Source of the DNA: a virus
IMG/VR virus record: IMGVR_UViG_3300030333_002885
Span: 11,598 to 75,597 of that record
Reading direction: 5' to 3' (one strand)
DNA: 64,000 bases
The notes under the pieces were generated by a model that was given only the letters and a program-made list of their open reading frames with translations, was not told where the DNA came from and made no database searches. This document shows, piece by piece, positions 1 through 64,000 of this stretch. Positions within the stretch are counted from its first letter, which is position 1; every line of letters begins with the position of its first letter. The translations under genes were made by a program, and so were the position numbers.

Positions 1-4
1 TACT

Positions 5-1033
5 ATGAGATCTAAGGCATTTTTTATTAATGGTGGAGCAGGTAGAGTTATCTGTTCTATCCCTGCACTTGAAAAGTATGCAGAAAATCACGACGATTTT
101 ATAATCGTTGCAGAAGGTGGTATGAATTTCTTTAAAGGTCATCCAGTTCTGCATAAACATGCCTATGATATTTGGCATAAAGGATTGTTTGAAGATAAGA
201 TTAAAGATAGAGACTGTGTAACACCAGAACCATATAGAATGTGGCATTACTACAATCAACAGTGTAGTCTTGCTCAAGCATATGATATGGAAATCAATGG
301 TTTAGATGAACCTAGAGAACTACCTGCACCTAATCTTAAGATTACTAAGCAAGAAGGTATAGGAGCAATACAAACCATTGAGAATATTAAGAGTCAATGT
401 GGTAAAGATAAAGTAATTATAGTACAACCATTTGGTAGGGGTGTGATGAATACTGATGGATATATTTTTGATCCATCCTCTCGTAGTTTTAATGTGTCAG
501 ATATATCTGAGATTATAAACACTCTTAAGAAAGACTATACTGTTATTGTTATGAGTGAATTTAAATTTGATACTGGTGATAGCAAATACAATCATGCATT
601 CCCTGAAGTACCAGACATTCGTTTATGGGCAGGGTTAATTGAATGTGCTGATCATTTTCTAGGATGTGATAGTGTCGGTCAACATATTGCTAAGGCAGTT
701 GGGACAACAGCAACAGTTGTTGTGGGATCTACATACCCTATTAATATATCCTATCCTAATGATAAGGATGTTGACATCATTGATCTTGGTGAAGGTAAGA
801 GGACATTCTCTCCTCTTAGGTTGACTACAGAAGATCAGCAGGACATGCAGAATGATGAGTGTATGAGTATGAGTAAGGATGATATTAAAAATGTTATTGA
901 ATCATGTAAGAAAAGATTGGGTAAGTCTAAAGATATTCCTATAGTTAAACAATCTGAACAGAAACAAGATTCTTGTTGTGAGGATCCTGCCTGTCCTACA
1001 AGTACAGTTACTAAGAAGGGTTTTGGGAAATGA
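5..1033 (+). CDS. GT9/heptosyltransferase-like glycosyltransferase
   Basis: C-terminal FLGCDSVGQHIAKAVGTTATVVVG resembles the GT9 DSGxxHxAxAxG motif; N-terminal GGAGRVICSIPAL; lies in an ADP-heptose gene cluster. Confidence 0.6.
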   Translation: MRSKAFFINGGAGRVICSIPALEKYAENHDDFIIVAEGGMNFFKGHPVLHKHAYDIWHKGLFEDKIKDRDCVTPEPYRMWHYYNQQCSLAQAYDMEINGLDEPRELPAPNLKITKQEGIGAIQTIENIKSQCGKDKVIIVQPFGRGVMNTDGYIFDPSSRSFNVSDISEIINTLKKDYTVIVMSEFKFDTGDSKYNHAFPEVPDIRLWAGLIECADHFLGCDSVGQHIAKAVGTTATVVVGSTYPINISYPNDKDVDIIDLGEGKRTFSPLRLTTEDQQDMQNDECMSMSKDDIKNVIESCKKRLGKSKDIPIVKQSEQKQDSCCEDPACPTSTVTKKGFGK

Positions 1034-2934
1034 CACAGTGGATCGCAGCAGTTGCTAGAGGACACAATGCTGGAGTAGCATTGTTAAAAGATGGTCAGTT
1101 AGTCTTTGCTATGGAGGAAGAAAGACTTACTCGTGCAAAGTATGATGGTGGTCCCATAGCATCCATCCTTAAGATTAAAGAATATACTGACAGGTTAGAC
1201 TTTTTTGTAACTGTTCATACTACAAGGTTGGATGCTCATCCAGACATGAAGTTGGATTATTGTCTAAATGATCCTTACTATGGTCTTGCTAGAAAGATAG
1301 GTTTGTTAAAGGATACTAATTCTCTCACTGAGGATGAGGTAAAGAAAAGAAAGTGTGGTGCTACTGTTCCTAAAAATGTCATTGACATGGGACACATACA
1401 TCATAGGACACATGCTGCTGCTGCATTTTATAACTCTGGATTTGAATCAGCAGTTGCAGTTATTGTAGATGGTGCTGGATCATGGTGTAAGTTTGGTGCT
1501 AAGAAAGAACAGGTTGAAGACTACTGGGAAACAGAAACTATATTTGATTGTGCATACCCTCATAAGTTTGACACAAAATATAAGCATCTAGGTTCTAAGT
1601 TTGCTTCACCTTTTAATTATTTTAATAATTTTGCTTCTGAATTTTGGTGTGGATATGGTGAGGATATAAACTGGGAGTCACCTCAGAATGATCATCACGA
1701 ATTAATTGCCACACATAAATGTGGTATAGTAAAAACTTATGAGGCAGTGACTGAGTACTGTGGGTTCCCTGCTATTGAAGCAGGTAAAACAATGGGTCTG
1801 TCACCATATGGAGGACCATGTGATTATATTCCAGACTTATTCCATAAGTGTGGAATGATACCAGTTAAACTTGCAGATAGTAATATCTTTACTCCAATGT
1901 ATCCTAATGGTGCAATTCAAAATCTATGGTATGAACCTGAGATCAATGAGATTGTACCAGAAGTAGAGTATGAAACAGGGATAGATGATGATAGGATTAA
2001 AAAAGCATATGATTGTGAGGGTAGAAAGAATTTTGCATGGAAGGTGCAGAATGATACCCAAGAGCAGGTGTTAGAGTTAATTAGAAAGGCAGTGCATGAT
2101 AGTGGAAATAGAAATGTTGTTGTGTCAGGTGGATATGGATTGAATTGTGTTGCTAATTATTGGTATCTTGATCAGTTAAAAGATGAAGGTATTAATCTTT
2201 ATGTTGAACCTGTCAGTAATGATGCTGGTACAGCATTAGGTGCTGCATTATTATGGCATCATTATCATAATAAAGATCATAGAGTGCGTGAGCGTATTGA
2301 TAATCTTTATTTTGGTCCACAATACAATTACACAAATGAATACATTACTGACATGGTAGACTCTTATGATGCTGAAGTAAAAGATGCAACACATGCAGAT
2401 GTTGTTAAACTTATTACTGATAAGAACATCGTTGCACTATTCCAAGGTAGATCAGAGGCAGGACCAAGAGCACTTGGTAATCGTAGTCTACTATATGATC
2501 CTCGTGATCCTAATGGTAAAGATCATGTTAATACATTAAAGAAACGAGAGTTCTTTAGACCATTTGCAGGTAGTATCCTTAAGGAACATGTACATGAGTG
2601 GTTTGATCTTCGTGGTATGGATGAGACTCCATTCATGATGTATGCTGTTAATTGTCAACCAGGTATAGAAGAAAAGATTCCTGCTATTATTCATGTTGAT
2701 AAGACATGTAGGATACAGACAGTAACAGAAGAACAAAACAAACATTACTATGACATCATCCAAGAATTCTTTGAACAGACTGGTTGCCCTATCATCTTTA
2801 ATACTTCCTTTAATTTGGGTGGAGAACCTCTGGTTGAAACACTCGATGATGCGTTACATACTCTTTCCAATAGTGGTCTTGAGTATTTGTATCTTCCTGA
2901 GTATGGTAAATTAATTACGGTTAAAAATGATTAG
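1030..2934 (+). CDS. O-carbamoyltransferase (NodU/CmcH family), full length
   Basis: EEERLTR, HHRTHAAAAF, VDGAG, GKTMGL, SGGYGLNCVAN, plus C-terminal GRSEAGPRALGNRS, REFFRPFA and NTSFN. Confidence 0.93.
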   Translation: MTQWIAAVARGHNAGVALLKDGQLVFAMEEERLTRAKYDGGPIASILKIKEYTDRLDFFVTVHTTRLDAHPDMKLDYCLNDPYYGLARKIGLLKDTNSLTEDEVKKRKCGATVPKNVIDMGHIHHRTHAAAAFYNSGFESAVAVIVDGAGSWCKFGAKKEQVEDYWETETIFDCAYPHKFDTKYKHLGSKFASPFNYFNNFASEFWCGYGEDINWESPQNDHHELIATHKCGIVKTYEAVTEYCGFPAIEAGKTMGLSPYGGPCDYIPDLFHKCGMIPVKLADSNIFTPMYPNGAIQNLWYEPEINEIVPEVEYETGIDDDRIKKAYDCEGRKNFAWKVQNDTQEQVLELIRKAVHDSGNRNVVVSGGYGLNCVANYWYLDQLKDEGINLYVEPVSNDAGTALGAALLWHHYHNKDHRVRERIDNLYFGPQYNYTNEYITDMVDSYDAEVKDATHADVVKLITDKNIVALFQGRSEAGPRALGNRSLLYDPRDPNGKDHVNTLKKREFFRPFAGSILKEHVHEWFDLRGMDETPFMMYAVNCQPGIEEKIPAIIHVDKTCRIQTVTEEQNKHYYDIIQEFFEQTGCPIIFNTSFNLGGEPLVETLDDALHTLSNSGLEYLYLPEYGKLITVKND

Positions 2935-3544
2935 CATTGATACTAATACAACACTGTTAGATTTCTCTCAGTATAATATTGATGAGGAAAAGATTGTTGT
3001 TATCGATAATCTATTTCCAAATTGGTTTATTAGTTATGTTCATCGTCAGATTATGGACTCGTCTGGATGGAGGTTCGGTCACTATACTGAGTCTAGAAAT
3101 CCAGAGAAAGAGATACCTGCATTTTCTCAGAAGATATTTCCTGACCCATTGTCACCTATATCTAATGACAGTTTATTCCCTATGATATATCATGCTGTTA
3201 CTCATAGTATGATAGACAATCCAGAGATAGGAGAGATATTAATTAACGGTCAGCAGTACTATCATAATACTATCTTCCATCAAGATTGTAAGGACAATGG
3301 TATTACTATGCTTTATTATGTTAATGCAAATGCTAAAGAAGAATGGGGTGGAGAGACACACATTAAAGTACCTACTAGTTCTAAAGATAGCATTACAAAT
3401 TCAGATGATATAATTAAAGTTGCTCCTAGACCAGGAAGAATTTGTTTATTCTTGGGTAAGTTAATGCATAAGGGAGAATCATTTAACTCTAAGACTAATA
3501 CTCTTAGAGCAACCATAGCATATAAGATAGGTAGAGATGGCTAA
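2927..3544 (+). CDS. 2OG-Fe(II) oxygenase
   Basis: HQD...WGGET...PRPGR...H...R metal/2OG-binding pattern. Confidence 0.8.
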   Translation: MISIDTNTTLLDFSQYNIDEEKIVVIDNLFPNWFISYVHRQIMDSSGWRFGHYTESRNPEKEIPAFSQKIFPDPLSPISNDSLFPMIYHAVTHSMIDNPEIGEILINGQQYYHNTIFHQDCKDNGITMLYYVNANAKEEWGGETHIKVPTSSKDSITNSDDIIKVAPRPGRICLFLGKLMHKGESFNSKTNTLRATIAYKIGRDG

Positions 3545-3968
3545 ACCATTTATTCATGAGAAAAAATTGGTTAAGGTATTTGTCAATGGAACCTTTGACT
3601 TACTACATCCAGGTCATATATCATTACTTAGCTGGGCAAAATCTCTTGGAGATTATCTTGTAGTTGGTATTGATACTGACGATAGAGTACGGGAAAAGAA
3701 AGGACCAACCCGTCCCATATATAATCAGACTGATAGAGGAATCATGCTTGTTGCTCTTGAATCAGTTGATGAGGTGACTTACTTTCATAGCGATGAATCT
3801 CTAGAGGCATTGGTAAAAGAAGTTAAACCTGATATAATGGTGGTAGGTTCTGACTGGAAAGATAAATCAGTCATAGGTTCCTACTGGGCTGCCGAATTAA
3901 AATTCTATGATAGGATAGAAGAGTATGCGACTTCAAAGACAGTACAATGTATTATTGATAGGGGATAG
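3537..3968 (+). CDS. ADP-heptose synthase nucleotidyltransferase domain (HldC / RfaE domain II)
   Basis: NGTFDLLHPGH (HxGH), KGPTRP, GSDW. Confidence 0.85.
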   Translation: MAKPFIHEKKLVKVFVNGTFDLLHPGHISLLSWAKSLGDYLVVGIDTDDRVREKKGPTRPIYNQTDRGIMLVALESVDEVTYFHSDESLEALVKEVKPDIMVVGSDWKDKSVIGSYWAAELKFYDRIEEYATSKTVQCIIDRG

Positions 3969-4710
3969 TTGCACCGATGAATGGGTGTATGGATCCTGTG
4001 ATCGTTTAAGTCCTGAAGGACCGATCCCTGTCATGAAGTATAGGGAGAAGCAGTCTGCTCCTGGTATGGCAGCGAATGTTTATGAGAATTTAAAGTCCCT
4101 TGGTATCAATGTAAACTTCTTGACTCATAAGGAGAAGATTACTAAGACAAGATATGTTCATGAGAAATCTAATCAACAGATCATGCGTCTGGATACAGAA
4201 CCAGAGGTAGAACCATTACATCCTTCTCAAATTACTATGGCAGCAGTGCATCAAAGTTATGATGCTGTTGTCATATCAGATTATGATAAGGGGTTTGTAT
4301 CTGTAGAAGACATTGAACATCTTGCTAGTAGGAATCCAGACATAAAAATATTTGTTGATACTAAGAAGAAGAAGTTACCTACACAGTATCCTAATATAGT
4401 ATATAAAATTAATCAGAAAGAATTTAATTTATTAGACCCAGATCATATACCTAAGGGTGAGAATATGATTGTAACTGCTGGTGCTGATGGTGCTCTATGG
4501 AATAAGAAACAGTTCCAAGTACCTATCACTAGAGTGTTTGATGTAACAGGTGCAGGTGATACATTCTTAGCAGCATTAGTCTTCTATTATATACAGTTAC
4601 CTTCTATGGAAGAGTCAATTGCTTTTGCTAATAGAGCAGCAGCAATTGCAGTCCAGAATCCTGGTACATATACTATGACTATGGAGGATGTGGATGGTAT
4701 CCTCAAATAA
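3925..4710 (+). CDS. PfkB-family heptose 7-phosphate kinase (HldA / RfaE domain I)
   Basis: RLSPEGPIPV, SDYDKG, DVTGAGDTF. Confidence 0.85.
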   Translation: MRLQRQYNVLLIGDSCTDEWVYGSCDRLSPEGPIPVMKYREKQSAPGMAANVYENLKSLGINVNFLTHKEKITKTRYVHEKSNQQIMRLDTEPEVEPLHPSQITMAAVHQSYDAVVISDYDKGFVSVEDIEHLASRNPDIKIFVDTKKKKLPTQYPNIVYKINQKEFNLLDPDHIPKGENMIVTAGADGALWNKKQFQVPITRVFDVTGAGDTFLAALVFYYIQLPSMEESIAFANRAAAIAVQNPGTYTMTMEDVDGILK

Positions 4711-5710
4711 TATATTATCTTATAATTGTTCTCATGATGCTGCTGTATGTTATTTAAAGGATGGTAAGATAGAATGGTTTATAGAAGAAGAAAGAGTAAG
4801 TAGAAAGAAGCATGATTACAGACCATACTTATCATTGGTTGATGGTGTTAGAAGAGTAGATGATATAGACATAGCATTGCATACTACATTACATCATACT
4901 GATGATCCAGAACTTGCTGACAGAGTATTAAATTTTACATGTGAATTGATACAGAAGGTGAAAGATAAACCTAATTTTATGGACTGTAGTGCTGAACATC
5001 ATTTACATCATGCAGCACTAGCATTTTATAACTCTGGGTTTGAAGAGGCAGCATGTCTTATTGTTGATGGTGCTGGAGCATATGTTGAGGGTGGAGGACA
5101 TGAGGTAGAGACAATTTATAAAGTATCTTATCCTCATTCATTTGATAAGATATATCAGAGAGCAGTACCTTGGTATAAAGGATCTACTTTGACTGACTAT
5201 ACTATTGGTATAGGATTTGTTTATGCTGGTATCAGTGAGTACCTTGGGTTTGGTACTCTAGGTTGTGGTAAACTCATGGGTCTTGCTCCTTATGGTAAGG
5301 AAGATCCTAATGTTAAATCATTTTTGGTAGATGGTGAGGTTGATAAAACCTTATGGGAGAGAGATCCTAATGGTGTTAAGTTTAAACCTTATGGTGATGT
5401 TAGTCCTGCTAATTTAGCATGGAGATGTCAGAAAGATTTTGAAACATATATGATTGCATTGATCAAGAAAGCATCAAAGGTTAGTAATAATATAGTATTG
5501 TCAGGAGGTTGTGCTCTAAATTGTGTAGCAAACTATGAGTACTTGAAACATCTTCCAGAAGGTGCTAAACTGTATGTCGAACCAGTGTCTAGTGATGCTG
5601 GTACTGCTGCTGGTATGGCAATGTATGGTTGGAGAAACCTTACTAAGTCAACAGAAATTTATCCTTTAAAAGATTTGTATTGGGGACCACAACATGAGAT
5701 ATTGCTTTGA
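4688..5710 (+). CDS. Carbamoyltransferase, N-terminal (Kae1-like) domain only
   Basis: SHD, EEERVSRKKH, HHLHHA, VDGAG, GKLMGLAPYG, SGGCALNC; ends at LYWGP with no C-terminal domain. Confidence 0.85.
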   Translation: MWMVSSNNILSYNCSHDAAVCYLKDGKIEWFIEEERVSRKKHDYRPYLSLVDGVRRVDDIDIALHTTLHHTDDPELADRVLNFTCELIQKVKDKPNFMDCSAEHHLHHAALAFYNSGFEEAACLIVDGAGAYVEGGGHEVETIYKVSYPHSFDKIYQRAVPWYKGSTLTDYTIGIGFVYAGISEYLGFGTLGCGKLMGLAPYGKEDPNVKSFLVDGEVDKTLWERDPNGVKFKPYGDVSPANLAWRCQKDFETYMIALIKKASKVSNNIVLSGGCALNCVANYEYLKHLPEGAKLYVEPVSSDAGTAAGMAMYGWRNLTKSTEIYPLKDLYWGPQHEILL

Positions 5711-6035
5711 TATAGATGGTACGATATGTACACCTGGTACATGTAAGTCGTGTCAGTATGAAGGTGCTACTCCCAAGAAGGAGAGGATAGAAAAGATTAA
5801 TAAGTTATATGAGGAGGGTCACTACATAATATACATGACTGCTCGTGCAATGGGTAGGAATCATGATCTTCCTAATGATGTAGCTACTGCACATGCAAAG
5901 GAAATTATAGAACCCCTTACTAAATTACAACTAGATATATGGGGGTGTAAATATCATGAGTTGATCTTTGGTAAACCTCATGCCGATCTCTTTATTGATG
6001 ATAAAGGCATAACCGATTATGATTTTTTTAAATGA
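5694..6035 (+). CDS. Small HAD-superfamily phosphatase
   Basis: FDIDGTI, TAR and GKP...IDDK motifs. Confidence 0.8.
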   Translation: MRYCFDIDGTICTPGTCKSCQYEGATPKKERIEKINKLYEEGHYIIYMTARAMGRNHDLPNDVATAHAKEIIEPLTKLQLDIWGCKYHELIFGKPHADLFIDDKGITDYDFFK

Positions 6036-6394
6036 AAGAAACTAAACCTAAATTTGTACCGAAAGGATGGGGTTGGGAGAAATGGATTGCCAATTCTCCT
6101 GAGTATTGTGGTAAGTTATTGTTTATTAAGAAGAACCACAGGTGCTCATGGCATTATCACATACTAAAAGATGAGACCTTCTACCTGCATTCAGGTATGA
6201 TTCATCTCTTCTATGGTAAGACAGATAATTTAGAGGATGCAAAGACTATGATCCTAGAACCTGGTGATAGTTTCCATTGTTGTAGGAAGACTAGACATCA
6301 GATGGTAGCAATACAAGATGCAGAATTATTTGAATTTTCTACACAGCATTTTGATGAGGATTCACACAGAGTTATACCTGGAGATACTCTTTAA
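6032..6394 (+). CDS. Cupin protein (sugar isomerase/epimerase-like)
   Basis: KGWGWE...SWHYH.LKDETF...H cupin pattern. Confidence 0.75.
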   Translation: MKETKPKFVPKGWGWEKWIANSPEYCGKLLFIKKNHRCSWHYHILKDETFYLHSGMIHLFYGKTDNLEDAKTMILEPGDSFHCCRKTRHQMVAIQDAELFEFSTQHFDEDSHRVIPGDTL

Positions 6395-7151
6395 CTGTTT
6401 TAAATTTGTAATCTTTTAACCAACTCATGTCAGCTATGGTATAATATTGGTACTTACCCTTTAAGTGAGGTGGAAATGGGATTGGAGACAATTTCGACCC
6501 AGTTTTTAATGAAACTAGTTGAGCTACAGTGTCAATTGTTATTGGCGATCCTGTGCCAAGATCGAATATGCCAGAACCCGCAGTGTTCGATAACACTACA
6601 TTCACCAGATCCCCAACCCACACATAGTCACGGTGTATCTGATCGCTCCCTTCAAACGGATGTATTTGACCAGTGGCAGCCTGCCATTGAAACTGACTGA
6701 CTAGTGATGCCATCTGTCCCTTATGATGCTCACCTGATCCATATACATTAAAGTATCTAAACCCCTGAACATATCTAAAGCGTTCTATATTATCTAAGAC
6801 CCAGTAATCTACTGTTGCTTTTGATAATGCATAGTAATTCAGGGGATTTATAATGCAAGATTGATTACCGTAGACAGATGCTGAACTGGCATACTTAACA
6901 GGGATACCATACTCTATTGCCTTCTCGAATAATTTAATACTAAAGTCTATATTATATTTGTATACCATCTCAAGGTTCTTGTTGGTTGTAGAGGACAACG
7001 CACCTTGATGGATAATCATATCTATCTTGTCCCAACTCTTGAAGTTATCTAAAAAGTCTAAACAATTTTCTAGGTCAACTTCAACTACACCATCGAGAGA
7101 ATTTTTAAAGTGTTTCCCAATGAATCCATCAGCACCTGTTAGAATATTCAT
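6372..7151 (-). CDS. hldD: ADP-L-glycero-D-manno-heptose 6-epimerase
   Basis: TGADGFIG, HQGALSSTT, YASSASVYG, YALSK, RYFNVYG..E.HKG.MAS, YQYYT.AD. Confidence 0.88.
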   Translation of the reverse strand: MNILTGADGFIGKHFKNSLDGVVEVDLENCLDFLDNFKSWDKIDMIIHQGALSSTTNKNLEMVYKYNIDFSIKLFEKAIEYGIPVKYASSASVYGNQSCIINPLNYYALSKATVDYWVLDNIERFRYVQGFRYFNVYGSGEHHKGQMASLVSQFQWQAATGQIHPFEGSDQIHRDYVWVGDLVNVVLSNTAGSGIFDLGTGSPITIDTVAQLVSLKTGSKLSPIPFPPHLKGKYQYYTIADMSWLKDYKFKTVKEYLQV

Positions 7152-7183
7152 GCCAAAATCTTTACTGTATATATTCTACCACA

Positions 7184-7191
7184 GATAAATA
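7184..7191 (+). promoter_or_regulatory. T4-type late promoter (GATAAATA)
   Basis: Variant of TATAAATA just upstream of the fibre gene. Confidence 0.55.
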
Positions 7192-7200
7192 CTAAAAAAA

Positions 7201-9954
7201 GTGCATAGAGCCGTGATAGGAAGACTCGCATCGTTAAAAACGACACTCCAGAAGGGTACAGTTAGTAACACTTTACTGTATACTGCTACTGAGATGGTAA
7301 CTGCTAATGTCTCGGCAGCAAACCAAACAGAAGAGAAGTTAACTCATTCAGTTGCTATCTCTGGTGATAAGTCTATTACAACCTTTGGGATTAGTGATGG
7401 AGGGACAGGATATGCAAATGGAACCAACATAGTACTGACTGGAGGTAATGGTACTGGAGCACTTGCTAATATTACAACTACAAATGGTGTTATAACAGAA
7501 TTAGAACTTGTTGATAATGGACAAGGATATGATATTGGTGATGTTCTTTCAGTAACAAATGCAAATGCAGATGGAGTTGCTACATTAACTGGTGTTAATA
7601 ATCCTGGTGATGGTTATGCTGTTGGTACACAAACAGATGTTGCTACTACTAGTAATGGATCAGGTACAGGATTGACTCTTGATCTTGTAGTTAATGTTAA
7701 CGGTAAGATTGAATCTGCCACTGTTAATACAGATGGAGAAGGGTACGCAGTCAATGAAATCATATCTATCAGTGGTGGTGATGGGTTTGGATCTGTAAGT
7801 GTTGCATCTATTCATGGTAACAGTGGACAAATTACAGTTCAAGATTCTACAGGTAATAAAGTTTCAGACTCCATTGCTTATGGTATTCCATTGGCAGTGG
7901 GTGGCAATGCAATGTATGATGATATTACATTGAAGCCAGGTGATTCAATATATGTTTCATCATCTAAACCTGGTGTAAGTTTTACTATCATTTCTAATAC
8001 AGCATACGGTAATGTTAATGCTGATGTTCAGAAAAATTTAGGTAGAGGTAATTCATATATTAGTAGCACTGCATTCCCACAGATCAATGATAATGTAGGA
8101 CTAGTTACTGCAAAGTATGATGGTGTTGCAACCATTCATGTATCAAATAGAAATTCAGATAAAATTGCTGCAGTCTCTGTTGGTATTGCTTCAGGAGATA
8201 TCAGTACCTTTGATGTTGCTGATTACTTTGTCTTTGGTCAGAGATTACAACCACTACAAGATTTAACGATAGACAATATAGGTATTGCTAGTGGTCAGAC
8301 TCTAGTTACTAGAGCATCAAAGACTGATGTAGCATTTGCTGCATACACCAAACCTATTGAACTTCAGTTTGCTGGTGTTGGTACTGATGGTAGTATTAAT
8401 ACTATTGGTGTCATCACTGCTACAGCATTTGCTGGTGATGGATCTGCTATCACTGGTGTGATCGCTGCTGGATCAGGTGTTAGTATTACTAGTAATGGAT
8501 CTCAGGTTGGTGTTGCTGCTACTATAGATTTTGGATCAGAATTTAATATTACTAATGTATCTGCTGGTGTTGCTACAATCACTGCTGGCACAGTACCTTT
8601 AGCAACTACTGCAGACTATGCTAACCTTGCTGGCATAGCAACAGTTGCTAACGAAGCAAACGCTCTTGCTGTAGGTGTTGCTGTTACTCTTGCAGATGTT
8701 GCTACTAATGCACTACAGTGTACAGGTAACGCTGCCACTGCTGATATTGCATCAGGTATTACGAGTAACTTTGATATCTTTACTAACAATCCTATTAGAA
8801 CTACTGACAAATTCTATGGTGATGGTAGTCAGTTAACAAATATTACTGCAACAGGTACTGGTATTGGTATCAGAAATAATAATAGTTTCGTAGGAACAGC
8901 ACAGACAGTAAACTTTGGGTTGAGTCTTGATACTATCATCTCATCCTCTGGTGTTGCTACTATCACTGTTCAGAAGGTTCCTCATGCTGACATCTGTGGT
9001 GTCTCTAGTTACTCAGACAAGTGTGGTGTTGCTACCTATGCAACTAACGCAGGGATCGCTTCACAGGCGACCAATGCTACCTTTGCTAACACTTCGTCAT
9101 TCTCTACCTTAACAGGTGCTGCAGAGACCTCCAAGAGTCTTTACACAGAGCATAAAGCAAACTTCTTACCACTACCTGTTACTCTTGGTACTAAAACTGT
9201 CAACCATAGGTACTATGGTATTGGATCTGATAGATCAGTAAACATTCAGGGATATGAGTCACCTTACTTAAGGTTTGAAGTTGGACAGACATATAGATTT
9301 GAGAATGCATCACAGCAAGCAACTTATCCTATTACATTCTATACATCAGCATCAGGTGATCCAGTAGGTTATGGTAGTACCACACCTTCTGTAATGACAC
9401 AGGATGTTACTGTGACTGGATCTTATACAGAGATTACTGTTACTGAGTACACACCATCTTTATTCTATTATGGTGTTGGAGTTGGTACTACTATGGGTAG
9501 TATGGGTAACTCCATTCAGGTGTTTAACTCTGAGATGAATAGAGTCCTTAAGGTAGGAGAGTATAAGAATACTGCTGGACTTAAGACATGTACACACACT
9601 CAAATGTTTGAGGGTCGTGCTACTGCATGGTATATGAACACCAACTTAGGTGTAGGTAACAGTGACTATGTTCCTGGAGATCGTTCACATAATGTTAGTT
9701 CGATTGAGCAGTCATCTACTGGTGTTTACACAGTTAACTTTGCTGATGCAATGAATGATAATAATTATGCTGTAGTAATAAATGGTAGAGGTACTAATAA
9801 TTTCCCAGGTGGTTTGGTCAGGGGAACAGTATTTGACAGGACAACAACAGGATTTGGTGTTACAATATACAACGGGATCCCTGCTCCAGAAGACCTACGA
9901 GATGTTAACATCGTTGTGTATGGAGGACAAGACGGAGAACCTGCCTTCCTATAA
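7201..9954 (+). CDS. Tail fibre / virion structural protein
   Basis: G/T/S/A-rich; GxGY repeats, FAGDGSAITG and FYGDGSQLTN fibre repeats; C-terminal NVSSI..TG.Y.VNF...M...NY domain. Confidence 0.7.
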   Translation: MHRAVIGRLASLKTTLQKGTVSNTLLYTATEMVTANVSAANQTEEKLTHSVAISGDKSITTFGISDGGTGYANGTNIVLTGGNGTGALANITTTNGVITELELVDNGQGYDIGDVLSVTNANADGVATLTGVNNPGDGYAVGTQTDVATTSNGSGTGLTLDLVVNVNGKIESATVNTDGEGYAVNEIISISGGDGFGSVSVASIHGNSGQITVQDSTGNKVSDSIAYGIPLAVGGNAMYDDITLKPGDSIYVSSSKPGVSFTIISNTAYGNVNADVQKNLGRGNSYISSTAFPQINDNVGLVTAKYDGVATIHVSNRNSDKIAAVSVGIASGDISTFDVADYFVFGQRLQPLQDLTIDNIGIASGQTLVTRASKTDVAFAAYTKPIELQFAGVGTDGSINTIGVITATAFAGDGSAITGVIAAGSGVSITSNGSQVGVAATIDFGSEFNITNVSAGVATITAGTVPLATTADYANLAGIATVANEANALAVGVAVTLADVATNALQCTGNAATADIASGITSNFDIFTNNPIRTTDKFYGDGSQLTNITATGTGIGIRNNNSFVGTAQTVNFGLSLDTIISSSGVATITVQKVPHADICGVSSYSDKCGVATYATNAGIASQATNATFANTSSFSTLTGAAETSKSLYTEHKANFLPLPVTLGTKTVNHRYYGIGSDRSVNIQGYESPYLRFEVGQTYRFENASQQATYPITFYTSASGDPVGYGSTTPSVMTQDVTVTGSYTEITVTEYTPSLFYYGVGVGTTMGSMGNSIQVFNSEMNRVLKVGEYKNTAGLKTCTHTQMFEGRATAWYMNTNLGVGNSDYVPGDRSHNVSSIEQSSTGVYTVNFADAMNDNNYAVVINGRGTNNFPGGLVRGTVFDRTTTGFGVTIYNGIPAPEDLRDVNIVVYGGQDGEPAFL

Positions 9955-9957
9955 ATA
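9950..9957 (+). promoter_or_regulatory. T4-type late promoter TATAAATA
   Basis: Exact consensus upstream of glutaredoxin. Confidence 0.65.
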
Positions 9958-9973
9958 TTATTTTAACTAAAAG

Positions 9974-10225
9974 ATGTTCACAATCTATTCGATGAACGGT
10001 TGCGGTTATTGCGACAAAGTTAAAGAGCTAATGAGCTTGACAAAACAACGGTTTGTAGTTTATACTCTAGACGAACATTTTACCATCGAGGAATTTGATG
10101 GTGAGTTTAATACTCTTCAGTTCCCACAAGTAGTTGCTGATCTTCCGTCAGGAGATCGAAAACATATTGGTGGTGCTGCAGAAGTTGCGGAGTATTTTAA
10201 GGAGCATAATCTTGCTGCTAAATAA
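9974..10225 (+). CDS. nrdC: Glutaredoxin
   Basis: CGYC, FPQV, IGG. Confidence 0.88.
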   Translation: MFTIYSMNGCGYCDKVKELMSLTKQRFVVYTLDEHFTIEEFDGEFNTLQFPQVVADLPSGDRKHIGGAAEVAEYFKEHNLAAK

Positions 10226-10284
10226 AAACAATTAGCATGGAGGGGCATTAAAGTTTACTTTATAAACCCTATAGAGGCAGGAAA

Positions 10285-10515
10285 ATGTTATCAGTATCTT
10301 TGGTCTTCGGATCTTTTTTCATCATATTAACAGCGATTGTATCAGTCATGTTAGGATGGGTACTCCGAGAGTATATGCTCTATCATCATGATAGACCACA
10401 GTATAATCCTCCCTCACATCCAGAAATGTATGATGAGAATGGTAATATAATACCAGACTCATTAATAGCATTCCGATTTGACAATTTTGCCGATGAGGAA
10501 GACGACGACGATTAA
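10285..10515 (+). CDS. Cyanophage small membrane protein
   Basis: N-terminal hydrophobic helix, HPEMYDENGN, acidic tail. Confidence 0.75.
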   Translation: MLSVSLVFGSFFIILTAIVSVMLGWVLREYMLYHHDRPQYNPPSHPEMYDENGNIIPDSLIAFRFDNFADEEDDDD

Positions 10516-10529
10516 CCTTTGAGTTTATT

Positions 10530-10979
10530 ATGCCAAAACTACCACCAAAACCCCTTGTCAGCGAGGTATTAGACGCTGTACATAAAGCGAAGACTAAGGA
10601 CAAAAAGATAGAGGTACTTCGACAGTACGATTCCAAAGCAGTTAGGTATTGTCTCATCTGGAATTATGATGAGAGTTTGAAGAGTGCTTTGCCAGAAGGT
10701 GAAGTACCTTATACTCCTAATCCATCACCAACAATAGAATCTCAGAGTAAGCTTGCATCTGAGTACAAAACCCTGTATAATTTCATTGAAGGAGGCAATT
10801 ACGAACTATCGAGTACTCGTAGGGAAGTATTGTTTATTCAACTGCTTGAAGCCTTGAATCCAGGTGAAGCAGAAGTATTATGTTTAGCAAAGGACAAAAA
10901 ACTTGGCAGAAAATACAGATGCAGCTTCCCAGTCGTTAAAGAAGCCTACCCCGATATCGTCTGGGGAAACAGAACCTAA
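10530..10979 (+). CDS. Conserved T4-like phage hypothetical protein
   Basis: LPEGEVPY...RRE.LFIQLLE.L...EA pattern typical of marine T4-likes. Confidence 0.8.
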   Translation: MPKLPPKPLVSEVLDAVHKAKTKDKKIEVLRQYDSKAVRYCLIWNYDESLKSALPEGEVPYTPNPSPTIESQSKLASEYKTLYNFIEGGNYELSSTRREVLFIQLLEALNPGEAEVLCLAKDKKLGRKYRCSFPVVKEAYPDIVWGNRT

Positions 10980-11292
10980 GACTTGGAGTGCTGAAGACAA
11001 AAAAGAGGCAAGAGAAAAGTATTGGATTAATATCCATGCACCTGATTGTTCTCTTGAAAAATCTAATGTCAAATCATTGCCTACCAATTCTTATTTGGTA
11101 GAGTATACTGTTGATAATTCTGATAAGATTCACTATGATATAGTGATTGCTAGTAAAAGAGTAGATGTATTTGATTTCTATTGGGACAAACTTAAAGGTG
11201 GTCTTAAAAAGATAGGGTACACTAATGGTACACGGAACCCTGCTATGTGGGGCAATCCTCCTATAAAAGAATCTAAAAAGAAAAAGAAATGA
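10903..11292 (+). CDS. Cyanophage hypothetical protein (start uncertain)
   Basis: LPTNSYLVEY...YD.V...VD.FD.Y...G..NP..W; stop overlaps the next ATG. Confidence 0.7.
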   Translation: MAENTDAASQSLKKPTPISSGETEPKTWSAEDKKEAREKYWINIHAPDCSLEKSNVKSLPTNSYLVEYTVDNSDKIHYDIVIASKRVDVFDFYWDKLKGGLKKIGYTNGTRNPAMWGNPPIKESKKKKK

Positions 11293-12056
11293 CAAAGATC
11301 CTTGTTACTGGTCATAAGGGATTCATAGGCAGTTATGTCTTCAATCACCTTAGACATGATGCAGGTTATGGATACCTAGTTGATGGTATGGATTTCCCCG
11401 ATGATGTCGGGGATTTTCAGTCTGAGATTAGTATGTTTGAAAAACCATATGATTATGTCATACATCTCGCAGCATTTGCTAACATCAGAGGCAGTTTAGA
11501 TAACCCAGATGTATTCTGGGAGAATAATGTAGAGAAGTCTAAACCTATCTTTGAATATTGTAGGAGATATAATGTCAGACTACTCTATGCTAGTTCAGCA
11601 CAGGTAGAGGAGTGGTGGCAGAATCCTTATGGTATTACCAAGAAGGTTAATGAACTACAAGCACCACCTAATAGTGTAGGAATGAGGTTCCAGACTGTTT
11701 ATGGTGAGAACAGTAGGTCTGATATGTTATTCAGAATGCTACAGGATAAGACTGCTAAGTATATTACTAATCATAAGAGAGACTGGATCCATGTTAAGGA
11801 TGTTGCTAGAGCAATTTGTTACCTAATGTCTAGTACATATACTGGACACATAGATGTAGGAACAGGTGAGACTATAACAGTCAGAGAATTAGCAGAAGCA
11901 TTTGGTCAGGCAAATCTACCAGTCAAGGAGAACACACCAGGTGAGAGAGATGTCACATGTGCTGACACTACTGCCTTGCGTGAACTCGGTTGGTTTCCAA
12001 GGGAAAAAGTTTTAGACTGTATTCCTGAGGGAAAACCGAACTCTCGTTTCAAATAA
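11289..12056 (+). CDS. NAD-dependent nucleotide-sugar epimerase/dehydratase
   Basis: LVTGHKGFIG, HLAA, YASS, PYGITK, RDWIHV.D. Confidence 0.9.
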   Translation: MTKILVTGHKGFIGSYVFNHLRHDAGYGYLVDGMDFPDDVGDFQSEISMFEKPYDYVIHLAAFANIRGSLDNPDVFWENNVEKSKPIFEYCRRYNVRLLYASSAQVEEWWQNPYGITKKVNELQAPPNSVGMRFQTVYGENSRSDMLFRMLQDKTAKYITNHKRDWIHVKDVARAICYLMSSTYTGHIDVGTGETITVRELAEAFGQANLPVKENTPGERDVTCADTTALRELGWFPREKVLDCIPEGKPNSRFK

Positions 12057-12062
12057 TCGGGA

Positions 12063-12084
12063 AAAAAAATTCGGGAATTTTTTT
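12063..12084. repeat. Perfect A/T-tract inverted repeat AAAAAAATTC-GG-GAATTTTTTT
   Basis: Read directly; just after the epimerase stop. Confidence 0.7.
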
Positions 12085-12104
12085 GAGCCACAGGATTTCA
12101 AAAA

Positions 12105-12120
12105 TGTAACAGTTGTTACA
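12105..12120. promoter_or_regulatory. NtcA-box-like palindrome TGTAACAGTTGTTACA
   Basis: Exact GTA-N8-TAC with 7-bp perfect arms; extended -10 TGtTATAAT at 12145-12153. Confidence 0.65.
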
Positions 12121-12159
12121 GTTCTGGTCTTATACATAGTAATGTGTTATAATGCACAT

Positions 12160-12207
12160 ATCGTTCAGTCCCAACAGGGACCGCAAGTAAGCCGACTCGG
12201 AACGGGT
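12160..12207 (+). ncRNA. Glutamine riboswitch-like aptamer 1 (glnA/Downstream-peptide class)
   Basis: P1 CGTTC/GAACG, P2 GTCCC-AACA-GGGAC, linker CGCAAGTAAGCCGAC; begins about 7 nt after TATAAT. Confidence 0.7.
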
Positions 12208-12208
12208 T

Positions 12209-12395
12209 ATCGTTCATCCCATGTTTCATCTAGCAGCAATAGCAGCAACCTTTTCTTGCATCGATGCTCAAATGTTGATCGATAAGATCAATGAGTTTAA
12301 GATTGAAGAGGAAACACGAGCTGAGATGATCAGCGTAGTGTTAGACGAAACACCTCATTGTGAGTGGGACGCAAAAGCCGACTGAAGGAACGGGT
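12209..12395 (+). ncRNA. Glutamine riboswitch-like aptamer 2 with a ~145-nt coding insertion in the P2 loop
   Basis: 5' half ATCGTTCATCCC and 3' half GGGACGCAAAAGCCGACTGAAGGAACGG both mirror aptamer 1. Confidence 0.6.
12221..12385 (+). CDS. 54-aa ORF nested in aptamer 2 (MFHLAAIAATFSC...HCEWDAKAD)
   Basis: Hand-translated ATG..TGA; below the ORF-track cutoff; hydrophobic N-terminus, two Cys. Confidence 0.65.
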   Translation: MFHLAAIAATFSCIDAQMLIDKINEFKIEEETRAEMISVVLDETPHCEWDAKAD

Positions 12396-12423
12396 CTAAT
12401 CCACCCTACCTAAGGTAACCAAA

Positions 12424-12567
12424 ATGGCAAAAGTCACTTATCGTGGTGTCGAGTACGACACTGAAGAGTACAACGCAAAAATTCTCGATGAGAATGCAAG
12501 GCGTAACAGACACGATCTAATGTATCGTGGACTCAAGGTAAAAAGTGCTGCAATTCCTTGCAGTTAA
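12424..12567 (+). CDS. DUF4278-type YRG peptide, 47 aa
   Basis: MAKVTYRGVEY...LMYRGLK; this family is typically found downstream of glutamine riboswitches. Confidence 0.8.
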   Translation: MAKVTYRGVEYDTEEYNAKILDENARRNRHDLMYRGLKVKSAAIPCS

Positions 12568-12590
12568 ACTAGCAAAACCTGTGCATAGTA

Positions 12591-12619
12591 AAAGGAGGGG
12601 TAGACACCCCTCTTTTTTT
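12591..12619 (+). terminator. Intrinsic terminator
   Basis: GAGGGGT-AGAC-ACCCCTC followed by a T run. Confidence 0.85.
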
Positions 12620-12648
12620 ATACTATAATATCCAAAACGGAGGATCTT

Positions 12649-12882
12649 ATGTTACACATGCGAGAACAACTCCTTAGAGCAGTATTAGCACATGCTCAAG
12701 GTGAAATTGCTAAACATAGAGCAAATGTGGAAGTTTATCTAGAACATCCTGCAGGTATCGGAGAGCATTCAGATATTACTGAAGCAATTCAAGTTGAACT
12801 TGATAAGATTGCTAGGTATGATGATCAAGTTGAAGTTATAAACAAATATTTTAGATCACCAAAAGAAACTTTAAATGGTTAA
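12649..12882 (+). CDS. Cyanophage hypothetical protein
   Basis: NVEVYL..PAGIGEHSDI; GGAGG RBS. Confidence 0.8.
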   Translation: MLHMREQLLRAVLAHAQGEIAKHRANVEVYLEHPAGIGEHSDITEAIQVELDKIARYDDQVEVINKYFRSPKETLNG

Positions 12883-13033
12883 TAAAGCTAAATTAAAAGT
12901 TTTGGTCATGGCTCTTAAGGAGATTGTTGAAGAGTTAGAGTCGGAAGTTTATTCTGACACTGAAGCATATACACAACCTCCTGTAGGTGATATTGAAGAG
13001 GTGTGGGATGACGATGACGGATATCCTGACTAA
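12875..13033 (+). CDS. 52-aa acidic hypothetical protein
   Basis: Hand-translated MVNKAKLKVL...LESEVYSD...DDDDGYPD. Confidence 0.7.
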   Translation: MVNKAKLKVLVMALKEIVEELESEVYSDTEAYTQPPVGDIEEVWDDDDGYPD

Positions 13034-13418
13034 CAGGTATCATTCTTGCTCTATTTCGGTTTATGGTGATTGGCGAATATCTAGCAAAGATGTTAAAATA
13101 CACCTTGCTGACATTGCACACCTATTAACCAAAAAACGGTTAAAAATGGTAGATCACGAAAATATTGCTTGGAAGGGTATGAACCTTTTAGAGGAATATG
13201 CTACAAATCGGTGTATTTGTTGTAAAGGCGAAAGATACCGAAATTGTGATTTTCATTTTCCTGGCATTTTAGTCGAAAATGCTCCAAATCCGTTTAATCT
13301 CAAATTTCGCATGATAGACGGAAAACACAGAATTGCAAAAATGCGTAAAATGGGCATTTTTCGCAGTATGTACTATGTAATCCCTTTTAAAAAATTTAAA
13401 AAATATTGTTATGGATGA
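12987..13418 (+). CDS. ParB/Srx-like domain protein (start probably slightly downstream)
   Basis: PGILV...FRMIDGKHR motif. Confidence 0.55.
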   Translation: MILKRCGMTMTDILTNRYHSCSISVYGDWRISSKDVKIHLADIAHLLTKKRLKMVDHENIAWKGMNLLEEYATNRCICCKGERYRNCDFHFPGILVENAPNPFNLKFRMIDGKHRIAKMRKMGIFRSMYYVIPFKKFKKYCYG

Positions 13419-13626
13419 TGCAAAACTTAAGTTAAGGCAAGAGGTCTTGAAAATCTTGATGTCTAAATACGGTAATAGTACCTACTCAAATCGTGCCATT
13501 TACGAATGTGCAGACGATTGGTGTAGTAAGCAGGTTACAACGCACGGACTAGCAGGTTATTTTAAAGCGTATTATGCGACTAAAGGAAACGATCAAGTTG
13601 GTGAAAAAGGCACTCAAGCATCCTGA
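13411..13626 (+). CDS. Hypothetical protein
   Basis: Overlap-coupled ORF containing IYECADDW. Confidence 0.6.
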   Translation: MDDAKLKLRQEVLKILMSKYGNSTYSNRAIYECADDWCSKQVTTHGLAGYFKAYYATKGNDQVGEKGTQAS

Positions 13627-13756
13627 GATGTATAATGAGGAAGAACTCCATTATATGCGTCAGGCAAAACGAGAGGCTAAAGCAAAACTTAAATTGAAAC
13701 AACTTAGAAAACTACAAAATGACTGTAAAACTGATTCAGATAACACCAAAACCTGA
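13574..13756 (+). CDS. Basic hypothetical protein
   Basis: KKALKHPEMY..EEL.YM; sits directly before thyX. Confidence 0.6.
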   Translation: MRLKETIKLVKKALKHPEMYNEEELHYMRQAKREAKAKLKLKQLRKLQNDCKTDSDNTKT

Positions 13757-14360
13757 GGAACAAATAGCGTATATCGCTAGGGTATCAAATCCCAAAAATC
13801 AGGATAATCCAGATTATGCTAAATTGCTTGCTTATTGTATTAAGCATCAACATTGGTCTATATTTGAACAGGCATTTATGACATTGGAGATCGAGACCAC
13901 TAGAGGTCTTGCTGCTCAGATATTGCGTCATAGATCTTTTACTTTCCAAGAATTTTCTCAGCGTTATGCTGATACTTCTTTAATGACAAAAGGTAGTTTA
14001 ATACCTATACCAGAATTGCGTCGTCAAGATTTAAAGAATCGTCAAAATTCTACAGATGATCTTGACCCAGAAAAGGTAAAAATGTTAGAGAAGGAAATTG
14101 CTCAACATTTTCATGATGCTCAGGATCTCTATCGTTATATGATAGATATGGGTGTTGCTAAAGAATGTGCCAGATTTGTATTACCACTTGCTGTACCAAC
14201 TAAACTGTACATGAGTGGTAGTGTAAGATCTTGGATACATTATATTGATCTTAGATCTGCTCATGGTACTCAGAAGGAGCATAAGGTTATTGCAGAGGAA
14301 TGTAGAGAAATATTTAAGGTACAATTACCAACAGTATCTGAAGCATTGGGTTGGACATGA
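13719..14360 (+). CDS. thyX: FAD-dependent thymidylate synthase
   Basis: HWSIFE, RHRSFTFQEFSQRY, ECARFVLP. Confidence 0.97.
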   Translation: MTVKLIQITPKPEEQIAYIARVSNPKNQDNPDYAKLLAYCIKHQHWSIFEQAFMTLEIETTRGLAAQILRHRSFTFQEFSQRYADTSLMTKGSLIPIPELRRQDLKNRQNSTDDLDPEKVKMLEKEIAQHFHDAQDLYRYMIDMGVAKECARFVLPLAVPTKLYMSGSVRSWIHYIDLRSAHGTQKEHKVIAEECREIFKVQLPTVSEALGWT

Positions 14361-15031
14361 CAAAGGTAACTCGTTTTACCAGTGATCCTCCACAATCACC
14401 TTATGCTCCTATATGGGATTATTGTATTGCTGAGAAGGAGACTAATATTGATGTAGAAGAACTTGCTAAAATTATTTTATCTAAAGAAGAAGAAATTAAA
14501 GAAAAATATCCAGATGATTGGGATCAATATGATGACGGAGATACTGGTTTGGGTGCAGATAGTTTAACTGCTAGATTTAACTATTTTAATGTGTTAAAAT
14601 GGGATAGTCCAGTATGTGAGGAACTTCATAAGGAGATTAGAGGATTTCATGCAGAATACACGAGAAATACTATTGGTAATCTTAGTGACCATCAATTCTT
14701 TAAGGATGGTGGTGAATTAAAGGTTAGATGTTGGGCAAATGTGATGCGTAATGGTCAACAGATCAAAAAGCATTCTCATTCAAGTTACCCTCATTGTTAT
14801 CTTAGTGGACATTTTACTGTTCAATGTGATAATACTTCAACGATATATTATCATCCATATCATCAAGAATCATACCCTTTTAAAAATTCACCTAATAGTA
14901 TGACATTATTCCCTACATGGGTTCCCCATAGTACGGATAAACATCAATCAGATGTACCTCGTATTACGATTGCATTTGATATACTATTACATAACAAACC
15001 GAACAGTGAGGGAGAATTAGTCTCTCTCTAA
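14351..15031 (+). CDS. Putative 2OG-Fe(II) oxygenase
   Basis: WANV...HSH...LSGH...LFPTWVPH...RITIAFD. Confidence 0.75.
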   Translation: MDMTKVTRFTSDPPQSPYAPIWDYCIAEKETNIDVEELAKIILSKEEEIKEKYPDDWDQYDDGDTGLGADSLTARFNYFNVLKWDSPVCEELHKEIRGFHAEYTRNTIGNLSDHQFFKDGGELKVRCWANVMRNGQQIKKHSHSSYPHCYLSGHFTVQCDNTSTIYYHPYHQESYPFKNSPNSMTLFPTWVPHSTDKHQSDVPRITIAFDILLHNKPNSEGELVSL

Positions 15032-15054
15032 ATAACACTACCTTGTAAAGTTTT

Positions 15055-15309
15055 ATGGCTACTTATCCTGTAATCCACAAAAAGACTGGCGAACAAAAAG
15101 AAGTTGCAATGAGCATCACAGAGTGGTCTAAGTGGTGCGATGACAATCCTGACTGGCAGAGAGACTGGTCTGACCCCTCAACAATGCCTGGTGTAGGAGA
15201 AGTTGGTGAGTGGAAAGATAAACTTAGAAAATCTAAACCTGGTTGGAATGAGATCTTAGGGAGAGCTCAAAAAACAGGTAGAAATCGCCAAAAACTTACT
15301 TTAGACTAA
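15055..15309 (+). CDS. Cyanophage hypothetical protein
   Basis: MATYPV..K.TGEQKE, PGWNE.L; late-promoter-like CTAAATA upstream. Confidence 0.8.
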   Translation: MATYPVIHKKTGEQKEVAMSITEWSKWCDDNPDWQRDWSDPSTMPGVGEVGEWKDKLRKSKPGWNEILGRAQKTGRNRQKLTLD

Positions 15310-15310
15310 T

Positions 15311-16066
15311 ATGCCACGCAAAAGAAAAACCGCATCCGTTGTCACTGGTATCGGCATGACTGCCAAACAGATGAGAAGGAAGAAACCTATTAATAGTGAC
15401 TTCTTAAATGATATTCAACCATTAACAGAGAATCAGAAAAAATTCTTTGATGATTATAACGAAGGTAAACATCTTTTTGCATATGGATGTGCTGGTACAG
15501 GTAAGACCTTTATAGCACTCTACAACGCTCTTAAAGAGGTATTAGACTATACGACACCTTATCAGAAGATCTACATGGTTAGATCTCTTGTATCGACCAG
15601 AGAGATTGGTTTCCTACCTGGTGACCATGAAGATAAGTCTGCACTATATCAGATTCCTTATAAGAACATGGTGAAATACATGTTTGAGATGAATAGTGAT
15701 GCAGATTTTGAGATGTTGTATGGAAACCTCAAGACTCAGGAGACCATTTCCTTCTGGAGTACATCATTTATAAGGGGTACTACTTTAGATAATGCTATTG
15801 TAATCGTGGATGAGTGCCAAAACTTGAATTTTCACGAGTTAGATAGTATAATAACAAGAGTTGGAGAAGATACCAAAATTCTTTTCTGTGGTGATGCTAC
15901 TCAAAGTGACCTTACCAGAGATAAAGAGAGAAATGGTATCATTGACTTTATGAGAATCCTACAACAGATGGAATCATTTTCATGTATCGAATTCGGTCTT
16001 GAAGATATTGTTCGTTCTGGATTGTGTAAAGAGTATCTGACCACAAAACACGCTATGTCTATGTAA
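15311..16066 (+). CDS. phoH: PhoH-family ATPase
   Basis: GCAGTGKT, IGFLPG, RGTT, DECQN, TRVGE, GDATQSD. Confidence 0.96.
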   Translation: MPRKRKTASVVTGIGMTAKQMRRKKPINSDFLNDIQPLTENQKKFFDDYNEGKHLFAYGCAGTGKTFIALYNALKEVLDYTTPYQKIYMVRSLVSTREIGFLPGDHEDKSALYQIPYKNMVKYMFEMNSDADFEMLYGNLKTQETISFWSTSFIRGTTLDNAIVIVDECQNLNFHELDSIITRVGEDTKILFCGDATQSDLTRDKERNGIIDFMRILQQMESFSCIEFGLEDIVRSGLCKEYLTTKHAMSM

Positions 16067-16743
16067 TGTTTAATCATGTTGATGTGACACTCCCTCGATT
16101 AGAGAGGGAAACTATTGATGGTGTTAGATACTATAAAGTTCCTAATGGGGAAGATTTATTAAAATTAGTATCTATTACTTCTGTAACCAGTCATTATAAT
16201 AGAGAGAAATTTGCTAAATGGCGTAAAAAGGTTGGTGATGCAGAGGCAAACAAGATTACTGCGAGAGCAACCTCTCGTGGTACTGACATGCATACCCTTA
16301 CAGAGCATTATCTGAAGAATGAAGAACTACCTGTAGTTCAACCATTATCAGATCTCTTGTTTAAAATTGCTAAACCTACTCTTAATAAGATTGATAATAT
16401 TCATTCTTTAGAGGGTGCTCTTTATAGTAAAGAATTAGGTGTTGCTGGTACAGTAGACTGTATAGCAGAATATGAGGGAGAATTATCAGTCATTGACTTT
16501 AAAACTTCTAAAGCACCTAAACCACGCAAATGGATTGATGGTTATTTTGTACAGGCAGCAGCATATGCTTGCATGTATTATGAATTAACAGGAACACCAG
16601 TCAAGAAACTAGTCATTATTATGGCATGTGAAGATGGAACTTGTGAGGTTTACGAGGAGAGAGATAAGTTAAAATATATGAGATTACTCGTTACCTACAT
16701 TAGAACATTTTTAAATTACCAATTGCAATTACATGGAAAATGA
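16066..16743 (+). CDS. PD-(D/E)XK exonuclease
   Basis: SITSV, RGT.MH, AGTVDC, IDFKTS, Q..AY. Confidence 0.88.
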   Translation: MFNHVDVTLPRLERETIDGVRYYKVPNGEDLLKLVSITSVTSHYNREKFAKWRKKVGDAEANKITARATSRGTDMHTLTEHYLKNEELPVVQPLSDLLFKIAKPTLNKIDNIHSLEGALYSKELGVAGTVDCIAEYEGELSVIDFKTSKAPKPRKWIDGYFVQAAAYACMYYELTGTPVKKLVIIMACEDGTCEVYEERDKLKYMRLLVTYIRTFLNYQLQLHGK

Positions 16744-16987
16744 ATTTACACAAGCTGTAGCTAAGAAATTTATGAATTCTACTAAGTTTGCTCAAGAGAT
16801 TGAGAAACTTGTTAAGAATGAAAAAATTAACTACATTGATGCTATAGTATTATTCTGTGAGGAGAATAATATTGAAATTGATTCTATTACTAAATTAATT
16901 TCTAAACCTCTTAAGGAGAAATTAAAATGTGATGCTCAACAGTTGAACTTTATGAAAAAGACTACTCGTGCTAAACTCCCTCTCTAA
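16733..16987 (+). CDS. gp33: Late transcription coactivator gp33
   Basis: YIDAI..FCEEN.IE...KLISKPLKEKL...A..LNF; synteny. Confidence 0.88.
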   Translation: MENEFTQAVAKKFMNSTKFAQEIEKLVKNEKINYIDAIVLFCEENNIEIDSITKLISKPLKEKLKCDAQQLNFMKKTTRAKLPL

Positions 16988-17489
16988 TCCAAAGACTCCT
17001 CATTACAAAGAGTTTAAGAAATGGGTTCTTGGACCTGATTTCTATTGGAAGTATAATGCTGAAGGAGGTGTAAAGTTTCCAGGTGGTTATTCAGATAGAA
17101 GTGTACCGTTTTATACTAGAGCTTTTATTCAAAGACCAGAGATAGCAAAATATCCTGTAACAGTACAAGACCCTCATGAGGTTGATAGTGTTGTTAAAGT
17201 AATGACTGAAATATTGGAACATAATAAGTATAATTTTAATAGTATACTGAGATTAGCAGTTAATTGTGTTCATCCAGAGAAAGTGGTTACATCCTCTTTT
17301 GCACATGTAGATCATTATTTTCCTCATAAGAATTTTATCATATATCTTACCAGTGCAGGTGGTTCTACTTTTGTAGAAGGAAAGGAATATTCTCCTAAAG
17401 AAGATGATGCTATTGTGTTTTCTGGAGAGCATTATATGAAGACTCCCGAACATAATCGTAGGGTTATTTTGGTTGCAACTATGATATAA
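16968..17489 (+). CDS. 2OG-Fe(II) oxygenase-like protein
   Basis: HVDH...IIYL...GG.T...H...RR. Confidence 0.65.
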   Translation: MLNSLSNPKTPHYKEFKKWVLGPDFYWKYNAEGGVKFPGGYSDRSVPFYTRAFIQRPEIAKYPVTVQDPHEVDSVVKVMTEILEHNKYNFNSILRLAVNCVHPEKVVTSSFAHVDHYFPHKNFIIYLTSAGGSTFVEGKEYSPKEDDAIVFSGEHYMKTPEHNRRVILVATMI

Positions 17490-17521
17490 TAAAGATAAAT
17501 AGAGGTGTTCAGAGAGGAGTT

Positions 17522-17860
17522 ATGTCTGATTTTTTTGATTCCGATTTCGTCAAAGATGAGATGGAAACAATTAATGAAATGCAAGAGGAGATTTATTCAC
17601 AAGTGTTTAAATTCCCCAAACTTCCTCGTGACGAACAGCTTGAGCATCTAGAACAGTTAGATGATTTGCTTGAAAAACAGCAGATTCTTTATACTCGTAT
17701 GAAACTGTCTGATGACCCTCGTGCTAAAGAGATTGCTGACAATGTTCGACAATCTGCTATAGTAATGGGGTTCCCTAAGGATGTTGATTGTAATCTCTTG
17801 TTTTCTAACATGAGACAAACTCTCAACAGAGTCCGTGAAGGTCTTGACAAAGCAGTATGA
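17522..17860 (+). CDS. DUF1825-family protein
   Basis: FFDSDFV...Q.ILYTR.KLSDDP.A. Confidence 0.8.
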   Translation: MSDFFDSDFVKDEMETINEMQEEIYSQVFKFPKLPRDEQLEHLEQLDDLLEKQQILYTRMKLSDDPRAKEIADNVRQSAIVMGFPKDVDCNLLFSNMRQTLNRVREGLDKAV

Positions 17861-17872
17861 GCGGCTTATAAT
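17844..17872 (+). promoter_or_regulatory. Sigma70-type promoter for gp32
   Basis: TTGACA-17 nt-TATAAT, perfect consensus. Confidence 0.85.
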
Positions 17873-17912
17873 AGACTCACACAAGCCAAATCCAATTACA
17901 CAGGCCAAATCT

Positions 17913-18773
17913 ATGTCTTTCGCATCGCTTAAAAAGCAATCATCTCTTGGTAGTCTTACTGCCAAACTTGTTAAAGAGGTTGAGAAAACCAATTCAGCAA
18001 ACAAAGGAGATGAGCGACTCTGGAAACCAGAAGTCGATAAAGCAGGTAATGGTTATGCCGTTATCCGATTTCTTCCAGCACCTGATGGAGAAGATCTCCC
18101 TTGGGTAAAACTATACTCCCATGCCTTCCAAGGACCAGGTGGGTGGTATATTGAAAATTCACTAACTACAGTGAATCAAAAAGATCCAGTCTCTGAATTT
18201 AATACTCAACTATGGAATAGTGGAGTTGATTCGGATAAAGAAATTGCTCGTAGACAGAAGCGTAAGCTTTCGTACTACACTAACATATATGTCGTGAAGG
18301 ATCCAGCAAATCCTCAGAATGAGGGTAAGGTATTCCTTTATAAGTTTGGTAAGAAAATCTTCGATAAGATTATGGGTGCAATGCAACCAGAATTTGAAGA
18401 TGAGTCACCAATCAATCCATTTGATTTCTGGCAAGGAGCAGACTTTAAGGTCAAGATTAAGAAGGTAGCAGGATACTGGAACTATGACAGTTCTGAGTTT
18501 GCTGCAGTTAGTCCTCTACTTGACGATGATGATGCTCTAGAGGCACTCTGGAAGAAGGAGTACTCTCTAGCAGAACTTGTTGATTCATCTCAGTTCAAAT
18601 CTTATGATGAACTTAAGACTCGTCTTAATGCAGTTCTAAAACTTAATTCTGCACCTGCTAAGAAAGCAATTAGTGTAGAAGAAGAGTTAGAGGAGGAGAT
18701 TCAGACTCGTCGTTCAGCACCAGCAGAAGAAGATGATGCATTATCATACTTCCAGCAGTTAGCTGAAGAGTAA
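17913..18773 (+). CDS. gp32: Single-stranded DNA-binding protein gp32
   Basis: GNGYAVIRFLP, WYIENSLTT, GKVFLYKFGKKIFDK, NYD.SEF, acidic tail; start placed at MSFASLKK downstream of the promoter. Confidence 0.97.
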   Translation: MSFASLKKQSSLGSLTAKLVKEVEKTNSANKGDERLWKPEVDKAGNGYAVIRFLPAPDGEDLPWVKLYSHAFQGPGGWYIENSLTTVNQKDPVSEFNTQLWNSGVDSDKEIARRQKRKLSYYTNIYVVKDPANPQNEGKVFLYKFGKKIFDKIMGAMQPEFEDESPINPFDFWQGADFKVKIKKVAGYWNYDSSEFAAVSPLLDDDDALEALWKKEYSLAELVDSSQFKSYDELKTRLNAVLKLNSAPAKKAISVEEELEEEIQTRRSAPAEEDDALSYFQQLAEE

Positions 18774-18784
18774 TATAAATAACC

Positions 18785-18809
18785 AGAGGGAGTTTACTCC
18801 CTCTTTTTT
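18785..18809 (+). terminator. Intrinsic terminator after gp32
   Basis: AGAGGGAG-TTTA-CTCCCTCT followed by a T run. Confidence 0.85.
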
Positions 18810-18828
18810 GTACAATTTAAATAGAAAA

Positions 18829-18999
18829 ATGGCAGCATACAAAGGAGATCATTACATCGCCAGCTTTGACGATGGTAATAATGCTAACACTCAGAAAATC
18901 GACATCTATGGTAAAGATGATGCTGATGCTAGAGCAAAAGTTTTACTTGCATATCCTTGGGCAAAGAGTATTGTAATTGCAACAGCAGCTAACTCATAA
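18829..18999 (+). CDS. Small hypothetical protein
   Basis: ATG start MAAYKGD; coupled to the next gene. Confidence 0.65.
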   Translation: MAAYKGDHYIASFDDGNNANTQKIDIYGKDDADARAKVLLAYPWAKSIVIATAANS

Positions 19000-19403
19000 T
19001 GGCACGAGATAAAGTCATAGTCTTTAATGGCGTAGATGGCAAGTGTAGAGTGGTAATCCCCACGGTGGATTGCACTCTATCGGACGATGCTATCATTTCT
19101 AAAGATATCTCTGCTTCAGAGTATTCTTTAATTGATGCATCTGATTTGCCCAATACTGCATTTAGATCAGCATGGAAGTATTACCATGACAGTAAGAATG
19201 TTATTGCTGAATTAGCAGATGCCAAAACTATTACTAAAGAAATTTTAGAGACAAGATATCTTGCTACTAAGAAAGAAAACGAAGATATACAGTCAATAGC
19301 AGACATGAAGGGTGAGTCTGCATCTCTTAAATCAAACCCTGCAGTACCATATTCTACAATTACTAACGCTACCTCTGTATCCCAACTTGAAGCACTCTTG
19401 TAA
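18999..19403 (+). CDS. Tail-fibre assembly-like protein
   Basis: KD.......ID.SDLP...FRSAW pattern seen in phage fibre-associated proteins. Confidence 0.5.
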   Translation: MARDKVIVFNGVDGKCRVVIPTVDCTLSDDAIISKDISASEYSLIDASDLPNTAFRSAWKYYHDSKNVIAELADAKTITKEILETRYLATKKENEDIQSIADMKGESASLKSNPAVPYSTITNATSVSQLEALL

Positions 19404-20023
19404 TGATCAGAAAAAGAACTCTCACTGAGAGAGCACAGACAAATGAGACCATGAATAGGTCTCATGAGGATCCTTTTTATATTTTTGCAATAAATGATGA
19501 TGCTATTGCAAGATTAAGTAGATATGTTGCTACTATACCAGAAGATGTATGGATACCTGAGAAGTGTGGTTATGCTGATCCTAATTTAGGTGTAGATCCT
19601 AGAGATGATTATAGGGTATGTGATGTACATTGTCCTAAGACTGGATCAGATGTAGAAGTTATTGGACAGTCTTTGTTTAATGTAGTTAATAATAAGCATT
19701 ACCAGTTTGATATTAATACCTTTGAATTTCAAATTCTTAGGTATCGTGCTGGTGGTCAGTTTGACTGGCACTGTGATTATGGTGTTGCTCCTAATAAGCA
19801 AGTCTGGAGAAAATTATCTATGAGTGTTCAACTCTCTGCCCCTGAAGATTATAAGGGTGGAGAGTTAATTATTGTGGATTATTTTAATAAGCATTGTCAG
19901 ATACCTAATCCCCAAGGTGCTTGTGTTGTATTTGATTCTAGATGTCCTCATAGAGCACAACCAGTAACAGAAGGAATTAGATATGTTTTAGTAGGATGGG
20001 CTAGTGGTCCTAAGCTCCGATAA
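19403..20023 (+). CDS. 2OG-Fe(II) oxygenase (PKHD/prolyl hydroxylase-like)
   Basis: WHCD, RKLSMSVQLS...Y.GGEL, H...PVT.G.RY.LV.W..GP. Confidence 0.88.
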   Translation: MIRKRTLTERAQTNETMNRSHEDPFYIFAINDDAIARLSRYVATIPEDVWIPEKCGYADPNLGVDPRDDYRVCDVHCPKTGSDVEVIGQSLFNVVNNKHYQFDINTFEFQILRYRAGGQFDWHCDYGVAPNKQVWRKLSMSVQLSAPEDYKGGELIIVDYFNKHCQIPNPQGACVVFDSRCPHRAQPVTEGIRYVLVGWASGPKLR

Positions 20024-20669
20024 TATTAGGATTAAACGCTTTCTTTAGGTTACGACTCTTAGTCTGAGAGGAATCTTTATAACTTAATGCTTCTTTCATC
20101 TCTAGTATGAATGATGTTAGATACTCTCTTCTCATAAGTTTTATATTCCTTTTATCCTCATTTGCTCTAGTCTCAGCCATCCAGTTACTAATACCAAGAA
20201 CTATTTTCTCTCCAGATAATGTAATATTGTGATTGTCTGGATCTGGTATTGTAAAAGTTTTATCAACTCTTAGACCTTTTGGCATAACTAGTCTACCATT
20301 AGAGTCTTTAACTTCTATTGTTTCATAGAATTTTGTTGCGTTTAGATCTGGACCGTATTTCCTTTCACAATAATTATACAGAGTTTTACTACTCATTGGC
20401 CAGTCAGTTCTAGCATTAATAATATTAGCACCTATTAATACAATCCAATCTAGTGATGGATCTCCATATGCTTTATCAGCTACATCCATTGGTCTTTCAC
20501 CATCTTCAATAGTATATGATCTGAGGTATGCTACATTTGGTATCATATCATCTCTTATTTTTGCTCTTAGAAAAATATTCTTTGCAGTAACATAGTTTTC
20601 ATTATCGTAACTACTGGATAGTGGGTTACGATATTGTATATCTGGTAGTTGTGAGAAATAATGTGCCAT
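20010..20669 (-). CDS. gp53: Baseplate wedge protein gp53
   Basis: YFSQLP.I.Y, KNIF.R, GERP..VA...YG...LDW. Confidence 0.88.
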   Translation of the reverse strand: MAHYFSQLPDIQYRNPLSSSYDNENYVTAKNIFLRAKIRDDMIPNVAYLRSYTIEDGERPMDVADKAYGDPSLDWIVLIGANIINARTDWPMSSKTLYNYCERKYGPDLNATKFYETIEVKDSNGRLVMPKGLRVDKTFTIPDPDNHNITLSGEKIVLGISNWMAETRANEDKRNIKLMRREYLTSFILEMKEALSYKDSSQTKSRNLKKAFNPNIIGA

Positions 20670-20670
20670 T

Positions 20671-21675
20671 TTAGTATCCTACTCCTTTTAGTGCAAATGA
20701 ACCACCTTCACCATAATCTTCAGCATATATTGGATTAAGTTCTTGGAATTTTAGTTGTAATGTCAGATGTACAGGTGTACCATCAGGATATGTTGCATAA
20801 GTTCCACTACCTGTATAGTTTATACCCATACTGGCTAAGGCACATGGTTTAAAACTATTAAGGAAATCATGCTTGTTAGCACCTGTCATGTAAGTTATTC
20901 TAAAGATATCAGGTGCATTTAAAAATCCTGTTCGTGTTTTGGCTCTTTTAGGAGCCATTTTTTGTTTCAATGTTCTTATAATATCTTTAACCACACCTGC
21001 TTCTTGTTGATTTCTAGGTGCTATATCCCATTTAAAATCAAACCCTCTCATCTTAACACCTTTAAATATCAATTCTTCATTCTGGGCAATTGTTCTTCCA
21101 GTCGATCTTGATAACATAGACTCTACACTCATATTACCACCAGCAACATTAGCAACAGCAGCTGCTGCTTTTGCTTTAATTAGATCTATTACTTGGTTTG
21201 CTCTTGACCTACCACCAGGTTGCTTAAAGTTTTCGTTTATCCATGCTTCCCGATTGTCTGCGTTTGCCAAATCATTCCATGATTTACCCATCAATTTTCC
21301 AGTATTAGCCGCTAACCATGCACTAAGATCATTTAATTGGTCTTCTCTCCAACCAGCAGCATTACTATCGTTAATACTTTTCGGTATTGGTAGTATTATT
21401 GTTTGATCTGCTACACCAGATACCATGTCTGATATATCTTGAGCACCTCCTGTTGTTATTCCACCTTGATCGAATAAACTGCTTAATTTATTTCCAGTAC
21501 CACCTCTAGGATATTTTAGAACTTCTATTTTAAAGTAATCTGTTGTCGAACTTATAATATCATATGGATACCTTAAAGTTTCACCCTTAGATTCTGCAAC
21601 TGATGAATTTGCATTGGATTTGGATGATAAACTATCTAATATATTAGATGTAAAATTTGTGTCTAGTGTCGCCAT
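20671..21675 (-). CDS. gp48: Baseplate tail-tube cap gp48
   Basis: LRYP, LPIP, ELIF.G...R.F.F...PRN..EA, YT..G.YATY.DG.P, F.EL.PI. Confidence 0.85.
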   Translation of the reverse strand: MATLDTNFTSNILDSLSSKSNANSSVAESKGETLRYPYDIISSTTDYFKIEVLKYPRGGTGNKLSSLFDQGGITTGGAQDISDMVSGVADQTIILPIPKSINDSNAAGWREDQLNDLSAWLAANTGKLMGKSWNDLANADNREAWINENFKQPGGRSRANQVIDLIKAKAAAAVANVAGGNMSVESMLSRSTGRTIAQNEELIFKGVKMRGFDFKWDIAPRNQQEAGVVKDIIRTLKQKMAPKRAKTRTGFLNAPDIFRITYMTGANKHDFLNSFKPCALASMGINYTGSGTYATYPDGTPVHLTLQLKFQELNPIYAEDYGEGGSFALKGVGY

Positions 21676-21689
21676 TACACACTATCTTT

Positions 21690-22043
21690 TTATGTATTTA
21701 GCTTGAATTTCGCATATGACAGTGATCTAGCATCTTGCACTTCTTGTCCTGCCATTAATTCATGGAATTCTCCTACTACTTCTGGCCATGTATAATTTCT
21801 CATTTTACCCCAATGATAATTAAATCCTTTAATACCCCATCTTTTTATTTCCATACATGCTATTAGAGGAAATTCATCATATTCTATACCAACAGTCTTT
21901 GGTAGATATACGAAAGTATAGTATTTACCTGTCTCTGGGAGTATTACCTTACTATCTTGTAAAACATTTAAAATTTCCAGCATGGTATCTTCTGGATCTT
22001 CTGTTCCAATGAACTCATCTACAATTGGCTGCAGTCTAGACAC
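21690..22043 (-). CDS. Short gp2-like (DNA end protector-related) protein
   Basis: GKYYTFVY.PKT..YD.FPL...GFNYH; position between gp4 and gp48. Confidence 0.6.
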   Translation of the reverse strand: MSRLQPIVDEFIGTEDPEDTMLEILNVLQDSKVILPETGKYYTFVYLPKTVGIEYDEFPLIACMEIKRWGIKGFNYHWGKMRNYTWPEVVGEFHELMAGQEVQDARSLSYAKFKLNT

Positions 22044-22470
22044 CTAAATTATCCTCCGTTAGTATCTTAAATTCCATCATTCTATCCTTACAGAAGGTTG
22101 TTGCAGCATTCCATTTAGCCTGATTTTTAGTATATTCCATAACTTCTCTGATATATTTTTTCGTCTTAACCCTTTGTATGACTGGTTCCTTGCACTGTTT
22201 TTTCGGTTTAATCTCTATAATGTACTTCTGTAGTGATCCTGAACGATCTTTGAGTTTTATGTAGAAATCAGGGAAGTAACGATGAATTCTGTTGTCAAGA
22301 GGAGAACGATAAGGAATTATAACTTCTTCGCTACCCCATTCTAAAATATTATTATTTCTGTCACAATATTTCATAAACTTTCTCTCCCAGAGAGACCTAT
22401 AAATAATATTACGATGATCCCCTCGATATTTTGTAATATTAGTAGGTCTAAACCTTCCTGAATACGCCAT
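22036..22470 (-). CDS. gp4: Head completion nuclease gp4
   Basis: YRSLWERKFM.YCD, W.SEE, HRYFPDF, IEIKP, NQAKW, LTE. Confidence 0.92.
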   Translation of the reverse strand: MAYSGRFRPTNITKYRGDHRNIIYRSLWERKFMKYCDRNNNILEWGSEEVIIPYRSPLDNRIHRYFPDFYIKLKDRSGSLQKYIIEIKPKKQCKEPVIQRVKTKKYIREVMEYTKNQAKWNAATTFCKDRMMEFKILTEDNLGV

Positions 22471-22500
22471 ATCATACACCATTTCTGTTAGGTATTTATT

Positions 22501-23394
22501 GTGACCCGTTATCCAAGAGTCAAAAAGACAAGTCAAATTGTAAGTTTATTTCAAAAGGTTGCCACAACCAACCATTATGAAGTATTCTTTAGTGGTTTTG
22601 GTGCTATGACTAAACTGAGAGGTCATATAAGCAGTAGAGCACCATTAGTTAACAATTGGTTTATCACTAGAGATCTAGGTTTACTTTGTTCAGCAGCTGA
22701 ATTGCCAGCAACATCTTTTGGTACAGCACAGATAGAAGGTAATAGGATGGGTGTGGTAGAGAAGATGGCTCATACTAGGATATTTACTGACACCTCTATG
22801 ACATTTTATTGTGATATGGATTATAGAGTGGTTCAATTCTTTGAATTATGGCAAGATTTTATTGCATCTGGTGGTGAAGTTGGAAGACAGTCTGGTATTA
22901 ATAGAAAGATAGAGAAGGGTTATTACTACCGTATGCAATATCCACAGGAATATAAAGTAGACACTATAAGAATACAGAAATTTAATAAAGATCATTTTAG
23001 AAATATTGAATATACTTTCCTTAATGCTTGGCCTGTTAATGTAACTTCAATGCCAGTTGCATATAATGGTAATAGAGTGCTAGAATGTACAGTAACATTC
23101 GCTTATGATCGTTACTACTTTGGTGCTATTGATAGTAGATCTCGTTCTATGGTAGGTTCAAATCTACAGAATGATGGTACTGTTGGTACTACTGTTGAAA
23201 CAGGAGTAGGTGGATTTGCCGATCAGACTGGTGCTAACCTAAATGAAACGACTATTTACAAATTAGATGGTCTTGAGAAAACTGGATTTACACTTACTCA
23301 GGATGATTTAGATAAAGCTAAGGCAGATAGAGCTATAAAAGATAATAGTGTAGGAGATTTCCCTACAAAAAGTTTTATAAATGATATTGCATAA
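22501..23394 (+). CDS. Tail tube initiator (gp54/gp19-like)
   Basis: LLC..AELP, FE.WQ, YP.EY, F.NAWP, V.F.Y. Confidence 0.7.
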   Translation: MTRYPRVKKTSQIVSLFQKVATTNHYEVFFSGFGAMTKLRGHISSRAPLVNNWFITRDLGLLCSAAELPATSFGTAQIEGNRMGVVEKMAHTRIFTDTSMTFYCDMDYRVVQFFELWQDFIASGGEVGRQSGINRKIEKGYYYRMQYPQEYKVDTIRIQKFNKDHFRNIEYTFLNAWPVNVTSMPVAYNGNRVLECTVTFAYDRYYFGAIDSRSRSMVGSNLQNDGTVGTTVETGVGGFADQTGANLNETTIYKLDGLEKTGFTLTQDDLDKAKADRAIKDNSVGDFPTKSFINDIA

Positions 23395-23427
23395 ATTATG
23401 CTATAATATACATGATGGAGTTTCAGT

Positions 23428-24120
23428 ATGGCATTAGCGAAAGATCTTAAAGAAGGGACTAAACAGTCTCACTCAGCAGCAGAGAATACAAAATTTGTAT
23501 CATCATTCCTGCGTGGAGTAGTTAATAAAGAAAAGTATAGGCAACTTGTTGCCAACTATTACTTCATCTATCAAGCGATGGAGGTAGAAGTACTTCGATT
23601 AAAAGATGATCCTATTGTAGGACCATTGAACATGAAGGAACTTTATAGACATCGTAGTCTAGCAAAAGACTGCGAGTATTTTTATGGAAAAGATTGGGAC
23701 AAGACGATCTATCCTACTGAAGCATGTCAACAGTATGTTAACCGTATCCGTGAAGTAGCACATGACGAGACTGAACTTCTTGTGGGTCATCATTATACTA
23801 GATATTTGGGTGATCTCTCTGGGGGTCAGATCCTTAGAAATATTGCTAAGAACGCTCTTAAGTTAGATGATGGTGGTTTAGACTTCTATGAGTTCCCTGA
23901 GATAGAGAATAAGAAGGAGTTTAAAAATAACTATCGTGCTACACTAAATACACTGCCTGTGACAGAATCACAAGTATCTGCTATCGTATCAGAGGCAAAC
24001 TATGCATTTCGTCTGAATATGTTTATGTTTGATGAGTTAGATGGCAACGCACTCAAATCCACATTGGCTTACATATGTGGTATAATTAAAGGAAAAACTG
24101 ATGCCACTACCAAAGATTAA
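23428..24120 (+). CDS. ho1: Heme oxygenase
   Basis: LKEGTKQSHSAAENT, HHYTRYLGDLSGGQIL, EANYAFRLN. Confidence 0.96.
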   Translation: MALAKDLKEGTKQSHSAAENTKFVSSFLRGVVNKEKYRQLVANYYFIYQAMEVEVLRLKDDPIVGPLNMKELYRHRSLAKDCEYFYGKDWDKTIYPTEACQQYVNRIREVAHDETELLVGHHYTRYLGDLSGGQILRNIAKNALKLDDGGLDFYEFPEIENKKEFKNNYRATLNTLPVTESQVSAIVSEANYAFRLNMFMFDELDGNALKSTLAYICGIIKGKTDATTKD

Positions 24121-24817
24121 TGCACCAACCTATGAGATGGTGATTCCTTCTTCTAAGAAGAAGATTCGTTATAGACCATTTCTAGTTAAAGAAGAAAAGA
24201 TCCTTGTTATTGCTATGGAGAGTAATAATATTAAGGAGATTGCTACTGCAGTTAAGCAGGTTCTTAATAATTGTATTCTAACTAGAGGTATTAAGATTGA
24301 GAAACTATCTACATTTGATATTGAATATCTATTCCTTAATGTTAGGGGTAAGTCTGTTGGTGAGACTGTAGATATTAAAGTTACTTGTCCTGATGATGGT
24401 GAAACTGTTGTAGATGCAACTGTAGCATTAGATGATATTAAACTTTTAGAGGATCCAGAACATACTACTGAAATTAAATTAGATGAAAAAATATCTATGA
24501 AGATGAAGTATCCTTCATTGAATGAGTTTATTAAGGAAAATTTTGAATTAGAGAAAGTTGGATTTGATCAGTCATTTGAAATGATTGCTAGTTGTGTAGA
24601 CATCATTTATAATGATGAGGAAACTTGGAATTCTAGTGATTTTAGTAGGAAAGAGTTGATAGCATTTTTGGAACAATTAGGTTCTAAGCAGTTTAAAGAG
24701 TTGGAGAAATTCTTTGCTACTATGCCTAGACTGTTCCATGAGATTACTGTAGTTAACCCTAAGACTAAAGTTGAAAATACTATTCCATTGGAGGGATTAG
24801 CAGCTTTTTTCAACTAG
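24101..24817 (+). CDS. gp26: Baseplate hub subunit gp26
   Basis: MPLPKI..PTY, YRPFLVKEEK, FDIEYLFL..RGKSVGE, LEGL..FF. Confidence 0.92.
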   Translation: MPLPKINAPTYEMVIPSSKKKIRYRPFLVKEEKILVIAMESNNIKEIATAVKQVLNNCILTRGIKIEKLSTFDIEYLFLNVRGKSVGETVDIKVTCPDDGETVVDATVALDDIKLLEDPEHTTEIKLDEKISMKMKYPSLNEFIKENFELEKVGFDQSFEMIASCVDIIYNDEETWNSSDFSRKELIAFLEQLGSKQFKELEKFFATMPRLFHEITVVNPKTKVENTIPLEGLAAFFN

Positions 24818-24819
24818 CG

Positions 24820-25002
24820 ATGTTGCATGAGGATCTTGTATCATACTACAAGATCAACTTTGCCCTCATGCAGCATCATAAATATAGCTTGAGTGATATT
24901 GAGAATATGATTCCTTGGGAGAGAGAAATCTATCTATCCCTACTAAAACAACACATTGAGGAAGAAAATTCTAAAAATCAGCAAGCTAACGCAGGTATGT
25001 AA
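24820..25002 (+). CDS. gp51: Baseplate hub assembly catalyst gp51
   Basis: NFALMQHHKYSL..IENMIPWERE.Y. Confidence 0.92.
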   Translation: MLHEDLVSYYKINFALMQHHKYSLSDIENMIPWEREIYLSLLKQHIEEENSKNQQANAGM

Positions 25003-26759
25003 TGGCAGTACAGGCAAGTAAAGTATTTCCGCAATCTAGTAGATCTGATCGTCAAAGAGCACAGAGTGCTCAAGATGCTAGTGGTGGAATTACTACGAAA
25101 GATTATAATTCAATTACAAATAGTATAGCATCTATTAATAGAAATTTACTGGGTGTTCAGAAATTAATTGCTGCGGATTTGCAGCAAGATAATGAGGATG
25201 CTTTAAGAGAATCGAAAATTTCTAAAGCAAAGGCCGATGCACTTAAGAAAAAGAAGAAAGAAAATTTTATAGAGTTTGTTACTCAGAAAGCTTTAGTACA
25301 ACCAGTTAAAAAAGGTGCTAAGGTTGCTAAGAATGTTTTCAAAAAGTTTTTTGAAGCTCTTGGTCTGGTTTTTATTGGATGGTTAGCTGATAAAGGTGGT
25401 AAGTTATGGAAGGCAATTCAAGAAGGTGATCAGGAAAAGATACAGGAGATGAAGAATAATATTATAGGAGGACTAGCTGTTGCAGGTGGTGTCTTATTTG
25501 CCTTGAATGGTGGTATAGGATTGATTGTTACTGGTATTGGTGCTCTTATTGGTACTATTATTTCTAGTATTCCAGCAGTAATAGGTCTTCTTGCTAATCC
25601 TCTTGTATGGATGGGTATTGCTGCAGCAATAGCAACAACGGATGTAAAATCTGGCACAGATAAAGAAATATGGGATATGGTAGAGAATGCTAAAGGTGAT
25701 AGATCTGTAGCAATTGCTGAGATGAAAAAGAGAATTAATGAGTTGGAACAGAGAAAAAATGAACCTGGATTTAATATTAAGGATGAGTTGGAAGTTAATA
25801 CTGCTATAGCAGAATGGAATAGGCAATTAAGAGCATTAGAATTAGGATATTGGGGTACAGGTGATCCTAGATTCAGACATTCTGGATATGAAAGAACTAA
25901 TATTCTAGGTGGACATATTGGTAATGTTCAATTCTTTAATAAACATGATCGTTCATCCATATGGATGGATGATGATTTATATCTTGATGCTAAGAATGCT
26001 ACTAAGACACCAGAAAATATTGCTAATTTAATTAGGTATCAGGGACATCTAAGAGATATGAGTCGTATACGACAGAATCAACTCAATCTTAAAAAGCAGT
26101 TAGAGAATGATAAAATACAAGGTCAAGATAGAGAACATATTAAGGAATTAATTAGGTTAGAACAAGTTAAATTTGAACAAAATTATGTTGCATCAGAGAA
26201 GATTAAAGAAGGATTGGGTGAAGATCATAAGAAAGTGCTTGATACTTTATATCTAAGAATATTAAATTTGGATGGTGTAGGTAATAGGAGTGACTCTGAA
26301 GGTCCAGATAACAAGTTAGGTACTCTTGACGATGTTGTCATGAATCCTAAAGTTTATGAACAATTTGCTAGAATTCTGGAGAGAGTATATCCTGATACAA
26401 GACCAGAACAACATATGGAGATGCCTATAGGTACTGAGGGTGTGTTAGGGAAAACTGAATCCTTAGAGGGTACTCCTCCAGGCAACAGTAAAACTAATAA
26501 TTTCAGAGCTCCTAATCCTTTTGAGGTGGGTACTATTAATGGTACTAATGGTTCTAGTGAGACTAGTGTAGCAGTAAATCAGAGTACTGAAAAAACTCCT
26601 AATTTTGAGTTTGTTCCTTTAGGTTTAGAAGATATACAAACAGTGGATAATAATGATACAGGAGAAGTTGATAATTCTTTAACTGGTGTTAAGTCTATTG
26701 CTACTAGTAATAGTCAGAATAGTTTTGTGTGGCATTATAGTAATGTATATAACTCATGA
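25002..26759 (+). CDS. Tape-measure/hub-like structural protein with hydrophobic segments
   Basis: Coiled-coil N-terminus, LGLVFIGWL and a long G/A/I-rich hydrophobic stretch; follows gp51. Confidence 0.55.
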   Translation: MAVQASKVFPQSSRSDRQRAQSAQDASGGITTKDYNSITNSIASINRNLLGVQKLIAADLQQDNEDALRESKISKAKADALKKKKKENFIEFVTQKALVQPVKKGAKVAKNVFKKFFEALGLVFIGWLADKGGKLWKAIQEGDQEKIQEMKNNIIGGLAVAGGVLFALNGGIGLIVTGIGALIGTIISSIPAVIGLLANPLVWMGIAAAIATTDVKSGTDKEIWDMVENAKGDRSVAIAEMKKRINELEQRKNEPGFNIKDELEVNTAIAEWNRQLRALELGYWGTGDPRFRHSGYERTNILGGHIGNVQFFNKHDRSSIWMDDDLYLDAKNATKTPENIANLIRYQGHLRDMSRIRQNQLNLKKQLENDKIQGQDREHIKELIRLEQVKFEQNYVASEKIKEGLGEDHKKVLDTLYLRILNLDGVGNRSDSEGPDNKLGTLDDVVMNPKVYEQFARILERVYPDTRPEQHMEMPIGTEGVLGKTESLEGTPPGNSKTNNFRAPNPFEVGTINGTNGSSETSVAVNQSTEKTPNFEFVPLGLEDIQTVDNNDTGEVDNSLTGVKSIATSNSQNSFVWHYSNVYNS

Positions 26760-28564
26760 AAATAGTAAATAGCAAAGAATTTTTTAATACAATGTCTTTC
26801 GGGTTGTTAGCAATCCGACAGACTACTCTTGGTATTAAAAAATCTTTAGAGCAAAAGACTAGGGCAGATAAGAAAAGGCAGATACAGAGATCTATTGATG
26901 CTAAAAAGTTGATGGATACTCAGCAGAAGGCTGATAAGGAAAAATTATTAGAACAGAAGAAGGATGATGGTGCAGATGTATCAGAGAATCCAATAAAGAA
27001 AACTGTAGGTAGTTTTTGGCAGAGACTTATTACTGCTATTGGGTGGGTTCTTGTTGGATGGTTAACACAATATCTTCCCAAATTTTTAAAGATAGTTAAA
27101 GATGTAACCGAAAAGATTAAAAAGATTATTAAAGCTGTTGTAGATGTTGTTCAGGCTGTTGTTGGAACGATAAAAGAAGTGTGGGATGTTTTAGCACAAT
27201 TTGGTGAGAATATGCTTAAAGGTGATTGGTTGGATAGTGAAGGTAAGTTAAGAGCTGAGTTTAGAGAGATGGAGATGTCCTTAGGTAATTCAATAGATAC
27301 CACTAGGAAATCTTTTAGAGATATTGGTGATTTAATTCAAAATTATGGTGGAAAAAAAGATGCGAAATGGCAGAGACCTGATAGAAGAAATATAATACTT
27401 CCTGCAAATGAGCAAAAACCAATAGTTGAAGATGGAAAAAATATTTTTGATGGATCTGAGGTAATTAGCGAGGAGAAAAAGGAAGAACTTAATAGTGCTC
27501 CTATTGGTCCTGATTTTAAATCTGTATATAATTTAATTGCTGAACTTAACGGTAGAAATTATAACAGTGTTGGCAACTCTACTGTAGATGATCTTACTAG
27601 TAAGACTATCGGTGAGGTAATGAAAATGGAGGGTGAAGTTGGAAGATATGGATTTGCTCCTGCTCGTTTAAAGACAAATGCTGAAAGAGCTCTTTTAACT
27701 GAAGATGATGTATTTGATGAGAAGAATCAAGATAAAATGGCACATTACGCTTTATTAGCTGCAGGTATTAATGAGAATGTTACGGTTGAAAAGTTTGAGG
27801 AAATTATTGAGAGGGTAGCAAAAGTAGATATTCCAGAGGCTAAGGTAGAAGAAGCATGGCATAGGTTTATGAGAACTAAACCTCAAGGTGGTGCTGATGG
27901 TAAAAACAATCGTGCTTTACAGTTTATGACTGGTAGAAAACCTACTGAGACAAGAGTTGTTGGATATGTAGGAAGTACTGGTAATTCTACTGGTCCTCAC
28001 ATTCATATCCAAAGATTCCCACCACCTAGAGATTTTGAGTCAGATCATATTAATACTGATCATCCTGTATTAGATCATATTTTTGTTGGTGGTAAACCTC
28101 TAAAATCATGGGAGATGACATCTCCACCAATGCCTGATCGTTGGGGTAGACCTCATTATGGTCCTGATTATGGTGGTTATGGTATTAATGGACAACCTAT
28201 TCAATTCTCAGATCAAATAACTTATGGTGATAATTTATATCAAGAGGCTCCTGACGCTGCTGAAGGAAATAATATATTATTTACATTTGGTGGAGAACAA
28301 TTTACTATATTCCATTTAAGTGCAGGACCAGATCCTATTGATATTAAACCTCAGAATAAAAATATTAAGACTAGTAGGACTAGTAGTAGTCTAGAATTAC
28401 CTGTTATGGAGAGTGATGTAGTTACCGTCCCAATTCCTTCTCTAAATAATGGTGGTATGGTAGCATCTATACCATCTGGACAAATGGTTGAACTTCCAGA
28501 GTCAGGTAGTGGTAGTATAGATGCTTTGACTCTTTTAAAAAATCTTAATACACACTATACATAA
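26756..28564 (+). CDS. Tape-measure/hub-like protein with an M23-peptidase-like domain
   Basis: Coiled coil, IGWVLVGWL, GYVGSTGNSTGPHIH, HYGPD. Confidence 0.6.
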   Translation: MKIVNSKEFFNTMSFGLLAIRQTTLGIKKSLEQKTRADKKRQIQRSIDAKKLMDTQQKADKEKLLEQKKDDGADVSENPIKKTVGSFWQRLITAIGWVLVGWLTQYLPKFLKIVKDVTEKIKKIIKAVVDVVQAVVGTIKEVWDVLAQFGENMLKGDWLDSEGKLRAEFREMEMSLGNSIDTTRKSFRDIGDLIQNYGGKKDAKWQRPDRRNIILPANEQKPIVEDGKNIFDGSEVISEEKKEELNSAPIGPDFKSVYNLIAELNGRNYNSVGNSTVDDLTSKTIGEVMKMEGEVGRYGFAPARLKTNAERALLTEDDVFDEKNQDKMAHYALLAAGINENVTVEKFEEIIERVAKVDIPEAKVEEAWHRFMRTKPQGGADGKNNRALQFMTGRKPTETRVVGYVGSTGNSTGPHIHIQRFPPPRDFESDHINTDHPVLDHIFVGGKPLKSWEMTSPPMPDRWGRPHYGPDYGGYGINGQPIQFSDQITYGDNLYQEAPDAAEGNNILFTFGGEQFTIFHLSAGPDPIDIKPQNKNIKTSRTSSSLELPVMESDVVTVPIPSLNNGGMVASIPSGQMVELPESGSGSIDALTLLKNLNTHYT

Positions 28565-29880
28565 TGTCTGCCTCACCTTCACAAGGATCAGAATATAATC
28601 AGATTGTTATATACTCCTTTGATGGTAGTAAGAACGCTGATTTAAAATCTGGTGTCGTAGAGTTTCAGTATTTTGAAGATTTATATTCACCTACATTTAC
28701 TGCTACTCTTAGTGTAGTAAATACTGCTGCTAAAGGCGATGATAAGATCAAAGGTATATACCATGAGCTTCCTATTCAAGGAGGAGAAAAGGTTCATATT
28801 GATATAACAACTCCTATCGAAATGTCGAGAAAGGCTAAAGGAGAATTTGTAGTTGATATGTATGTTAATGGGATATCAAATTATGTGCAAGAAAAAAATA
28901 TGGAATCCTTTACATTGCATTTGGTATCAAAAGAATCTATTATAAATCAGAATACACGAATTATTGAAAAATTTGTTAGTAAAAAAATTAGTGAACTTAT
29001 AGAGGTATTTTTAAAAGCAGTTAAACTTAAGGAAGATCAATGGGATATTGAGGAGACAAGAGATAAGATTAATTTTATTGGGAACATGAGAAAACCTTAT
29101 ACTCTTGCTCCTATGCTTGCTAATAGAGCAAGACCAGTAGAAGGTGGTGCTGGAACGGCAGGATTTTTCTTCTGGCAGACCAGAACTAAGATGAATTTTA
29201 AATCTATAGAATCTTTAATTAAAGCGGAGACTAAAGCAGAGTATGAATTTGAGCGTATTGTTGATACACATGGAAATCCAGAGAAGAATTTTAAAAAGGT
29301 ATTGACATATGAACTTATTAAAAGTAGTGGTGTTATAGATTCTGCAAGAGCTGGTGAGTATTCTACTTATAGGATATATTTTAATCCTCATACATTTGGA
29401 TTTACCCAACATGATTCAGCAATGGCTGGTACATGGGATAAGATTGGTGGTGAGCATTTGGGTACAGAAGAAGGTAAACCAGCACCAGTTGTAGATCCTG
29501 ATCCTAAAGGTGACGGTGAGAATAAATTTACTAAACCATACATGGCACATAGAATTGTATCTGGTATCAATGCTACAGGATGTATGGAACCTAAGGTAGA
29601 TACCACTGTAGTTCAACCTCAGACACATGATGTTGCTCAATCTATATGGAGATATGGATCCTTATTTTCGCAAGTCATGACATTAACAGTCCCAGTTAAC
29701 ATAGGACTCTTCGCAGGTGATAAAATAGAGTGTCTGTTTCCTCAAGTCTCTGGTGAAGATGACATTGATAGTCACGGATCAGGTCTATATATTATTAAAG
29801 AAATTAGTCATTTCTTTGAGCCCAATAGATCATACACAGCCATGAAAGTCCTTAGGGATACTAGTGGTCAGAAAAAATAA
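28564..29880 (+). CDS. Baseplate hub protein (gp27-like)
   Basis: YFEDLYSP, LPIQGGE, FFFWQT...FKSI, AGD.I, SGLYII.EI.H; lies before gp5. Confidence 0.65.
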   Translation: MSASPSQGSEYNQIVIYSFDGSKNADLKSGVVEFQYFEDLYSPTFTATLSVVNTAAKGDDKIKGIYHELPIQGGEKVHIDITTPIEMSRKAKGEFVVDMYVNGISNYVQEKNMESFTLHLVSKESIINQNTRIIEKFVSKKISELIEVFLKAVKLKEDQWDIEETRDKINFIGNMRKPYTLAPMLANRARPVEGGAGTAGFFFWQTRTKMNFKSIESLIKAETKAEYEFERIVDTHGNPEKNFKKVLTYELIKSSGVIDSARAGEYSTYRIYFNPHTFGFTQHDSAMAGTWDKIGGEHLGTEEGKPAPVVDPDPKGDGENKFTKPYMAHRIVSGINATGCMEPKVDTTVVQPQTHDVAQSIWRYGSLFSQVMTLTVPVNIGLFAGDKIECLFPQVSGEDDIDSHGSGLYIIKEISHFFEPNRSYTAMKVLRDTSGQKK

Positions 29881-29888
29881 GAGGTTCT

Positions 29889-30140
29889 ATGAGCACTCAA
29901 CACCCACACGAATACATTGATCCTAAGGATCATAAAGAGCATGTCAATCATGGCATGTTAGAGTACACTGAAGAAGATCTAAAACTTCATAATGATGCAT
30001 TTCATGCACATGATGAAAATGAAGAAAATCTTGGTGGTGCAAAGATCAATGATTGGCACACACGCCATGAGGATCAGCACTTAGAAGTTTATTGTGATAA
30101 TCATCCAGATTCATTTGAATGTAGAGTATACGACGACTAA
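29889..30140 (+). CDS. cp12: CP12 Calvin-cycle inhibitor, His-rich variant
   Basis: C-terminal LEVYCDNHPDSFECRVYDD signature. Confidence 0.8.
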   Translation: MSTQHPHEYIDPKDHKEHVNHGMLEYTEEDLKLHNDAFHAHDENEENLGGAKINDWHTRHEDQHLEVYCDNHPDSFECRVYDD

Positions 30141-32482
30141 TGATAGAAGAAGCTCTATTAGGTAAAAGTCAATTCATGGGCAGAGACGGATTCCGTTGGT
30201 GGATCGGTCAGGTTGCCCCTAGGGAAGCTCAGTCTGATCAGATTAACGAGGGTGAAGGATGGGCTTACAGATACAAAGTTCGTATCATGGGGTATCATCC
30301 TTTCAGTGAGGATCCTGGTATCAAAAATGAAGACTTACCTTGGGCAATGTGTTTGTTACCAACTACCGCAGGTAGTGGTGGTGCAAACTATTCAACATCT
30401 ACAATGTTGCAGCAGGGTGACATTGTATTTGGATTCTTCTTAGACGGTGATGAAGCACAAATCCCTGCTATTTTAGGTCATTTTGGTAGAGCAGGTGGAG
30501 TTGAATTAAACAAAGGAGATCAAGAATTTTCTGGACCATTTGTTCCCTTTACAGGATTTACTGAAAAGTGGACTCCACAAAGATTAAAGGTTAAAACAGA
30601 GCAGAGTGGTGAACAGAACGCACAATCACAGATAACAAATACTAGTGCTAACGAAGGACAATATGTAGATCAAAATGGATCTGGTCGTAAAGAGATTACT
30701 CCAGATACATGTAGTACAACTTCTATTTCTAGAATGTCTACTGCTATAGAGAATATGGCAGAGAGAATAGAACAATTTAGTCTGACTGGAATGAAGTTAG
30801 AGGCCGAGATTGATGCAGTTGCTGATCTAATAGAAACTCAGGCAAATAGTTTTGTTGGTCGAATGATGGATGTGGCATATGATAACTTAGAACCTAAGTT
30901 ACAAGAAGGATTGGAGAAATTATATAATGATACTTTTGGTAAAGTATTTTCTCAAATGGGTAATACTCCACAATCATATGCAGTTGCTCATGCGTCTGGT
31001 AGAGCAGCACAGATTGGAGAGATTCCTAAGATTAAAAATGCAGAGAATGCTTTATCTTGTGTTGCTAATAAGGTAGTAGAAGGATTGAGAGATACTGTAT
31101 CAGATATGCTGAAGGATCTACTTGCTTCTGGTCTTGGTATAGCAGGTTGTGTTGCTACTAATTTTGCTGCTAATTTCTTAAATAAAATCACAAATGCGAT
31201 TGCAGATGGTTTAAAGAGTCCACTTGCTAATCTGAGTAATATATTAGCACCAGGTTTAGATATAGCAGATCTATTAAGAGGAACAGCAAGTGCTTTAGAT
31301 GACTTCTCTGGATTCTTAGATTGTGGACAGACTAATAAGGATAAGTGTCCACCTATCAGAAAGTATGAGGTATCTGGTGGACCTATGGAGAAGGGTGCTG
31401 ATCCATTTGCTTATGTCTCTTATGCTATGAATAAGCAGTCTACGGGAGGTGGCACTAAAGGTACTATTGGTAATATTACTGGTGCTATTGATGGTATTTC
31501 AGGTGCTATTGGTGGTATAACTGATACTGTACAAGGAATAACGGGTGCATTACAGAATCCTGGTGGTCTTGTTGGTGGTTTAGTTAAGAGTCAGTTTGGT
31601 AATTTGATACCATCTGGAGTTACTAACAGTCTTGGTGGTGCTGGTAGAATATCTGGATTGATTGAAGATCTTTCTGCTGGTGGATCATGTACAGGTGGTA
31701 AGCAAAATTGTGGTAATCCTACCATGCAAATTTTTGGTGGTGGTGGAATAGGTGCTCTAGGAAATGTTGTGTTAGGTAAGGTAATTGAGAACTCTGGTGC
31801 TATGGGATTAGCTGATTCTATTAGTAGGACTGCTAGTATTATTGGAGTTGATATAAAAGTTCCTGGTAGAAATTATAAATCACCACCTGCTATTAGTTTC
31901 ACAGATAAGTGTGGTAAGGGATATGGTGCTCATGGTGAAGCAATTATTAATGAGGATGGAGAGGTTATTGGTGCAATAATAACCAGTGTGGGTGAGGGAT
32001 ATCCTGTAGTGGATGATGGTAGTATAGACATTAATGTTGGTGTAACTACTGTATTTGTTGAGAATCCTGGTACTGGATATACACCAGGTGATAAGATTGA
32101 TGAAACTATATTTGTATATGATCCAGGAATAACAGATTTAGTGGATGATGATGTAACTACTCCAGAGGTACAGAGAGTTGATCCAACAACAGGTGAAGAT
32201 ATTCCATCAGATGTTGCTGATCCATATAAAGAACTTATTCCTACTGGTCAGAGAATAACAGCAGCAAATATCAAAGACAAGCCATCCTTTGAACTTGTTA
32301 TTGATCCTGTTACTGGTGGTATCGCTGCTGTTAAGGTTCTAAATACGCTTAGGTTCGAGACTCCACCTGTATTATCAATAGTTAGTTCTACTGGTCAAGG
32401 TGCTGTTATTAGACCAATATTTGGTCCTATACCAGAACCAGCACAACAAGGTGTACTTACCGTAATAGACTGTTCACGCTAA
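30140..32482 (+). CDS. gp5: Baseplate hub/needle protein gp5, N-terminal OB-fold part
   Basis: GRDGF.WWIGQV, RYKVRIMGYH, DLPWA, VFGFFLDG...Q.P.ILG. Confidence 0.88.
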   Translation: MIEEALLGKSQFMGRDGFRWWIGQVAPREAQSDQINEGEGWAYRYKVRIMGYHPFSEDPGIKNEDLPWAMCLLPTTAGSGGANYSTSTMLQQGDIVFGFFLDGDEAQIPAILGHFGRAGGVELNKGDQEFSGPFVPFTGFTEKWTPQRLKVKTEQSGEQNAQSQITNTSANEGQYVDQNGSGRKEITPDTCSTTSISRMSTAIENMAERIEQFSLTGMKLEAEIDAVADLIETQANSFVGRMMDVAYDNLEPKLQEGLEKLYNDTFGKVFSQMGNTPQSYAVAHASGRAAQIGEIPKIKNAENALSCVANKVVEGLRDTVSDMLKDLLASGLGIAGCVATNFAANFLNKITNAIADGLKSPLANLSNILAPGLDIADLLRGTASALDDFSGFLDCGQTNKDKCPPIRKYEVSGGPMEKGADPFAYVSYAMNKQSTGGGTKGTIGNITGAIDGISGAIGGITDTVQGITGALQNPGGLVGGLVKSQFGNLIPSGVTNSLGGAGRISGLIEDLSAGGSCTGGKQNCGNPTMQIFGGGGIGALGNVVLGKVIENSGAMGLADSISRTASIIGVDIKVPGRNYKSPPAISFTDKCGKGYGAHGEAIINEDGEVIGAIITSVGEGYPVVDDGSIDINVGVTTVFVENPGTGYTPGDKIDETIFVYDPGITDLVDDDVTTPEVQRVDPTTGEDIPSDVADPYKELIPTGQRITAANIKDKPSFELVIDPVTGGIAAVKVLNTLRFETPPVLSIVSSTGQGAVIRPIFGPIPEPAQQGVLTVIDCSR

Positions 32483-33969
32483 TGGCAACAGAAGATACTA
32501 ATAAACCAAATTGGGGTAGGAGGATTATTGATTCAAGGGGATCTCATTTCCGTATAGAATCTGGTAGTCCTTTAATTGGTAGAGATGGTGCAGAAACCTT
32601 TAAGATATATGCTGTCAATGATAATGAGGAAGTATTCTTAATTACTCATGGTCATGGATCTGGATTGGGTCGTATGGCATGTGACAAGTCTATTGAAATT
32701 AGAGCTGGAGATAAGAATAATCCTAATAGTGTTGACATTAGAGTAAGTGCTGCTACAGGAGATATCACTATCAATGCTGATAGAGGTAGAGTTCGTGTTA
32801 ATGCCAAGGATATTGGTGTTCATGCTGAAAGAGATATTGATTTAAATGCTGGTAGGAATGTCAACATTAAAGCAGGTACAGGTCGTATATTACTTAAAGC
32901 TAATACTGTATCCTCACATGGTAAGAAGGGTAACTTAATACCTAAAACATGGGGTGCTAAAGTTCTTGCTAACAGTTATGTTCCTGATGATAGTATTGCT
33001 AAGTTCTTTGATCCTAAATCTCAATCAACTTCATTAGGTGCTGGACCTTTCTCTGATAATGGTGTTGCTGGTGCAGCAGCAGATGGATTGGGATTTAGTC
33101 TTCAGGATCTTGGTATTACTAACCCTGAGATTGGTGGTATTGAACCTATAGAGGTTGCACTAGAAAAAGCTGTATTAGGAGAAAAAAGTCCTTTAGCAGA
33201 TCTTACAAACTTCATAGAAGGAGAAGGTGCTAATAAATTAACAACGGCATTAGGAGGTTTAGAAGATAAACTTGGTGATAAGTTTAAAGGATTGTCAGGT
33301 AAATTGGGTGGTAGTTCAGGATTTGGTGGATTTAGTAGTTTAGTAGATAAAGCTAGTGGTGTTATTAGTGATGGACCTTCATCATTAGTTGGTGGTGCTT
33401 TGGTAGATAAGTTCAAAGGTGCGACTGATCTTGCTTCAGGAGGTGGTTTGATAAATTCTGCTAGTGGTCTTATTTTAGATGGAACAGAGACTGATTCTGG
33501 GGTGATGAGAAAGGTGCTTAAAGATTCTGCTATAGGTAAGGTATCAGGCATTGGTAAGAACTTGGCAGCAGGTGAGATAGGATCATTAACTGCCTCTGCT
33601 AAATCTCTTCTTGGTGTTACTCAGGGTGGTCATTCTCTCACTGGAGTTGTGGATCAAATTGCATCTGGAACTGTTGGTAAGGGTGCTGCTGCTACTGTTG
33701 GTAATAAGTCTGGTGATCCATTAGCAGTAATGGATTCTATTGTTCCTAGTGGATTCAATTTGGCACAGGTTAAATCACTTAAGAAGACAGTGAGTGAAAG
33801 GTTAAATATAGCAGATGCTGCTACTCTCGCATCAGAGGAAGCACAGAAGGACATTACTAGAGCTCTTAAAGACGCTCAAGGTGGCATTGATATCGCTAGT
33901 GATGAAATTAAGGTACTACTTGAAGGTGGTAGCACAACTGGTAAAGAAAACAAAACATTTAATGTATAA
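32482..33969 (+). CDS. gp5 C-terminal-like beta-helix protein with a long Gly/Ser/Ala/Leu tail
   Basis: ~8-residue repeats GDITINA.RGRVRVNAKDI...DIDLNAGRNVNIKAG. Confidence 0.55.
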   Translation: MATEDTNKPNWGRRIIDSRGSHFRIESGSPLIGRDGAETFKIYAVNDNEEVFLITHGHGSGLGRMACDKSIEIRAGDKNNPNSVDIRVSAATGDITINADRGRVRVNAKDIGVHAERDIDLNAGRNVNIKAGTGRILLKANTVSSHGKKGNLIPKTWGAKVLANSYVPDDSIAKFFDPKSQSTSLGAGPFSDNGVAGAAADGLGFSLQDLGITNPEIGGIEPIEVALEKAVLGEKSPLADLTNFIEGEGANKLTTALGGLEDKLGDKFKGLSGKLGGSSGFGGFSSLVDKASGVISDGPSSLVGGALVDKFKGATDLASGGGLINSASGLILDGTETDSGVMRKVLKDSAIGKVSGIGKNLAAGEIGSLTASAKSLLGVTQGGHSLTGVVDQIASGTVGKGAAATVGNKSGDPLAVMDSIVPSGFNLAQVKSLKKTVSERLNIADAATLASEEAQKDITRALKDAQGGIDIASDEIKVLLEGGSTTGKENKTFNV

Positions 33970-33971
33970 CT

Positions 33972-34820
33972 ATGTCAGCATCTGAATCAAACCCAACAAA
34001 TTTTAATTGTGATACTAAAGTTGATGTCGCTAATAAGCCATATGCTTATAAGGATCATATCAATTACAGTGAAGATCCCACTCTAATTGGTAGTTTCGTT
34101 GACATTCTTGGTACACCAGATAGAAATACTGATGTTGAGATAACACATGGTAGTATTAGAGTCTTTACTGGTAATGTATTAGTCAGACCTGGTATTACTA
34201 CAGTACAGCAACTACAGGTTGAAAGAGAAATATATGTTTGTGAGAGTGCAGATATAATGGGAGATACCTTTATTAAAGGTACTAGTTCATATCCTTTACA
34301 GGTAGGTGGTAACGCATTCTTTGATCATGGTAACATAGGTGATCTATCATCTAGATTTAATGCAGCAGATGCTTCACCAAAACCATTTGATTTGGTACAT
34401 CCTACTAAAGGTAAAGGTCACAGACTTAGACATGCTTGTATTGAGGGACCAGAGGTAGCAGTATATTATAGAGGAAGATTAAAGGGTTCTAATACAATTG
34501 AATTGCCATATTATTGGAAAGATTTAGTACATGAGGATAGTATTACAGTACAGTTACAACCTATTGGTATGAGACATTTTCATCTCAATGTAGTTCAATT
34601 TGATAATGAAAAAATTATTGTAGCAGATCCAGATGATAAACCAATTGATTGTTTCTACCATGTATATGGAGAGAGAAAGGATGTTAACCCACTAATCACT
34701 GAGTATGAGGGTGATAGTTGGAAAGATTATCCTGACCCTCATCATTATAGTGATGATTTTGTGAATCGTAGATACGATCATCCAGACTTTGCTGGTCCTC
34801 CTAATACTAATACAAGATGA
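33972..34820 (+). CDS. Virion spike/fibre protein with a C-terminal chaperone-like domain
   Basis: KPFDLVHPTK...RLRHACIEGPE.AVYYRG...IELP.YW..LV. Confidence 0.6.
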   Translation: MSASESNPTNFNCDTKVDVANKPYAYKDHINYSEDPTLIGSFVDILGTPDRNTDVEITHGSIRVFTGNVLVRPGITTVQQLQVEREIYVCESADIMGDTFIKGTSSYPLQVGGNAFFDHGNIGDLSSRFNAADASPKPFDLVHPTKGKGHRLRHACIEGPEVAVYYRGRLKGSNTIELPYYWKDLVHEDSITVQLQPIGMRHFHLNVVQFDNEKIIVADPDDKPIDCFYHVYGERKDVNPLITEYEGDSWKDYPDPHHYSDDFVNRRYDHPDFAGPPNTNTR

Positions 34821-35326
34821 GTCTACCATACACTGAAGAGGACTTTATCTCTGCTAGTGAATGTCAGAGATTGATAGACTATGCTATTGCAAATAAGAAG
34901 GCAGATGTCAGTAGTGATGATGAGTATTCTACTGAGGTAGAATGGAAGGATCATGGTGCAAAGTATTATGGAAATAATGTAGATCCAGTAACACCTACAT
35001 CTGATGATCCAGTAGTAACAGCAGTTAATAATAAATGTAAGACCTTTGTTGATTGTGAATTAGACTATGTTGGTATAGTAAGATGGCCAGTTGGTACATT
35101 TATGAAACCACATGTCGATAGTAATACAGGACATAAACAAAATATTATAGCAGCTATGCTATACTTGAATGATAATTTCACTGGTGGTGATTTAATTTTT
35201 CAGGATAGAGTGGTAGAACCAAAGCCAGGAAAATTATTCATATTCAAAAATGCAGAGAATTTGCACTATGTTAATAAGGTAGAGGGTTCTGAAAGGTTTG
35301 CTTTGTCGTTCTGGTATCATATATAA
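34817..35326 (+). CDS. 2OG-Fe(II) oxygenase (prolyl hydroxylase-like)
   Basis: PHVD, LYLNDNFTGG, H.V..V.G..R. Confidence 0.88.
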   Translation: MSLPYTEEDFISASECQRLIDYAIANKKADVSSDDEYSTEVEWKDHGAKYYGNNVDPVTPTSDDPVVTAVNNKCKTFVDCELDYVGIVRWPVGTFMKPHVDSNTGHKQNIIAAMLYLNDNFTGGDLIFQDRVVEPKPGKLFIFKNAENLHYVNKVEGSERFALSFWYHI

Positions 35327-35340
35327 TTGTAGTGTTAGGG

Positions 35341-35369
35341 TTGACCCCATGATCCTATCGTGCTACAAT
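35341..35369 (+). promoter_or_regulatory. Sigma70-type promoter
   Basis: TTGACC-17 nt-TACAAT. Confidence 0.65.
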
Positions 35370-35393
35370 AACCATATCTGGTTGCATCATTCT

Positions 35394-35594
35394 ATGGGTA
35401 AAGAAGACGAATGGATTATGAGGGTTGTCATCAACATGGGCAGGAGGACATGCCTCTGTGTCTCATCTGATGGTGACGAGAAACTAGTGGAGTGTGATAC
35501 CCCACAAGAGTTTATAAATGTTGTTGAGTTCTGCAAAACTGTATTAGATCCTGAGGACATTTTCTATGAAGAAATCAAAGTCGCAAGAGTCTGA
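35394..35594 (+). CDS. Cyanophage hypothetical protein
   Basis: ATG after the promoter; SSDGD...VEC.TP.EF.NV. Confidence 0.7.
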   Translation: MGKEDEWIMRVVINMGRRTCLCVSSDGDEKLVECDTPQEFINVVEFCKTVLDPEDIFYEEIKVARV

Positions 35595-35922
35595 GGTCAC
35601 ATGTTGGATTGATGAGGAGCAGGTAGACTGTTCTACCTGGGATCCAATAGAGAGTGATGTTACAGTTGAAGTAACCGATGATGAATTTGTCAGGTTACAT
35701 AAGGAGTTTGATTTATGAATGATACTACAAAAGAAAGAATAGAGATGGCAAGAAAGAGGATAGATGAACTTATACTACTAATCGACACATGGAAAAACAA
35801 TGACAAAAAAGACATTCACACAAGAAAAGAAGAATCCTAAGCACACTAATGTGTGGGAATGGGAGGAGACTCCTGAGGTCAGGGCAGCATTAGACAAACT
35901 ACACAAAAGAGTAACTCTATAA
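35566..35922 (+). CDS. Three overlapping small ORFs (~50, 41 and 40 aa)
   Basis: Hand-translated MKKSKSQES..., MNDTTKERIE..., MTKKTFTQE...; overlap-coupled. Confidence 0.5.
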
Positions 35923-36227
35923 TGCATCCTAACGGATACACAAAGGAGATGGTCAAGGAGCTTCTAGGATCTTCTTGGCCTACTATTGATCCAAACCATG
36001 AGACTGGTAATCAGTTAAGAAAAAGAATAGGTAGAGAGATAAGGGAAGGTAAGAGACCTAAACCCACATACCCATCAAAGGAGTCAAGGATTGCAGATAC
36101 TTCAGGCAACTTTGACGAGAATGGACAATACATATATCCAGAGAACTCTGGATTCAGTTATGTTCAATGGATTAAAGACCATCCTGACTCAACAGAAGCA
36201 GGAACTTACGGATCAAAAGTCTCCTGA
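35922..36227 (+). CDS. Hypothetical protein
   Basis: ORF track; TAATG coupling. Confidence 0.65.
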   Translation: MHPNGYTKEMVKELLGSSWPTIDPNHETGNQLRKRIGREIREGKRPKPTYPSKESRIADTSGNFDENGQYIYPENSGFSYVQWIKDHPDSTEAGTYGSKVS

Positions 36228-36280
36228 TACATACTATGAATATCTTAAAAGACAGCATTACTTAGCATGTCACATGGAGG

Positions 36281-36622
36281 ATGATTATGACGAATGTAGG
36301 GAAGATTCCTGATCACATGTATCCATTCTATAGGGTATATGATGAGAAAGGAGAACAGTATTGTGATTGTGGATGGGAGAAACATGCACAAGAACTTATT
36401 GAATTGAATAGAACTTGTTCTATCATAGCAGATAGGAAGGAGTTGACCTATAAAAGAATAGATGCACCTAAACCGATTGATCCAGAAACAGTAGATGTTG
36501 ATGCAGTAGTAGATAAACAATTACCAGGTCAGCAAGGATTACCTGCTGCTACCGAAAGATTACATGCAGATATTAAGAAAAAATTATTAGAACACAGTGA
36601 GGCACAGGCTTTAGAATTTTAA
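36281..36622 (+). CDS. Hypothetical protein
   Basis: GGAGG RBS; YRVYD..G..YCDCG.E..A. Confidence 0.7.
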   Translation: MIMTNVGKIPDHMYPFYRVYDEKGEQYCDCGWEKHAQELIELNRTCSIIADRKELTYKRIDAPKPIDPETVDVDAVVDKQLPGQQGLPAATERLHADIKKKLLEHSEAQALEF

Positions 36623-36679
36623 TATTGATTTTACATTCCGTAACGCATATATAATATACAAAGAGTAGGTATTTATTTT

Positions 36680-37171
36680 ATGAAAAGGATACTTCCTTTC
36701 ATAATGATTATGATGAGTGCTCCGCTTGCAGCGAGAGCAGATTTAACATCAAGATTTACATCCAGTGTTCAACTACAGGTTAATGCTGCTGCAACACAGA
36801 TGCAGAGAGTAGGTAACTCGTATAGTATCTCTGGTACTAATGTAGATACAACCGATGGAACCACTGCTAACACAGTTAGTGCTGGTACTATAGCATCAGG
36901 TATCTATGGACCAGGAACTATTAGTGTAACACAAGACGATCCAGGTGAGGCGTTCAGCTTCTCAACTGCGTTCACTCAAGGTGATGCTCTGGTAACATCT
37001 GCACCTTCAGTTGGTTCTGTTAGTGCATTAAGTAACCAATTGTCTACCGCAGCAGGATCCGCAGGTGATTTGGCTGGAACTGTGAATTCGCAGGGTGCTC
37101 TGACCGTAACAGCTGGTGGGGCTGGCACTGTGGCAACGGGACAGTTCGTATCTGAGCTTCAAATCGACTAG
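36680..37171 (+). CDS. Secreted S/T/G-rich protein
   Basis: Signal peptide MKRILPF...AARA; beta-strand-like repeats. Confidence 0.8.
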   Translation: MKRILPFIMIMMSAPLAARADLTSRFTSSVQLQVNAAATQMQRVGNSYSISGTNVDTTDGTTANTVSAGTIASGIYGPGTISVTQDDPGEAFSFSTAFTQGDALVTSAPSVGSVSALSNQLSTAAGSAGDLAGTVNSQGALTVTAGGAGTVATGQFVSELQID

Positions 37172-37176
37172 GAGCC

Positions 37177-37644
37177 ATGAAAAGGCTTATAACTATTATA
37201 TTGCTATTAGGTAGTGCTGGTGCTGCAAGAGCAGTGCCAGTGGTCCCAAACTTTCAGCAGGGCTCTATGACGAGCCATACCGAAACTGAATCTACAGTAA
37301 CGGAAACAATTAATTCCATTGATTATAGGACAGGATGGGAATACTCAGTGACTGGGGTAGGCATCGACAACAACGGAGAGGCTTTGAATCCCCCAACATC
37401 AACATCGACAGTAACAATCAGCCCAACAGTAGGGTCAGGAGACGGAGCCCTAACAGGGTCAGTAACTTCTTCGTTCGATGCTTTAGACATGTCAGCAACA
37501 AACAATTTCACAATACACGAACCTGGTGGAGCCTTCCAATTCAGTCAAAGCTATCAAGGACCAGGTATGACCAACCAGACTCTCATACAGAGGGTAACCA
37601 CTATAAAAAGCGTCACAGATACAACAAGCACATTTACGCAATAG
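37177..37644 (+). CDS. Secreted T/S-rich protein
   Basis: Signal peptide MKRLITIILLL...ARA then VPVVPNF; AGGAG RBS. Confidence 0.8.
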   Translation: MKRLITIILLLGSAGAARAVPVVPNFQQGSMTSHTETESTVTETINSIDYRTGWEYSVTGVGIDNNGEALNPPTSTSTVTISPTVGSGDGALTGSVTSSFDALDMSATNNFTIHEPGGAFQFSQSYQGPGMTNQTLIQRVTTIKSVTDTTSTFTQ

Positions 37645-38663
37645 CTACTATAGGTAGTCTTATATCACCTAATGTAGCATTAGCAGAAGGAGTAGGTGGA
37701 GTTAGTGCTACTGCCAATCCCATAGCCAATAGTTCGGGCTCGGTCACGAACCAGGCAATCCAGGTTTTACAAGGTCCATATGTAACTAATACCTACGGTG
37801 GTGGGGTGTCATGTCAGGGTACGACTCTCAATATGACACCGTATGTTCAGTTTGCCGACTCTAGGAAGTGGCCATGGGAAGATTATTATAACGAACCACA
37901 ATATAACCTAACAGATGTAGAAGGAAGGACAGTTAAACAGACAGTAACAGTAAAGAATTATCCTTGGGAAGAATGGTATGATGATCGTACTAAGGATGAT
38001 GGTACTAGATGGTTTGAAGATGGAGACGATATACAAATAGAAATAGATGTTCCTGCTGCTGATGGTGTACCTGACATTGTAGGTAGTGGAGGGGAAATGA
38101 CCCCGACATGGTATAAACCAATTAGAACAGATATGAGAGCGAACCAGAGTTTCAACTTAGGTATCTCTGCTACGCTTTCAATACCATTGAACAGAGGTAT
38201 GCAAAGAAGATGTAAGGAGGCAGCACAGGCACAGATTAATCATCAAGTACAGTTGACATCTAACAAAAGATTGGATTTTGAAATCGCAAGATTGAAAAAT
38301 TGTGGTGAGCTAAAAAAAGCTGGAATATTTTTCCACCCTGCATCGCCGTATCATAGTATATGTGCTGATGTTGTAGTAACATCTCCTGGTGGTCAGATAT
38401 TACCTCACGAACATCAGATACCACAACCTACTTGGACGCAACCTTCTTCTTCCCAAACTTCAACGGAAGTAGACCCTTCTTCTCTCGATACTGATTCGTC
38501 TGGATCTCAGATAAAGTTGGACGGTACGGAGTCTTCCCAAGAATCTTCTGACCTTTCGCAATCACTTTCTTCACAATCGGCTTCACAACTTTCAGAAGAA
38601 GATCAGCGAGGGGTTTTGCAAGTAGGGCAGATGTCGTTGCCACAGCAGCAATCGTTGCCGTAG
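37600..38663 (+). CDS. Secreted protein (true start unresolved; start coordinate approximate)
   Basis: Signal-like KKRHRYNKHIYAIA...VALA, then SATANP.ANSSGSVTNQA, G.SATLSIPL and RLKNCG. Confidence 0.7.
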
Positions 38664-39339
38664 TAGATACTACAGGTATAGATGGTAGAAATTGCTCTAT
38701 TGTTGGAACAGGTTCCCATATGGTTTCACATATCTTACCATCAGGTGTCAATTTATATTCTTTAACTTTCTCTGTACCTGCCTGATTCAGGTCTCCTATG
38801 CGTCTTGCATTGAGTGGAGGACATTCTACAGGTCCATCGTTATTTCCTCCTGCTGGAGGTGGTGGAGGAGTATCTAAATCAGGAGATGGTGGTTTACCAG
38901 TATCGACACCTTCTGCTTCTTCTTGTTCTTGAGTAATAGTTTGCCAAGTTAATTCTCTATAATCATAATCAGGTGGTTCATAGTATGGAGCACCAGCATC
39001 ACACAATACTACATTTCCTTTGGGGTCATCATTGACCAGCATTTTATTTTTATTTCCTTCAAACTTAGTATTATTCTCCTTACTTACCTTAACACAACCA
39101 GGCATATTAACAATAGGAGTTCCAACTCTTTCAGTAACAGGAACTACTACTGGTATTGCTTGAGATGGTTCTACTAACCATATGCGAGCATCAGCAATCT
39201 TATTAACACCAACCTTTTGTATATTTGTATTACCAATTCGTCTGGTTCCGATAAACTGGATACCACTATTGTCAACTCGTATCAGAGGGATACCAGTACC
39301 GTTAACTTCTACCTTAGGTATATTATTAATTTCGCTCAT
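38428..39339 (-). CDS. Pro-rich membrane-anchored hypothetical protein
   Basis: PIVNMPGCV, LCD, ECP, C-terminal hydrophobic helix and basic tail. Confidence 0.75.
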   Translation of the reverse strand: MSEINNIPKVEVNGTGIPLIRVDNSGIQFIGTRRIGNTNIQKVGVNKIADARIWLVEPSQAIPVVVPVTERVGTPIVNMPGCVKVSKENNTKFEGNKNKMLVNDDPKGNVVLCDAGAPYYEPPDYDYRELTWQTITQEQEEAEGVDTGKPPSPDLDTPPPPPAGGNNDGPVECPPLNARRIGDLNQAGTEKVKEYKLTPDGKICETIWEPVPTIEQFLPSIPVVSTTATIAAVATTSALLAKPLADLLLKVVKPIVKKVIAKGQKILGKTPYRPTLSEIQTNQYREKKGLLPLKFGKKKVASK

Positions 39340-39592
39340 TTGGTACTACCTGTTTATAATCTTGTTGAGGTACTGTTAAACCTTTAACTGGACCTGAGGA
39401 TTTTGGCCAAGCATTCACTAATTGTTTATATACTTCCTCTCTAACTACTTGTCTTATTTTCTCTATTTGTGCATCCTCTCGTTTTTGGGGACCACCAGTT
39501 TGTTGGTCAATAACATGATTACCACCAACAACTGCACCAGTACCAACTACAACAACTGCTGTTCCAGTTGATGCTATTTTCTGAAAGTCCAT
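39326..39592 (-). CDS. Small protein with a hydrophobic N-terminus
   Basis: TAVVVVGTGAVVGG; GATAAATA late-type site upstream on the minus strand. Confidence 0.7.
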   Translation of the reverse strand: MDFQKIASTGTAVVVVGTGAVVGGNHVIDQQTGGPQKREDAQIEKIRQVVREEVYKQLVNAWPKSSGPVKGLTVPQQDYKQVVPNERN

Positions 39593-39662
39593 CTATTTAT
39601 TAGTAACGAAGTATTTATCCATGACTAAATAACATCAGCACAATGTATCTTATAATAGAGAG

Positions 39663-42600
39663 ATGCCTTTAAATAAGTTAGAGAATTTTATTAAGAATAC
39701 TGAGGGTAGGATTCTCTATGTTAATCCAAATGACTTGGACTCTACCGATAGTATTACTAATCAGGGTAACTCTTTAACCAAACCCTTCAAAACGATACAG
39801 AGAGCACTGTTAGAATCTGCTAGATTCTCATATCAGTCAGGTATTGATAACGATGAAAGTGATAAGACAACAATTCTAATATATCCAGGTGAACACCAAA
39901 TTGATAACAGACCTGGATTTGCTATTAAACCAGATCCAACAGATCCTACCAGAGCAAAGGTTGTATCTCCTGCTGGTGCAGAAACTTTAGGTACAGCAAC
40001 ACTTAGTCTTTCATTGACTAGTGAATGGGATCTTACTGTAGAAGATAATATTCTTTACAAATTTAATTCAGTACATGGTGGAGTTATAGTACCTCGTGGT
40101 ACATCCATCGTAGGTATGGACCTCAGAAAGACTAAACTCCGTCCATTATATGTTCCAAACCCTACAGATGATACTGTTCCTGAGTCTGCTATATTCAGAA
40201 TTACTGGTAACTGCTACTTCTGGCAGTTCTCATTCTTTGATGGATTAACAGAAGGATTAGTATATACTGACCATCAACAGTTTACAGCACAGAACCAGTC
40301 TAAACCAACATTTTCACACCATAAGTTAACATGCTTTGAGTATGCTGATGGTATTAATGATGTCAAGGGATATGATAATACTGATCTTAGCATGTATTAT
40401 TACAAGCTAAGTTATGCTTATCAAGAACCAACAGGTCGTGCTATTAACTATGAGTGGCCAAACTTTGAGGGAGACTTTGATGCAGTTCGTGAGGAATATG
40501 AGATAGTTGGTGCTCTTGGTACTGACCCATTAATTATATCATCAATTATATCTGGTGATGGACTAACACCTACTGCTCAGATAACTGTAACTACACAGGG
40601 ATCACATGGATTAACTGCTGGTACTCCAATTAAGATTAGTGGAGTTAATGTTAGTCAATATAATGTATCAACACAGGTACAGAGTGTCATATCAGATACT
40701 GAATTTACATATTTAATTACTAATTTCCCCAATAATTTACCTGCTAAACCTACTAATATTACTGCTGCTAGAGTAACTATTGAATCTGATACTGTTAAGG
40801 GTGCATCACCTTATATCTTTAACTGTTCAATGAGATCAGTTTATGGTATGAATGGAATGAAGGCAGATGGATCTCAAGCAACTGGTTTCCGTTCAATGGT
40901 TGTTGCTCAGTTCACTGGTATTTCATTGCAGAAAGATGATAGAGCATTTACAAAATATAACCCTGAGACAAGATTGTATGAATCTATATCATATAGCACA
41001 GTTAAAGGAGCACAATTAGCAGCAGAATCTAGTTCTACTGACCCAAGCACTGTATATCACTTAGATTCAAGAGCAATATACAGAAAAGGATGGGAACAAG
41101 CTCATGTTACTATAAAGAAAGATGCTGTCTTGCAGATAGTATCTGTGTTCGCTATTGGATTTAATGCACATCTATTAGGAGAGAGTGGTGCTGACGCATC
41201 TATTACTAACTCTAACTCTAACTTTGGTCAGTATGCTTTAGTTACTGATGGATTTAGAAATAGTGCATTCCCTAGAGATGATGAAGGATATATTACTCAT
41301 ATTATATCACCTGAATATGTACCAACATTCTCAGAAGATTTAGATAATATTACATATTTCCAGTTGGATGTACCTAAAACACAACAGGCAGGTATATCTT
41401 CACATCTATATCTCTCTGGATTTAATAAGCAAGACTTGTCTCCATTATCATTAACACAGGGATATAGACTTGGTGCTAACTTGAATGAAAATCTATATGT
41501 TTCTATTGGTGGTAGTGAGTTTAGTTCTCCAGTCTACATGCCAGAGAATGTAGTAGTTGGTTTGCAGACTGCTAGTGTTGGTATCAATTCTAATAGAGGT
41601 ACTAAGTTTAGTACAGCTAGTGTACCTAATGCTAATTATGAGATGACCGTACAGGATATAGGTATTATTAGTGGTGAGAGTATTCGTGTCTTTAGTGATT
41701 ATGGTGATCTTCCTGAAGGTTTATCACCCAATACAGTATATTATGCTATTAAAGTTGATCCTACTACACTTAAGGTTGCTAAGACATTCTCTAATGCAAT
41801 TAATAACATTCCTATCTCATTATATGGTGGTAGTAATTTAAGAATTGAAAGTAGAGTTAGTGATAAAGATCCTAGTGTAATAGGACATCCAGTACAATGG
41901 GATCCTAATCAGAATAACTGGTATGTATTAACAGAAACTAATAGTGACATTTATAACGAACTTGTTAATAATACTAATGTTAATAGTATAGATGCAACAG
42001 ACTCTTCATACTTTAAGAGATATGAGGATAAGAGAGGTATTGAGAACAAACTATACAAGGTTCGTTATGTAATACCTAAGGAGTCTGACAACTCTAGAAA
42101 TCCTGTAGACGGGTTTATTCTTCAGAATACGGGTTCTACTGGTTTTGCTAAGACTGCTGATATTACTGCTACAAGTATTACAGCACAGGATAATAATTAT
42201 AAGAGATCTTATGGTTTCATTGCTACATGTAGTGAAACATCTGATACTGTCACAGTTAGAGCAGAGTTACCACACAATGTTAAGGTTGGTGATATTGTAT
42301 ATACTCAAAATATTGCAGATTCAAATAATACTCTAGCAGTAGATAATAAAGGATATAATGGTTACTATGAGGTAACTGCTGTACCTAATAATATGGAGTT
42401 CCAGTATAGTAATACTGATATTGAAGGTGATAAGAAGAATACTGGTAATTATATTGAGGAGAATTCTAATAGAACTATTGATCTACCTAGATTCTCTATT
42501 AATGATAATAAGGGTAACTTTGACATCTATAGATCTACAGTTATATCTGATTGGGCTAAAGATGAGAGTGATGGTGTTTATATATTAGAAGTATTAGCAT

Positions 42601-44915
42601 CTGACTATGCACCACCAACAGAATTTACAGATCAGAAGTATAGTCAACAGGTTACTGATTTCTATCCACAGTTAGATAGAGATAATATAAGAAAGAACCC
42701 ACCACCAACTGTATCATTTGCAAGAAGAGATCCTATTGGTAGAGTTGATACTAATAGTCTTCTTAACTCTGTAACTAGAGAGTCAATAGATAAGTTTACT
42801 AAGAACTTTGGTGTAGGTATTGCTATATCCAGTGTTACTCCTGTATCTGCTGGTATAGCAACTATTCAACTTACAGGTCAGCATACTTATAATGGTTTTG
42901 TTGAGTATGAGAACCTCTCACCATATAATAGTGGTGCTGGATTTGCTGAAACTACCAAATATAATGTCAGATTGTTAGATAGTCTTGGTGGTTGGGATGG
43001 TGCAACAGCTACTGTTGTTGTAGGTGTTGGTTCTACTCAAATTACTGGTCTTACTATACAATCTCCTGGTTCTGGTTATCAGGGTGGTGAAACATTATTC
43101 CCTGAGAATTTTGCTGGTGCATCTATTGGAGTACCAACTACAGGTATTATAAGCAATGTTAATGATGGAATACAAGTAACTGGTGCTGGTGAGACTACTG
43201 GTGGATACTTTAGAATTGTTGGTGTTCCAACTAAGGATTCTATTACTATTGGTATATCTACCTTAGATCCAACAATTAATGCACACCAATACATCTATAG
43301 AATTGGACCTACTGTTGCCATAGCATCTACAGAGTTTGATAGTACTACAGGTATTACTACATTTGTTACATCTAGTGCTCATGGGTTGAGACAGGGTGGA
43401 CAGTTTACTCTTATTAATGCTAATAATGAGAAGGTAGGAGACTTTTATACCACTAACATTCTAAGTGGTGTTACATCATTTACATCTAGAACTGTTACAG
43501 ATCCAACAGTGTCTAGTAACTATAGAATAATACAACATGCTTTCTCTGATAATAATCAACCAGTAAATGTTACTGAAGCTATTGGATCTAGGTTCTTTAA
43601 CTTCTATGGTGGTGATTCAGTTGGTCTTAAGACTGATATTACTACTACAGATACATCATTACCAGTACAACATGCTAGTGGTATTGGTACTGGTAACAGA
43701 TTCCAATTAGGTGACTATCTAGAAATTGGTGAGGAGATAGTTCGTGTAGTAAGCACTGGTCTTGGTGGAGCAGCAAATGATGCACTTACGGTTGTTCGTG
43801 GTGCAATGGGTACAGTTCCTAAGACACATAGTATAGACTCTATTCTTAAGAAGATTAAACTTCTAGCAGTAGAGACTAGACGACCATCTATTCTTAGAGC
43901 ATCAGGTCACACATTTGAATACCTTGGTTATGGTCCAGGTAACTATTCAACATCATTGCCACAGGTTCAGAACAGATCACTGAGTGAAGTTGAAGAATAT
44001 CTTGCACAGGCACAGAATAGAGGTGGTGGTTCAGTTGTATATACTGGACTGAATAACAGAGGTGACTTCTTCATTGGTAATAAGAAGATTAACTCTGCTA
44101 CTGGACAGGAAAAATCATTCGACATTCCTATTCCTACTATTACTGGTGAGGATCCATCTGCTAACTCTATTGTAGTTGATGAAATTACAGTTAAGCAGAG
44201 AATTAATGTTGAGGGTGGACCTCAACAGAATATCCTGTCACAGTTTGATGGTCCTGTTACATTTACCAATGATGTAAACTTCACTGGTAAGGTTGTATCT
44301 AGTGGTAGTATTGAACTAGCAGGTGATATAGCATTTACTGGTCAGTTCCCAACTGGTGCAGATATCAATAATATACAGATTGGTATTGGTACACAGAAGA
44401 CTGAGATCACTACTAAATTTAATGCTGGTGATTTAGTTCTTAATGCAGCACCAGGATTTAAGGTTGCTATCGCAACTGATACTGCCTATGATGCACCAGT
44501 GTTCTTTAATGAACAGACTAACATTAGTGGATTCACTACCTTTAGTGGTGATGTATTCTTTAGTGGTGCTGGTGTTACATTCTGTGGTGGTCCAATTCAC
44601 TGCTGTGATGATATTATCGCATTCTATGGTCAATCATCTGATGCTACATTAAAAGAGAACATATCCACATTGGATAATCCTCTTGAGAAACTTGTTGGTA
44701 TTCGTGGTACTGAATATGATTGGAAGGAAGGTAACAAGAACTATCAAGGACATGATATTGGTGTCATTGCCCAAGATGTTGAAAAGGTTCTTCCAGAAGC
44801 AGTATCAACTAAACCTGACGGCACTAAGGGTGTCCATTATAATAAACTAATTCCTCTATTAATAGAGGCAGTCAAAGACTTATCACAACAGGTCGATGAC
44901 ATCAAAGATAAATAA
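39663..44915 (+). CDS. Large virion fibre/spike protein with C-terminal Peptidase_S74 chaperone
   Basis: PFKTIQRAL, PRGTSIVG, RPSILRASGHTFEYLGYGPGNYS; SDATLKENI...GVIAQDVE.VLPEAV...V.Y..LIPLLIEAVK. Confidence 0.85.
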   Translation: MPLNKLENFIKNTEGRILYVNPNDLDSTDSITNQGNSLTKPFKTIQRALLESARFSYQSGIDNDESDKTTILIYPGEHQIDNRPGFAIKPDPTDPTRAKVVSPAGAETLGTATLSLSLTSEWDLTVEDNILYKFNSVHGGVIVPRGTSIVGMDLRKTKLRPLYVPNPTDDTVPESAIFRITGNCYFWQFSFFDGLTEGLVYTDHQQFTAQNQSKPTFSHHKLTCFEYADGINDVKGYDNTDLSMYYYKLSYAYQEPTGRAINYEWPNFEGDFDAVREEYEIVGALGTDPLIISSIISGDGLTPTAQITVTTQGSHGLTAGTPIKISGVNVSQYNVSTQVQSVISDTEFTYLITNFPNNLPAKPTNITAARVTIESDTVKGASPYIFNCSMRSVYGMNGMKADGSQATGFRSMVVAQFTGISLQKDDRAFTKYNPETRLYESISYSTVKGAQLAAESSSTDPSTVYHLDSRAIYRKGWEQAHVTIKKDAVLQIVSVFAIGFNAHLLGESGADASITNSNSNFGQYALVTDGFRNSAFPRDDEGYITHIISPEYVPTFSEDLDNITYFQLDVPKTQQAGISSHLYLSGFNKQDLSPLSLTQGYRLGANLNENLYVSIGGSEFSSPVYMPENVVVGLQTASVGINSNRGTKFSTASVPNANYEMTVQDIGIISGESIRVFSDYGDLPEGLSPNTVYYAIKVDPTTLKVAKTFSNAINNIPISLYGGSNLRIESRVSDKDPSVIGHPVQWDPNQNNWYVLTETNSDIYNELVNNTNVNSIDATDSSYFKRYEDKRGIENKLYKVRYVIPKESDNSRNPVDGFILQNTGSTGFAKTADITATSITAQDNNYKRSYGFIATCSETSDTVTVRAELPHNVKVGDIVYTQNIADSNNTLAVDNKGYNGYYEVTAVPNNMEFQYSNTDIEGDKKNTGNYIEENSNRTIDLPRFSINDNKGNFDIYRSTVISDWAKDESDGVYILEVLASDYAPPTEFTDQKYSQQVTDFYPQLDRDNIRKNPPPTVSFARRDPIGRVDTNSLLNSVTRESIDKFTKNFGVGIAISSVTPVSAGIATIQLTGQHTYNGFVEYENLSPYNSGAGFAETTKYNVRLLDSLGGWDGATATVVVGVGSTQITGLTIQSPGSGYQGGETLFPENFAGASIGVPTTGIISNVNDGIQVTGAGETTGGYFRIVGVPTKDSITIGISTLDPTINAHQYIYRIGPTVAIASTEFDSTTGITTFVTSSAHGLRQGGQFTLINANNEKVGDFYTTNILSGVTSFTSRTVTDPTVSSNYRIIQHAFSDNNQPVNVTEAIGSRFFNFYGGDSVGLKTDITTTDTSLPVQHASGIGTGNRFQLGDYLEIGEEIVRVVSTGLGGAANDALTVVRGAMGTVPKTHSIDSILKKIKLLAVETRRPSILRASGHTFEYLGYGPGNYSTSLPQVQNRSLSEVEEYLAQAQNRGGGSVVYTGLNNRGDFFIGNKKINSATGQEKSFDIPIPTITGEDPSANSIVVDEITVKQRINVEGGPQQNILSQFDGPVTFTNDVNFTGKVVSSGSIELAGDIAFTGQFPTGADINNIQIGIGTQKTEITTKFNAGDLVLNAAPGFKVAIATDTAYDAPVFFNEQTNISGFTTFSGDVFFSGAGVTFCGGPIHCCDDIIAFYGQSSDATLKENISTLDNPLEKLVGIRGTEYDWKEGNKNYQGHDIGVIAQDVEKVLPEAVSTKPDGTKGVHYNKLIPLLIEAVKDLSQQVDDIKDK

Positions 44916-44942
44916 CTCAAAGGTCTTGCCTACTAAAAGATA

Positions 44943-47708
44943 ATGCCTAGCAATTATAAAACCGTCATCAATTTTAGAGATGGTATTCAGGTTGATACCG
45001 ATGACCTGATATCTAATAATGGTCTGGTGGGTATTGGTAGTACCATACCTAGGCAACAGTTAGATGTTCGTGGTAATGCAATAGTTGAAGATAATACATT
45101 TGTAAATAATCTGACTGTAACGGGAGTTCAGACTAATTACGGGGTCTTAAATGTAGGTACTGGATATTCGGTAGGAATCGGAACCACAGTTCCTGAGGCA
45201 GCATTTCAGGTTGGTATTGGTACTACTGGATTCACTGTTAGTGAATCTGGTGCTGTTGTTGCCCAGTCATTTACGGGTGATGGATCAGGATTAACGGGAT
45301 TACCAGCAGCACAATGGATTAATCCTGGTGCTGGTAATACGATATATGCACTCAAGGATGTTGGTATAGGTACTGAATTAACTAGAGGTGGTGCTGATTT
45401 TGGTGTAGGATATGAGATATACATGGATGCTGAGAGTGGCATTGGAACATTTGAAGGAATAAAAGCAAAGAATATAACTGCTGTTAATGTTAGTGGTCAG
45501 GGACAGGGTACTGTTGTTGGTGATGTTGGTACATTTTCTACTGTAACTGCAACAACGCAGATAGAAGCACCACAATTTATTGGTACAGTTACTAATGCTA
45601 CAAGATCAGTCGTAGCAGCAGGTTTGACTGATAGTCCTGATATTGATGTTAATTATATTACGGGTGTTGGTGGAACATTTACGGGTATCACTAGCTTTAG
45701 TACACTTCAGATTAGCGGTGGTATTGTTGCTAACGGTGGAATAATAACTGCAACAACATTTGCTGGTACTGCCTCAACTGCTGTTGGTGCTCAAACTGCA
45801 TATAGTCTACTAGGACAACCAGATATATTGGTTGATAGTGTGACAGTAGATGGTATTGCACCTTCTATTATTAAGGGTGTAGGTGTTAGTACTATTGGTC
45901 AAGATTTATTGGTAGGTGAGTTCCTAGGTGTTGGTGCAACAACATCAGCTTCAGGACAGGCAGCAGGATTTATTGGTACTGTTAGAGTATCTGATGGTGA
46001 TATTATCCTAGGTGGTAGTATTTCTATTGGTGGAAGTATTGTAGGTAATCTATCTCTTGGTGGAGATACTGATGTTAATACATTAAATGTTGGTGCTGGA
46101 TTATCTGTTGCTGGTATTACTTCATTCACTGGTACTGTCACTGGTGCAGGTGACATGTCATTCCAAGGAGATATATCTTGTGATGAATTAAATACAACAC
46201 AAGGAATGACCGTTGGTGGTGCATTTACTTGTGGTTCTGTAGTATCATCTGGTTCTGGTACATTCTCTGGTGGTGGAGTCGTAGCTAATGGTGGTCTTAC
46301 TGGTACTGGTGGTGGATTAGTTGTTGGTGGTGGTGCTACTCTAGGAGGAGATATTAGTCTTACTGCTGGTGGTGCTATAGGATTATCAGGAGTTAATCTT
46401 CCTGGTGCTGCTGTTACATGTGGTAAGATTGAATCTGTTGGTGGTCTTGTTGATTCATCTGGTGGTATTCAGGTTGCTGGTGGTGCTACTATTGGTGGTC
46501 CTCTTAAGGGTGCTACTGATATTGCAGGAACTGGGACATGTACTGTATCTGGTGGATTCTATGGTGCAGTAGTAGATGCTACTAATGGAAACTTTGCAGG
46601 TGTTGTAACTACAAATTCACTATCTGTTGGAGGTGACCTAGAGGTAAATGGCATTGGTACTATTGTTTTAGGATATACTAAACTTGATGGATTAACTGGT
46701 TTAACAACTGGTAATGCTTATATTGGATACGCTGGTGTCAGCACATTTGTTGATATTAATATGACAGAGGGTAGTACCTCTAAACTTAGAGCTAAGAATA
46801 TTTGCTGTGGTGATGGTGTATCTGGATACACTACTAGTCTTACTACAGGTTTAGCAGTAGTTAGTGGTGGAGAGATATGGGTAGATACTGAAGGTGCTAC
46901 AGGTGGTATTGGTATTGGATCTACCTCTGGACAGAGAACTGGTACTGACGCATTACATGTTGGATTAATCAGACAAGGTGGAACATTAGTCAATACTCAG
47001 TCAATATTTGAAGGTAGTGTTGGTATTGGAACCACATCAACTTTAAATGCTGGTAATAATGGTGGAACACTTGAGATCTATAAGAATACAGTGTTCTGGA
47101 ATAACCACACTGGTGTTGGTGGAACTATTGGTGTTGCTGGTACTACTACATTAAGAATTGGTATTAATAGTGGAGAACCAGGTGGTAGTCTTGATATGAG
47201 ATATGCTGGTGAGGCATTTATCTTACCAAGAAATTATACTCCTAGTGGTGGTGTAAACGACAACCCTGCCTATGTTGATGTCAATGATGCTGACTATGAA
47301 GGCAGTATGTGGTATGATGGTCATAACAAAGTATTCAGGGTCAGGATGGAAGGTCCTGGTGCTGTTGGATTAGCAACAGATCCTGGATTTGATTTCTTCC
47401 AAGAAAGAGGATGGAAAGGACAATTGATTAATCAACAAATATCAGGTAGTTTTGAAAGGTACAGGGATACTGGACCTGGAGGTGGTGGTGTATCACCTAC
47501 TAATCCACCACAATTCCCTGTAGGTTGGGGTACTGCTAACCAGTGCTATTATCAACCAACAAATCAACTTCAGATTTATGGATCAGATAGTATATGGAGA
47601 TCATTAGTAGGTAGTGCTACAACTGGAGTTGAATTTATTATTGATGGTACTACTGCTAAACTAAATGTAGCAGGAGTCGGATCAATTTCATTGGGTACAC
47701 TATCCTGA
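44943..47708 (+). CDS. Tail fibre protein
   Basis: VGIGST/VGIGT repeats, FTGDGSGLTG, Gly-rich beta repeats. Confidence 0.8.
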   Translation: MPSNYKTVINFRDGIQVDTDDLISNNGLVGIGSTIPRQQLDVRGNAIVEDNTFVNNLTVTGVQTNYGVLNVGTGYSVGIGTTVPEAAFQVGIGTTGFTVSESGAVVAQSFTGDGSGLTGLPAAQWINPGAGNTIYALKDVGIGTELTRGGADFGVGYEIYMDAESGIGTFEGIKAKNITAVNVSGQGQGTVVGDVGTFSTVTATTQIEAPQFIGTVTNATRSVVAAGLTDSPDIDVNYITGVGGTFTGITSFSTLQISGGIVANGGIITATTFAGTASTAVGAQTAYSLLGQPDILVDSVTVDGIAPSIIKGVGVSTIGQDLLVGEFLGVGATTSASGQAAGFIGTVRVSDGDIILGGSISIGGSIVGNLSLGGDTDVNTLNVGAGLSVAGITSFTGTVTGAGDMSFQGDISCDELNTTQGMTVGGAFTCGSVVSSGSGTFSGGGVVANGGLTGTGGGLVVGGGATLGGDISLTAGGAIGLSGVNLPGAAVTCGKIESVGGLVDSSGGIQVAGGATIGGPLKGATDIAGTGTCTVSGGFYGAVVDATNGNFAGVVTTNSLSVGGDLEVNGIGTIVLGYTKLDGLTGLTTGNAYIGYAGVSTFVDINMTEGSTSKLRAKNICCGDGVSGYTTSLTTGLAVVSGGEIWVDTEGATGGIGIGSTSGQRTGTDALHVGLIRQGGTLVNTQSIFEGSVGIGTTSTLNAGNNGGTLEIYKNTVFWNNHTGVGGTIGVAGTTTLRIGINSGEPGGSLDMRYAGEAFILPRNYTPSGGVNDNPAYVDVNDADYEGSMWYDGHNKVFRVRMEGPGAVGLATDPGFDFFQERGWKGQLINQQISGSFERYRDTGPGGGGVSPTNPPQFPVGWGTANQCYYQPTNQLQIYGSDSIWRSLVGSATTGVEFIIDGTTAKLNVAGVGSISLGTLS

Positions 47709-47719
47709 GGTAAGAGCGA

Positions 47720-49642
47720 ATGGCAGCTAATGATTGGTCAAATACTACTCAGTTATTGCTTACTGGTTCTTCTGGCACTCAAATATCCTTTGGTGATGTA
47801 AGAGCAGCAGTTGGTGATACTAGTAAACCTATCTCTGCATCAGAGATGTGGAGACAGACAGATCTTGATGCACCATATCAATTTGCATCATTACCTACAT
47901 CATCTGGTACTCCTCATGTACCTTATGTACTAGATTCTACTGAGAATGTTGGTGTACCTACTAGTGGTGCTATATCTCCTAATAATGTAAGAAATGTTAT
48001 TAAAGAATATGTCATTGAGCAAGCACCTAATACAGAAGAAACACAATTTGATGCTGGTACTCTTACAGGACCAACAACACCTACTGCTAGTGTAAACTGG
48101 AATTCAAATTTAAATAAAAATATAACAAAATATCTAAGGATTAGAGGGAGGATGGTTTCTCCTTCTGTTTCCACACCTGCTGTATCTATTGCTAGTTCTT
48201 CATCATCTAACTTAAAATTATATGTACATGACACACCTCAGGGTGATGGCATCTATGGTGCTGGTGGTGTAAAGAATCAAGCAGGTGGTAATGCTATTAG
48301 GATAACTAATCCTTCTGCACCTTCTACTCGTTATGTCTATGTTGAGTGTGAAGGAGCACAGTCTAGGATATGGGCAGGTGGTGGAGGAGGAAGAGATGGT
48401 GTTGATGGTGTAGATGGTGTTGATGGATCAGCATGGACTGGTAATGGTGTAGATGGTGTTGATGGGTCACCTGGAACTCCTGGATCACCTGGATCTGACG
48501 GAACTCCTGGAACTGATGGAACACCTGGAGGTAACGGATCTTCTGGATCTGGTGGTGGTAGTGGTAGTAATGGGTCACCTGGACAACCTGGATCACCTGG
48601 AAGTTATGGTACTCCTGCAATGCAGAGGACTACCCAGACATTTACTTATGCTTTCCAACAAACAGGCACAGGACAACAGGCAAATCCACAAGAAAGGAGA
48701 AGTAGACGAGGATGGTGGGGTCAAGGTAGGAGTAGATATACAGTATATTCACAGGTAACAGTAACAACTAGAACTGCTGTTCAACAATCTAATACATCAC
48801 AATATAAGGTTGCTTGCTTCGGTGGAGGACCAGGATCTGGTGGATCAGGAGGATCTGGAGGATCTGGTGGTGGCGGTGGCTCAGGTGGTGGCGGTGGATC
48901 AGGAGGATCTGGCGGTAGTGCTGGTGCTGGTGGAACTAAAGGATACGGTGGAGGTGGTGGTTCAGGTGGACAAGGTGGAAATAAAGGATACGGTGGATTC
49001 AATGGTGTTAAAGGTTATAAAGGTTATGCTGGATCAGGATCAGATGGTAGGGGATGGAATAATTTAACTGGAGCACTCTCCTCATCTGGAGGTACACCTG
49101 GAACTCCTGGAACTCCTGGAGGTAACGGAACACCTGGAACCCCTGGTACACCTGGAACTCCAGGTGGTGCTGGAACTCCTGGAACCTCAGGTACACCTGG
49201 AACGCCAGGTCAACCTGGAACACCTGGAGGTAGTGGTTCAGGAGGAGGTAGTGGAACGCCAGGAACTCCTGGATCTGCTGGAACTCCTGGAGGTAGTGGT
49301 GGATGTGGAGGTGCTACACCTGGCACACCTGGAACTCCTGGAACTCCTGGATCTGATGGAACACCTGGAGGTGGAGGAACACCTGGAACTCCTGGAGGCG
49401 ATGGCACACCTGGAACTCCTGGAACTGATGGAACACCTGGAACTCCTGGAGATGACGGTGACGATGGAACACCTGGAACTCCAGGTGGTGACGGACAACC
49501 TGGAACTCCTGGAACACCTGGTCAACCTGGAATTGCAGGTGGTGACTGGGGTATGCCTGGAGCAGAACCTGGTGGTAGAGCAGTTGCTGGATCACCATAC
49601 CAAGTAATACCTAACGGAGGTAGCATTAGAGTCGTCTATTAA
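47720..49642 (+). CDS. Gly-rich adhesin/fibre-tip protein with four Gly-X-Y runs
   Basis: IYGAGG..GGNAI..IWAGGGGG..GGRAV frame (T-even gp38-like) enclosing GTP/GSG triplet runs. Confidence 0.75.
   Translation: MAANDWSNTTQLLLTGSSGTQISFGDVRAAVGDTSKPISASEMWRQTDLDAPYQFASLPTSSGTPHVPYVLDSTENVGVPTSGAISPNNVRNVIKEYVIEQAPNTEETQFDAGTLTGPTTPTASVNWNSNLNKNITKYLRIRGRMVSPSVSTPAVSIASSSSSNLKLYVHDTPQGDGIYGAGGVKNQAGGNAIRITNPSAPSTRYVYVECEGAQSRIWAGGGGGRDGVDGVDGVDGSAWTGNGVDGVDGSPGTPGSPGSDGTPGTDGTPGGNGSSGSGGGSGSNGSPGQPGSPGSYGTPAMQRTTQTFTYAFQQTGTGQQANPQERRSRRGWWGQGRSRYTVYSQVTVTTRTAVQQSNTSQYKVACFGGGPGSGGSGGSGGSGGGGGSGGGGGSGGSGGSAGAGGTKGYGGGGGSGGQGGNKGYGGFNGVKGYKGYAGSGSDGRGWNNLTGALSSSGGTPGTPGTPGGNGTPGTPGTPGTPGGAGTPGTSGTPGTPGQPGTPGGSGSGGGSGTPGTPGSAGTPGGSGGCGGATPGTPGTPGTPGSDGTPGGGGTPGTPGGDGTPGTPGTDGTPGTPGDDGDDGTPGTPGGDGQPGTPGTPGQPGIAGGDWGMPGAEPGGRAVAGSPYQVIPNGGSIRVVY
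48389..49546 (+). repeat. 9-bp tandem-repeat tracts (GGAACWCCT) encoding Gly-X-Y
   Basis: Read directly in DNA and protein. Confidence 0.9.
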
Positions 49643-49650
49643 CTATTATT

Positions 49651-50253
49651 ATGTCAATTTATCCTATATTACCTCATCCTACATATGATGAGAATGATTT
49701 TGCAACTTGGGAAGGAGGTTTCACACCATCAGAGTGTGATGCTATTATCCGTTTAGGAGAGGAGCAAACATTAATTAACTCAACAGTTGGTGCTGGTCTT
49801 GTTGACCCATCCAAAGAAAATATTGCGATTAGAAAATCAAAGAATGGATGGATAGAATTAAATGATCGAAGTAAGTGGGTATATGATAGGATTGCGAATA
49901 TTTCTAGGTGTTTGAATGGATTAAATTGGAGATTTGAAATAAGTGGGTTTAATGAGCATTTACAATATACAAGGTATGATGCAGCAGATAAGGATTTCTA
50001 TGGGTGGCATACAGATGGATCTGTCAAAGGAGATGGACCACCTCGTAAATTATCACTAACAATACAATTATCCGACCCTAATGACTATGAGGGTGGAGAC
50101 TTTCAACTACATGGTACTAAATTATCTACAGTTGCTAAAGAGAGAGGGTTGACAGTATGTTTTCCTAGTTATACACTACATCAGGTTACTCCTGTAACTA
50201 AAGGAGTTAGAAAGAGTTTAGTCGTATGGTTGGTCGGTCCACCTTTTAAATAA
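49651..50253 (+). CDS. 2OG-Fe(II) oxygenase (PKHD/prolyl hydroxylase-like)
   Basis: WHTD, RKLSLTIQLSDP.DYEGG, FPSY.LH.VTPVTKG.R.SLV.W. Confidence 0.9.
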   Translation: MSIYPILPHPTYDENDFATWEGGFTPSECDAIIRLGEEQTLINSTVGAGLVDPSKENIAIRKSKNGWIELNDRSKWVYDRIANISRCLNGLNWRFEISGFNEHLQYTRYDAADKDFYGWHTDGSVKGDGPPRKLSLTIQLSDPNDYEGGDFQLHGTKLSTVAKERGLTVCFPSYTLHQVTPVTKGVRKSLVVWLVGPPFK

Positions 50254-50254
50254 T

Positions 50255-50806
50255 ATGAATCCACGAATTGATCCCCATTGTATAGCTAATGCTTTTAGCA
50301 ATTCAGAGTGCGAAAGTATTATTGAACTAGGTGAATCTATAGGACTTAAAGCATCAGGAATTGATGTAAATTCATTAAATCCTATTAGAAAGTCATGGAA
50401 TTCATTCATAAATTTTGATAAAGAAGTTGAGTGGATTTACAACCGAGTAGGTGACATTGCTAGAGAAATTAACCATAAATGGTATCATTTTGAAGCAGAT
50501 GGATTTGAGAATATACAATATATTAAATATGAAAGTGATGGATGTCATTATAATTGGCATGTAGATAATGACCTTAGTGATAATGCACCTTCAAGAAAGA
50601 TTGGATTCTCGTTACAACTTAGTGACTCAGATGAGTACGAAGGTGGTAACTTAGAAATACATCATACGGAATTGTTTAATGATTTACCTAGAGAAAAAGG
50701 AACTATGATCGTTTTTCCTAGTTTTTGTCTACATAGAATTACACCTGTCACTCGTGGTGTTCGTAGATCTATGGTAGCACACCTAGCAGGTAAACCATTC
50801 AGATGA
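50255..50806 (+). CDS. 2OG-Fe(II) oxygenase, tandem paralog
   Basis: WHVD, RKI...QLSD..EYEGG, FPS...HR.TPVTRG.R. Confidence 0.9.
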   Translation: MNPRIDPHCIANAFSNSECESIIELGESIGLKASGIDVNSLNPIRKSWNSFINFDKEVEWIYNRVGDIAREINHKWYHFEADGFENIQYIKYESDGCHYNWHVDNDLSDNAPSRKIGFSLQLSDSDEYEGGNLEIHHTELFNDLPREKGTMIVFPSFCLHRITPVTRGVRRSMVAHLAGKPFR

Positions 50807-50808
50807 TA

Positions 50809-50862
50809 CCAGTTTCTAAAGTGTCCACTAAATCACCCATAAACCCTGTCATGGACTATAAT
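50809..50862 (+). promoter_or_regulatory. Early promoter with upstream palindromic motif (copy 1)
   Basis: CCAGTTTCTAAAGTGTCCAC ... TATAAT. Confidence 0.7.
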
Positions 50863-50868
50863 AAGGGT

Positions 50869-52035
50869 ATGAAAAACACACACTTAGAGCATCTCGAAGA
50901 TACTATTCTTAACAGTGGTACTGTTGGTGGATTTGAGGTGGTTGAATTCCTACAGCAATTTGGGTATGTATTGCAGGGTAGGAAAACAGATCTAACTATT
51001 AGTACAAAATGGGATGGAGCACCTGCTATTATATGTGGTACTGATCCTGTTACTGGACAATTCTTTGTAGGTACTAAGAGTGTATTTAATAAGACTAATC
51101 CTAAAGTATGTTATGATAATGTTGACATTGATCGTTTTTATCAGGCAGAAGTATTAAGAAATAAACTAAAGACTTGCCTTAGACTATTACCAGAATTAAA
51201 TATTAAAGGTATTATTCAAGGTGATCTATTATATACTGCTGATGATAAACAATGGGCAAATGTAGGTAGTAAGAAATATATCTCATTCCAACCTAATGCT
51301 CTTAGATATGCTATTCACCCTGATAGTGCAATAGGTAAGCAAGTTCTTAATTCACAAATGGGAATAGTATTTCACACAGTATATAAAGGTGATACTATCG
51401 CTGGATCTACTGCTGTATATAATAAAGCACCACAATATAATAGCACATCAAATGTATATGTTGCTAGTTCAAATTATAGTGGTGTATCTAACTTTGATGT
51501 TCGTGACTCTGCAAAGTATAGTGCTATTGTTAATAGAGCAATAGGATCATTGAAGAGATCATCTAAATTCTTAGATATTATACAAGATTATGGACAGTCT
51601 AAGTTTGTAATGGCAGTATTATTCAAACAATTCTTTAACCAGAGAATTAGAACTGGTAAAGGTGTTGCTGATGTTAGAAGAGTTGCTAGTGATTTTGCAC
51701 AATTCTATTCTACTAAGATGGATGAGGAGATTGCTAAAAAGAAAACAGAAAAGACTAAATCAAAGTATAATAATATTAAAAGCAATGGATTAGCATTTAT
51801 TGCTAAGTATGAGCAAGAGATATATTTTACTGTTGCATCTTATATCTCAATTCGTGCTGCTAAGAAGATGATTATAGATCAGTTAAATAAAGTTACTGAT
51901 TTTAAAACATTTGTTGATGGTAGACCTTCACAACCAGAGGGTTATGTGGTATCATATAATGATAACGCTCTGAAATTTGTTGATGACGATTTTAGAAGAG
52001 CAAACATAACGGTTATCAAACAATGGGCAAAGTAG
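50869..52035 (+). CDS. DUF6267-like protein with ligase-like nucleotidyltransferase motifs
   Basis: MKNTHLEHLED, TKWDGAPA, QGD, PEGYV, LKFV. Confidence 0.75.
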   Translation: MKNTHLEHLEDTILNSGTVGGFEVVEFLQQFGYVLQGRKTDLTISTKWDGAPAIICGTDPVTGQFFVGTKSVFNKTNPKVCYDNVDIDRFYQAEVLRNKLKTCLRLLPELNIKGIIQGDLLYTADDKQWANVGSKKYISFQPNALRYAIHPDSAIGKQVLNSQMGIVFHTVYKGDTIAGSTAVYNKAPQYNSTSNVYVASSNYSGVSNFDVRDSAKYSAIVNRAIGSLKRSSKFLDIIQDYGQSKFVMAVLFKQFFNQRIRTGKGVADVRRVASDFAQFYSTKMDEEIAKKKTEKTKSKYNNIKSNGLAFIAKYEQEIYFTVASYISIRAAKKMIIDQLNKVTDFKTFVDGRPSQPEGYVVSYNDNALKFVDDDFRRANITVIKQWAK

Positions 52036-52286
52036 CAACATTCAAAGATTTTATTAAGGTTAGAGAGTATATTTACCTTAAGTATAATTATTATGCTGAA
52101 TTGGGTAGGATGAGAGATAATTTATCACCTGAAGAAGAATTACAGCAACACGCATGTTGGGAACTAATAAGAGATCTAAAAGGTTTCATGGATAATGTAG
52201 AGGAGAACTTTACTGATCCTGATATACTTAATGATTTTCTTATAAATGATAAAATAATACCTATAAACTTTAAAGATGAAATTTGA
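52023..52286 (+). CDS. Hypothetical protein
   Basis: Overlap-coupled ORF. Confidence 0.6.
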   Translation: MGKVATFKDFIKVREYIYLKYNYYAELGRMRDNLSPEEELQQHACWELIRDLKGFMDNVEENFTDPDILNDFLINDKIIPINFKDEI

Positions 52287-52812
52287 AGTATTTGATGACT
52301 ACATAACACCTACTTATCAAGAGATTATTAAGGATTTTATTTGTAGTCCAGAAACACATTGGTGTTATCAACCACACATGGATGAGAGTAATAAAGGTTA
52401 CTCACAGTTTATACATGCAATATATGATAAGAGTGAGAATGTAAACGATCATTTACTTCACAATTTAATATGTGGATTACTATCTAAAATAAAGGATGAT
52501 TTTTGCCCTAAAGGTTATCATTATAGAACTAGAGCAGTATTACAAACACCAGTACCAAATAGACCACATCATTATACACCACATATAGATAATAGTAGTA
52601 GAAATGCAGTTAGTTTTATATACTATCCACATGATGTAGATGGTGACACATATTTAATAGATAATAAAAATAATATATTGGATTTTGTATCACCAAAGCA
52701 GGGTAGATTGATAAAATTCCCATCATATCAATTACATGCAGGTCAACCACCTACAGAAGGAAGAAGGATGCTACTTAACATTAACTATCTAAATACTCCA
52801 GAAATGAATTAA
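52276..52812 (+). CDS. 2OG-Fe(II) oxygenase-like protein
   Basis: PHID...IYY...DGDT...SPKQGR...H...P...R...NIN. Confidence 0.75.
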   Translation: MKFEVFDDYITPTYQEIIKDFICSPETHWCYQPHMDESNKGYSQFIHAIYDKSENVNDHLLHNLICGLLSKIKDDFCPKGYHYRTRAVLQTPVPNRPHHYTPHIDNSSRNAVSFIYYPHDVDGDTYLIDNKNNILDFVSPKQGRLIKFPSYQLHAGQPPTEGRRMLLNINYLNTPEMN

Positions 52813-52814
52813 TC

Positions 52815-54206
52815 ATGGGAAGAAAGATTGCTGTTGTTGGTGCGAGTGCTGCTGGATTTGTTCAGTTAGCATCATTATCATTGAAGAGATATGAATTTTA
52901 TAATGAATATAAAGATGATGAATATGTATTGATACATGATCCTGATAAAGTATTACCAGTTATGTTATCTGGTACTAATCCAGCATTTTTTGATGAGTTA
53001 TGTTTAGCAACTAATATTAATAGAAGATGGTTACAAAAATATGCTGATGCTACTGATTGTCATGGTTATAAGTTTAGTGGATGGGGTAATAGGAGAGATA
53101 AGAACTTTCAATTAACATTTAAATCACAAATTGGTGCTCATTTAGATATTGAGAAGTTTAGAGCAGCAATGTTAGAAGATGGTGGAAAATCATTTGGTAG
53201 TAATGTTAGTATAATTGAAGAGAAAATAGATTCATTTCAAGATAATGCTAATGGTTGTAAGATTAATGGTGTAGATTATGATTATGTTATAGATTGTACT
53301 GAGATTGAACCATTAAAAGACATGTATGGTTATGGTACACCTAGTTTGACTAGTGTTAATACATGTTTAGTATTAGAGAAACCAGAAGCAGGTCATTGGG
53401 ATTATACCATAGAATATGCTGCTAAGTATGGTAGAATAACAGGTATTCCATTACAAAGTAGACAATTATGGATATATTTTTATGATAGCACAGAAGTATC
53501 TAAAGATGATATACTTGAGGATATGCAAACAGCATTTCCTGATGATGATATTACACAATGGAAACAAATAGGTGATGTAGAGGGTCATAGTTTTAGATGG
53601 ACACCTAAAGTATCTAATTATTGTGTATGTCCTACTACTGGTAGATATATTAGAAATGGTTCTGCATTAATTAATATTGAACCATTAACAGGATGTCATA
53701 ATGAATGTGTACAAGTTATGTGTGAGTCTATATCATTACTAACTCATACAGTAGCACCTAGAGAGATAGTTCATATTAAACAACAAATACAAGACACATA
53801 TTATGAACTATTAGCATATGATTATCAAGCACATTTATCATTCATGTATCATTGTGGTTCAAGATATGATACTGATTTTTGGATTAATGCTAAGAAATAT
53901 GCACGAGAGGTATTAAATGATAAAAGATATTTACATCCAGCATATTTTCCTGGAAAACCTTGGATAGATAATATATTATCTGATAAATGGGATGATGAGG
54001 AATATAGGAGATTAATTCGTGCAGATACTGAGTTACAGGATATAGGTGGTAGAAATAGAGTAGTTCCACTTGTAATAATGAATGATTATGCAATGTTTTG
54101 TGAACTTGCTATTGGATTAGGTGTTAGTTATGCTGATAGATTTAAGGTATTAGATATGTGTGATCCACCTGAAGATTATGGTACTATAGGTTATGAATAC
54201 TTCTAA
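52815..54206 (+). CDS. Tryptophan-halogenase-like flavoprotein, degenerate motifs
   Basis: IAVVGASAAG, F.GWG, IDCT, GIPLQSR, RNG.A...IEPL, GS.YDT.FW. Confidence 0.75.
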   Translation: MGRKIAVVGASAAGFVQLASLSLKRYEFYNEYKDDEYVLIHDPDKVLPVMLSGTNPAFFDELCLATNINRRWLQKYADATDCHGYKFSGWGNRRDKNFQLTFKSQIGAHLDIEKFRAAMLEDGGKSFGSNVSIIEEKIDSFQDNANGCKINGVDYDYVIDCTEIEPLKDMYGYGTPSLTSVNTCLVLEKPEAGHWDYTIEYAAKYGRITGIPLQSRQLWIYFYDSTEVSKDDILEDMQTAFPDDDITQWKQIGDVEGHSFRWTPKVSNYCVCPTTGRYIRNGSALINIEPLTGCHNECVQVMCESISLLTHTVAPREIVHIKQQIQDTYYELLAYDYQAHLSFMYHCGSRYDTDFWINAKKYAREVLNDKRYLHPAYFPGKPWIDNILSDKWDDEEYRRLIRADTELQDIGGRNRVVPLVIMNDYAMFCELAIGLGVSYADRFKVLDMCDPPEDYGTIGYEYF

Positions 54207-55539
54207 GAGAATTGCTGTTGTTGGTGCAGGTGTTGTTGGTGTTAATACATTACTAAGGTTAATTGATGAAAGATATCCTGGAGTTCATCTTACATGGATA
54301 TATGATTCAAAAATACCTATATTTGGTATTGGTGAATCAACTACACCAGATTTACCATCACAAATAGCACATAGTACAAATATAGTTAATCCTCATGTAA
54401 AGAAATACTTTGATGGTACTATTAAATTTGGTAATAAATTTATTGGATGGGGTAAGAAACATAATTTTATAAGATGGTTAGATATGCACTCTGTAGGTAT
54501 CCATTTTGATACTAAAGAGTTTACAAAATTCTTTATAGAATACTTACCATCTCATACACCAGAGTTAGATTTAATAGATGAAACTATTACACAATTAAAC
54601 TTTACATCTGATTCAGTATATGTTAATACTCATAAGTTTGATTTTGTTATAGATTGTACTGGTGGTAAATCATTAATAGATCACGATCAATTTTTTGATT
54701 CAACATTTGTATCAGTTAATACTGCACTAGCATTGAGATTACCTGAACCTGCTGATTGGGGTGTGACTATAACTTATGCCCATAGAAATGGGTGGATGTT
54801 TGGTATACCATTACAATCTAGGAGAACATTTGGATACTTATATAATGATAATGTAACAACTGAAGAGGAAGCATTAAAAGATTTTAGAACTATTATACCT
54901 GAAGCATTAGGTTATCCATATAAGAAGTTTTCATGGAAACCACAATTATCGAGGTATGTATTACATCATAGTGGAAGATATGCAAGAAATGGTAATGCTG
55001 TTGGATTTCTTGATCCATTAGAGTCATTAGCAGGATATTATTATGATAGAATATCTAACGAAGTATGTGCATTTGCATTAGGTAATAATCCTAATGATAT
55101 TGATACTATTAATAAAGTTAATGACTGGTATTATACAACAGTTATTGATGACTGGTATAAGAATATGGCGTGGATGTATCATTTTGGATCAAAATATGAT
55201 TCACTATTCTGGAGAAATATGGTAGCAGATTCAAGAGATCTTCTTAATAATAAAGAGATCAATGATTTTAATATATTAAATAAGGATCAGAATTTTACTG
55301 AAGATCTATTTAATATTATTGGTGATGATCCTCATTTAGTGAGAGATTTTATACTTAATAGAGTACATGATTATATCGGACATAATTTACATAATTTTGC
55401 TGGTAATTATAGAGATTTTGTTGAGTGGTCTTATGGTATGGGTGCTGACTATGCCCATAAGTTTCCATTATTAGTTCCACCTATAGATCTTAATGAGGAA
55501 TGGGGTGAATTGTCATTCGACACTAGGTCACTTAAATAA
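54193..55539 (+). CDS. Tryptophan-halogenase-like flavoprotein (PrnA family)
   Basis: VVGAGVVG, GIGEST, GTIKFG..F.GW, IDCTG, GWMFGIPL, GNA.GFLDPLES. Confidence 0.85.
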   Translation: MNTSKRIAVVGAGVVGVNTLLRLIDERYPGVHLTWIYDSKIPIFGIGESTTPDLPSQIAHSTNIVNPHVKKYFDGTIKFGNKFIGWGKKHNFIRWLDMHSVGIHFDTKEFTKFFIEYLPSHTPELDLIDETITQLNFTSDSVYVNTHKFDFVIDCTGGKSLIDHDQFFDSTFVSVNTALALRLPEPADWGVTITYAHRNGWMFGIPLQSRRTFGYLYNDNVTTEEEALKDFRTIIPEALGYPYKKFSWKPQLSRYVLHHSGRYARNGNAVGFLDPLESLAGYYYDRISNEVCAFALGNNPNDIDTINKVNDWYYTTVIDDWYKNMAWMYHFGSKYDSLFWRNMVADSRDLLNNKEINDFNILNKDQNFTEDLFNIIGDDPHLVRDFILNRVHDYIGHNLHNFAGNYRDFVEWSYGMGADYAHKFPLLVPPIDLNEEWGELSFDTRSLK

Positions 55540-55582
55540 CTGTCACTTTGTCACCACAATTTACTTAAAACTTCTGTATAAT
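55527..55582 (+). promoter_or_regulatory. Early promoter with upstream motif (copy 2)
   Basis: GTCACTTAAATAACTGTCAC ... TATAAT. Confidence 0.6.
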
Positions 55583-56321
55583 GAAAATACCTAAGAGATC
55601 CGAAATGACTGCTGCTGCTATTGCTGGTAAAACTGCTAAGAGAGTAGGTCACGAGTATGAGCATAGACTTGCTGAATTATTTGATAGTTTATTTGGTGGT
55701 GAACATAAGGTAGATGGTAGACCACAGACTAAGGTAGATATGTATGAGGAGAATACTAATAGAAAGTATTCTATTAAAAGTATATCAAAGAATCATACTC
55801 AGGTAGCATTATTGTCTACTGATAAGTTTATTAAACACTTTAAGATTAGAGGACATAGTGAGACATTCCTTAGAATGTTCTTTGGTTATCCTAATAAAGA
55901 GTTAAAATCTATTGTACAAGATATTCACCCTGATTTAAATCTTAGTGATAAAGAAATTAAACAAAATAGAGTATATAGAGATAATATTGATAAAAAGATA
56001 ACAACTGCATTTGTTAAATGGATGAATAAAAACAAATGTAAAATATTTGATGTTATTGTAAGAAGGGGATTTAATGGTGATGCAGTTGATACTGTTATAT
56101 TTCATACTAAAGGATCAGAATTACTTAGAATGGTAGCAGTAAATATGATGGAAAAGCAGGTGGAGACTGGGGTTTGGACATTAAATAATACTACATTAGA
56201 ATTCAGATTAGCAGATGGTAAGAAACTATTTCATTTACAAATGAAAGGGTCAGGAAAGAAATACAATTCAGGGTATCATGGTATGATGTTCCACATATAT
56301 AATATTAACTATAACAAATGA
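55581..56321 (+). CDS. Putative restriction-endonuclease-like nuclease (true start probably 55605)
   Basis: G..AK..G...E, KVD...YSIK (PD-(D/E)XK-like), LQMKGSG. Confidence 0.5.
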   Translation: MKIPKRSEMTAAAIAGKTAKRVGHEYEHRLAELFDSLFGGEHKVDGRPQTKVDMYEENTNRKYSIKSISKNHTQVALLSTDKFIKHFKIRGHSETFLRMFFGYPNKELKSIVQDIHPDLNLSDKEIKQNRVYRDNIDKKITTAFVKWMNKNKCKIFDVIVRRGFNGDAVDTVIFHTKGSELLRMVAVNMMEKQVETGVWTLNNTTLEFRLADGKKLFHLQMKGSGKKYNSGYHGMMFHIYNINYNK

Positions 56322-56324
56322 AAC

Positions 56325-56624
56325 ATGGCATCATATAATATTACACTAAAGGATCCTCAAGGTGGATTAGTTGGTCAATTTGATTGTGCTGATGATGTAT
56401 CAATATTAGATCAATTAGAAGAAGAAGGTTTAGATCATCCCTCATCATGTCGTGCTGGTGCATGTTCATCTTGTGCTATGAAATTAGAGGAAGGTAGTGT
56501 TAATCAGGAAGATCAATCATTCTTAGATGATGACCAAATAGAAGATGGATATGTGTTAACATGTGTAGCAACACCTACCTCAGATTGTGTTATAATAACT
56601 GAACAGGAAGAAAATTTGTATTAA
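56325..56624 (+). CDS. petF: Plant-type [2Fe-2S] ferredoxin
   Basis: [28 protein letters not shown]. Confidence 0.97.
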
Positions 56625-56713
56625 TGGAACAATCTTTAGAAATTGGTGGCACATTGCTATTTTTGGCATTAGGTGTTATAATAACATGGTATCAGTCCAA
56701 ATATTTTAAATGA
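56624..56713 (+). CDS. 29-aa single-TM peptide
   Basis: Hand-translated [29 protein letters not shown]; coupled to genes on both sides. Confidence 0.6.
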   Translation: MEQSLEIGGTLLFLALGVIITWYQSKYFK

Positions 56714-56919
56714 CAGCACCAATTCCTGATTGGACTAGACCTGAGAAAAGAAGAAATCAGGTTAAATCCAAATTTTATTATATCTTCTGGGGTATAGCAA
56801 CATTCTCTGTAGTAGCAGGTCAACTCTATGTTGGTAGTGGTTATAGAGCATATGCCAACGCATTGATGAGAATCTTTGATACTATTGAGGTAGAATTTAA
56901 TCAACCGAGGTTTTACTAA
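56710..56919 (+). CDS. Small membrane protein
   Basis: QVKSKFYYIFWGIAT.SVV.GQ.YVG.GY. Confidence 0.7.
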   Translation: MTAPIPDWTRPEKRRNQVKSKFYYIFWGIATFSVVAGQLYVGSGYRAYANALMRIFDTIEVEFNQPRFY

Positions 56920-57323
56920 TGTTAGATAAACTATACTCTACTATTATGAATAGAGGTGTTAAACAACAATTTAGTAACACCGACATTTATGAATCACCTG
57001 ATGGTGGTAATACTGTATATGTTAGAAAAGCAAATCAAGATCCTAAATTTAGATCTAGGGTTATTATAAACCATGATGATCCATTTATTGATGAATTGTT
57101 ATCAAAAGGTTATACATTTGATATTGCTAATTCATGGTATCGTAGAAAATGGACAACAAATCAAGGTGCTGAATCTATAGAAGAAGTTTACCAAATGTTA
57201 GAGCATGGTGAGGAAAAATCATGGAAACATTTGATGATAGGGTATGGTAATAAGATATTTTATGAAGAACCAGTCGAGAAAGTGTCACACAAGGGGGTTG
57301 GCAAGGACTTAGATCTGCTATAA
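56919..57323 (+). CDS. Hypothetical protein
   Basis: IYESPDGG.TVY.R motif. Confidence 0.65.
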   Translation: MLDKLYSTIMNRGVKQQFSNTDIYESPDGGNTVYVRKANQDPKFRSRVIINHDDPFIDELLSKGYTFDIANSWYRRKWTTNQGAESIEEVYQMLEHGEEKSWKHLMIGYGNKIFYEEPVEKVSHKGVGKDLDLL

Positions 57324-57324
57324 T
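57270..57324 (+). promoter_or_regulatory. Early promoter with upstream motif (copy 3)
   Basis: CCAGTCGAGAAAGTGTCAC ... TTGGCA ... TGCTATAAT. Confidence 0.75.
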
Positions 57325-57330
57325 GAGTAT

Positions 57331-57468
57331 GCGAAACAGTCAAGGGATCACTGAGTTTGGATCTAGACTGCGATCATCTGGAGTCATGGATTATGCCTCT
57401 CCAGTAACTGATTAAGCAGTCATATGACGATTCAGTAATTGACTACCCTCAGTCCCTTGATGTTTCGC
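57331..57468 (+). ncRNA. Candidate structured RNA A
   Basis: Nested helices GCGAAACA/TGTTTCGC, TCAAGGGA/TCCCTTGA, CTGAG/CTCAG, GACTGC/GCAGTC, CTGGAG/CTCCAG; starts 7 nt after TATAAT. Confidence 0.7.
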
Positions 57469-57495
57469 TCACCTACACATTGCATTTATTATTCT

Positions 57496-57819
57496 ATGCC
57501 AACTGCTGCTACTGTTACGAAAAAGGTATCTACAACCCCTCGTAAAAGACGCACTCGTAAAGTAACAACAACTGCTAAAACAACACCTGTTAAGAAGTCT
57601 GTTACTAAGGCAACACCAAAGAAATTAAAAAGACCTGCTAAACCAGTTTTAACTCTTAATCACTATAAGAGAGACTTCCAGTCAAGAGTTAAGATTCATA
57701 ATTATGAGTTTAACTTATTTGTGGAAGATTGCAAAAAAGGTTTACAGTTAGTAGAGAAATCTGCTCTTAGTTTCTATAAGTATGCCACCGAGTCTTACAA
57801 AACACACTTCAATGTGTGA
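57496..57819 (+). CDS. Basic protein with a K/T/P-rich N-terminus
   Basis: MPTAATVTKKVSTTPRKRRTRK...KKLKRPAKP. Confidence 0.75.
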   Translation: MPTAATVTKKVSTTPRKRRTRKVTTTAKTTPVKKSVTKATPKKLKRPAKPVLTLNHYKRDFQSRVKIHNYEFNLFVEDCKKGLQLVEKSALSFYKYATESYKTHFNV

Positions 57820-57874
57820 CAGTCAGTAAACTGAACACCAACCCCCTTCACAGGGGGTTTTTTAATGGTATAAT
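57816..57874 (+). promoter_or_regulatory. Early promoter with upstream motif (copy 4), overlapping a terminator
   Basis: GTGACAGTCAGTAAACTGAAC ... TGGTATAAT. Confidence 0.65.
57840..57863 (+). terminator. Intrinsic terminator
   Basis: AACCCCCT-TCAC-AGGGGGTT followed by a T run. Confidence 0.85.
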
Positions 57875-57880
57875 ATATGT

Positions 57881-58090
57881 GTTGACGAGATATGTGGTTC
57901 TACTGCCCGAACATTGACTGCCGATCCCATAAGCAACTCGGAGTCATCAGTAGGGGTTCAGGTGTAAGCGATTCCCAGTAGGTAAATTTGGGCATATAGG
58001 TGAAACCTATGTTGATGCCCCACTCTCCCAACTGCTGCTAGTCCCTTTGGTGGTTTCAGACTAGGAGGCGATAGGAAACCACCATTTTTC
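57881..58090 (+). ncRNA. Candidate structured RNA B with alternative pairings and a terminal terminator-like helix
   Basis: Multiple helices (see findings); GC-rich intergenic stretch starting 7 nt after TATAAT. Confidence 0.65.
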
Positions 58091-58104
58091 TTTATAATGA
58101 GTCT

Positions 58105-58398
58105 ATGACTAAGTTTTACTATCAAACTTATGACAATTATAAGTATCCTACTGTAAACTCACAACAGTTGTGGAGACAATACCCACCAACTTATAATGAG
58201 GTACAGAATAAATGGAAATTATCATTGTTAGAAAAATGTGAAACAAGTGGTCAAATTTGGGATGTAATTAACAGTAAATTGTGGGTTAAATCATTTACTG
58301 CACTATTACATAAGGCAAAGACTTATCCCGTAGTGTATGATAAATGGGGTATACTTCGCAAAAACTTTCTAAATAATCTTATAGAAAAGGATGATTAA
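58105..58398 (+). CDS. Hypothetical protein
   Basis: ORF track. Confidence 0.6.
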   Translation: MTKFYYQTYDNYKYPTVNSQQLWRQYPPTYNEVQNKWKLSLLEKCETSGQIWDVINSKLWVKSFTALLHKAKTYPVVYDKWGILRKNFLNNLIEKDD

Positions 58399-58400
58399 TT

Positions 58401-58580
58401 ATGTCGTATACACAACAAGTTACTTACAAAAAACTACCACATGGTCGCAAAGAGTATACTGATGAGGTATTTGCATCAACACCAAATGCTGCTAAAGTAT
58501 TAATTGAAGCAAAACTTGGTGGTACTGAAATTGCAATCATTAAATGTTTGACAACTGTTCCACCTGTATCTCCCTCTTAA
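58401..58580 (+). CDS. 59-aa hypothetical protein
   Basis: Hand-translated MSYTQQVTY...EVFASTPNAAKVLIEAKLG; AAGGA RBS. Confidence 0.6.
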   Translation: MSYTQQVTYKKLPHGRKEYTDEVFASTPNAAKVLIEAKLGGTEIAIIKCLTTVPPVSPS

Positions 58581-58590
58581 ATTATTAATT

Positions 58591-58743
58591 ATGACTGCTT
58601 ATCGTACTGCTACAGTTACATTTTATCGTAACGATATGGGTTTGTTAAATGTTGATGTTCCAGCAACAAATTATGACTCTGCTGTTAGAACAATCAATGA
58701 AATGTATGGAAATGTTGAAATTAAGAGAGTTAATCTTAATTAA
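58591..58743 (+). CDS. 50-aa hypothetical protein
   Basis: Hand-translated MTAYRTATVTF...VDVPATNYDSAVRTINEMYG. Confidence 0.65.
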   Translation: MTAYRTATVTFYRNDMGLLNVDVPATNYDSAVRTINEMYGNVEIKRVNLN

Positions 58744-59711
58744 TGAAAAATACTATATTATATGGTGATTGTCGCCAAACTCTTGATACTTTAAAATCAC
58801 AAATTACCATAGGTATTTGTGATAAACCTAGAATGTGTGTTACATCCCCACCTTATTACGGTTTGCGTGATTATGGTGGGGAATCTTCACAAATAGGACA
58901 AGAACAAACACCTGAAGAATATATTCAGGAAATGGTTAATGTATTATCTAAGGTGAGAGATTGTCTTGCTGATGATGGTACATTGTGGTTAAACATAGGT
59001 GATAGTTATTATAACTATCGTCCTGGAAAATCATATCCTAAACAAACATTTAGTAAGACTAAACAAGACCTACCTGATTATACACCAAAGAGAGCAAATC
59101 GTCTCACTAATTATAAAGAAAAGGATTTAATTGGCATCCCTTGGATGTTAGCATTTGCATTAAGATCAGATGGATGGTATTTAAGACAAGATATTATATG
59201 GCATAAACCTAATCCAATGCCTGAAAGTGTGAGAGATAGATGTACTAAATCACATGAATATATCTTCCTATTAAGTAAAAATAAGAACTATTATTATGAC
59301 AATGAAAGTATCAAGGAACCTGCTAAAGATTGGGGTACTCGTGATAGAACTAATGGTAAATATCACAATAAAGGTACAGGATTAAATCCTCATACTGGTC
59401 TCACTAAATCATATCCAAAAAAGAATAAAAGGTCAGTTTGGAGTATAACAAAGAAACCATATAAAGGTGCTCATTTTGCAACATTCCCTGAAGATTTAAT
59501 TATACCATGTATTAAAGCAGGATCACAAAAGGGTGATATTATACTAGATCCATTTATGGGAAGTGGCACAACAGCAGTCGTAGCTAGGGATTTGGGTAGG
59601 CATTATATAGGTTGTGAATTGCATAAAGAATATAGTAAACTAATAGATGAGCGTGTGCCAGAAAATAAAGTGGTACACAATGCCCTGACAGATGCCCTTG
59701 ATGGACTATAA
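58743..59711 (+). CDS. Beta-class DNA methyltransferase (N4-C/N6-A)
   Basis: VTSPPY before DPFMGSGTT; WHKPNPMPES, HFATFP. Confidence 0.93.
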   Translation: MKNTILYGDCRQTLDTLKSQITIGICDKPRMCVTSPPYYGLRDYGGESSQIGQEQTPEEYIQEMVNVLSKVRDCLADDGTLWLNIGDSYYNYRPGKSYPKQTFSKTKQDLPDYTPKRANRLTNYKEKDLIGIPWMLAFALRSDGWYLRQDIIWHKPNPMPESVRDRCTKSHEYIFLLSKNKNYYYDNESIKEPAKDWGTRDRTNGKYHNKGTGLNPHTGLTKSYPKKNKRSVWSITKKPYKGAHFATFPEDLIIPCIKAGSQKGDIILDPFMGSGTTAVVARDLGRHYIGCELHKEYSKLIDERVPENKVVHNALTDALDGL

Positions 59712-59712
59712 T
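59655..59712 (+). promoter_or_regulatory. Early promoter with upstream motif (copy 5)
   Basis: GTGCCAGAAAATAAAGTGGTACAC ... CTGACA ... TATAAT. Confidence 0.7.
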
Positions 59713-59740
59713 AAAAGAGTAAACAAATTAAAGGCATTTT

Positions 59741-60238
59741 ATGGTAACAGCAGTCCCAACAATCGCAGTTTTTCCAGAAGAAAAACTAACACTCAGTCAG
59801 AAGATTGAAAAGTGGACTTGGCAATATTGCAGAGCATTAGAAGATAATTATAGAGATTATCATAAGAGAATGATAACAGCAAATTCTGAAAGATATGATG
59901 GTGAGTTATCACAATATGCACAAGATCAGTTAGATGCTCTTAATAATGGCACTGCTAATTTAATGAAATTCCGTATGGAATTTGGTAGAAAGTATATTAA
60001 AATTATACAACAAGATTATCGTGATGCTAATGAGTATTATAACACACCAGCAGGTTATAGAGATGGAAGTGTACACGCATTTGTTGATAAGAATACAGGT
60101 GAAGTTTATAAACCAGCATCCTGGAAATCACCTCACACAAAATATGTAAGATTTGATCTTAGAATTATATCAGATAGAGTTAAACTGCATGATCCTAAGT
60201 TTGTAGGATGGGCAGGTGGTTATCTATACTTAAGGTGA
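59741..60238 (+). CDS. Conserved phage early protein
   Basis: GRKYIKI, SVHAFVD..TG.VYKPASWK.P, WAGGYLY. Confidence 0.8.
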   Translation: MVTAVPTIAVFPEEKLTLSQKIEKWTWQYCRALEDNYRDYHKRMITANSERYDGELSQYAQDQLDALNNGTANLMKFRMEFGRKYIKIIQQDYRDANEYYNTPAGYRDGSVHAFVDKNTGEVYKPASWKSPHTKYVRFDLRIISDRVKLHDPKFVGWAGGYLYLR

Positions 60239-60243
60239 TTAAT

Positions 60244-60375
60244 ATGAACAAATTTGAAATAACATTTGATGAGCAATATCAACTCATTAAATTATATGAT
60301 CTCTTAAGAGATAACGGTATGATCGAAGATTTACCATCTGAGATTACAACATTCTTTGAAAAACTATTGGACTAA
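60244..60375 (+). CDS. 43-aa hypothetical protein
   Basis: Hand-translated MNKFEITFDEQ...; AGGTG RBS. Confidence 0.55.
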   Translation: MNKFEITFDEQYQLIKLYDLLRDNGMIEDLPSEITTFFEKLLD

Positions 60376-60380
60376 TTATC

Positions 60381-60593
60381 ATGCTTATGTCATTACATTT
60401 TGGTCGTCATTTCTGGTTAGATGATGATAACGATTTGATGAGTTGCCCTACATTTGTTGATGGTAACCCTGACACATTGAACGAGGATTATGTTAGAGAG
60501 TGGATGGATTTAGAGGGTGTTGATTTAGGTAAACTATTGGATATTTACAAGACATTGTTATTAGATAGAGAGGTAATTTCATGCACAAATTAA
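60381..60593 (+). CDS. Hypothetical protein
   Basis: FGR.FW.D...SCPTF.DG.PD. Confidence 0.7.
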   Translation: MLMSLHFGRHFWLDDDNDLMSCPTFVDGNPDTLNEDYVREWMDLEGVDLGKLLDIYKTLLLDREVISCTN

Positions 60594-60784
60594 CATATAG
60601 TGACTCACCATTCTATTCTAATTGGTCACAAACTTATTTTACTAATTTAACATTAAGTGAACACATTGCTAATAATAATTGGTTAATGCGTACACTTTCT
60701 ATGTTAAAAGATGATGGTGTATTATATGTTCCTATTCTTAACAAATCATTCAACAAATTAGGTGAGGAAATTGTTAATGACTAA
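60581..60784 (+). CDS. Hypothetical protein
   Basis: GAGG RBS; MLKDDGVLYVP.LNKSFNKLGEE. Confidence 0.7.
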   Translation: MHKLTYSDSPFYSNWSQTYFTNLTLSEHIANNNWLMRTLSMLKDDGVLYVPILNKSFNKLGEEIVND

Positions 60785-61142
60785 AGAAATGACCTATGAT
60801 GAGTGTATTGCGGATGGATGGGAAATGACAGGTGACGGATTCTGGATCAAAGAAACCAGTGAACAAAGTGGCACAAGAGAGGTTGAATATGCACCAGATA
60901 ACGAGTATATTGATAATGTACTAATTGAGGGACTTATGCAACCAGTTGAAACAGCAACTGACTCTGTGCAATATGCGTGGGGTGCTGAAATCTTGAATGA
61001 TCACAATGATCTACAAGTTGAAGAGTATGAAAAGTTAATCGAACTTGTATTCAATGAGATTAAAAAAGAATACAAAGACGATCAAACTTGTCGTTTTAAT
61101 TCACTCTTACTAGGTAAACTTCTCATTCTTGCTAATCAATGA
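60777..61142 (+). CDS. Hypothetical protein; probable internal second start at 60936
   Basis: Contains an internal early promoter and GAGGGA RBS before MQPVETA. Confidence 0.55.
   Translation: MTKEMTYDECIADGWEMTGDGFWIKETSEQSGTREVEYAPDNEYIDNVLIEGLMQPVETATDSVQYAWGAEILNDHNDLQVEEYEKLIELVFNEIKKEYKDDQTCRFNSLLLGKLLILANQ
60856..60911 (+). promoter_or_regulatory. Early promoter with upstream motif (copy 6)
   Basis: CCAGTGAACAAAGTGGCACA ... TTGAAT-17 nt-TATATT. Confidence 0.7.
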
Positions 61143-61273
61143 ACACAACTATTCGTTATTCTTTCCCTGATGATCTTAAATTCAGGTATATGTCATTTCA
61201 GACATACAAACAAGCACTTAAGTGTATTGAATTGTTTAAAACAATTAATGTTAAAGCGGAGGTGAAAGTATAA
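61139..61273 (+). CDS. 44-aa hypothetical protein
   Basis: Hand-translated MNTTIRYSFP...AEVKV; ATGA overlap. Confidence 0.6.
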   Translation: MNTTIRYSFPDDLKFRYMSFQTYKQALKCIELFKTINVKAEVKV

Positions 61274-61509
61274 TGAATAACTTACATGAATTCATAGACT
61301 ATGTTTGGTCATTTTATAATACTGAAGATGGGTTATATCCCATCAAAGGTATTACAAAAGAAATCATATTAGAAGCAAGTTGGTTATACTTACAAATGTG
61401 TACTTATCCATCTATGCCCGAATATTCATGGGGTGATGGTGATAGTTTAGACAGAGAAAGAGTAAGAGATATTATACTTAATGCACCACAATTTTCACTA
61501 GGAGGTTAA
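61273..61509 (+). CDS. Hypothetical protein
   Basis: EFIDYVWSFY...GLYP...WGDGDS.DRE.VRD. Confidence 0.75.
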   Translation: MNNLHEFIDYVWSFYNTEDGLYPIKGITKEIILEASWLYLQMCTYPSMPEYSWGDGDSLDRERVRDIILNAPQFSLGG

Positions 61510-61510
61510 C

Positions 61511-61681
61511 ATGAATCAAATGGAATTTATGACTGAAGTATTATCCGACTGGTGTACTTTAGAAAACAAAGAGTTTATTAGTGCTGATGATTTACTCTAT
61601 ACTGATGATACTTTAACAGACAATCAGCGATCTTGGTTAACAAATTACATTCAATTATGGGAGGTTGTTGTTAATGCCTAA
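61511..61681 (+). CDS. 56-aa hypothetical protein
   Basis: GGAGG RBS; SADDLLY...WL.NYI..W. Confidence 0.65.
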   Translation: MNQMEFMTEVLSDWCTLENKEFISADDLLYTDDTLTDNQRSWLTNYIQLWEVVVNA

Positions 61682-61973
61682 ATCACTAACTTCACAACAA
61701 TGGGATGAACTAATTGACCAGTATGTTCAGTTACAAGTTGATAGTATGGACTACAAATCTTTAGAACAGTTTGTAATACAAACTATCACACAAGATCTAA
61801 GAGAAATTGAATCTAGAGAAGAGTTATGTGATGAGATTAAATATTCATTTGACCAGGAAACATTAGATGAGTTAATTGATAATGTTACCTCTGAAAAATG
61901 TACAACATACGAAGAATTAATATCATCTAATACTAAAGATTACACTAAACAACTTAACAATCAAGGAGGTTAA
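61674..61973 (+). CDS. Acidic hypothetical protein
   Basis: GGAGG RBS; YV...VDSMD.K.LEQFV. Confidence 0.7.
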   Translation: MPKSLTSQQWDELIDQYVQLQVDSMDYKSLEQFVIQTITQDLREIESREELCDEIKYSFDQETLDELIDNVTSEKCTTYEELISSNTKDYTKQLNNQGG

Positions 61974-61977
61974 TTTA

Positions 61978-62223
61978 ATGACATTGTTAGAACAAAACAT
62001 TGCATTTTGTATTGATGAATGTGATATGAAAGATCAAGAAATTGGTGATGTTCTAAGATGTATAGAGAGACTAAATGTTGCTACTGTTGAACATTTTTTT
62101 GAGGAATTTGTATTCATTTGTTATGATGATGATGGCGAGGAGGATGTTAATCAGTTAGACAGATTACATGACCCAGAATATTTAAATATTGCTGAGTTTA
62201 ATGCACTTTACTGGGAACACTAA
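61978..62223 (+). CDS. Acidic hypothetical protein
   Basis: GGAGG RBS. Confidence 0.7.
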   Translation: MTLLEQNIAFCIDECDMKDQEIGDVLRCIERLNVATVEHFFEEFVFICYDDDGEEDVNQLDRLHDPEYLNIAEFNALYWEH

Positions 62224-62571
62224 TGCACATTAATGATCTAAAAGATGATGATGAATTTATCATCCAAACCGATCACTTTGATCTGGAAACTAACAAGAAT
62301 AGTTTACTGCATTATGAACAATTATGCAAGAAATATAATGTTAGTTTAGATTACTTAATATTTGAATTTATCACTAAATAACTAACACTTTCATCTTCAA
62401 ATTACAATCCCTTCAATGACAACAACTACTGCACAATCTGTTACAGTAACTAAACATCAAGCAGATCTATTGCTCTGGTGTTATGAACAAATGGCAATAG
62501 ACCTAAGTGATAACGAGATGGATGAACTTGAACCACTAATTATAGATCTAGATGAGGTAGCAAACCAGTAG
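62223..62571 (+). CDS. Two small ORFs (62223-62381, 52 aa; 62416-62571, 51 aa)
   Basis: Hand-translated. Confidence 0.55.
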
Positions 62572-62620
62572 ACAAAGTGGCACAAGATCGCTTGATTTTT
62601 GCCCTATTCTGTGTCATACT
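62565..62620 (+). promoter_or_regulatory. Early promoter with upstream motif (copy 7)
   Basis: CCAGTAGACAAAGTGGCACA ... TTGATT-17 nt-CATACT. Confidence 0.7.
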
Positions 62621-62626
62621 TATAGT

Positions 62627-62941
62627 ATGAATAATTCAATTACTAAATCTCTTTTTTCCCAGTCCATCAACCTATGTGACGATTACCTAGGTTTTGAGTG
62701 GACACAAGGTGTTCGCACCTCTGTCTTCGATTCTTATCGTAGAGAAAATGATCTAGATCCAAATCTAGCGATCTATCATTACGGTGGAGACCGTTTCGAG
62801 GTTAGAACTATGATTTATGACGATTCAAAAGGTTGTATCGTTGGCGATCAGGTCAATCTCGGTTCTTTTGATAACATCTATGATGCACAAGATTGTGCTG
62901 AAGATTATCTAAAAGATTTACTATTAGACCTCGGTGTTTAA
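62627..62941 (+). CDS. Hypothetical early protein, probably leaderless
   Basis: ATG 7 nt after the -10 box. Confidence 0.7.
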   Translation: MNNSITKSLFSQSINLCDDYLGFEWTQGVRTSVFDSYRRENDLDPNLAIYHYGGDRFEVRTMIYDDSKGCIVGDQVNLGSFDNIYDAQDCAEDYLKDLLLDLGV

Positions 62942-62973
62942 TAGTCAGCAGCAAACATTATTCATTCTTTATT

Positions 62974-63222
62974 ATGCAAATTCAATCTAAATCTGGTTCA
63001 GTTGTTGTTGATTTCTACCCTGTAAAAACATGGGGTAATGTTAACATTACTGATAAATTCCTTAGAATTCTTACATTTAACGGTGTAACACAAACTAAAA
63101 GAATTGTATCATCATTTAATATGGGTGATGATATACTTAACAGAGTTAATAACTTTGATTTCATTGTTACTGATAATACTAAAGGTATCCCTCAATTCTC
63201 TTCACTAGTAGAGGGTAATTAG
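62974..63222 (+). CDS. Hypothetical early protein
   Basis: MQ..SK.G..VVDFYPVK. Confidence 0.7.
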   Translation: MQIQSKSGSVVVDFYPVKTWGNVNITDKFLRILTFNGVTQTKRIVSSFNMGDDILNRVNNFDFIVTDNTKGIPQFSSLVEGN

Positions 63223-63223
63223 T

Positions 63224-63406
63224 ATGAAAAGTTATCTAATAGAGTGTGCAGAGATTAACTACTTCACCATTGAAGTTGATGCACAAAATGAGGACGAAGC
63301 AAGAGAATTAGCACATGCTAATATAAACAATTACGAGGTAATTGATGAGTATGTATCAGAATGGGACATCAATTCTATCAAAGAAATTAACAACGAGGAG
63401 GACTAA
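63224..63406 (+). CDS. Small acidic protein
   Basis: IEVDAQNEDEARELA. Confidence 0.7.
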   Translation: MKSYLIECAEINYFTIEVDAQNEDEARELAHANINNYEVIDEYVSEWDINSIKEINNEED

Positions 63407-63409
63407 TTT

Positions 63410-63916
63410 ATGCCACTAATTAAACTATCAATCGAAGAACATCAATCATTAACTAAACTATTGAGTCATCCTAATGTAAACAAATACAGAAACGATTTGT
63501 ATGATAATTTAACATTTGACTCAATGGAAAATAAGGTATTTGATGCAATTAATAACCTAACATTGGAGGATTTCTAATATGTCAAGAGTATTAAATCTCA
63601 AGTCAGATGTAATAGATTGTCTACTATCTGACTATCCTGAGTATAAACGAGAGAATCTCTTAAATGAGATTTTAGTAGACTATCTTTCCCTAATTGATGA
63701 TAACAGACTATCAGAATTAGAGGACATTGTTGTTAACCAATTTGAGGCAATTTAATCATGTCATGTTTACATAATGAAGCAATTCTTGAATCAATTTATG
63801 ATGAAGTTCTAGAAGAATTAGAGGCAAAAGAACAATTTCGTCCTCTATTTACTCAAGAAGAATTAGAAGAACTTGCCGCCAAAATTGCACACGAACGCTT
63901 TGAGGATTTACAATGA
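63410..63916 (+). CDS. Three small acidic ORFs (63410-63577, 63579-63755, 63758-63916)
   Basis: Hand-translated, each with a GAGG-type RBS; the last is MSCLHNEAILESIYDEV...RFEDLQ. Confidence 0.65.
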
Positions 63917-64000
63917 AAAATCTACATATCATGCACCCTGAAGATTATGTTTTTGACGGTAAAAAGTCTGTCAAAACTATACTTGAAATCCTCAAGTCTT
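63913..64000 (+). CDS. Probable second DUF6267-like gene, cut by the window end
   Basis: MKNLHIMHPED resembles MKNTHLEHLED at 50869. Confidence 0.55.
   Translation, partial: MKNLHIMHPEDYVFDGKKSVKTILEILKS

Follow-up and report, generated by a model that had tools for sequence, protein, structure and literature searches.

A conserved protein gene fills the hairpin loop of a predicted glutamine riboswitch aptamer in T4-like cyanophages

Riboswitch aptamers are usually viewed as compact, non-coding domains that lie ahead of the genes they control. Among described systems, the type 1 glutamine riboswitch (the glnA motif, RF01739), represented by the Synechocystis gifB/IF17 leader, has the same P1 helix (CGUUC/GAACG), hairpin arms and core as the aptamers reported here, and it likewise precedes a DUF4278/IF17-like gene. 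This switch is documented by Klaehn et al. 2018 (PMC6212724) and Weinberg et al. 2010 (PMC2864571). glnA RNAs are already described as occurring in tandem, and phage-encoded glutamine riboswitches are known (PMC9964418, PMC9004378). In contrast to the type 1 switches, the second aptamer of the locus has a 54-codon gene as its loop, with the start and the stop codon both lying in the aptamer, and RF01739 misses this split form. The type 2 glutamine riboswitch of marine picocyanobacteria (Downstream-peptide, RF01704) shares the core letters and a downstream YRG peptide gene, but it closes by a pseudoknot, resides in host genomes and has no gene inside, unlike the split aptamer. RF01704 matched aptamer 1 weakly, at 24.3 bits in the window (the whole 64,000-nt stretch of DNA analysed) and at up to 33.1 bits, for a cut-off of 33, in L006.

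Group I and group II introns carry homing-endonuclease or maturase genes in their loops; the RNA fold closes around the gene, and copies occur with and without it. HEARO RNAs, which also contain an ORF (Weinberg 2010, supplement), are another such case. Introns and HEARO RNAs are, however, mobile or catalytic RNAs whose ORF serves mobility, whereas the RNA described here is a candidate metabolite sensor, its ORF encodes a small protein, and the start and stop codons form part of the sensor. In leader-peptide attenuators and translated uORFs of riboswitch leaders, the movement of a ribosome on a short ORF likewise decides RNA structure. The peptide of an attenuator is usually a mere ribosome track with no conserved protein, while here it belongs to a conserved three-helix family that is also found free-standing, and the structure that would compete with translation is the ligand-binding domain itself. 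A full-text search of the literature, as far as its text was available, turned up no account of a riboswitch aptamer that encloses a gene. In Weinberg's glnA alignment, on which the family was founded, the metagenomic sequences that have a split second aptamer carry it in their 3' flank, outside the aligned part.

The source phage of the window is a T4-like cyanophage. The earlier note had placed in this DNA two tandem glutamine aptamers, the second with an ORF nested in its loop, and direct reading confirmed the positions of these elements base for base. All features of the unit lie on the + strand, in window coordinates:

12106..12119, +, putative NtcA-type box (GTA-N8-TAC) upstream of the promoter, read from the sequence
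12125..12153, +, promoter-like site read from the sequence: TGGTCT, a 17-nt spacer and an extended -10, TGTTATAAT
about 12159-12161, +, transcript start predicted from the promoter-like site
12160..12208, +, aptamer 1, a compact glutamine (glnA-type) aptamer by RF01739 match and profile HMM
12162-12166 with 12200-12204, +, P1 of aptamer 1, CGTTC with GAACG, by direct reading
12168-12181, +, hairpin of aptamer 1, GTCCC-AACA-GGGAC, with arms 12168-12172 and 12177-12181
12209..12220, +, 5' half of aptamer 2, with CGTTCATCCC at 12211-12220
12211-12215 and 12217-12220, +, P1 5' strand (CGTTC) and hairpin 5' arm (TCCC) of aptamer 2
12221..12385, +, nested gene of 54 codons, phrog_504 ('T4-like GC 430'), filling the hairpin loop of aptamer 2
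12383-12385, +, stop codon of the nested gene, which ends TGG GAC GCA AAA GCC GAC TGA; the stop lies inside the aptamer core
12365..12395, +, 3' half of aptamer 2, with TGGGACGCAAAAGCCGACTGAAGGAACG at 12365-12392
12365-12369 and 12388-12392, +, hairpin 3' arm (TGGGA) and P1 3' strand (GAACG) of aptamer 2, with the core CGCAAAAGCCGACTGAAG
12411..12416, +, Shine-Dalgarno-like TAAGGT for the downstream gene, read from the sequence
12424..12567, +, downstream gene of 47 codons with two YRG motifs, DUF4278/IF17-like (PF14105, phrog_5049)
12595..12619, +, terminator-like hairpin GAGGGGT-AGAC-ACCCCTC followed by seven T, read from the sequence

The halves of aptamer 2 lie 145 nt apart, and the insert between them is the nested gene, whose last codons were read, as the note had claimed, in the aptamer 3' strand. 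The two-half pattern had a single occurrence in the window and none in 100 shuffles. The four P1 strands of the two aptamers are identical.

At gathering cut-offs, Rfam returned no match anywhere in the window. In a permissive scan aptamer 1 matched RF01739 over model positions 1-53 of 53 (33.9 bits, E 1.5e-5), which is 1.1 bits under the cut-off of 35; the first aptamers of relatives scored 25.8-35.9 bits. The native split aptamer 2 was reported by RF01739 in neither the gathering nor the permissive scan of the window, probably because a 145-nt loop is beyond what the model allows, and the split form is never reported by Rfam. Loop deletion was evaluated with a profile HMM built from 22 compact aptamers of other phages rather than with a covariance model. 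Loop-deleted aptamer 2 scored 32.9 bits (E 1.7e-10; best of 200 shuffles, 2.0 bits), aptamer 1 scored 31.3 bits (30.9 bits in a whole-window search), and the native split aptamer 2 gave two partial matches of 13.7 and 5.6 bits. RNAfold did not form the consensus hairpin in the loop-deleted construct, an outcome that carries no information because a loop of just 2 nt was left. Against RF01739, compact forms of aptamer 2 scored 37.8 (L001), 35.4 (L002) and 33.3 bits (L004); the first two, whose 3' half is of the type seen in the window, pass its cut-off. P1 of aptamer 2 (CGUUC 12211-12215 with GAACG 12388-12392) and the string CGTTCAT were invariant in 21 of 21 aligned phages, which had been collected by similarity of the ORF protein or DNA and not by the CGTTCAT motif; as P1 is invariant, it is uninformative for covariation. 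The RF01739 and profile scores uphold the tandem pair of glutamine aptamers and, as judged from sequence, indicate that the two halves probably form a true glnA-type aptamer. We infer that the split aptamer 2 would bind glutamine.

The split layout was found in 20 named Kyanoviridae genomes of many genera and in at least 120 IMG/VR contigs. Related phages carry a second aptamer without the gene, compact and gene-bearing forms coexisting, and among marine RNA-library contigs there are relatives with an 18-22-nt hairpin in place of the gene at the exact site. The linker between the aptamers is usually 3-4 nt (GAG or GAGC), and four units have a 60-300-nt insert between the two middle P1 strands. 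A scan of genome contigs for the split pattern gave seven matches, none of them in a cyanobacterial genome. Three are true units, in marine MAGs binned as Verrucomicrobiales, Euryarchaeota TMED129 and an unclassified bacterium, and are probably mis-binned phage DNA. The other four were rejected as chance matches: three had non-complementary arms, three had a broken frame, and none had a first aptamer or a YRG gene.

The insert is a genuine protein-coding gene. Residues 6-52 of its product aligned to positions 5-52 of the 53-position phrog_504 profile (E 5.7e-11), and the protein is present in 86 phage records. A pattern in which the hairpin arms were left free gave 143 matches; the ORF was open to the core stop in 142 of these, and the ATG-to-TGG spacing kept one frame in all 143, falling into eight length classes that are each a multiple of three. 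The core stop was UGA (89) or UAA (48), and a sense codon was never found there. Pairwise diversity at the three codon positions was 0.47, 0.30 and 0.58, and median dN/dS was 0.37 in frame versus 0.69 and 1.91 in the shifted frames. These data substantiate the claims that the aptamer 2 loop is a conserved protein gene and that homologues conserve its frame. In a 50-sequence alignment of the nested protein, C13 and C47 were invariant, and AlphaFold2 predicted three helices (pLDDT 81.5) with the aptamer-encoded tail at low confidence. Foldseek of this model against the PDB returned generic helical bundles only, none at E 0.001 or better; the ESM Atlas returned viral hypothetical clusters only, and Pfam had no match for the protein. 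A free-standing homologue, L012, has no surrounding aptamer and lacks the WDAxD tail, indicating that the tail is imposed by the RNA. Across the ORF interior of 43 diverse members RNAalifold found no consensus structure. An hhalign comparison of phrog_504 with phrog_6471, the two nested-gene families, gave a probability of 40% and E 3e-4, with Cys aligned with Cys, which is only suggestive of homology.

The helix that would enclose the gene, for which the family consensus is uCccc/gggGa, pairs UCCCA 12217-12221 with UGGGA 12365-12369 across 165 nt of coding sequence. The AUG starts directly 3' of the hairpin 5' arm, and its A pairs with T12365 as the final base pair of the helix. To initiate, a ribosome must bind just ahead of the AUG, and the ten bases there belong to P1 (5' strand) and to the 5' arm of the hairpin; at the other end, the final six sense codons and the stop coincide with the aptamer 3' arm and core. 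In both ORF families the AUG lies within 0-3 bases 3' of the 5' arm, and the stop lies -4 to +10 nt from the start of the 3' arm or core in 29 of the 30 aptamer-1 units and in every aptamer-2 unit, leaving almost no untranslated spacer. The U and G of the window's AUG pair poorly (U-G, then G-A), and all three start-codon bases are paired in only 40 of the 143 units.

The hairpin arms were complementary in each of the 143 matches, with CCC, CCU or CUC opposite GGG, a count over kin and not over independent events, as are all the counts across compared sequences given here. For the enclosing helix of the window's aptamer type there was no compensatory change, only invariance or C-to-U wobble, and the 3' arm is doubly constrained in that it also holds the Trp-Asp codons. 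Of the two signals that the earlier note had proposed to look for in an alignment of homologues, ORF conservation was found (dN/dS 0.37) and TCCC/GGGA covariation was not. Its further suggestion, that the 5' arm of aptamer 1 could pair with the distal GGGAC, did not hold up: only 37 of 61 unique compact first aptamers could pair fully in this way, and across the 61 the 5' arm changes in step with the 3' arm of its own hairpin (TCCC/GGGA, TCTC/GAGA, TCCA/TGGA, ACCT/AGGT, TCAG/CTGA and others).

A sister case, in which aptamer 1 encloses phrog_6471, did covary. Pair 9-254 is intact in every sequence, as C-G in 20 and as U-A in 12; changes of the stop codon among UAA, UGA and UAG are matched by changes in the non-coding 5' arm, and the AUG pairs with the bases directly before the stop. 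In this helix 94% of cells were paired versus 26-49% in slid controls, and the covariation score was unmatched in 500 shuffles. The comparative signal indicates that the helix closes across the gene in the phrog_6471 sister case. When helix closure was predicted for native genes and for versions with a codon-shuffled interior, the median probability was 0.92 versus 0.36, and 40 of 46 natives lay above their own shuffled control (Wilcoxon p 1.8e-9). The window's own predicted closure was 0.52 versus 0.36, with 6 of 20 shuffles as good. In these folding models the coding sequence seems to be adapted to the fold.

We favour, as the probable reading, that the locus is the leader of a small self-contained unit in which the loop of aptamer 2 is a gene and aptamer folding competes with translation. 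The unit would run from the NtcA-type box through the promoter and two glutamine aptamers to the DUF4278/IF17-like gene and the terminator. Aptamer 2 would be a normal glnA-type aptamer except in its variable hairpin, 'P2', which corresponds to the first internal hairpin in the Rfam model and has phrog_504 as its loop. Folded and glutamine-bound, it would hide the initiation region of the nested gene, and a ribosome on that gene would melt the helix and the core; folding and translation would therefore be mutually exclusive on one mRNA. This competition is what the geometry would lead one to expect. At high glutamine the aptamer would tend to fold and the DUF4278 gene to be translated, and at low glutamine ribosomes would have access to the nested gene. 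The direction of control, with glutamine turning the DUF4278 gene on, is taken by analogy from the type 1 switch of Synechocystis, in which glutamine binding is reported to enhance IF17 synthesis (PMC6212724).

The identical P1 strands make a second pairing possible, in which the P1 5' strand of aptamer 1 joins the P1 3' strand of aptamer 2 while the two middle strands form a small hairpin before the AUG. The result would be one four-way junction with two interlocked cores, either as the ligand-free or as the working state, and the gene would still be enclosed and in competition with folding. The energy model prefers this swapped pairing to the canonical P1: over 31 units the outer helix had a median probability of 0.96, the inner hairpin one of 0.85 and canonical P1 one of about 0, the window gave 0.89 and 0.63 for the first two with a centroid fold that agrees, and the usual linker is only 3-4 nt long. 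This model, however, takes no account of ligand or tertiary contacts, both of which stabilise the known fold of the aptamer, and invariant P1 strands offer no comparative discrimination between swapped and tandem pairing. Moreover, the 60-300-nt insert between the middle strands of four units means that a short hairpin is not obligatory, and the swap would be expected of any tandem glnA pair, independent of a nested gene. We regard a strand-swapped single RNA as rather doubtful.

Somewhat less likely still is that phrog_504 is a passenger, merely sharing the promoter in a loop that tolerates inserts, with no regulatory coupling selected; in a variant of this idea the aptamer folds after ribosomes leave, or the gene is translated regardless. 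The coexistence of compact and gene-bearing aptamers in related phages, the homologue outside any aptamer (L012), the tight packing of genes in phage genomes and the lack of covariation for the window's own aptamer type would all suit a passenger. The near absence of untranslated spacer, with the AUG 0-3 bases from the 5' arm and the stop at the 3' arm or core, argues against it, as do start and stop codons that lie in the helix, the stop covarying with the arm in the phrog_6471 sister case, and the higher predicted helix closure of native than of codon-shuffled coding sequences. Irrespective of what selection acted on, no ribosome can read the gene without physically melting the core of the aptamer.

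It is improbable that aptamer 1 is the sole working sensor and that something other than sensing preserves the two halves of aptamer 2. On this reading the 5' half would serve for initiation on the nested gene, under the control of aptamer 1 by way of a GAACG/CGUUC hairpin, and the 3' half would be coding sequence plus the DUF4278 leader. It is true that the 3' strand of aptamer 1 can pair with the 5' half of aptamer 2 beside the AUG, and the 3' half is made about 150 nt after the 5' half, which means that a ribosome could load first. Yet the 3' half keeps the full core, as in the compact second aptamers that pass the Rfam cut-off; the conserved core extends past the stop codon into bases with no coding role; variants of the 5' arm are restricted to C-to-U, which keeps the pairing with GGG; and the WDAxD tail, missing from the free-standing homologue, is RNA-imposed. 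That the 145-nt insert is a non-coding RNA domain with an incidental open frame has next to no likelihood, for although the window RNA folds better than shuffles (z -2.87), the data contradict it with a frame open in 142 of 143 matches, spacing always in frame, dN/dS lowest in the ORF frame, an interior without conserved RNA structure, and a protein family with two invariant Cys and a confident three-helix model.

If folding and translation do compete, the unit would be an example from nature of a single RNA that selects one of two protein products according to a metabolite, with a coding sequence shaped by the RNA fold that spans it. More tentatively, and as a possibility that we hold with some doubt, it may be a two-output nitrogen toggle: low glutamine would yield the nested phrog_504 protein, high glutamine would close its start and turn the IF17-like gene on, and the coding sequence would have co-evolved with the fold. 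Since the stop codon lies inside the ligand-binding core, each passing ribosome would erase the sensor, which would then refold and resample glutamine. In this locus a translated gene sits within a predicted ligand-binding domain, and the viruses concerned are an abundant marine group. Because standard covariance-model scans miss split aptamers, riboswitch censuses of phages and metagenomes undercount them.

The gene downstream of the split aptamer, which is presumed to be the regulated gene of the switch, proved to be the YRG (DUF4278) gene that had been proposed. It matched PF14105 at 24.0 bits (E 4.9e-5; profile positions 27-55 of 57), 1.3 bits under the gathering cut-off of 25.3, and phrog_5049 at E 3.1e-21. 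Of the 120 IMG/VR units listed, 114 have a YRG ORF 3' of the split aptamer; in five of the remaining six the flank is too short to judge. Relatives have AGGAG or GGAG at the position of the window's TAAGGT. A 216-nt RNA-library contig, with 12 differences, spans the ORF into the DUF4278 gene; such evidence consists of contigs that may contain DNA and are silent on transcript ends, strand and level. Window positions 11900-12116 and 12489-12643 had no cover by RNA-library contigs from four runs, from which we draw no conclusion.

The promoter-like site is absent from the list of a consensus promoter scan because its first hexamer is weak, and the terminator-like stem was listed by a scan for the - strand only. 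The unit, in which glutamine sensors and a putative NtcA-type box precede a gene related to a glutamine-synthetase inhibitor, appears to tie phage gene expression to the nitrogen state of the host. Of 147 unique related units, 69 have the same box 38-47 nt ahead of aptamer 1, and 82 have a box at most 120 nt upstream, versus 6 of the control windows. At the matching position, related units carried a TGTGTTAnnAT motif.

In the window, which is part of a T4-like cyanophage, a compact glutamine aptamer (glnA-type, RF01739) is followed by a second copy split around an ORF. Neighbouring genes are of the ThyX, PhoH and NAD-dependent epimerase types, and the DNA relatives of the stretch are all Kyanoviridae or marine viral single-cell amplicons. 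Direct reading of the sequence matched exactly the layout described in the earlier note (aptamer 1, a second 5' half, an ORF and a distal 3' half), and confirmed that the 54-codon ORF ends with WDAKAD and a stop in the aptamer 3' strand. The promoter, both aptamers, the downstream gene and the terminator are referred to as a unit herein.

Features of the unit, by window position
12106-12119, + strand: putative NtcA-type box, sequence motif GTA-N8-TAC, upstream of aptamer 1
12145-12153, + strand: extended -10 promoter-like site TGTTATAAT, shortly before aptamer 1
12160-12208, + strand: aptamer 1; P1 CGTTC (12162-12166) with GAACG (12200-12204), hairpin GTCCC-AACA-GGGAC; direct reading
12211-12220, + strand: aptamer 2 5' half, CGTTCATCCC, a repeat of the 5' half separated from aptamer 1 by a 6-nt linker; direct reading
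12221, + strand: ATG of the nested gene, directly after the aptamer 2 5' half
12365-12392, + strand: aptamer 2 3' half, TGGGACGCAAAAGCCGACTGAAGGAACG, matching the 5' half at 12211-12220
12383-12385, + strand: TGA stop of the nested gene (54 codons, ...W D A K A D), within the aptamer core
12424-12567, + strand: downstream gene, beginning 38 nt past the nested stop; 47 codons, two YRG motifs
12595-12619, + strand: terminator-like hairpin with a seven-T run, closing the unit

Judged by its conservation, the insert is a protein-coding gene. Its product matches phrog_504 over the full length (E 5.7e-11), is named 'T4-like GC 430' in GenBank notes and was found by tblastn in 86 phage records. As in the window, the gene is flanked in 20 named phage genomes of many genera by CGTTCATCC(C/T) immediately before the ATG and by TGGGACGCA..GACT(G/A)AAGGAACGG; since the 5' half lies outside the protein query, its presence beside the gene in those genomes is free of search bias. 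An IMG/VR scan for the split layout returned at least 120 contigs. In all 120 listed, the frame is open from the ATG to a stop whose end lies 18 or 21 nt past the TGG start, and the ATG-to-TGG spacing falls into eight classes from 135 to 156 nt, every one a multiple of three. When the hairpin arms were left unconstrained, a second scan gave 143 matches, in all of which the arms were complementary and the spacing kept a single frame; the frame was open to the core stop in 142/143. Among 137 unique units, that stop was UGA in 89 and UAA in 48, with no sense codon at this position in any. Pairwise diversity at the three codon positions was 0.47, 0.30 and 0.58, and the median dN/dS was 0.37 in frame, an upper estimate since synonymous sites are near saturation, versus 0.69 and 1.91 when read in the other two frames. 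The frame read in the earlier note is conserved in the homologues. No conserved RNA structure was found in the ORF interior.

Marine virus AG-345-E15 carries a free-standing homologue (L012:486-671) among other small genes and without aptamer halves; its C terminus reads ...CELNEGSEITG rather than ...C.WDAxD, and so is without the WDAxD tail. An AlphaFold2 model built from a 50-sequence alignment predicted three helices (residues 3-10, 13-25 and 30-43; mean pLDDT 81.5) and a low-confidence tail. Taken together, the tail-less homologue and the model point to the RNA, rather than a requirement of the protein, as the source of the WDAKAD tail. Fold and family searches with the nested protein gave no match indicating function.

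At curated cut-offs, Rfam had no match anywhere in the window. A permissive scan of the native sequence, the search proposed in the earlier note, recovered aptamer 1 over its full length (RF01739, 33.9 bits, cut-off 35, E 1.5e-5) but not the split copy. The window contains the two-half pattern once; 0/100 shuffles contain it. Three lines of sequence evidence indicate that the split copy is an aptamer. Compact second aptamers in relatives are scored by Rfam at 37.8 bits (AG-345-P14, L001), 35.4 bits (P-TIM68, L002) and 33.3 bits (S-PM2, L004), and their 3' halves (…ACGCAAATG..GACTGAAGGAACGG) belong to the same type as the window's. Using a profile of 22 compact aptamer sequences from other phages as a stand-in for a covariance-model test on the loop-deleted sequence, we found that loop-deleted aptamer 2 scored 32.9 bits (E 1.7e-10), slightly above aptamer 1 (31.3 bits). 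Only two partial matches came from the native split form, and the best of 200 shuffles reached 2.0 bits. Among contigs of four marine RNA libraries there are relatives in which 18-22 other letters (e.g. CGTTCATCTCCTATTGGA) lie between 12205/12208 and 12366/12368; in these, a short hairpin replaces the gene at exactly the nested-gene site.

Closure of the window's aptamer type across the gene is supported by consistency, not covariation. P1 is invariant in 21 phages, and the enclosing helix (U-A, C-G, C/U-G, C/U-G, A-U) is maintained there by invariance and wobble changes only, with 93.7% of cells paired versus 31-60% in slid controls. Across the 143 matches with unconstrained arms, the non-coding 5' arm varies solely by C-to-U and retains its pairing with GGG. 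The TCCC/GGGA pairing raised in the earlier note is kept, with no compensatory changes among the 21 phages. In 46 units, the predicted probability of helix closure had a median of 0.92 for native sequences versus 0.36 with interior codons shuffled; natives exceeded their own control in 40/46 (Wilcoxon p 1.8e-9), although the sequences are related and the trials not independent. For the window alone the prediction was 0.52 versus 0.36, a difference that was not significant. The coding sequences seem to be adapted to the fold.

Real covariation for a gene-spanning helix comes, in the sequences compared, from a sister arrangement in other cyanophages, where aptamer 1 too is built around a gene (~66 codons, phrog_6471, 'T4-like GC 936'). 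Its carriers are Syn19, Syn2, S-8S55, Sf-CH11, AG-345-L05 and 30/145 IMG/VR contigs fetched (named-phage loci include L009:249-487 in Syn19, L010:248-475, L016:259-487 and L022:240-472). At the third pair of the helix, 20 sequences have C-G and 12 have U-A, and none is unpaired; the 3' arm includes the stop codon (UAA, UGA or UAG), whose identity covaries with the non-coding 5' arm (UCUU, UCUC, UCCU). The start codon, AUG, pairs with the three bases preceding the stop (A-U 31/31, G-C or G-U 32/32). In this helix 94% of cells are paired versus 26-49% when slid, and the observed covariation score was reached by 0/500 shuffles. The phrog_504 and phrog_6471 proteins, which align in hhalign with both Cys matched (probability 40%, E 3e-4), may be distant paralogues.

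As the four P1 strands are identical, the 5' strand of aptamer 1 might instead pair with the 3' strand of aptamer 2, a swap that we keep as a rival or a ligand-free state. A nearest-neighbour model strongly favours it, with median probabilities of 0.96 for this outer helix, 0.85 for an inner hairpin of the two middle P1 strands and ~0 for the canonical P1 helices, and the centroid fold agrees; however, the model leaves out tertiary contacts and ligand, and four IMG/VR units (L079, L112, L126, L141) carry a 60-300-nt insert between the two middle strands. Since the P1 strands never vary, sequence comparison cannot discriminate between tandem and swapped pairing; the gene is enclosed under either pairing. 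The inserts between aptamers 1 and 2 hold a small ORF ending ...IRRWKKSL in 3/4 loci. Pairing of the aptamer 1 hairpin arm with the distal GGGAC, suggested in the earlier note, is not supported: it is not conserved, being fully possible in only 37/61 unique first aptamers, and the arm covaries with its own partner.

The downstream gene falls below the cut-off for PF14105 (DUF4278; 24.0 bits, cut-off 25.3) and matches phrog_5049 (E 3.1e-21). As the earlier note had read in the window, a YRG gene follows the split aptamer in 114/120 listed IMG/VR units, 5 of the remaining 6 having too little flank for a judgement, and starts mostly 38-47 nt past the nested stop. DUF4278 is the mark of IF17, the glutamine-synthetase inactivating factor; in Synechocystis, glutamine binding to a type 1 switch raises IF17 synthesis (PMC6212724). 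Of 147 unique related units, 69 have the NtcA-type box 38-47 nt upstream of aptamer 1 and 82 have a box within 120 nt, versus 6 of the control windows; since the window's box lies upstream of a -35-like hexamer, it is not at the classical -41.5 position. One exactly matching RNA-library contig of 183 nt covers 12144-12323, and another of 216 nt, with 12 differences, spans the ORF into the YRG gene; these are compatible with one transcript but cannot prove it. A strong promoter-like site (12601-12629; TAGACA, 17-nt spacer, TATAAT; 11 of 12 matches) overlaps the terminator and precedes the next small gene (12649-12882, phrog_1811).

With the gene enclosed by aptamer 2, the P1 5' strand and the hairpin 5' arm occupy the ten bases preceding the nested AUG, whose A forms the final pair of the enclosing helix; all three start-codon bases pair in 40/143 units. 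At its 3' end, the gene's six final sense codons and its stop coincide with the aptamer 2 3' arm and core. Since a 30S subunit needs a single-stranded start region, and a ribosome that elongates through the core or terminates in it has to melt it, we infer from this geometry, on good grounds, that the folded aptamer and nested-gene translation would be mutually exclusive on one molecule. The 3' half is made ~150 nt after the 5' half, so a ribosome could load first. By analogy with the Synechocystis switch, glutamine would favour the fold and the IF17-like gene, and its lack the nested gene; this direction of control is the weakest step of the mechanism. Aptamer 1 itself might control the nested start via a GAACG/CGUUC hairpin.

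By sequence, the feature is a widespread variant form of a known riboswitch class, and the interpretation in the earlier note is supported in part. Four papers (PMC2864571, PMC6212724, PMC9964418, PMC9004378) already describe glutamine aptamers, their occurrence in tandem and in cyanophages and other marine phages, and their association with DUF4278 genes; we found no published description of a gene inside one. In the original glnA alignment (Weinberg 2010, PMC2864571), where metagenomic sequences possess this split second aptamer it lies outside the aligned part, in the 3' flank. Standard riboswitch scans miss this gene-split form. Within the collections searched, the split layout is confined to phage DNA. 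In a prokaryote scan with one genome per species, the three true units all lay on marine MAG contigs (L174, L175 and L177; bins Verrucomicrobiales, Euryarchaeota TMED129 and an unclassified bacterium) that are probably mis-binned (cyano)phage DNA. Four other matches were chance, being without all or nearly all remaining unit features.

Five related loci (L009, L018, L020, L022, L023) have an extra hairpin, which the window is without, inserted in the expression platform between aptamer 2 and the downstream Shine-Dalgarno; its stems covary (CCUCC/GGAGA, CCAGC/GCUGA, CCACC/GGUGA, ACCC/GGGU) and its loops are GAAA, UUCG or UUAC. In P-RSM6 (L006:872-1057), a manA RNA (RF01745, 188 bits) lies ~200 nt downstream of the riboswitch unit, ahead of a transaldolase gene. 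Phage record NC_006884.1, in the Weinberg 2010 manA alignment, carries a nested gene of the aptamer-1 type in the region flanking a manA RNA.

Follow-up and report, generated by a model that had tools for sequence, protein, structure and literature searches.

The window, that is, the whole stretch of DNA that was analysed (64,000 nucleotides), contains a gene for a putative tail-fibre tip adhesin with four long Gly-X-Y segments, here called arms 1 to 4. The features of the gene and of its immediate neighbours are given below; amino-acid (aa) positions refer to the adhesin.

44943..47708, + strand: 921-aa tail protein (phrog_3269), upstream; probable distal fibre subunit carrying the adhesin, from gene order only
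47720..49642, + strand: whole gene; 640-aa predicted gp38-type tail-fibre tip adhesin with four elongated Gly-X-Y arms (basis: ORF, AF2 model, gp38 structure matches and homologs)
47720..48376, + strand: N-terminal domain, aa 1-219; predicted attachment and beta-helix part, with the first Gly-rich base motifs GIYGAGG and QAGGNA
48377..48616, + strand: arm 1, aa 220-299, running from base to tip; GGGGG, acidic GVD/GSP/GTP triplets and one G-SAWT-G break
48617..48820, + strand: tip insert, aa 300-367; Gln/Thr-rich and very basic, predicted long beta-hairpin
48695..48736, + strand: Arg/Trp apex motif RRSRRGWWGQGRSR, aa 326-339, at the centre of the tip insert
48815..48817, + strand: Cys366 (KVAC-F), at the end of the insert directly before arm 2
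48821..49045, + strand: arm 2, aa 368-442, running from tip to base; GGS/GGG-rich, 60% Gly and 1% Pro, with Lys/Tyr/Phe triplets near the base
49046..49090, + strand: base turn GRGWNNLTGALSSSG, aa 443-457; conserved anchor, also in short-form relatives (GRGYNN); pLDDT >90
49091..49303, + strand: arm 3, aa 458-528, running from base to tip; GTP-rich triplets and a Gly-dense patch
49304..49306, + strand: Cys529, in the short GGCGGA turn between arms 3 and 4
49307..49546, + strand: arm 4, aa 530-609, running from tip to base; GTP triplets, GDD near the base, ending at the conserved GGDWG anchor
49547..49642, + strand: C-terminal 31 residues (WGMPGAEPGGRAVAG...GGSIRVVY) and stop codon; closes the predicted gp38-like base, pLDDT 78-96
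49651..50806, + strand: two P4H/PKHD-type 2OG-Fe(II) oxygenase genes (PF13640), directly downstream

A strict in-frame listing of triplets bears out the initial annotation, made from the letters alone, which had placed four Gly-X-Y runs of 24-26 triplets at 48389-49546; this interval is correct and spans aa 224-609. Run 1 consists of aa 221-238 (6 triplets), the G-SAWT-G break and aa 243-299 (19 triplets), and is followed by run 2 at aa 369-440 (24 triplets), run 3 at aa 458-532 (25) and run 4 at aa 535-609 (25). Perfect runs of 24-25 triplets greatly exceed what chance would give. The turns had also been read correctly, GRGWNNL after run 2 and GGCGGA between runs 3 and 4. A non-repeat insert does follow run 1, but it comprises 68 aa (aa 300-367) and not merely the 17 residues first quoted. 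This insert carries 9 R+K against 1 D+E, and DSSP of the AF2 model predicts strands at 302-324 and 342-364, with low confidence. Cys366 and Cys529 are the sole cysteines outside the N-terminal domain. The acidic/basic pattern described earlier is genuine: arms 1 and 4 contain 10% D+E and 0-1% K+R, and arm 2 has 5% K+R plus Tyr/Phe near the base. Gly-dense patches near the tip, claimed for all four arms, lie roughly where expected in arms 1, 3 and 4 (about 5-10 triplets from the tip), but not in arm 2, whose distal half is Gly-dense throughout.

Here and in 26 related loci, a tail-fibre gene (phrog_529, 1750 aa) is followed by that of the tail protein (phrog_3269, 921 aa) and then by the adhesin gene, the tail protein always lying directly upstream of the adhesin. 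On the other side, all 26 long-form loci, meaning those with elongated arms, have at least one oxygenase copy after the adhesin. The nearest PDB entries of the oxygenases are PKHD hydroxylases and the PBCV-1 prolyl 4-hydroxylase; the enzymes may modify X-Pro-Gly triplets, although this has not been shown.

A predicted gp38-type base

The AF2 model is confident in the base of the protein (residues 1-240, 425-480 and 590-640, pLDDT mostly >85). The N-terminal domain (pLDDT mostly >85) aligns to residues 2-157 of S16 gp38. The first ~20 residues of arm 1 (pLDDT >80) are modelled as part of the base core, and the last ~20 residues of arms 2 and 4 reach pLDDT 73-94 and 88-96, respectively. Compared with known structures, the model matches S16 gp38 (6f45_D) with Z 14.0 and an rmsd of 5.6 Å over 216/248 residues, and PP01 gp38 (9v85) with Z 13.2, the next match scoring 3.6. 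The model of a homologous protein, L019, searched against 48,161 chains without Foldseek, again matches 6f45_D (Z 15.5, rmsd 5.4 Å, 229/248 residues) and 9v85_C (Z 14.0), with the next match at 7.4. Foldseek alone placed the two gp38 entries on top, but with E values of only 0.039 and 0.13, and VIA-align and the wide search were needed.

Profile comparison points the same way. An hhalign alignment of the family profile with S16 gp38 (E 2.6e-4, probability 42%, 117 columns) includes DIYGxGG...GGGGG and places the segment GIYGAGG...IWAGGGGG of the adhesin against S16 gp38. With both models matching S16 and PP01 gp38 far above any other structure, the gp38-like character first ascribed to the flanks of the runs holds. 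In a direct Pfam hmmscan of the adhesin and 7 homologs, no match to PF05268 was obtained at E <= 10; homologs bear precomputed PF05268 labels, and the nearest ESM-Atlas clusters are Gp38 clusters, 90% PF05268. A phmmer search of PDB sequences with the short-form protein P0006 found nothing, and hmmsearch of the same sequences with the family profile returned no gp38 chain, only five chance-level matches (E 0.035-1.3). Neither megablast of the region nor tblastn of the N-terminal domain gave a match in 50,697 phage records, where near relatives may have been masked.

The base fold is of the gp38 type, with an N-terminal attachment part, a beta-helix and a polyglycine-II (PGII) sandwich; this conclusion rests on predicted models and not on experiment. 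Since the base matches a single-chain gp38, every arm must both start from and come back to a single-chain polyglycine-II core, and the base anchors force an out-back-out-back path on the arms. The Gly-rich anchors are conserved from short to long forms, as are the C-terminal 31 residues, and the tip insert and the 3/4 turn are variable sites that take inserted domains in relatives.

We may also hypothesize that the adhesin is a collagen-type homotrimer, in which each run forms a parallel triple helix with two other chains and the segments are either collinear or folded back on one another, an arrangement known from other collagen-like phage fibres. The 640-aa product scores 35.7 bits against Pfam Collagen (cut-off 27.2), Pro precedes Gly in arms 1, 3 and 4, adhesin-carrying tail fibres are trimers, and the P4H-like oxygenases found directly downstream in all long-form loci fit collagen biology. 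However, the ends of the four runs are modelled confidently inside the single-chain gp38-like core, and a collinear collagen arrangement is therefore topologically excluded. Furthermore, gp38 adhesins are described as monomeric (PMC12032242), and no trimerization domain was found with Pfam or PHROGs. A collagen homotrimer is thus unlikely for this adhesin, although it is not excluded.

The four arms change length in lock-step

Co-variation of the run lengths among homologs had been posed beforehand as the decisive check, and the four arms passed it. We compared 45 distinct homologous long-form proteins falling into 18 length classes. The N-terminal domain is 61-79% identical in long-form homologs. 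Arms 1 to 4 measure 55-89, 48-81, 59-92 and 51-84 residues, respectively, so that each spans ~34 residues of length range, and their lengths are tightly correlated (pairwise r 0.90-0.98). The centred within-protein SD of arm lengths is 1.6, against 9.0 in shuffles, and none of 100,000 shuffles was as low. The tip insert, at 59-75 residues, is uncorrelated in length with the arms (r -0.15 to 0.25). The lengths of arms 2 and 4 are multiples of 3 in all 45 proteins. On a tree built from the non-arm parts only, every arm underwent at least 8-9 changes of length, always jointly with the other arms. There is one exception, homolog L040 (from a 2.5-kb contig), which lacks three GGS triplets in arm 2 only. 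The topology, the strict triplet periodicity and the lock-step length changes of the four arms are established.

Despite their matched length, the arms differ in composition. Arm 2 is 55-69% Gly and 0-6% Pro in the homologs, whereas arms 1, 3 and 4 are 34-52% Gly and 5-24% Pro; imino-acid-rich X/Y positions are present in these three arms and absent in arm 2. This arm-specific composition (GGX-like in arm 2, G-X-Pro in the others) is kept in all homologs. These observations also bear on the collagen homotrimer. Equal arms would likewise be required if three chains folded back together, but arm 2, with its high Gly content and almost no Pro, is a poor triple-helix sequence, and the 3/4 turn is only 2-8 residues long.

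The two cysteines that had been proposed to meet at the tip behave as a pair: 37 proteins carry the one that precedes arm 2 as well as the one in the 3/4 turn, 8 have neither, and none has a single one. Loss of the pair maps to a single evolutionary event on the tree, which counts against the reading preferred below. As for the proposed basic Arg/Trp loop, a GWW/EWW/GWP motif is central in the insert of 44 of the 45 homologs, where 26-38 residues precede it and 29-34 follow.

Repeat-rich DNA raises the question of whether the runs are merely disordered low-complexity expansions arising from repeat instability, without structure and with no role for their length. The arm DNA is indeed made of 9-bp units, and structure predictors give low confidence, both in keeping with this idea. 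However, at least 8 lock-step changes of four compositionally different arms are incompatible with independent repeat instability; the repeats are imperfect (61-70% matches); and contigs of different studies and years are without length variants. These contigs show 0-5 substitutions and 0 gaps over 1558 bases, and no arm length variant was seen in contigs of four sequencing runs, although rare variants cannot be excluded from contigs. Small indels at 48880-48882 stem from short unrelated GGS-type contigs. We consider an unstructured expansion very improbable. The adhesin genotype recurs near-identically in marine metagenomes of at least 8 studies dated 2014-2025. Length tuning through 9-bp slippage, as suggested in the initial annotation, agrees with our data insofar as length classes differ by whole triplets; however, with imperfect repeats and no length variants across studies' contigs, slippage-driven tuning on short time scales is not supported.

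Packing of the distal arms and proposed mechanism

In the distal two thirds of the arms, AF2 pLDDT is 35-50 in the adhesin and 36-67 in L019. In the adhesin model, DSSP bridges 519/539 and 522/536 lie symmetrically around residue 529, and bridge symmetry about the turn Cys is seen in the models of both proteins. We co-folded the distal parts only, aa 241-424 against 476-590, and obtained a score of 0.36, against 0.00 for the best control; this was graded as weak support. Of 80 solved complexes, 58 reach this mark, as do 2 of 110 mismatched pairs, but at scores of 0.60 or less only 7 of the 80 solved complexes do so, plus both mismatches that passed. The co-folding runs share at least 83% of contacts, with a partner pLDDT of at least 73, and the distal hairpins reach pLDDT ~82 together, compared with 45-52 with unrelated partners. 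Cross-correlation of Gly density between arms gives r 0.29-0.49 at shifts broadly matching the length offsets; since flipped controls reach r 0.23-0.43, we do not rely on this signal.

Antiparallel strands of matched length within one chain are thus supported, but only indirectly, by topology and co-variation and not by coordinates. A PGII lattice has further points against it. In arms 1, 3 and 4, each triplet contains a single Gly and Pro precedes Gly, which is the pattern of collagen and not the GGX of PGII lattices. Known PGII bundle strands, as tabulated in PMC13243192, are 4-13 residues long; a PGII strand of 75 residues is without known precedent, which counts against a rod.

The arms may therefore be paired and length-matched without forming a rigid four-strand PGII lattice, for example as two separate ribbons of two strands each, or as flexible tethers that the disulfide and the insert hold together at the tip; equal length would then be needed only to bring tips and bases together. 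The low AF2 confidence of the distal arms, the weak co-folding support, the weak Gly-density register signal and the lack of known PGII strands of such length would all suit ribbons or tethers. On the other hand, the unbroken recurrence of Gly at each third position through 24-25 triplets, together with whole-triplet indels, argues for periodic packing, the arm-specific composition is conserved in all homologs, and the confidence of the distal hairpins rises from 45-52 to ~82 only when both are present. We regard ribbons or tethers as a possible, if doubtful, arrangement.

Our preferred reading, to which we assign a probability of about 0.62, is that the gene encodes a single-chain gp38-type tip adhesin whose four glycine strands have been stretched together into a thin rod with a basic Arg/Trp tip. 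It would serve as the receptor-binding tip adhesin on a long tail fibre; the phage is marine, uncultured and T4-like, a distant relative of cyanomyoviruses, and the protein itself would be a distant member of the gp38 kind. The N-terminal ~220 and last ~30 residues would form the gp38-like base (attachment part, small beta-helix and polyglycine-II core), from which four core strands would extend outward as the long Gly-X-Y arms. In the predicted path, arm 1 runs out to the 68-aa insert at the far end, arm 2 leads back to the GRGWNN turn at the base, arm 3 heads outward once more, and the short Cys-containing turn reverses the chain so that arm 4 comes back to GGDWG. We infer that the four arms zip side by side into a thin single-chain rod of extended left-handed PGII/PPII strands, with arm 2, the Gly-richest, most buried. 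At 3.1 Å per residue, the arms would be ~23-25 nm long, of which ~15-17 nm would protrude past an ordinary gp38 core. Cys366 and Cys529 may tie the two hairpin tips together, and the insert beta-hairpin may present its Arg/Trp apex RRSRRGWWGQGRSR to an anionic component of the host surface, binding being an inference. A single adhesin monomer would be seated on the trimeric fibre that is encoded upstream of it. More speculatively, the adjoining P4H-like oxygenases may hydroxylate the prolines of X-Pro-Gly triplets.

Such a protein would represent a new mode of fibre building: one out-back-out-back polypeptide forming a four-strand PGII rod of collagen-like sequence, its strands, of ~15-27 triplets, all gaining or losing equal numbers of triplets, with a tip disulfide, possible prolyl hydroxylation and an Arg/Trp probe reaching through host surface layers. 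We judge the odds on this fuller picture to be even. No description of a length-locked four-strand glycine-rod fibre design was found in the literature. If true, it would extend PGII bundles from strands of 4-13 residues to strands of 50-90 residues, and would reveal a second, non-collagen route to a thin stiff Gly-X-Y fibre that is single-chain, antiparallel and of a length readable from the gene. Many phage annotations of "collagen triple helix repeat" may therefore be wrong in kind. The model also makes it possible to test how adhesin reach relates to the surface architecture of the host in abundant marine phages, and offers a natural length-programmable PGII scaffold for protein design. 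The lock-step co-variation is clean enough for a direct test with one recombinant protein.

Comparison with known systems

The gp38 adhesins are proteins of ~250 aa with ten PGII helices of 6-9 residues. The predicted base fold of the present adhesin covers nearly the whole chain of gp38 adhesins of the T2/T6/S16/PP01 type of Straboviridae (PF05268; PDB 6F45, 9V85), with Z 14-15.5. In both, Gly-rich motifs (DIYGxGG...GGGGG is common to the two) alternate with variable segments directed away from the fibre, and the gene directly follows the distal fibre genes. The adhesin differs by its four Gly-X-Y strands of 48-89 residues, which change length together, and by a predicted basic beta-hairpin insert of 59-75 aa and a Cys pair at the far end; in sequence, it is too dissimilar for PF05268 to be matched in a direct hmmscan.

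Short-form gp38-like proteins of marine and freshwater cyanophages (~350-420 aa) belong to the same family, with 30-39% N-domain identity, the same four anchors (GGGGG, GRG[WY]N, the turn Cys and GG[DN]WG) and the same topology. However, their runs, as seen in forms of ~375 aa that share all the anchors, have only 4-7 triplets, their tip insert is Cys-rich and not Arg/Trp-rich, and no oxygenase gene adjoins the adhesin in the short-form loci seen. At E <= 0.001, the family counts 503 representatives. Long-form proteins make up a single discrete clade; among the best 150 of the 503 family representatives, we found no relative with intermediate arms (8-14 triplets). For ORF53 of Synechococcus phage S-SRM01, a short-form homolog, the annotation reads 'adhesin tip complex', and a published HHpred match assigns it to the gp38 type at 3.9e-7 (PMC8557907).

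Glycine-rich PGII/PPII bundles, such as the snow-flea antifreeze protein and the glycine-rich domain of ALK/LTK, consist of antiparallel, tightly packed, Gly-periodic strands joined by short turns within a single chain (10.1101/2023.11.25.568672). The adhesin resembles them in its antiparallel, Gly-periodic extended strands in a single chain, their packing being inferred. Its strands would exceed those of the bundles ~5-7 times in length, and all but one of them are G-X-Pro, whereas those of the bundles are mostly GGX. With bacterial and phage collagen-like proteins (PF01391; Scl, BclA, prophage tail-fibre repeats), it shares long uninterrupted Gly-X-Y with Pro and a Pfam Collagen score above threshold. 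Such proteins are parallel homotrimers with a trimerization domain, and their repeat numbers vary freely; in contrast, the adhesin carries four length-locked runs, one of them nearly Pro-free, inside what we infer to be a monomeric adhesin fold.

Repeat layout and the gp38-like base

The four glycine-rich runs lie in one product, which we propose to be a gp38-type tail-fibre tip adhesin. Each is a strict, in-frame Gly-X-Y repeat:

47720-49642, + strand: adhesin ORF, 640 aa
aa 221-238 and 243-299: run 1, 6 + 19 triplets separated by a G-SAWT-G break
aa 369-440: run 2, 24 triplets
aa 458-532: run 3, 25 triplets
aa 535-609: run 4, 25 triplets

ORF translation and composition show that the initial annotation was correct on the turns, both Cys and the distribution of charge. 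The non-repeat insert reported after run 1 is present with its Arg/Trp motif; its extent is amended to a full length of 68 aa, with the motif central. Collagen is the sole Pfam match of the protein (35.7 bits). Composition differs among the runs (arms 1-4 hereafter), arm 2 being GGX-like (55-69% Gly, 0-6% Pro) and arms 1, 3 and 4 G-X-Pro-like, and this asymmetry is conserved across homologs.

An AF2 model built on a 78-sequence alignment is confident in the base (aa 1-240, 425-480 and 590-640) and unconfident in the distal arms. It matches S16 gp38 (6f45_D; Z 14.0, rmsd 5.6 A, 216/248 residues, 22% identity) and PP01 gp38 (Z 13.2), the next-best chain scoring 3.6. The model of the shortest homolog with elongated arms (L019), compared with 48,161 chains independently of Foldseek, gave 6f45_D (Z 15.5, 229/248) and 9v85_C (Z 14.0), with the next match at 7.4. 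The suggestion that the flanks form a gp38 frame is thus borne out in predicted structure. In sequence, hhalign of the family profile against S16 gp38 aligned the DIYGxGG...GGGGG region (E 2.6e-4, probability 42%), and homologs recovered with the N-domain bear precomputed PF05268 (GP38) labels; a direct PF05268 hmmscan found no match, and PDB sequence searches likewise fail. The relationship to gp38 is therefore remote in sequence and clear in predicted fold.

Searching 1.84 billion representatives with a profile recovered 503 family members at E <= 0.001. The majority are short forms of 350-420 aa, which have every non-repeat anchor of the adhesin (I[WY][AG]GGGGG, G[RQ]G[WY][ND], the last-turn Cys, GG[DN]WG and a GG..GRA[VI] tail) and four Gly runs of only 4-7 triplets each. 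Among cultured phages only Synechococcus phage S-SRM01 has a member, a short form annotated 'adhesin tip complex' on the basis of HHpred (PMC8557907).

The base fold forces each arm to leave and re-enter a single-chain polyglycine-II (PGII) core; we regard this path as shown, as far as predicted structure and covariation can show it. This predicted base topology rules out a collinear collagen trimer. When the distal parts of both hairpins were co-folded alone, with the gp38-like base left out, support for their pairing was weak: the score was 0.36 (best control 0.00), with at least 83% contact agreement between prediction runs, partner pLDDT of at least 73, and hairpin pLDDT of about 82 together versus 45-52 with unrelated partners. 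The co-folding mark was reached by 58/80 solved complexes and 2/110 mismatched pairs in the benchmark, and among those passing, scores of 0.60 or less comprised only 7/80 solved complexes plus both passing mismatches. A serious alternative is that the arms pair more loosely, without forming a lattice, given the poor modelling of their distal parts and the lack of any known PGII strand of more than about 13 residues.

Covariation of the four arm lengths

Arm limits were set from conserved anchors, not from the repeats. In a first set of 25 distinct long-form proteins (26 IMG/VR loci plus the family representative P0005), the length of each arm varies over about 34 residues, with pairwise correlations of 0.96-0.99. 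With the proteins from an independent scan of metagenome contigs (JGI/ENA), the set grew to 45 distinct members falling into 18 length classes.

Arm lengths in 45 proteins (residues)
Arm 1: 55-89
Arm 2: 48-81
Arm 3 plus base linker: 59-92
Arm 4: 51-84

Covariation of run lengths in homologs, which the initial annotation had set as a check, is observed: pairwise r is 0.90-0.98, and the centred within-protein SD is 1.6 versus 9.0 (minimum 5.0) after column shuffling, with no shuffle of 100,000 as tight. Insert length (59-75 aa) does not follow arm length (r -0.15 to 0.25). From one class to the next, every arm changes by an equal whole number of triplets (55/48/59/51, 58/51/62/54, 64/57/68/60, 68/60/71/63). 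On a tree made from non-arm parts only, each arm changed length at least 8-9 times and long and short classes are interleaved, with sister groups 58/51/62/54, 64/57/68/60 and 85/78/89/81 in one supported clade; the covariation is therefore more than a single inherited event. The sole exception to lock-step is the locus L040 (120-2003): compared with L039 (2601-4511), to which it is otherwise near-identical, its arm 2 alone is short by three GGS triplets. Its source is a short-read contig of 2.5 kb, and the missing triplets may be either a natural slippage variant or an assembly collapse.

Covariation alone cannot exclude a trimer whose arms fold back, a reading disfavoured by the monomeric gp38 frame, the near absence of Pro from arm 2 and the fact that no trimerisation domain was detected. 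A reading as pure repeat instability conflicts with the lock-step changes. As for the proposed tuning of length by 9-bp slippage, whole-triplet class differences and 9-bp units in the arm DNA agree with it, but the units are imperfect (61-70% matches), and contigs from 2015 and 2023 runs of separate studies, covering 48085-49642, show 5 and 0 substitutions, respectively, and are free of gaps. Nothing in these contigs, which span the whole arm region, points to a rapid slippage switch. Tuning occurs on evolutionary time, and is necessarily coordinated over four arms.

Tips and neighbouring genes

The Cys before arm 2 and that of the 3/4 turn, which had been predicted to meet at the same end, occur together in 37 proteins and are jointly missing from the other 8, all of one clade; no protein has only one of them. 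Some relatives have an extra Cys pair, symmetric about the Arg/Trp apex. A GWW/EWW/GWP motif occupies the insert centre in 44/45 proteins; AF2 places it, with low confidence, in the loop of a long beta-hairpin. Isolated DSSP bridges of arms 3/4 lie symmetrically about the turn Cys in both models (519/539 and 522/536 about Cys 529 in the adhesin; 445/459 and 424/480 about Cys 452 in L019).

In relatives, whole domains are inserted precisely at both predicted tips, and such insertion exactly in the run 3/run 4 turn identifies the predicted tips as the family's acceptance sites for new binding modules. In the short-form relatives P0021, P0092 and P0032 that turn holds an inserted beta-rich domain, about 130 aa long. 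Another representative, P0121 (586 aa), has two repeats of about 150 aa after its first Gly run, with flanking YYPPP repeats; each starts with Cys-Pro-Asp-Pro and ends with ...SHNL, reminiscent, by eye only, of Hint/intein-like domains.

The 75.6-kb IMG/VR record, of which the window is part, has an estimated completeness of 34%. T4-like tail genes in the window encode a baseplate hub/lysozyme, a 1750-aa tail fibre (phrog_529) and a 921-aa tail protein (phrog_3269). The gp5-like protein shares only 36% identity with that of Synechococcus phage S-SKS1 and 31% with those of Prochlorococcus P-SSM2/P-SSM5; on this sequence evidence the phage is an uncultured marine relative of cyanomyoviruses, its host not established. 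Genes near the adhesin are:

44943-47708: 921-aa tail protein, directly 5' of the adhesin; Gly/Thr/Val-rich, GxGT-type repeats
49651-50253 and 50255-50806: two P4H/PKHD-type 2OG-Fe(II) oxygenases, the first starting 9 nt past the adhesin stop
52815-55539: Trp-halogenase-like pair, 3 kb downstream

The 921-aa product has no Pfam match, is only 27-75% identical among related loci and is likely the distal fibre subunit; docking of its C-terminus to the adhesin is untested. At least one oxygenase copy lies 3' of the adhesin in 26/26 long-form loci, and none was found at four short-form loci or adjoining the S-SRM01 short form. In arms 1, 3 and 4 Pro precedes Gly, as in the P4H consensus. The oxygenase association counts as one observation, since the long forms all fall in a single syntenic clade. 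The halogenase-like pair is syntenic in related loci (4508-5965 in the long-form locus L032), and S-SRM01 has a flavin-dependent halogenase immediately 5' of its short form; halogenation of Trp-rich adhesin tips is an open idea.

The adhesin gene was also detected in marine metagenome runs of at least eight studies from 2014-2025 (word share 0.5-1.0): the genotype is widespread and stable.

The proposed rod

We infer that the four arms, as extended left-handed strands, pack into a single thin rod. At the rise of 3.1 A per residue for such strands (10.1101/2023.11.25.568672), the arms would be about 23-25 nm long, of which about 15-17 nm would lie beyond the 5-7 triplets already buried in short forms. 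Cys366 and Cys529 would staple the tip; a very basic beta-hairpin would prolong the rod and bring its Arg/Trp apex into contact with an anionic component of the host surface. By analogy with S16 gp38, one adhesin monomer may cap a trimeric fibre, for which the 921-aa upstream product is the obvious, untested candidate.

In the limited literature covered, we found no paper on elongated, length-locked arms. The PGII sandwich of gp38 is already known, and the cyanophage short form is already annotated as such an adhesin.

What the first reader, a model, noticed from the sequence alone, without database searches (positions are those of the whole stretch)
57881..58090. Candidate ~210-nt ncRNA or switch with duplicated pairing partners and a terminator/pseudoknot module
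Seen: it starts 7 nt after TATAAT. Closing helix GTTG..GAGA..GTGG pairs with CCAC-TCTC-CCAAC. CTACTG (57900) can pair with either CAGTAG (57948 or 57976). GGGCA (57990) can pair with either TGCCC (57904 or 58016). There are hairpins TGACT.CCGA/TCGGAGTCA and ATAGGT-GAA-ACCTAT. In the 3' module, CTAGTC/GACTAG interleaves with a 10-bp TGGTGGTTTC/GAAACCACCA helix followed by a T run. Inference: a riboswitch-like leader, ribozyme or early sRNA. I do not recognise the family.
Basis: partly seen in the sequence, partly recalled or inferred. Interest (0 to 1): 0.75.

Follow-up and report, generated by a model that had tools for sequence, protein, structure and literature searches.

The report
Uncatalogued cyanophage early RNA with pseudoknot

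Summary
Window 57881-58090 lies between genes in a T4-like cyanomyovirus fragment. It holds an extended -10 early promoter, a ~153-nt multi-helix core (57881-58032), a 3' H-type pseudoknot (58032-58084) and a U-run.

The core belongs to a family found in at least 160 IMG/VR contigs, in Prochlorococcus phages P-SSM2 and P-SSM5, and in viruses from single-cell genomes. Covariation supports all five helices: 95.9% of cells pair, 23 of 30 pairs change on both sides, and the score is 0.379 against 0.148 for shuffles. G-U pairs place the RNA on the + strand. Both pseudoknot helices also covary.

Rfam 15 has no match, even at E<=10. The motif is absent from 185,579 prokaryote genomes apart from one stray contig. 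Four marine metatranscriptomes carry the core at depths far above the flanking genes.

Best reading: a stable early phage RNA whose invariant junction nucleotides bind an unknown partner. Function is inferred, not shown.

This scan has already found the same family in other genomes and reached the same conclusion. New here: the pseudoknot terminator, the sarcin-ricin-like motif in P3, and the test that rejects the switch.

The parts
57818..57836 (+). Imperfect palindrome GACAGT-N6-ACTGAAC, overlapping the stop codon of the upstream ORF. It is the upstream element of this phage group's early promoters.
   Evidence: ACAGT-N6-8-ACTGTCAC lies at the same distance upstream of the -10 box in dozens of family members. 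Noted independently on this window by earlier finding e1-6059710.
57840..57865 (+). Terminator hairpin of the upstream gene (AACCCCCTTCACAGGGGGTT plus a T-run). It overlaps the -35 region of the next promoter.
   Evidence: Terminator scan, 8 pairs. The same hairpin-then-promoter layout occurs in many related loci.
57847..57874 (+). Early-type sigma-70 promoter: TTCACA, 16-nt spacer, TG-n-TATAAT (extended -10).
   Evidence: Best promoter match in 55000-61000, 11 of 12 with TG. In about 50 of 120 distinct family members a -10-like hexamer ends 2-12 nt (mostly 4-7) before P1.
57881..57890 (+). P1 5' strand, GTTGACGAGA. The predicted transcript start lies at about 57880-57882.
   Evidence: Pairs with 58024-58032 as 4 bp, an internal loop (A57885 C57886 / C58028), then 4 bp. 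All 8 P1 pairs show double changes in the family.
57894..57897 (+). P1b 5' strand, GTG(G).
   Evidence: Pairs with (C)CAC 58020-58023. In the family GTGG/CCAC alternates with ACGG/CCGT and with GTGG/CCGT (two G-U pairs).
57900..57905 (+). P2 5' strand, CTACTG.
   Evidence: Pairs with CAGTAG 57976-57981. All six pairs have compensatory changes (CTACTG, CCTATG, CCATAG, CTCTAG, GCTATG, CCCGTA).
57906..57955 (+). P3: base CCC 57906-57908 / GGG 57953-57955, then GAA 57909-57911 opposite AGTA 57949-57952 (sarcin-ricin/loop-E-like), then a strain-specific extension hairpin at 57913-57947.
   Evidence: CM alignment. P3 base compensations CCTC/GAGG and CTCC/GGAG. P3 content ranges from 12 to 229 nt in three classes; the GAA...AGTA class is conserved. 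Assigning it to the loop-E motif rests on established knowledge of that motif.
57956..57975 (+). J3/2, GTTCAGGTGTAAGCGATTCC: a 20-nt junction that is almost invariant.
   Evidence: The only variation seen is at three positions.
57976..57981 (+). P2 3' strand, CAGTAG.
57982..57989 (+). J2/4, GTAAATTT: conserved single-stranded junction containing the palindrome AAATTT.
   Evidence: Invariant or nearly invariant columns in A1 and A2.
57990..58020 (+). P4 hairpin: GGGCA/TGCCC, inner stem TATAGG/CCTATG, invariant GG-TGAAA-CC tip, 3' bulge TTGA.
   Evidence: 100% of cells paired. Three outer pairs and one inner pair show double changes (GGGCA/TGCCC alternating with GGACT/AGTCC and GGTCT/AGACC).
58020..58032 (+). 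3' strands of P1b and P1, (C)CAC TCTC C CAAC.
58032..58084 (+). 3' H-type pseudoknot module. Helix A is 58035-58043 with 58059-58067. Helix B is 58048-58057 with 58075-58084. Loops are CCTT, A and GCGATAG.
   Evidence: 24 distinct copies aligned (A3). Helix A has double changes in 6 of 9 pairs and helix B in 2 of 10; 95.1% of cells pair. The module always follows the core P1 directly.
58085..58093 (+). U-run (TTTTTCTTT). Together with helix B it forms an intrinsic-terminator-like 3' end, giving a predicted RNA of about 205-213 nt.
   Evidence: Sequence. A T-run follows helix B in only about 8 of 25 copies.

Best explanation
This is a gene for a discrete, abundant, early-expressed phage RNA of about 210 nt.

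How it is made and folds:
- Host RNA polymerase starts about 7 nt after an extended -10 promoter.
- The first nucleotides pair at once with the 3' end of the core (P1 and P1b). This closes a three-way junction (P1b, P2, P4) and seals the 5' end.
- P2 carries a second junction holding P3, a tolerant site for inserts. The window's P3 has a sarcin-ricin-like motif and a private hairpin.
- About 45 nearly invariant unpaired nucleotides (J3/2, J2/4 and the P4 tip) form the functional surface.
- A 3' H-type pseudoknot follows. Its second helix plus a U-run ends the transcript and caps the 3' end.
- The downstream ORF has its own TATAAT box.

Shown: the family, its fold, its strand, its restriction to phages, and its presence and high depth in ocean RNA libraries.

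Inferred: the transcript ends, and that the invariant junction binds a specific partner in trans (a host or phage protein, or a small ligand) during host takeover. In relatives that lack the terminator, the same domain would sit as the 5' leader of an early mRNA.
For: - Promoter and terminator.
- Family size: at least 119 contigs per capped scan and more with variant motifs, plus P-SSM2, P-SSM5 and single-cell-genome viruses.
- CM hit in the window: 111 bits, E 2e-26, single copy.
- Usually one copy per genome, including a 100%-complete 202-kb genome and P-SSM2.
- Covariation in every helix.
- G-U/U-G 105 versus A-C/C-A 28 in paired cells, which fits a + strand RNA.
- P3 insert lengths are not multiples of three, so the region is not coding.
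- A -10 box lies 4-7 nt before P1 in many copies.
- Upstream and downstream genes are unrelated across copies.
- Absent from prokaryote genomes.
- Contigs from four marine metatranscriptomes of four studies cover the core. Summed depth is 41-7267, against 16 or less on the flanking ORFs.
Against: - No binding partner, ligand or activity is known.
- Transcript ends are predicted only. The runs were contigs, which cannot show ends or strand.
- The depth pools many related phages that share the core.
- In 36 of 112 distinct copies an ORF starts within 30 nt of P1 with no terminator, so there the domain is a 5' leader rather than a separate RNA.
- Only about 8 of 25 pseudoknot copies carry the U-run.
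- Helix B has a 17-nt loop, which is atypical for an intrinsic terminator and was missed by the simple scan.
Confidence: 0.5

Rival explanations
1. A cis-acting regulatory leader. The core would act on its own transcript as a ligand-sensing riboswitch or attenuator, or as an RNA-polymerase-modifying processive antiterminator in the manner of HK022 put or EAR. It would set how much transcription passes the pseudoknot terminator into the downstream early genes.
For: - It always sits at the head of a same-strand transcription unit, directly after an early promoter.
- 36 of 112 copies lie within 30 nt of a start codon.
- In the window a terminator-like helix plus U-run follows.
- Many invariant unpaired nucleotides, as in aptamers.
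Against: - Both alternative pairings proposed for a switch fail covariation.
- The only complementarity between the P1/P1b 3' strand and helix B (CCAC with GUGG) is lost in copies whose helix B reads GGTAGTTTC, while P1b is unchanged.
- Downstream genes fall into at least 27 unrelated clusters, so no ligand-related regulon appears.
- 3' modules are swapped freely between copies.
- The window's downstream ORF has its own TATAAT 7 nt before its ATG.
- No Rfam riboswitch or antiterminator family matches.
Confidence: 0.22
2. RNA 'punctuation' and stability element. The folded core and the pseudoknot would serve mainly to mark processing sites in early transcripts and to shield the resulting ends from host RNases (RNase E, RNase J, 3' exonucleases). 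There would be no trans-acting partner other than those nucleases.
For: - The 5' end is buried in P1 and the 3' end in a pseudoknot.
- In many relatives the core is chained to, or nested with, other conserved folded modules. These often end in GTAAGTCC just before P1.
- The core reaches a much higher depth than the flanks.
Against: - Simple end protection does not need about 45 invariant unpaired nucleotides or a specific three-way junction.
- There is one copy per genome rather than one per gene.
- No cleavage sites have been observed.
Confidence: 0.18
3. A self-cleaving or otherwise catalytic RNA of a new class. It would free itself from upstream modules or from the downstream mRNA.
For: - An invariant junction core of ribozyme-like size.
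- Copies that are preceded by other modules instead of a promoter would need a processing event to create the P1 5' end.
Against: - No match to hammerhead, twister, twister-sister, hatchet, pistol, HDV-like or hairpin models in Rfam 15.
- Promoter-proximal copies need no cleavage.
- No read-end evidence.
Confidence: 0.07
4. A DNA-level element, such as a replication origin, a recombination or packaging site, or a small protein gene, rather than an RNA.
For: It lies in a recombination-prone region, and short ORFs overlap it on the - strand.
Against: - Strand-specific G-U pairs.
- Compensatory changes in five long-range helices and in a pseudoknot.
- Insert lengths are not multiples of three.
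- High depth in RNA libraries.
Confidence: 0.03

Closest known systems
Uncatalogued modular early RNAs of cyanomyoviruses, reported earlier by this scan on other genomes (e1-6074759, e1-5725395, e1-6089368, e1-6086212, e1-5885658)
   Same: Same core family: shared words, the same architecture, no Rfam match, and the same nesting and chaining with other modules.
   Different: The window's copy has a private P3 hairpin on a sarcin-ricin-like base, a 1-nt irregularity in P1, and the 3' pseudoknot used as a terminator. Those notes are unpublished AI notes, not literature.
manA (RF01745), wcaG (RF01761) and PhotoRC-II (RF01717) motifs of T4-like cyanophages (Weinberg et al. 2010, PMC2864571)
   Same: Orphan, covariation-supported structured RNAs of marine cyanomyoviruses. 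They sit in intergenic regions ahead of heterogeneous genes, and their function is unknown.
   Different: No sequence or structure match: cmscan found none in the window, at E<=10, or in 120 kb of related loci. The fold differs, with two stacked junctions plus an optional pseudoknot. This family was found only in phage DNA.
T4 small stable RNAs rnaC and rnaD (species 1 and 2 RNAs)
   Same: Abundant small stable RNAs of a T4-type phage with unknown function. Some relatives of the present family lie next to phage tRNA genes, according to earlier notes.
   Different: No CM match over T4 70908-71171; best score is about 3-6 bits, E>2. The T4 RNAs are processed from the tRNA cluster transcript and are not promoter-proximal.
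HK022 put RNA and EAR (cis-acting processive antitermination RNAs)
   Same: A folded RNA placed directly downstream of early promoters, with terminators further downstream. This is a functional analogy only.
   Different: No homology was detected. Antitermination is untested, and there is one copy per genome at a non-conserved position.
Promoter-early stem-loop (PeSL) cassettes of T4-type phages
   Same: The upstream terminator hairpin at 57840-57859 overlaps the -35 region of the early promoter, and the region is mosaic.
   Different: PeSLs are short regulatory cassettes. The RNA described here is the transcribed product downstream of such a cassette.

Membership tests
Cyanomyovirus core RNA family (model R1, built here) | P1, P1b, P2, P3 and P4 in this order, with the invariant J3/2, J2/4 and GG-UGAAA-CC tip | tested here: met
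   cmsearch 111.3 bits, E 2e-26, full-length 1-134 at 57879-58045. All motifs are present.
Cyanomyovirus core RNA family (model R1, built here) | Helices supported by compensatory changes across members | tested here: met
   23 of 30 pairs show double changes, and 0 of 500 shuffles reach the observed score. A MAFFT-only alignment gives the same helices.
Riboswitch (generic) | Mutually exclusive alternative pairing (expression platform) conserved across members | tested here: not met
   The alternative partners are complementary in only 23 of 52 and 58 of 112 copies, against 102 of 112 and 112 of 112 for the real ones. 3' modules vary freely.
Riboswitch (generic) | Consistent association with genes of one pathway | tested here: not met
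   At least 27 unrelated downstream ORF clusters, mostly small proteins of unknown function.
Riboswitch (generic) | Specific ligand binding | not testable with these tools
   Needs in-line probing or ITC.
Any Rfam 15 family (including manA, wcaG, PhotoRC, known ribozymes, riboswitches, xrRNA) | Covariance-model score at or above the gathering threshold | tested here: not met
   No matches in the window at gathering. Nothing inside 57881-58036 at E<=10, and only DicF at 12.4 bits (E 6.3) over the 3' module. Nothing relevant for the minimal member. Nothing in 120 kb of related loci.
H-type pseudoknot | Two interleaved helices (A5'-B5'-A3'-B3'), each supported by covariation | tested here: met
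   Helix A has double changes in 6 of 9 pairs and helix B in 2 of 10. 95.1% of cells pair, against 31-51% when slid.
Intrinsic (Rho-independent) terminator | Stable G+C-containing stem immediately followed by a U-run | tested here: inconclusive
   A 10-bp helix B is followed by TTTTT. Helix B adds about -14 kcal/mol to the core-only structure energy (-48.8 vs -34.8 kcal/mol). The loop is 17 nt and knotted, so the scan did not call it. Termination was not measured.
tRNA / tmRNA | Cloverleaf recognised by ARAGORN | tested here: not met
   No genes found in the window.
T4 rnaC / rnaD | Homology detectable by the family model | tested here: not met
   No significant R1 match over the annotated rnaC and rnaD.

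The most novel reading that the evidence does not exclude
The core is a new functional RNA class specific to ocean cyanomyoviruses. Its invariant junction would either sense a small molecule or carry out chemistry (a new riboswitch or ribozyme), or it would reprogram host RNA polymerase or an RNase at the start of infection. The 3' pseudoknot would be a new kind of knotted terminator or 3' cap. Either way it would be one of the most abundant viral non-coding RNAs in the surface ocean.
Probability: 0.2. Interest if true: 0.85.

Novelty: new variant of a known kind. Interest (0 to 1): 0.62.

Why it matters
T4-like cyanophages kill a large share of Prochlorococcus and Synechococcus each day, yet how they take over the host early in infection is poorly understood. 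They lack the T4 regulators that redirect host RNA polymerase.

A phage-only RNA that is highly conserved, has a complex fold, is made from early promoters and is abundant in ocean metatranscriptomes is a concrete, testable candidate for an RNA-based takeover or regulatory device.

The family is present in a cultured phage (P-SSM2, 56697-56831), so experiments are possible. For RNA biology it adds a large orphan family with an unusual modular build: a core that accepts other folded modules nested in P3, and a knotted terminator.

Tried and rejected
- **Rfam.** Searched at gathering and at E<=10 on the window, on the minimal member and on 15 related loci. Nothing relevant.
- **tRNA/tmRNA scan.** None found.
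- **Thermodynamic significance.** z = -0.25 on the + strand and -1.10 on the - strand. This is uninformative, and the MFE fold is not the conserved fold.
- **Pseudoknot between the P4 loop UGAA and J3/2 UUCA.** Rejected. The J3/2 base varies (UUCA, UACA, UGCA) while the loop is invariant, and it shows no correlated column beyond lineage effects.
- **T-box-like 'specifier' reading of UNC-A in J3/2.** No support.
- **Hairpin GGGG...CCC around J3/2 instead of P3.** Rejected by the CCTC/GAGG and CTCC/GGAG compensations.
- **Antiterminator pairing of CCAC with helix B GUGG.** Not kept in copies with GGTAGTTTC.
- **Host homologue or antisense target.** The 21-mer occurs once in 185,579 prokaryote genomes, on a 1.9-kb contig of a Poseidoniales MAG that is probably mis-binned phage DNA.
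- **Conserved neighbouring gene.** None upstream or downstream.
- **T4 rnaC/rnaD homology.** None.
- **Literature.** Five full-text searches found no description. The IMG/VR catalogue of 8,495 candidate structured RNAs (PMC10690425) may include it, but its supplements are not held, so prior listing cannot be excluded.
- **RNA runs.** Only assembled contigs were available. They show presence and pooled depth, not ends, strand or this exact phage's expression.

Full report
**Setting.** The window is part of a 75.6-kb fragment of an uncultured T4-like cyanomyovirus. All nearby genes run on the + strand. They include a ferredoxin, an N6/N4 DNA methylase, DUF7717 and several small ORFs with no family.

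The flagged stretch fills the 285-nt gap between ORF 57439-57819 and ORF 58105-58398. Just upstream lie three elements:
- an imperfect palindrome, GACAGT-N6-ACTGAAC (57818-57836);
- the terminator hairpin of the upstream gene (57840-57859, followed by Ts);
- the best promoter match of the region, TTCACA-16-TGgTATAAT (57847-57874).

**Checking the observation.** Folding energy does not set the region apart from shuffled sequence (z = -0.25). The MFE fold (-59.3 kcal/mol) also differs from the conserved fold, which scores -48.8 for the core plus helix B. Helix A adds roughly 9 kcal/mol more. The case therefore rests on comparative evidence.

**Relatives.**
- blastn found the central ~90 nt in Prochlorococcus phages P-SSM2 and P-SSM5. 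In P-SSM2 it lies in the unannotated gap between PSSM2_070 and PSSM2_071. It also found it in five viruses from single-cell genomes.
A second pattern added members in which the 22-mer varies at three positions.
- A covariance model built from 33 short members finds one full-length copy in the window (57879-58045, 111 bits, E 2e-26). It finds one copy each in the window's own record, in P-SSM2, in a 100%-complete 202-kb genome and in three fragments. One contig has two copies within 1 kb.
- The motif is absent from 185,579 prokaryote genomes except for one 1.9-kb contig in an archaeal MAG. It is therefore phage-specific and not borrowed from the host.

**Structure.**
- RNAalifold on the MAFFT alignment, and pair counts on the 101-sequence model alignment, agree on five helices.
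  - P1: GAGRGA/TCYCTC and extensions.
  - P1b: GTGG/CCAC, alternating with ACGG/CCGT.
  - P2: six pairs, each with two to five pair types.
  - P3: CCCC/GGGG.
  - P4: GGGCA...TGCCC, with an inner stem.
- 95.9% of cells pair, against 82.1% in shuffles. 23 of 30 pairs have changes on both sides. The covariation score is 0.379, against 0.148 for shuffles and at most 0.088 for slid partners.
- A divergent member (L152) keeps the fold with a completely different P1, P1b and P2.
- G-U/U-G cells outnumber A-C/C-A cells 105 to 28, so the folded strand is the + strand.
- About 45 unpaired positions are invariant or nearly so: J3/2 GUUCAGGUGUAAGCGAUUCC, J2/4 GUAAAUUU and the P4 tip GG-UGAAA-CC.

**P3 is the variable site.** Its content ranges from 12 to 229 nt, with lengths that are not multiples of three. 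It falls into three classes:
- a minimal hairpin;
- a class opening with CCC-GAA and closing with AGUA-GGG;
- a class carrying a ~90-nt module.

The window belongs to the second class and has a private hairpin at 57913-57947. GAA opposite AGUA is the signature of the sarcin-ricin/loop-E (bulged-G) motif. That assignment comes from established knowledge of the motif, not from a test here.

**The proposed switch.**
- It stays AGTAG when P2 is CCTATG or GCTATG. It is fully complementary to the P2 5' strand in only 23 of 52 such copies, whereas the true partner pairs fully in 102 of 112.
- Likewise GGGCA pairs with its downstream TGCCC in 112 of 112 copies, but with the upstream xxCCC in only 58 of 112.
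- Neither alternative helix is under selection.

**The 3' module.**
- In 25 distinct copies, 24 of them aligned in A3, the module CTGC-NNN-NNNNC-CC-TTT-GGTRGTTTC-A-G-NNNN-NNN-GGC-GATAG-GAAACYACC follows the core P1 directly.
- Helix A covaries at 6 of 9 pairs: TAGTC/GACTA, AACCC/GGGTT, ATGTC/GACAT, AATCC/GGATT, ATTCC/GGAAT. Helix B covaries at 2 of 10.
- This is an H-type pseudoknot. The loops CCUU, A and GCGAUAG are conserved.
- A U-run follows helix B in the window and in about a third of copies. In the others the transcript must continue into further modules or an ORF.
- In the window the next ORF has its own TATAAT (58093-58098) ending 7 nt before its ATG.

**Context across the family.**
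- In about 50 of 120 distinct copies a -10-like hexamer ends a few nucleotides before P1, mostly 4-7 nt. It is usually preceded by the ACAGT...ACTGTCAC palindrome and often by a terminator hairpin.
- A second group is preceded by a conserved YTAAAGTGT box.
- A third group is preceded by other folded modules that tend to end in GTAAGTCC.
- Downstream same-strand ORFs fall into at least 27 unrelated clusters. 36 of 112 start within about 30 nt of P1. Upstream ORFs are equally varied.

**Expression.**
- Four marine metatranscriptomes from four studies contain contigs on the core. Summed k-mer depth over 57938-58004 is 175, 41, 7267 and 126. Depth on the flanking ORFs is 16 or less.
- One contig of depth 667 covers the window-type P3 insert with 7 mismatches over 88 nt.
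- The caveats are serious. These are contigs, so no ends or strand can be read. The core is shared by many phages, so the depth is pooled. DNA carry-over cannot be excluded.

**Comparison with known RNAs.**
- Rfam 15 has no match at gathering. Inside the core it has none at E<=10. The same holds for the minimal member and for 120 kb of related loci that contain all the associated modules.
- No tRNA or tmRNA was found.
- T4 rnaC and rnaD do not match the model.
- Five literature searches found no description.
- A 2023 catalogue of 8,495 candidate structured RNAs from IMG/VR (PMC10690425) could list it, but its supplements are not held.
- This scan has met the same family on other genomes. Its earlier follow-ups reached the same basic conclusion: a real, modular, uncatalogued RNA of unknown function.

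**Interpretation.** The evidence fits a self-contained RNA domain placed at the very start of an early transcript.
- In this window it is bounded by a promoter and a knotted terminator, so it should accumulate as a separate RNA of about 210 nt.
- The degree of conservation of unpaired nucleotides points to a specific partner or activity, not mere end protection.
- Several things speak against a classical riboswitch: no gene association, a single copy per genome, freely exchanged 3' modules and the failed switch test.
- Cis-acting roles remain open, including antitermination and leader functions in the copies that abut an ORF. Processing or stability punctuation and catalysis also remain open.
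- I put about 0.5 on a trans-acting, partner-binding early RNA and spread the rest over these rivals. None of the functional steps has been shown.

Noticed in passing
window 58093-58107: TATAAT at 58093-58098 ends 7 nt before the ATG (58105) of the next ORF, and there is no Shine-Dalgarno sequence. This looks like a leaderless or near-leaderless early mRNA.
   Followed up: no
window 57818-57836, and upstream of many family members (e.g. L041, L088, L030): The palindrome ACAGT-N6-8-ACTGTCAC sits at a fixed distance upstream of the -10 box of early promoters, often with a terminator hairpin between them. It is probably a binding site for a dimeric factor. Also flagged on this window by another first-stage finding.
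   Followed up: partly
related loci, e.g. L001:1380-1455, L109, L124, L043: Other conserved folded modules precede the core or are nested in it. One example is GCAAGGATCTATGGTTGTCTCTGTTCAGCAGAGAAATTACGTCC, whose hairpin covaries; another is ACATACATCCATTTTTGGTTAGGAG. Many end in GTAAGTCC or GTAAGACC just before the next module, which could be a processing signal.
   Followed up: partly
related loci with the TGTGAGGGA-type P1 (e.g. L013, L016, L074): A different conserved upstream box, (GGGGGGAC)GCATAAAGTGTCC, ends about 10 nt before P1. It may be a second promoter class driving the same RNA.
   Followed up: no
window 57439-57819: The upstream ORF encodes a protein rich in Lys, Arg and Thr (phrog_27005). 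Homologues lie downstream of the RNA in four other contigs (L092, L108, L112, L131). This is a loose and unexplained association.
   Followed up: partly
L167 (CAZRCY010000231.1, 1.9 kb): The only prokaryote-genome hit to the core motif is a short contig binned into a Poseidoniales archaeon MAG. It is probably cyanophage DNA that was mis-binned.
   Followed up: no
L019:1205-1339 and 2114-2260 (- strand): One viral contig carries two copies of the core within 1 kb on the same strand. One has the pseudoknot module and a long P3, and the other is minimal.
   Followed up: no
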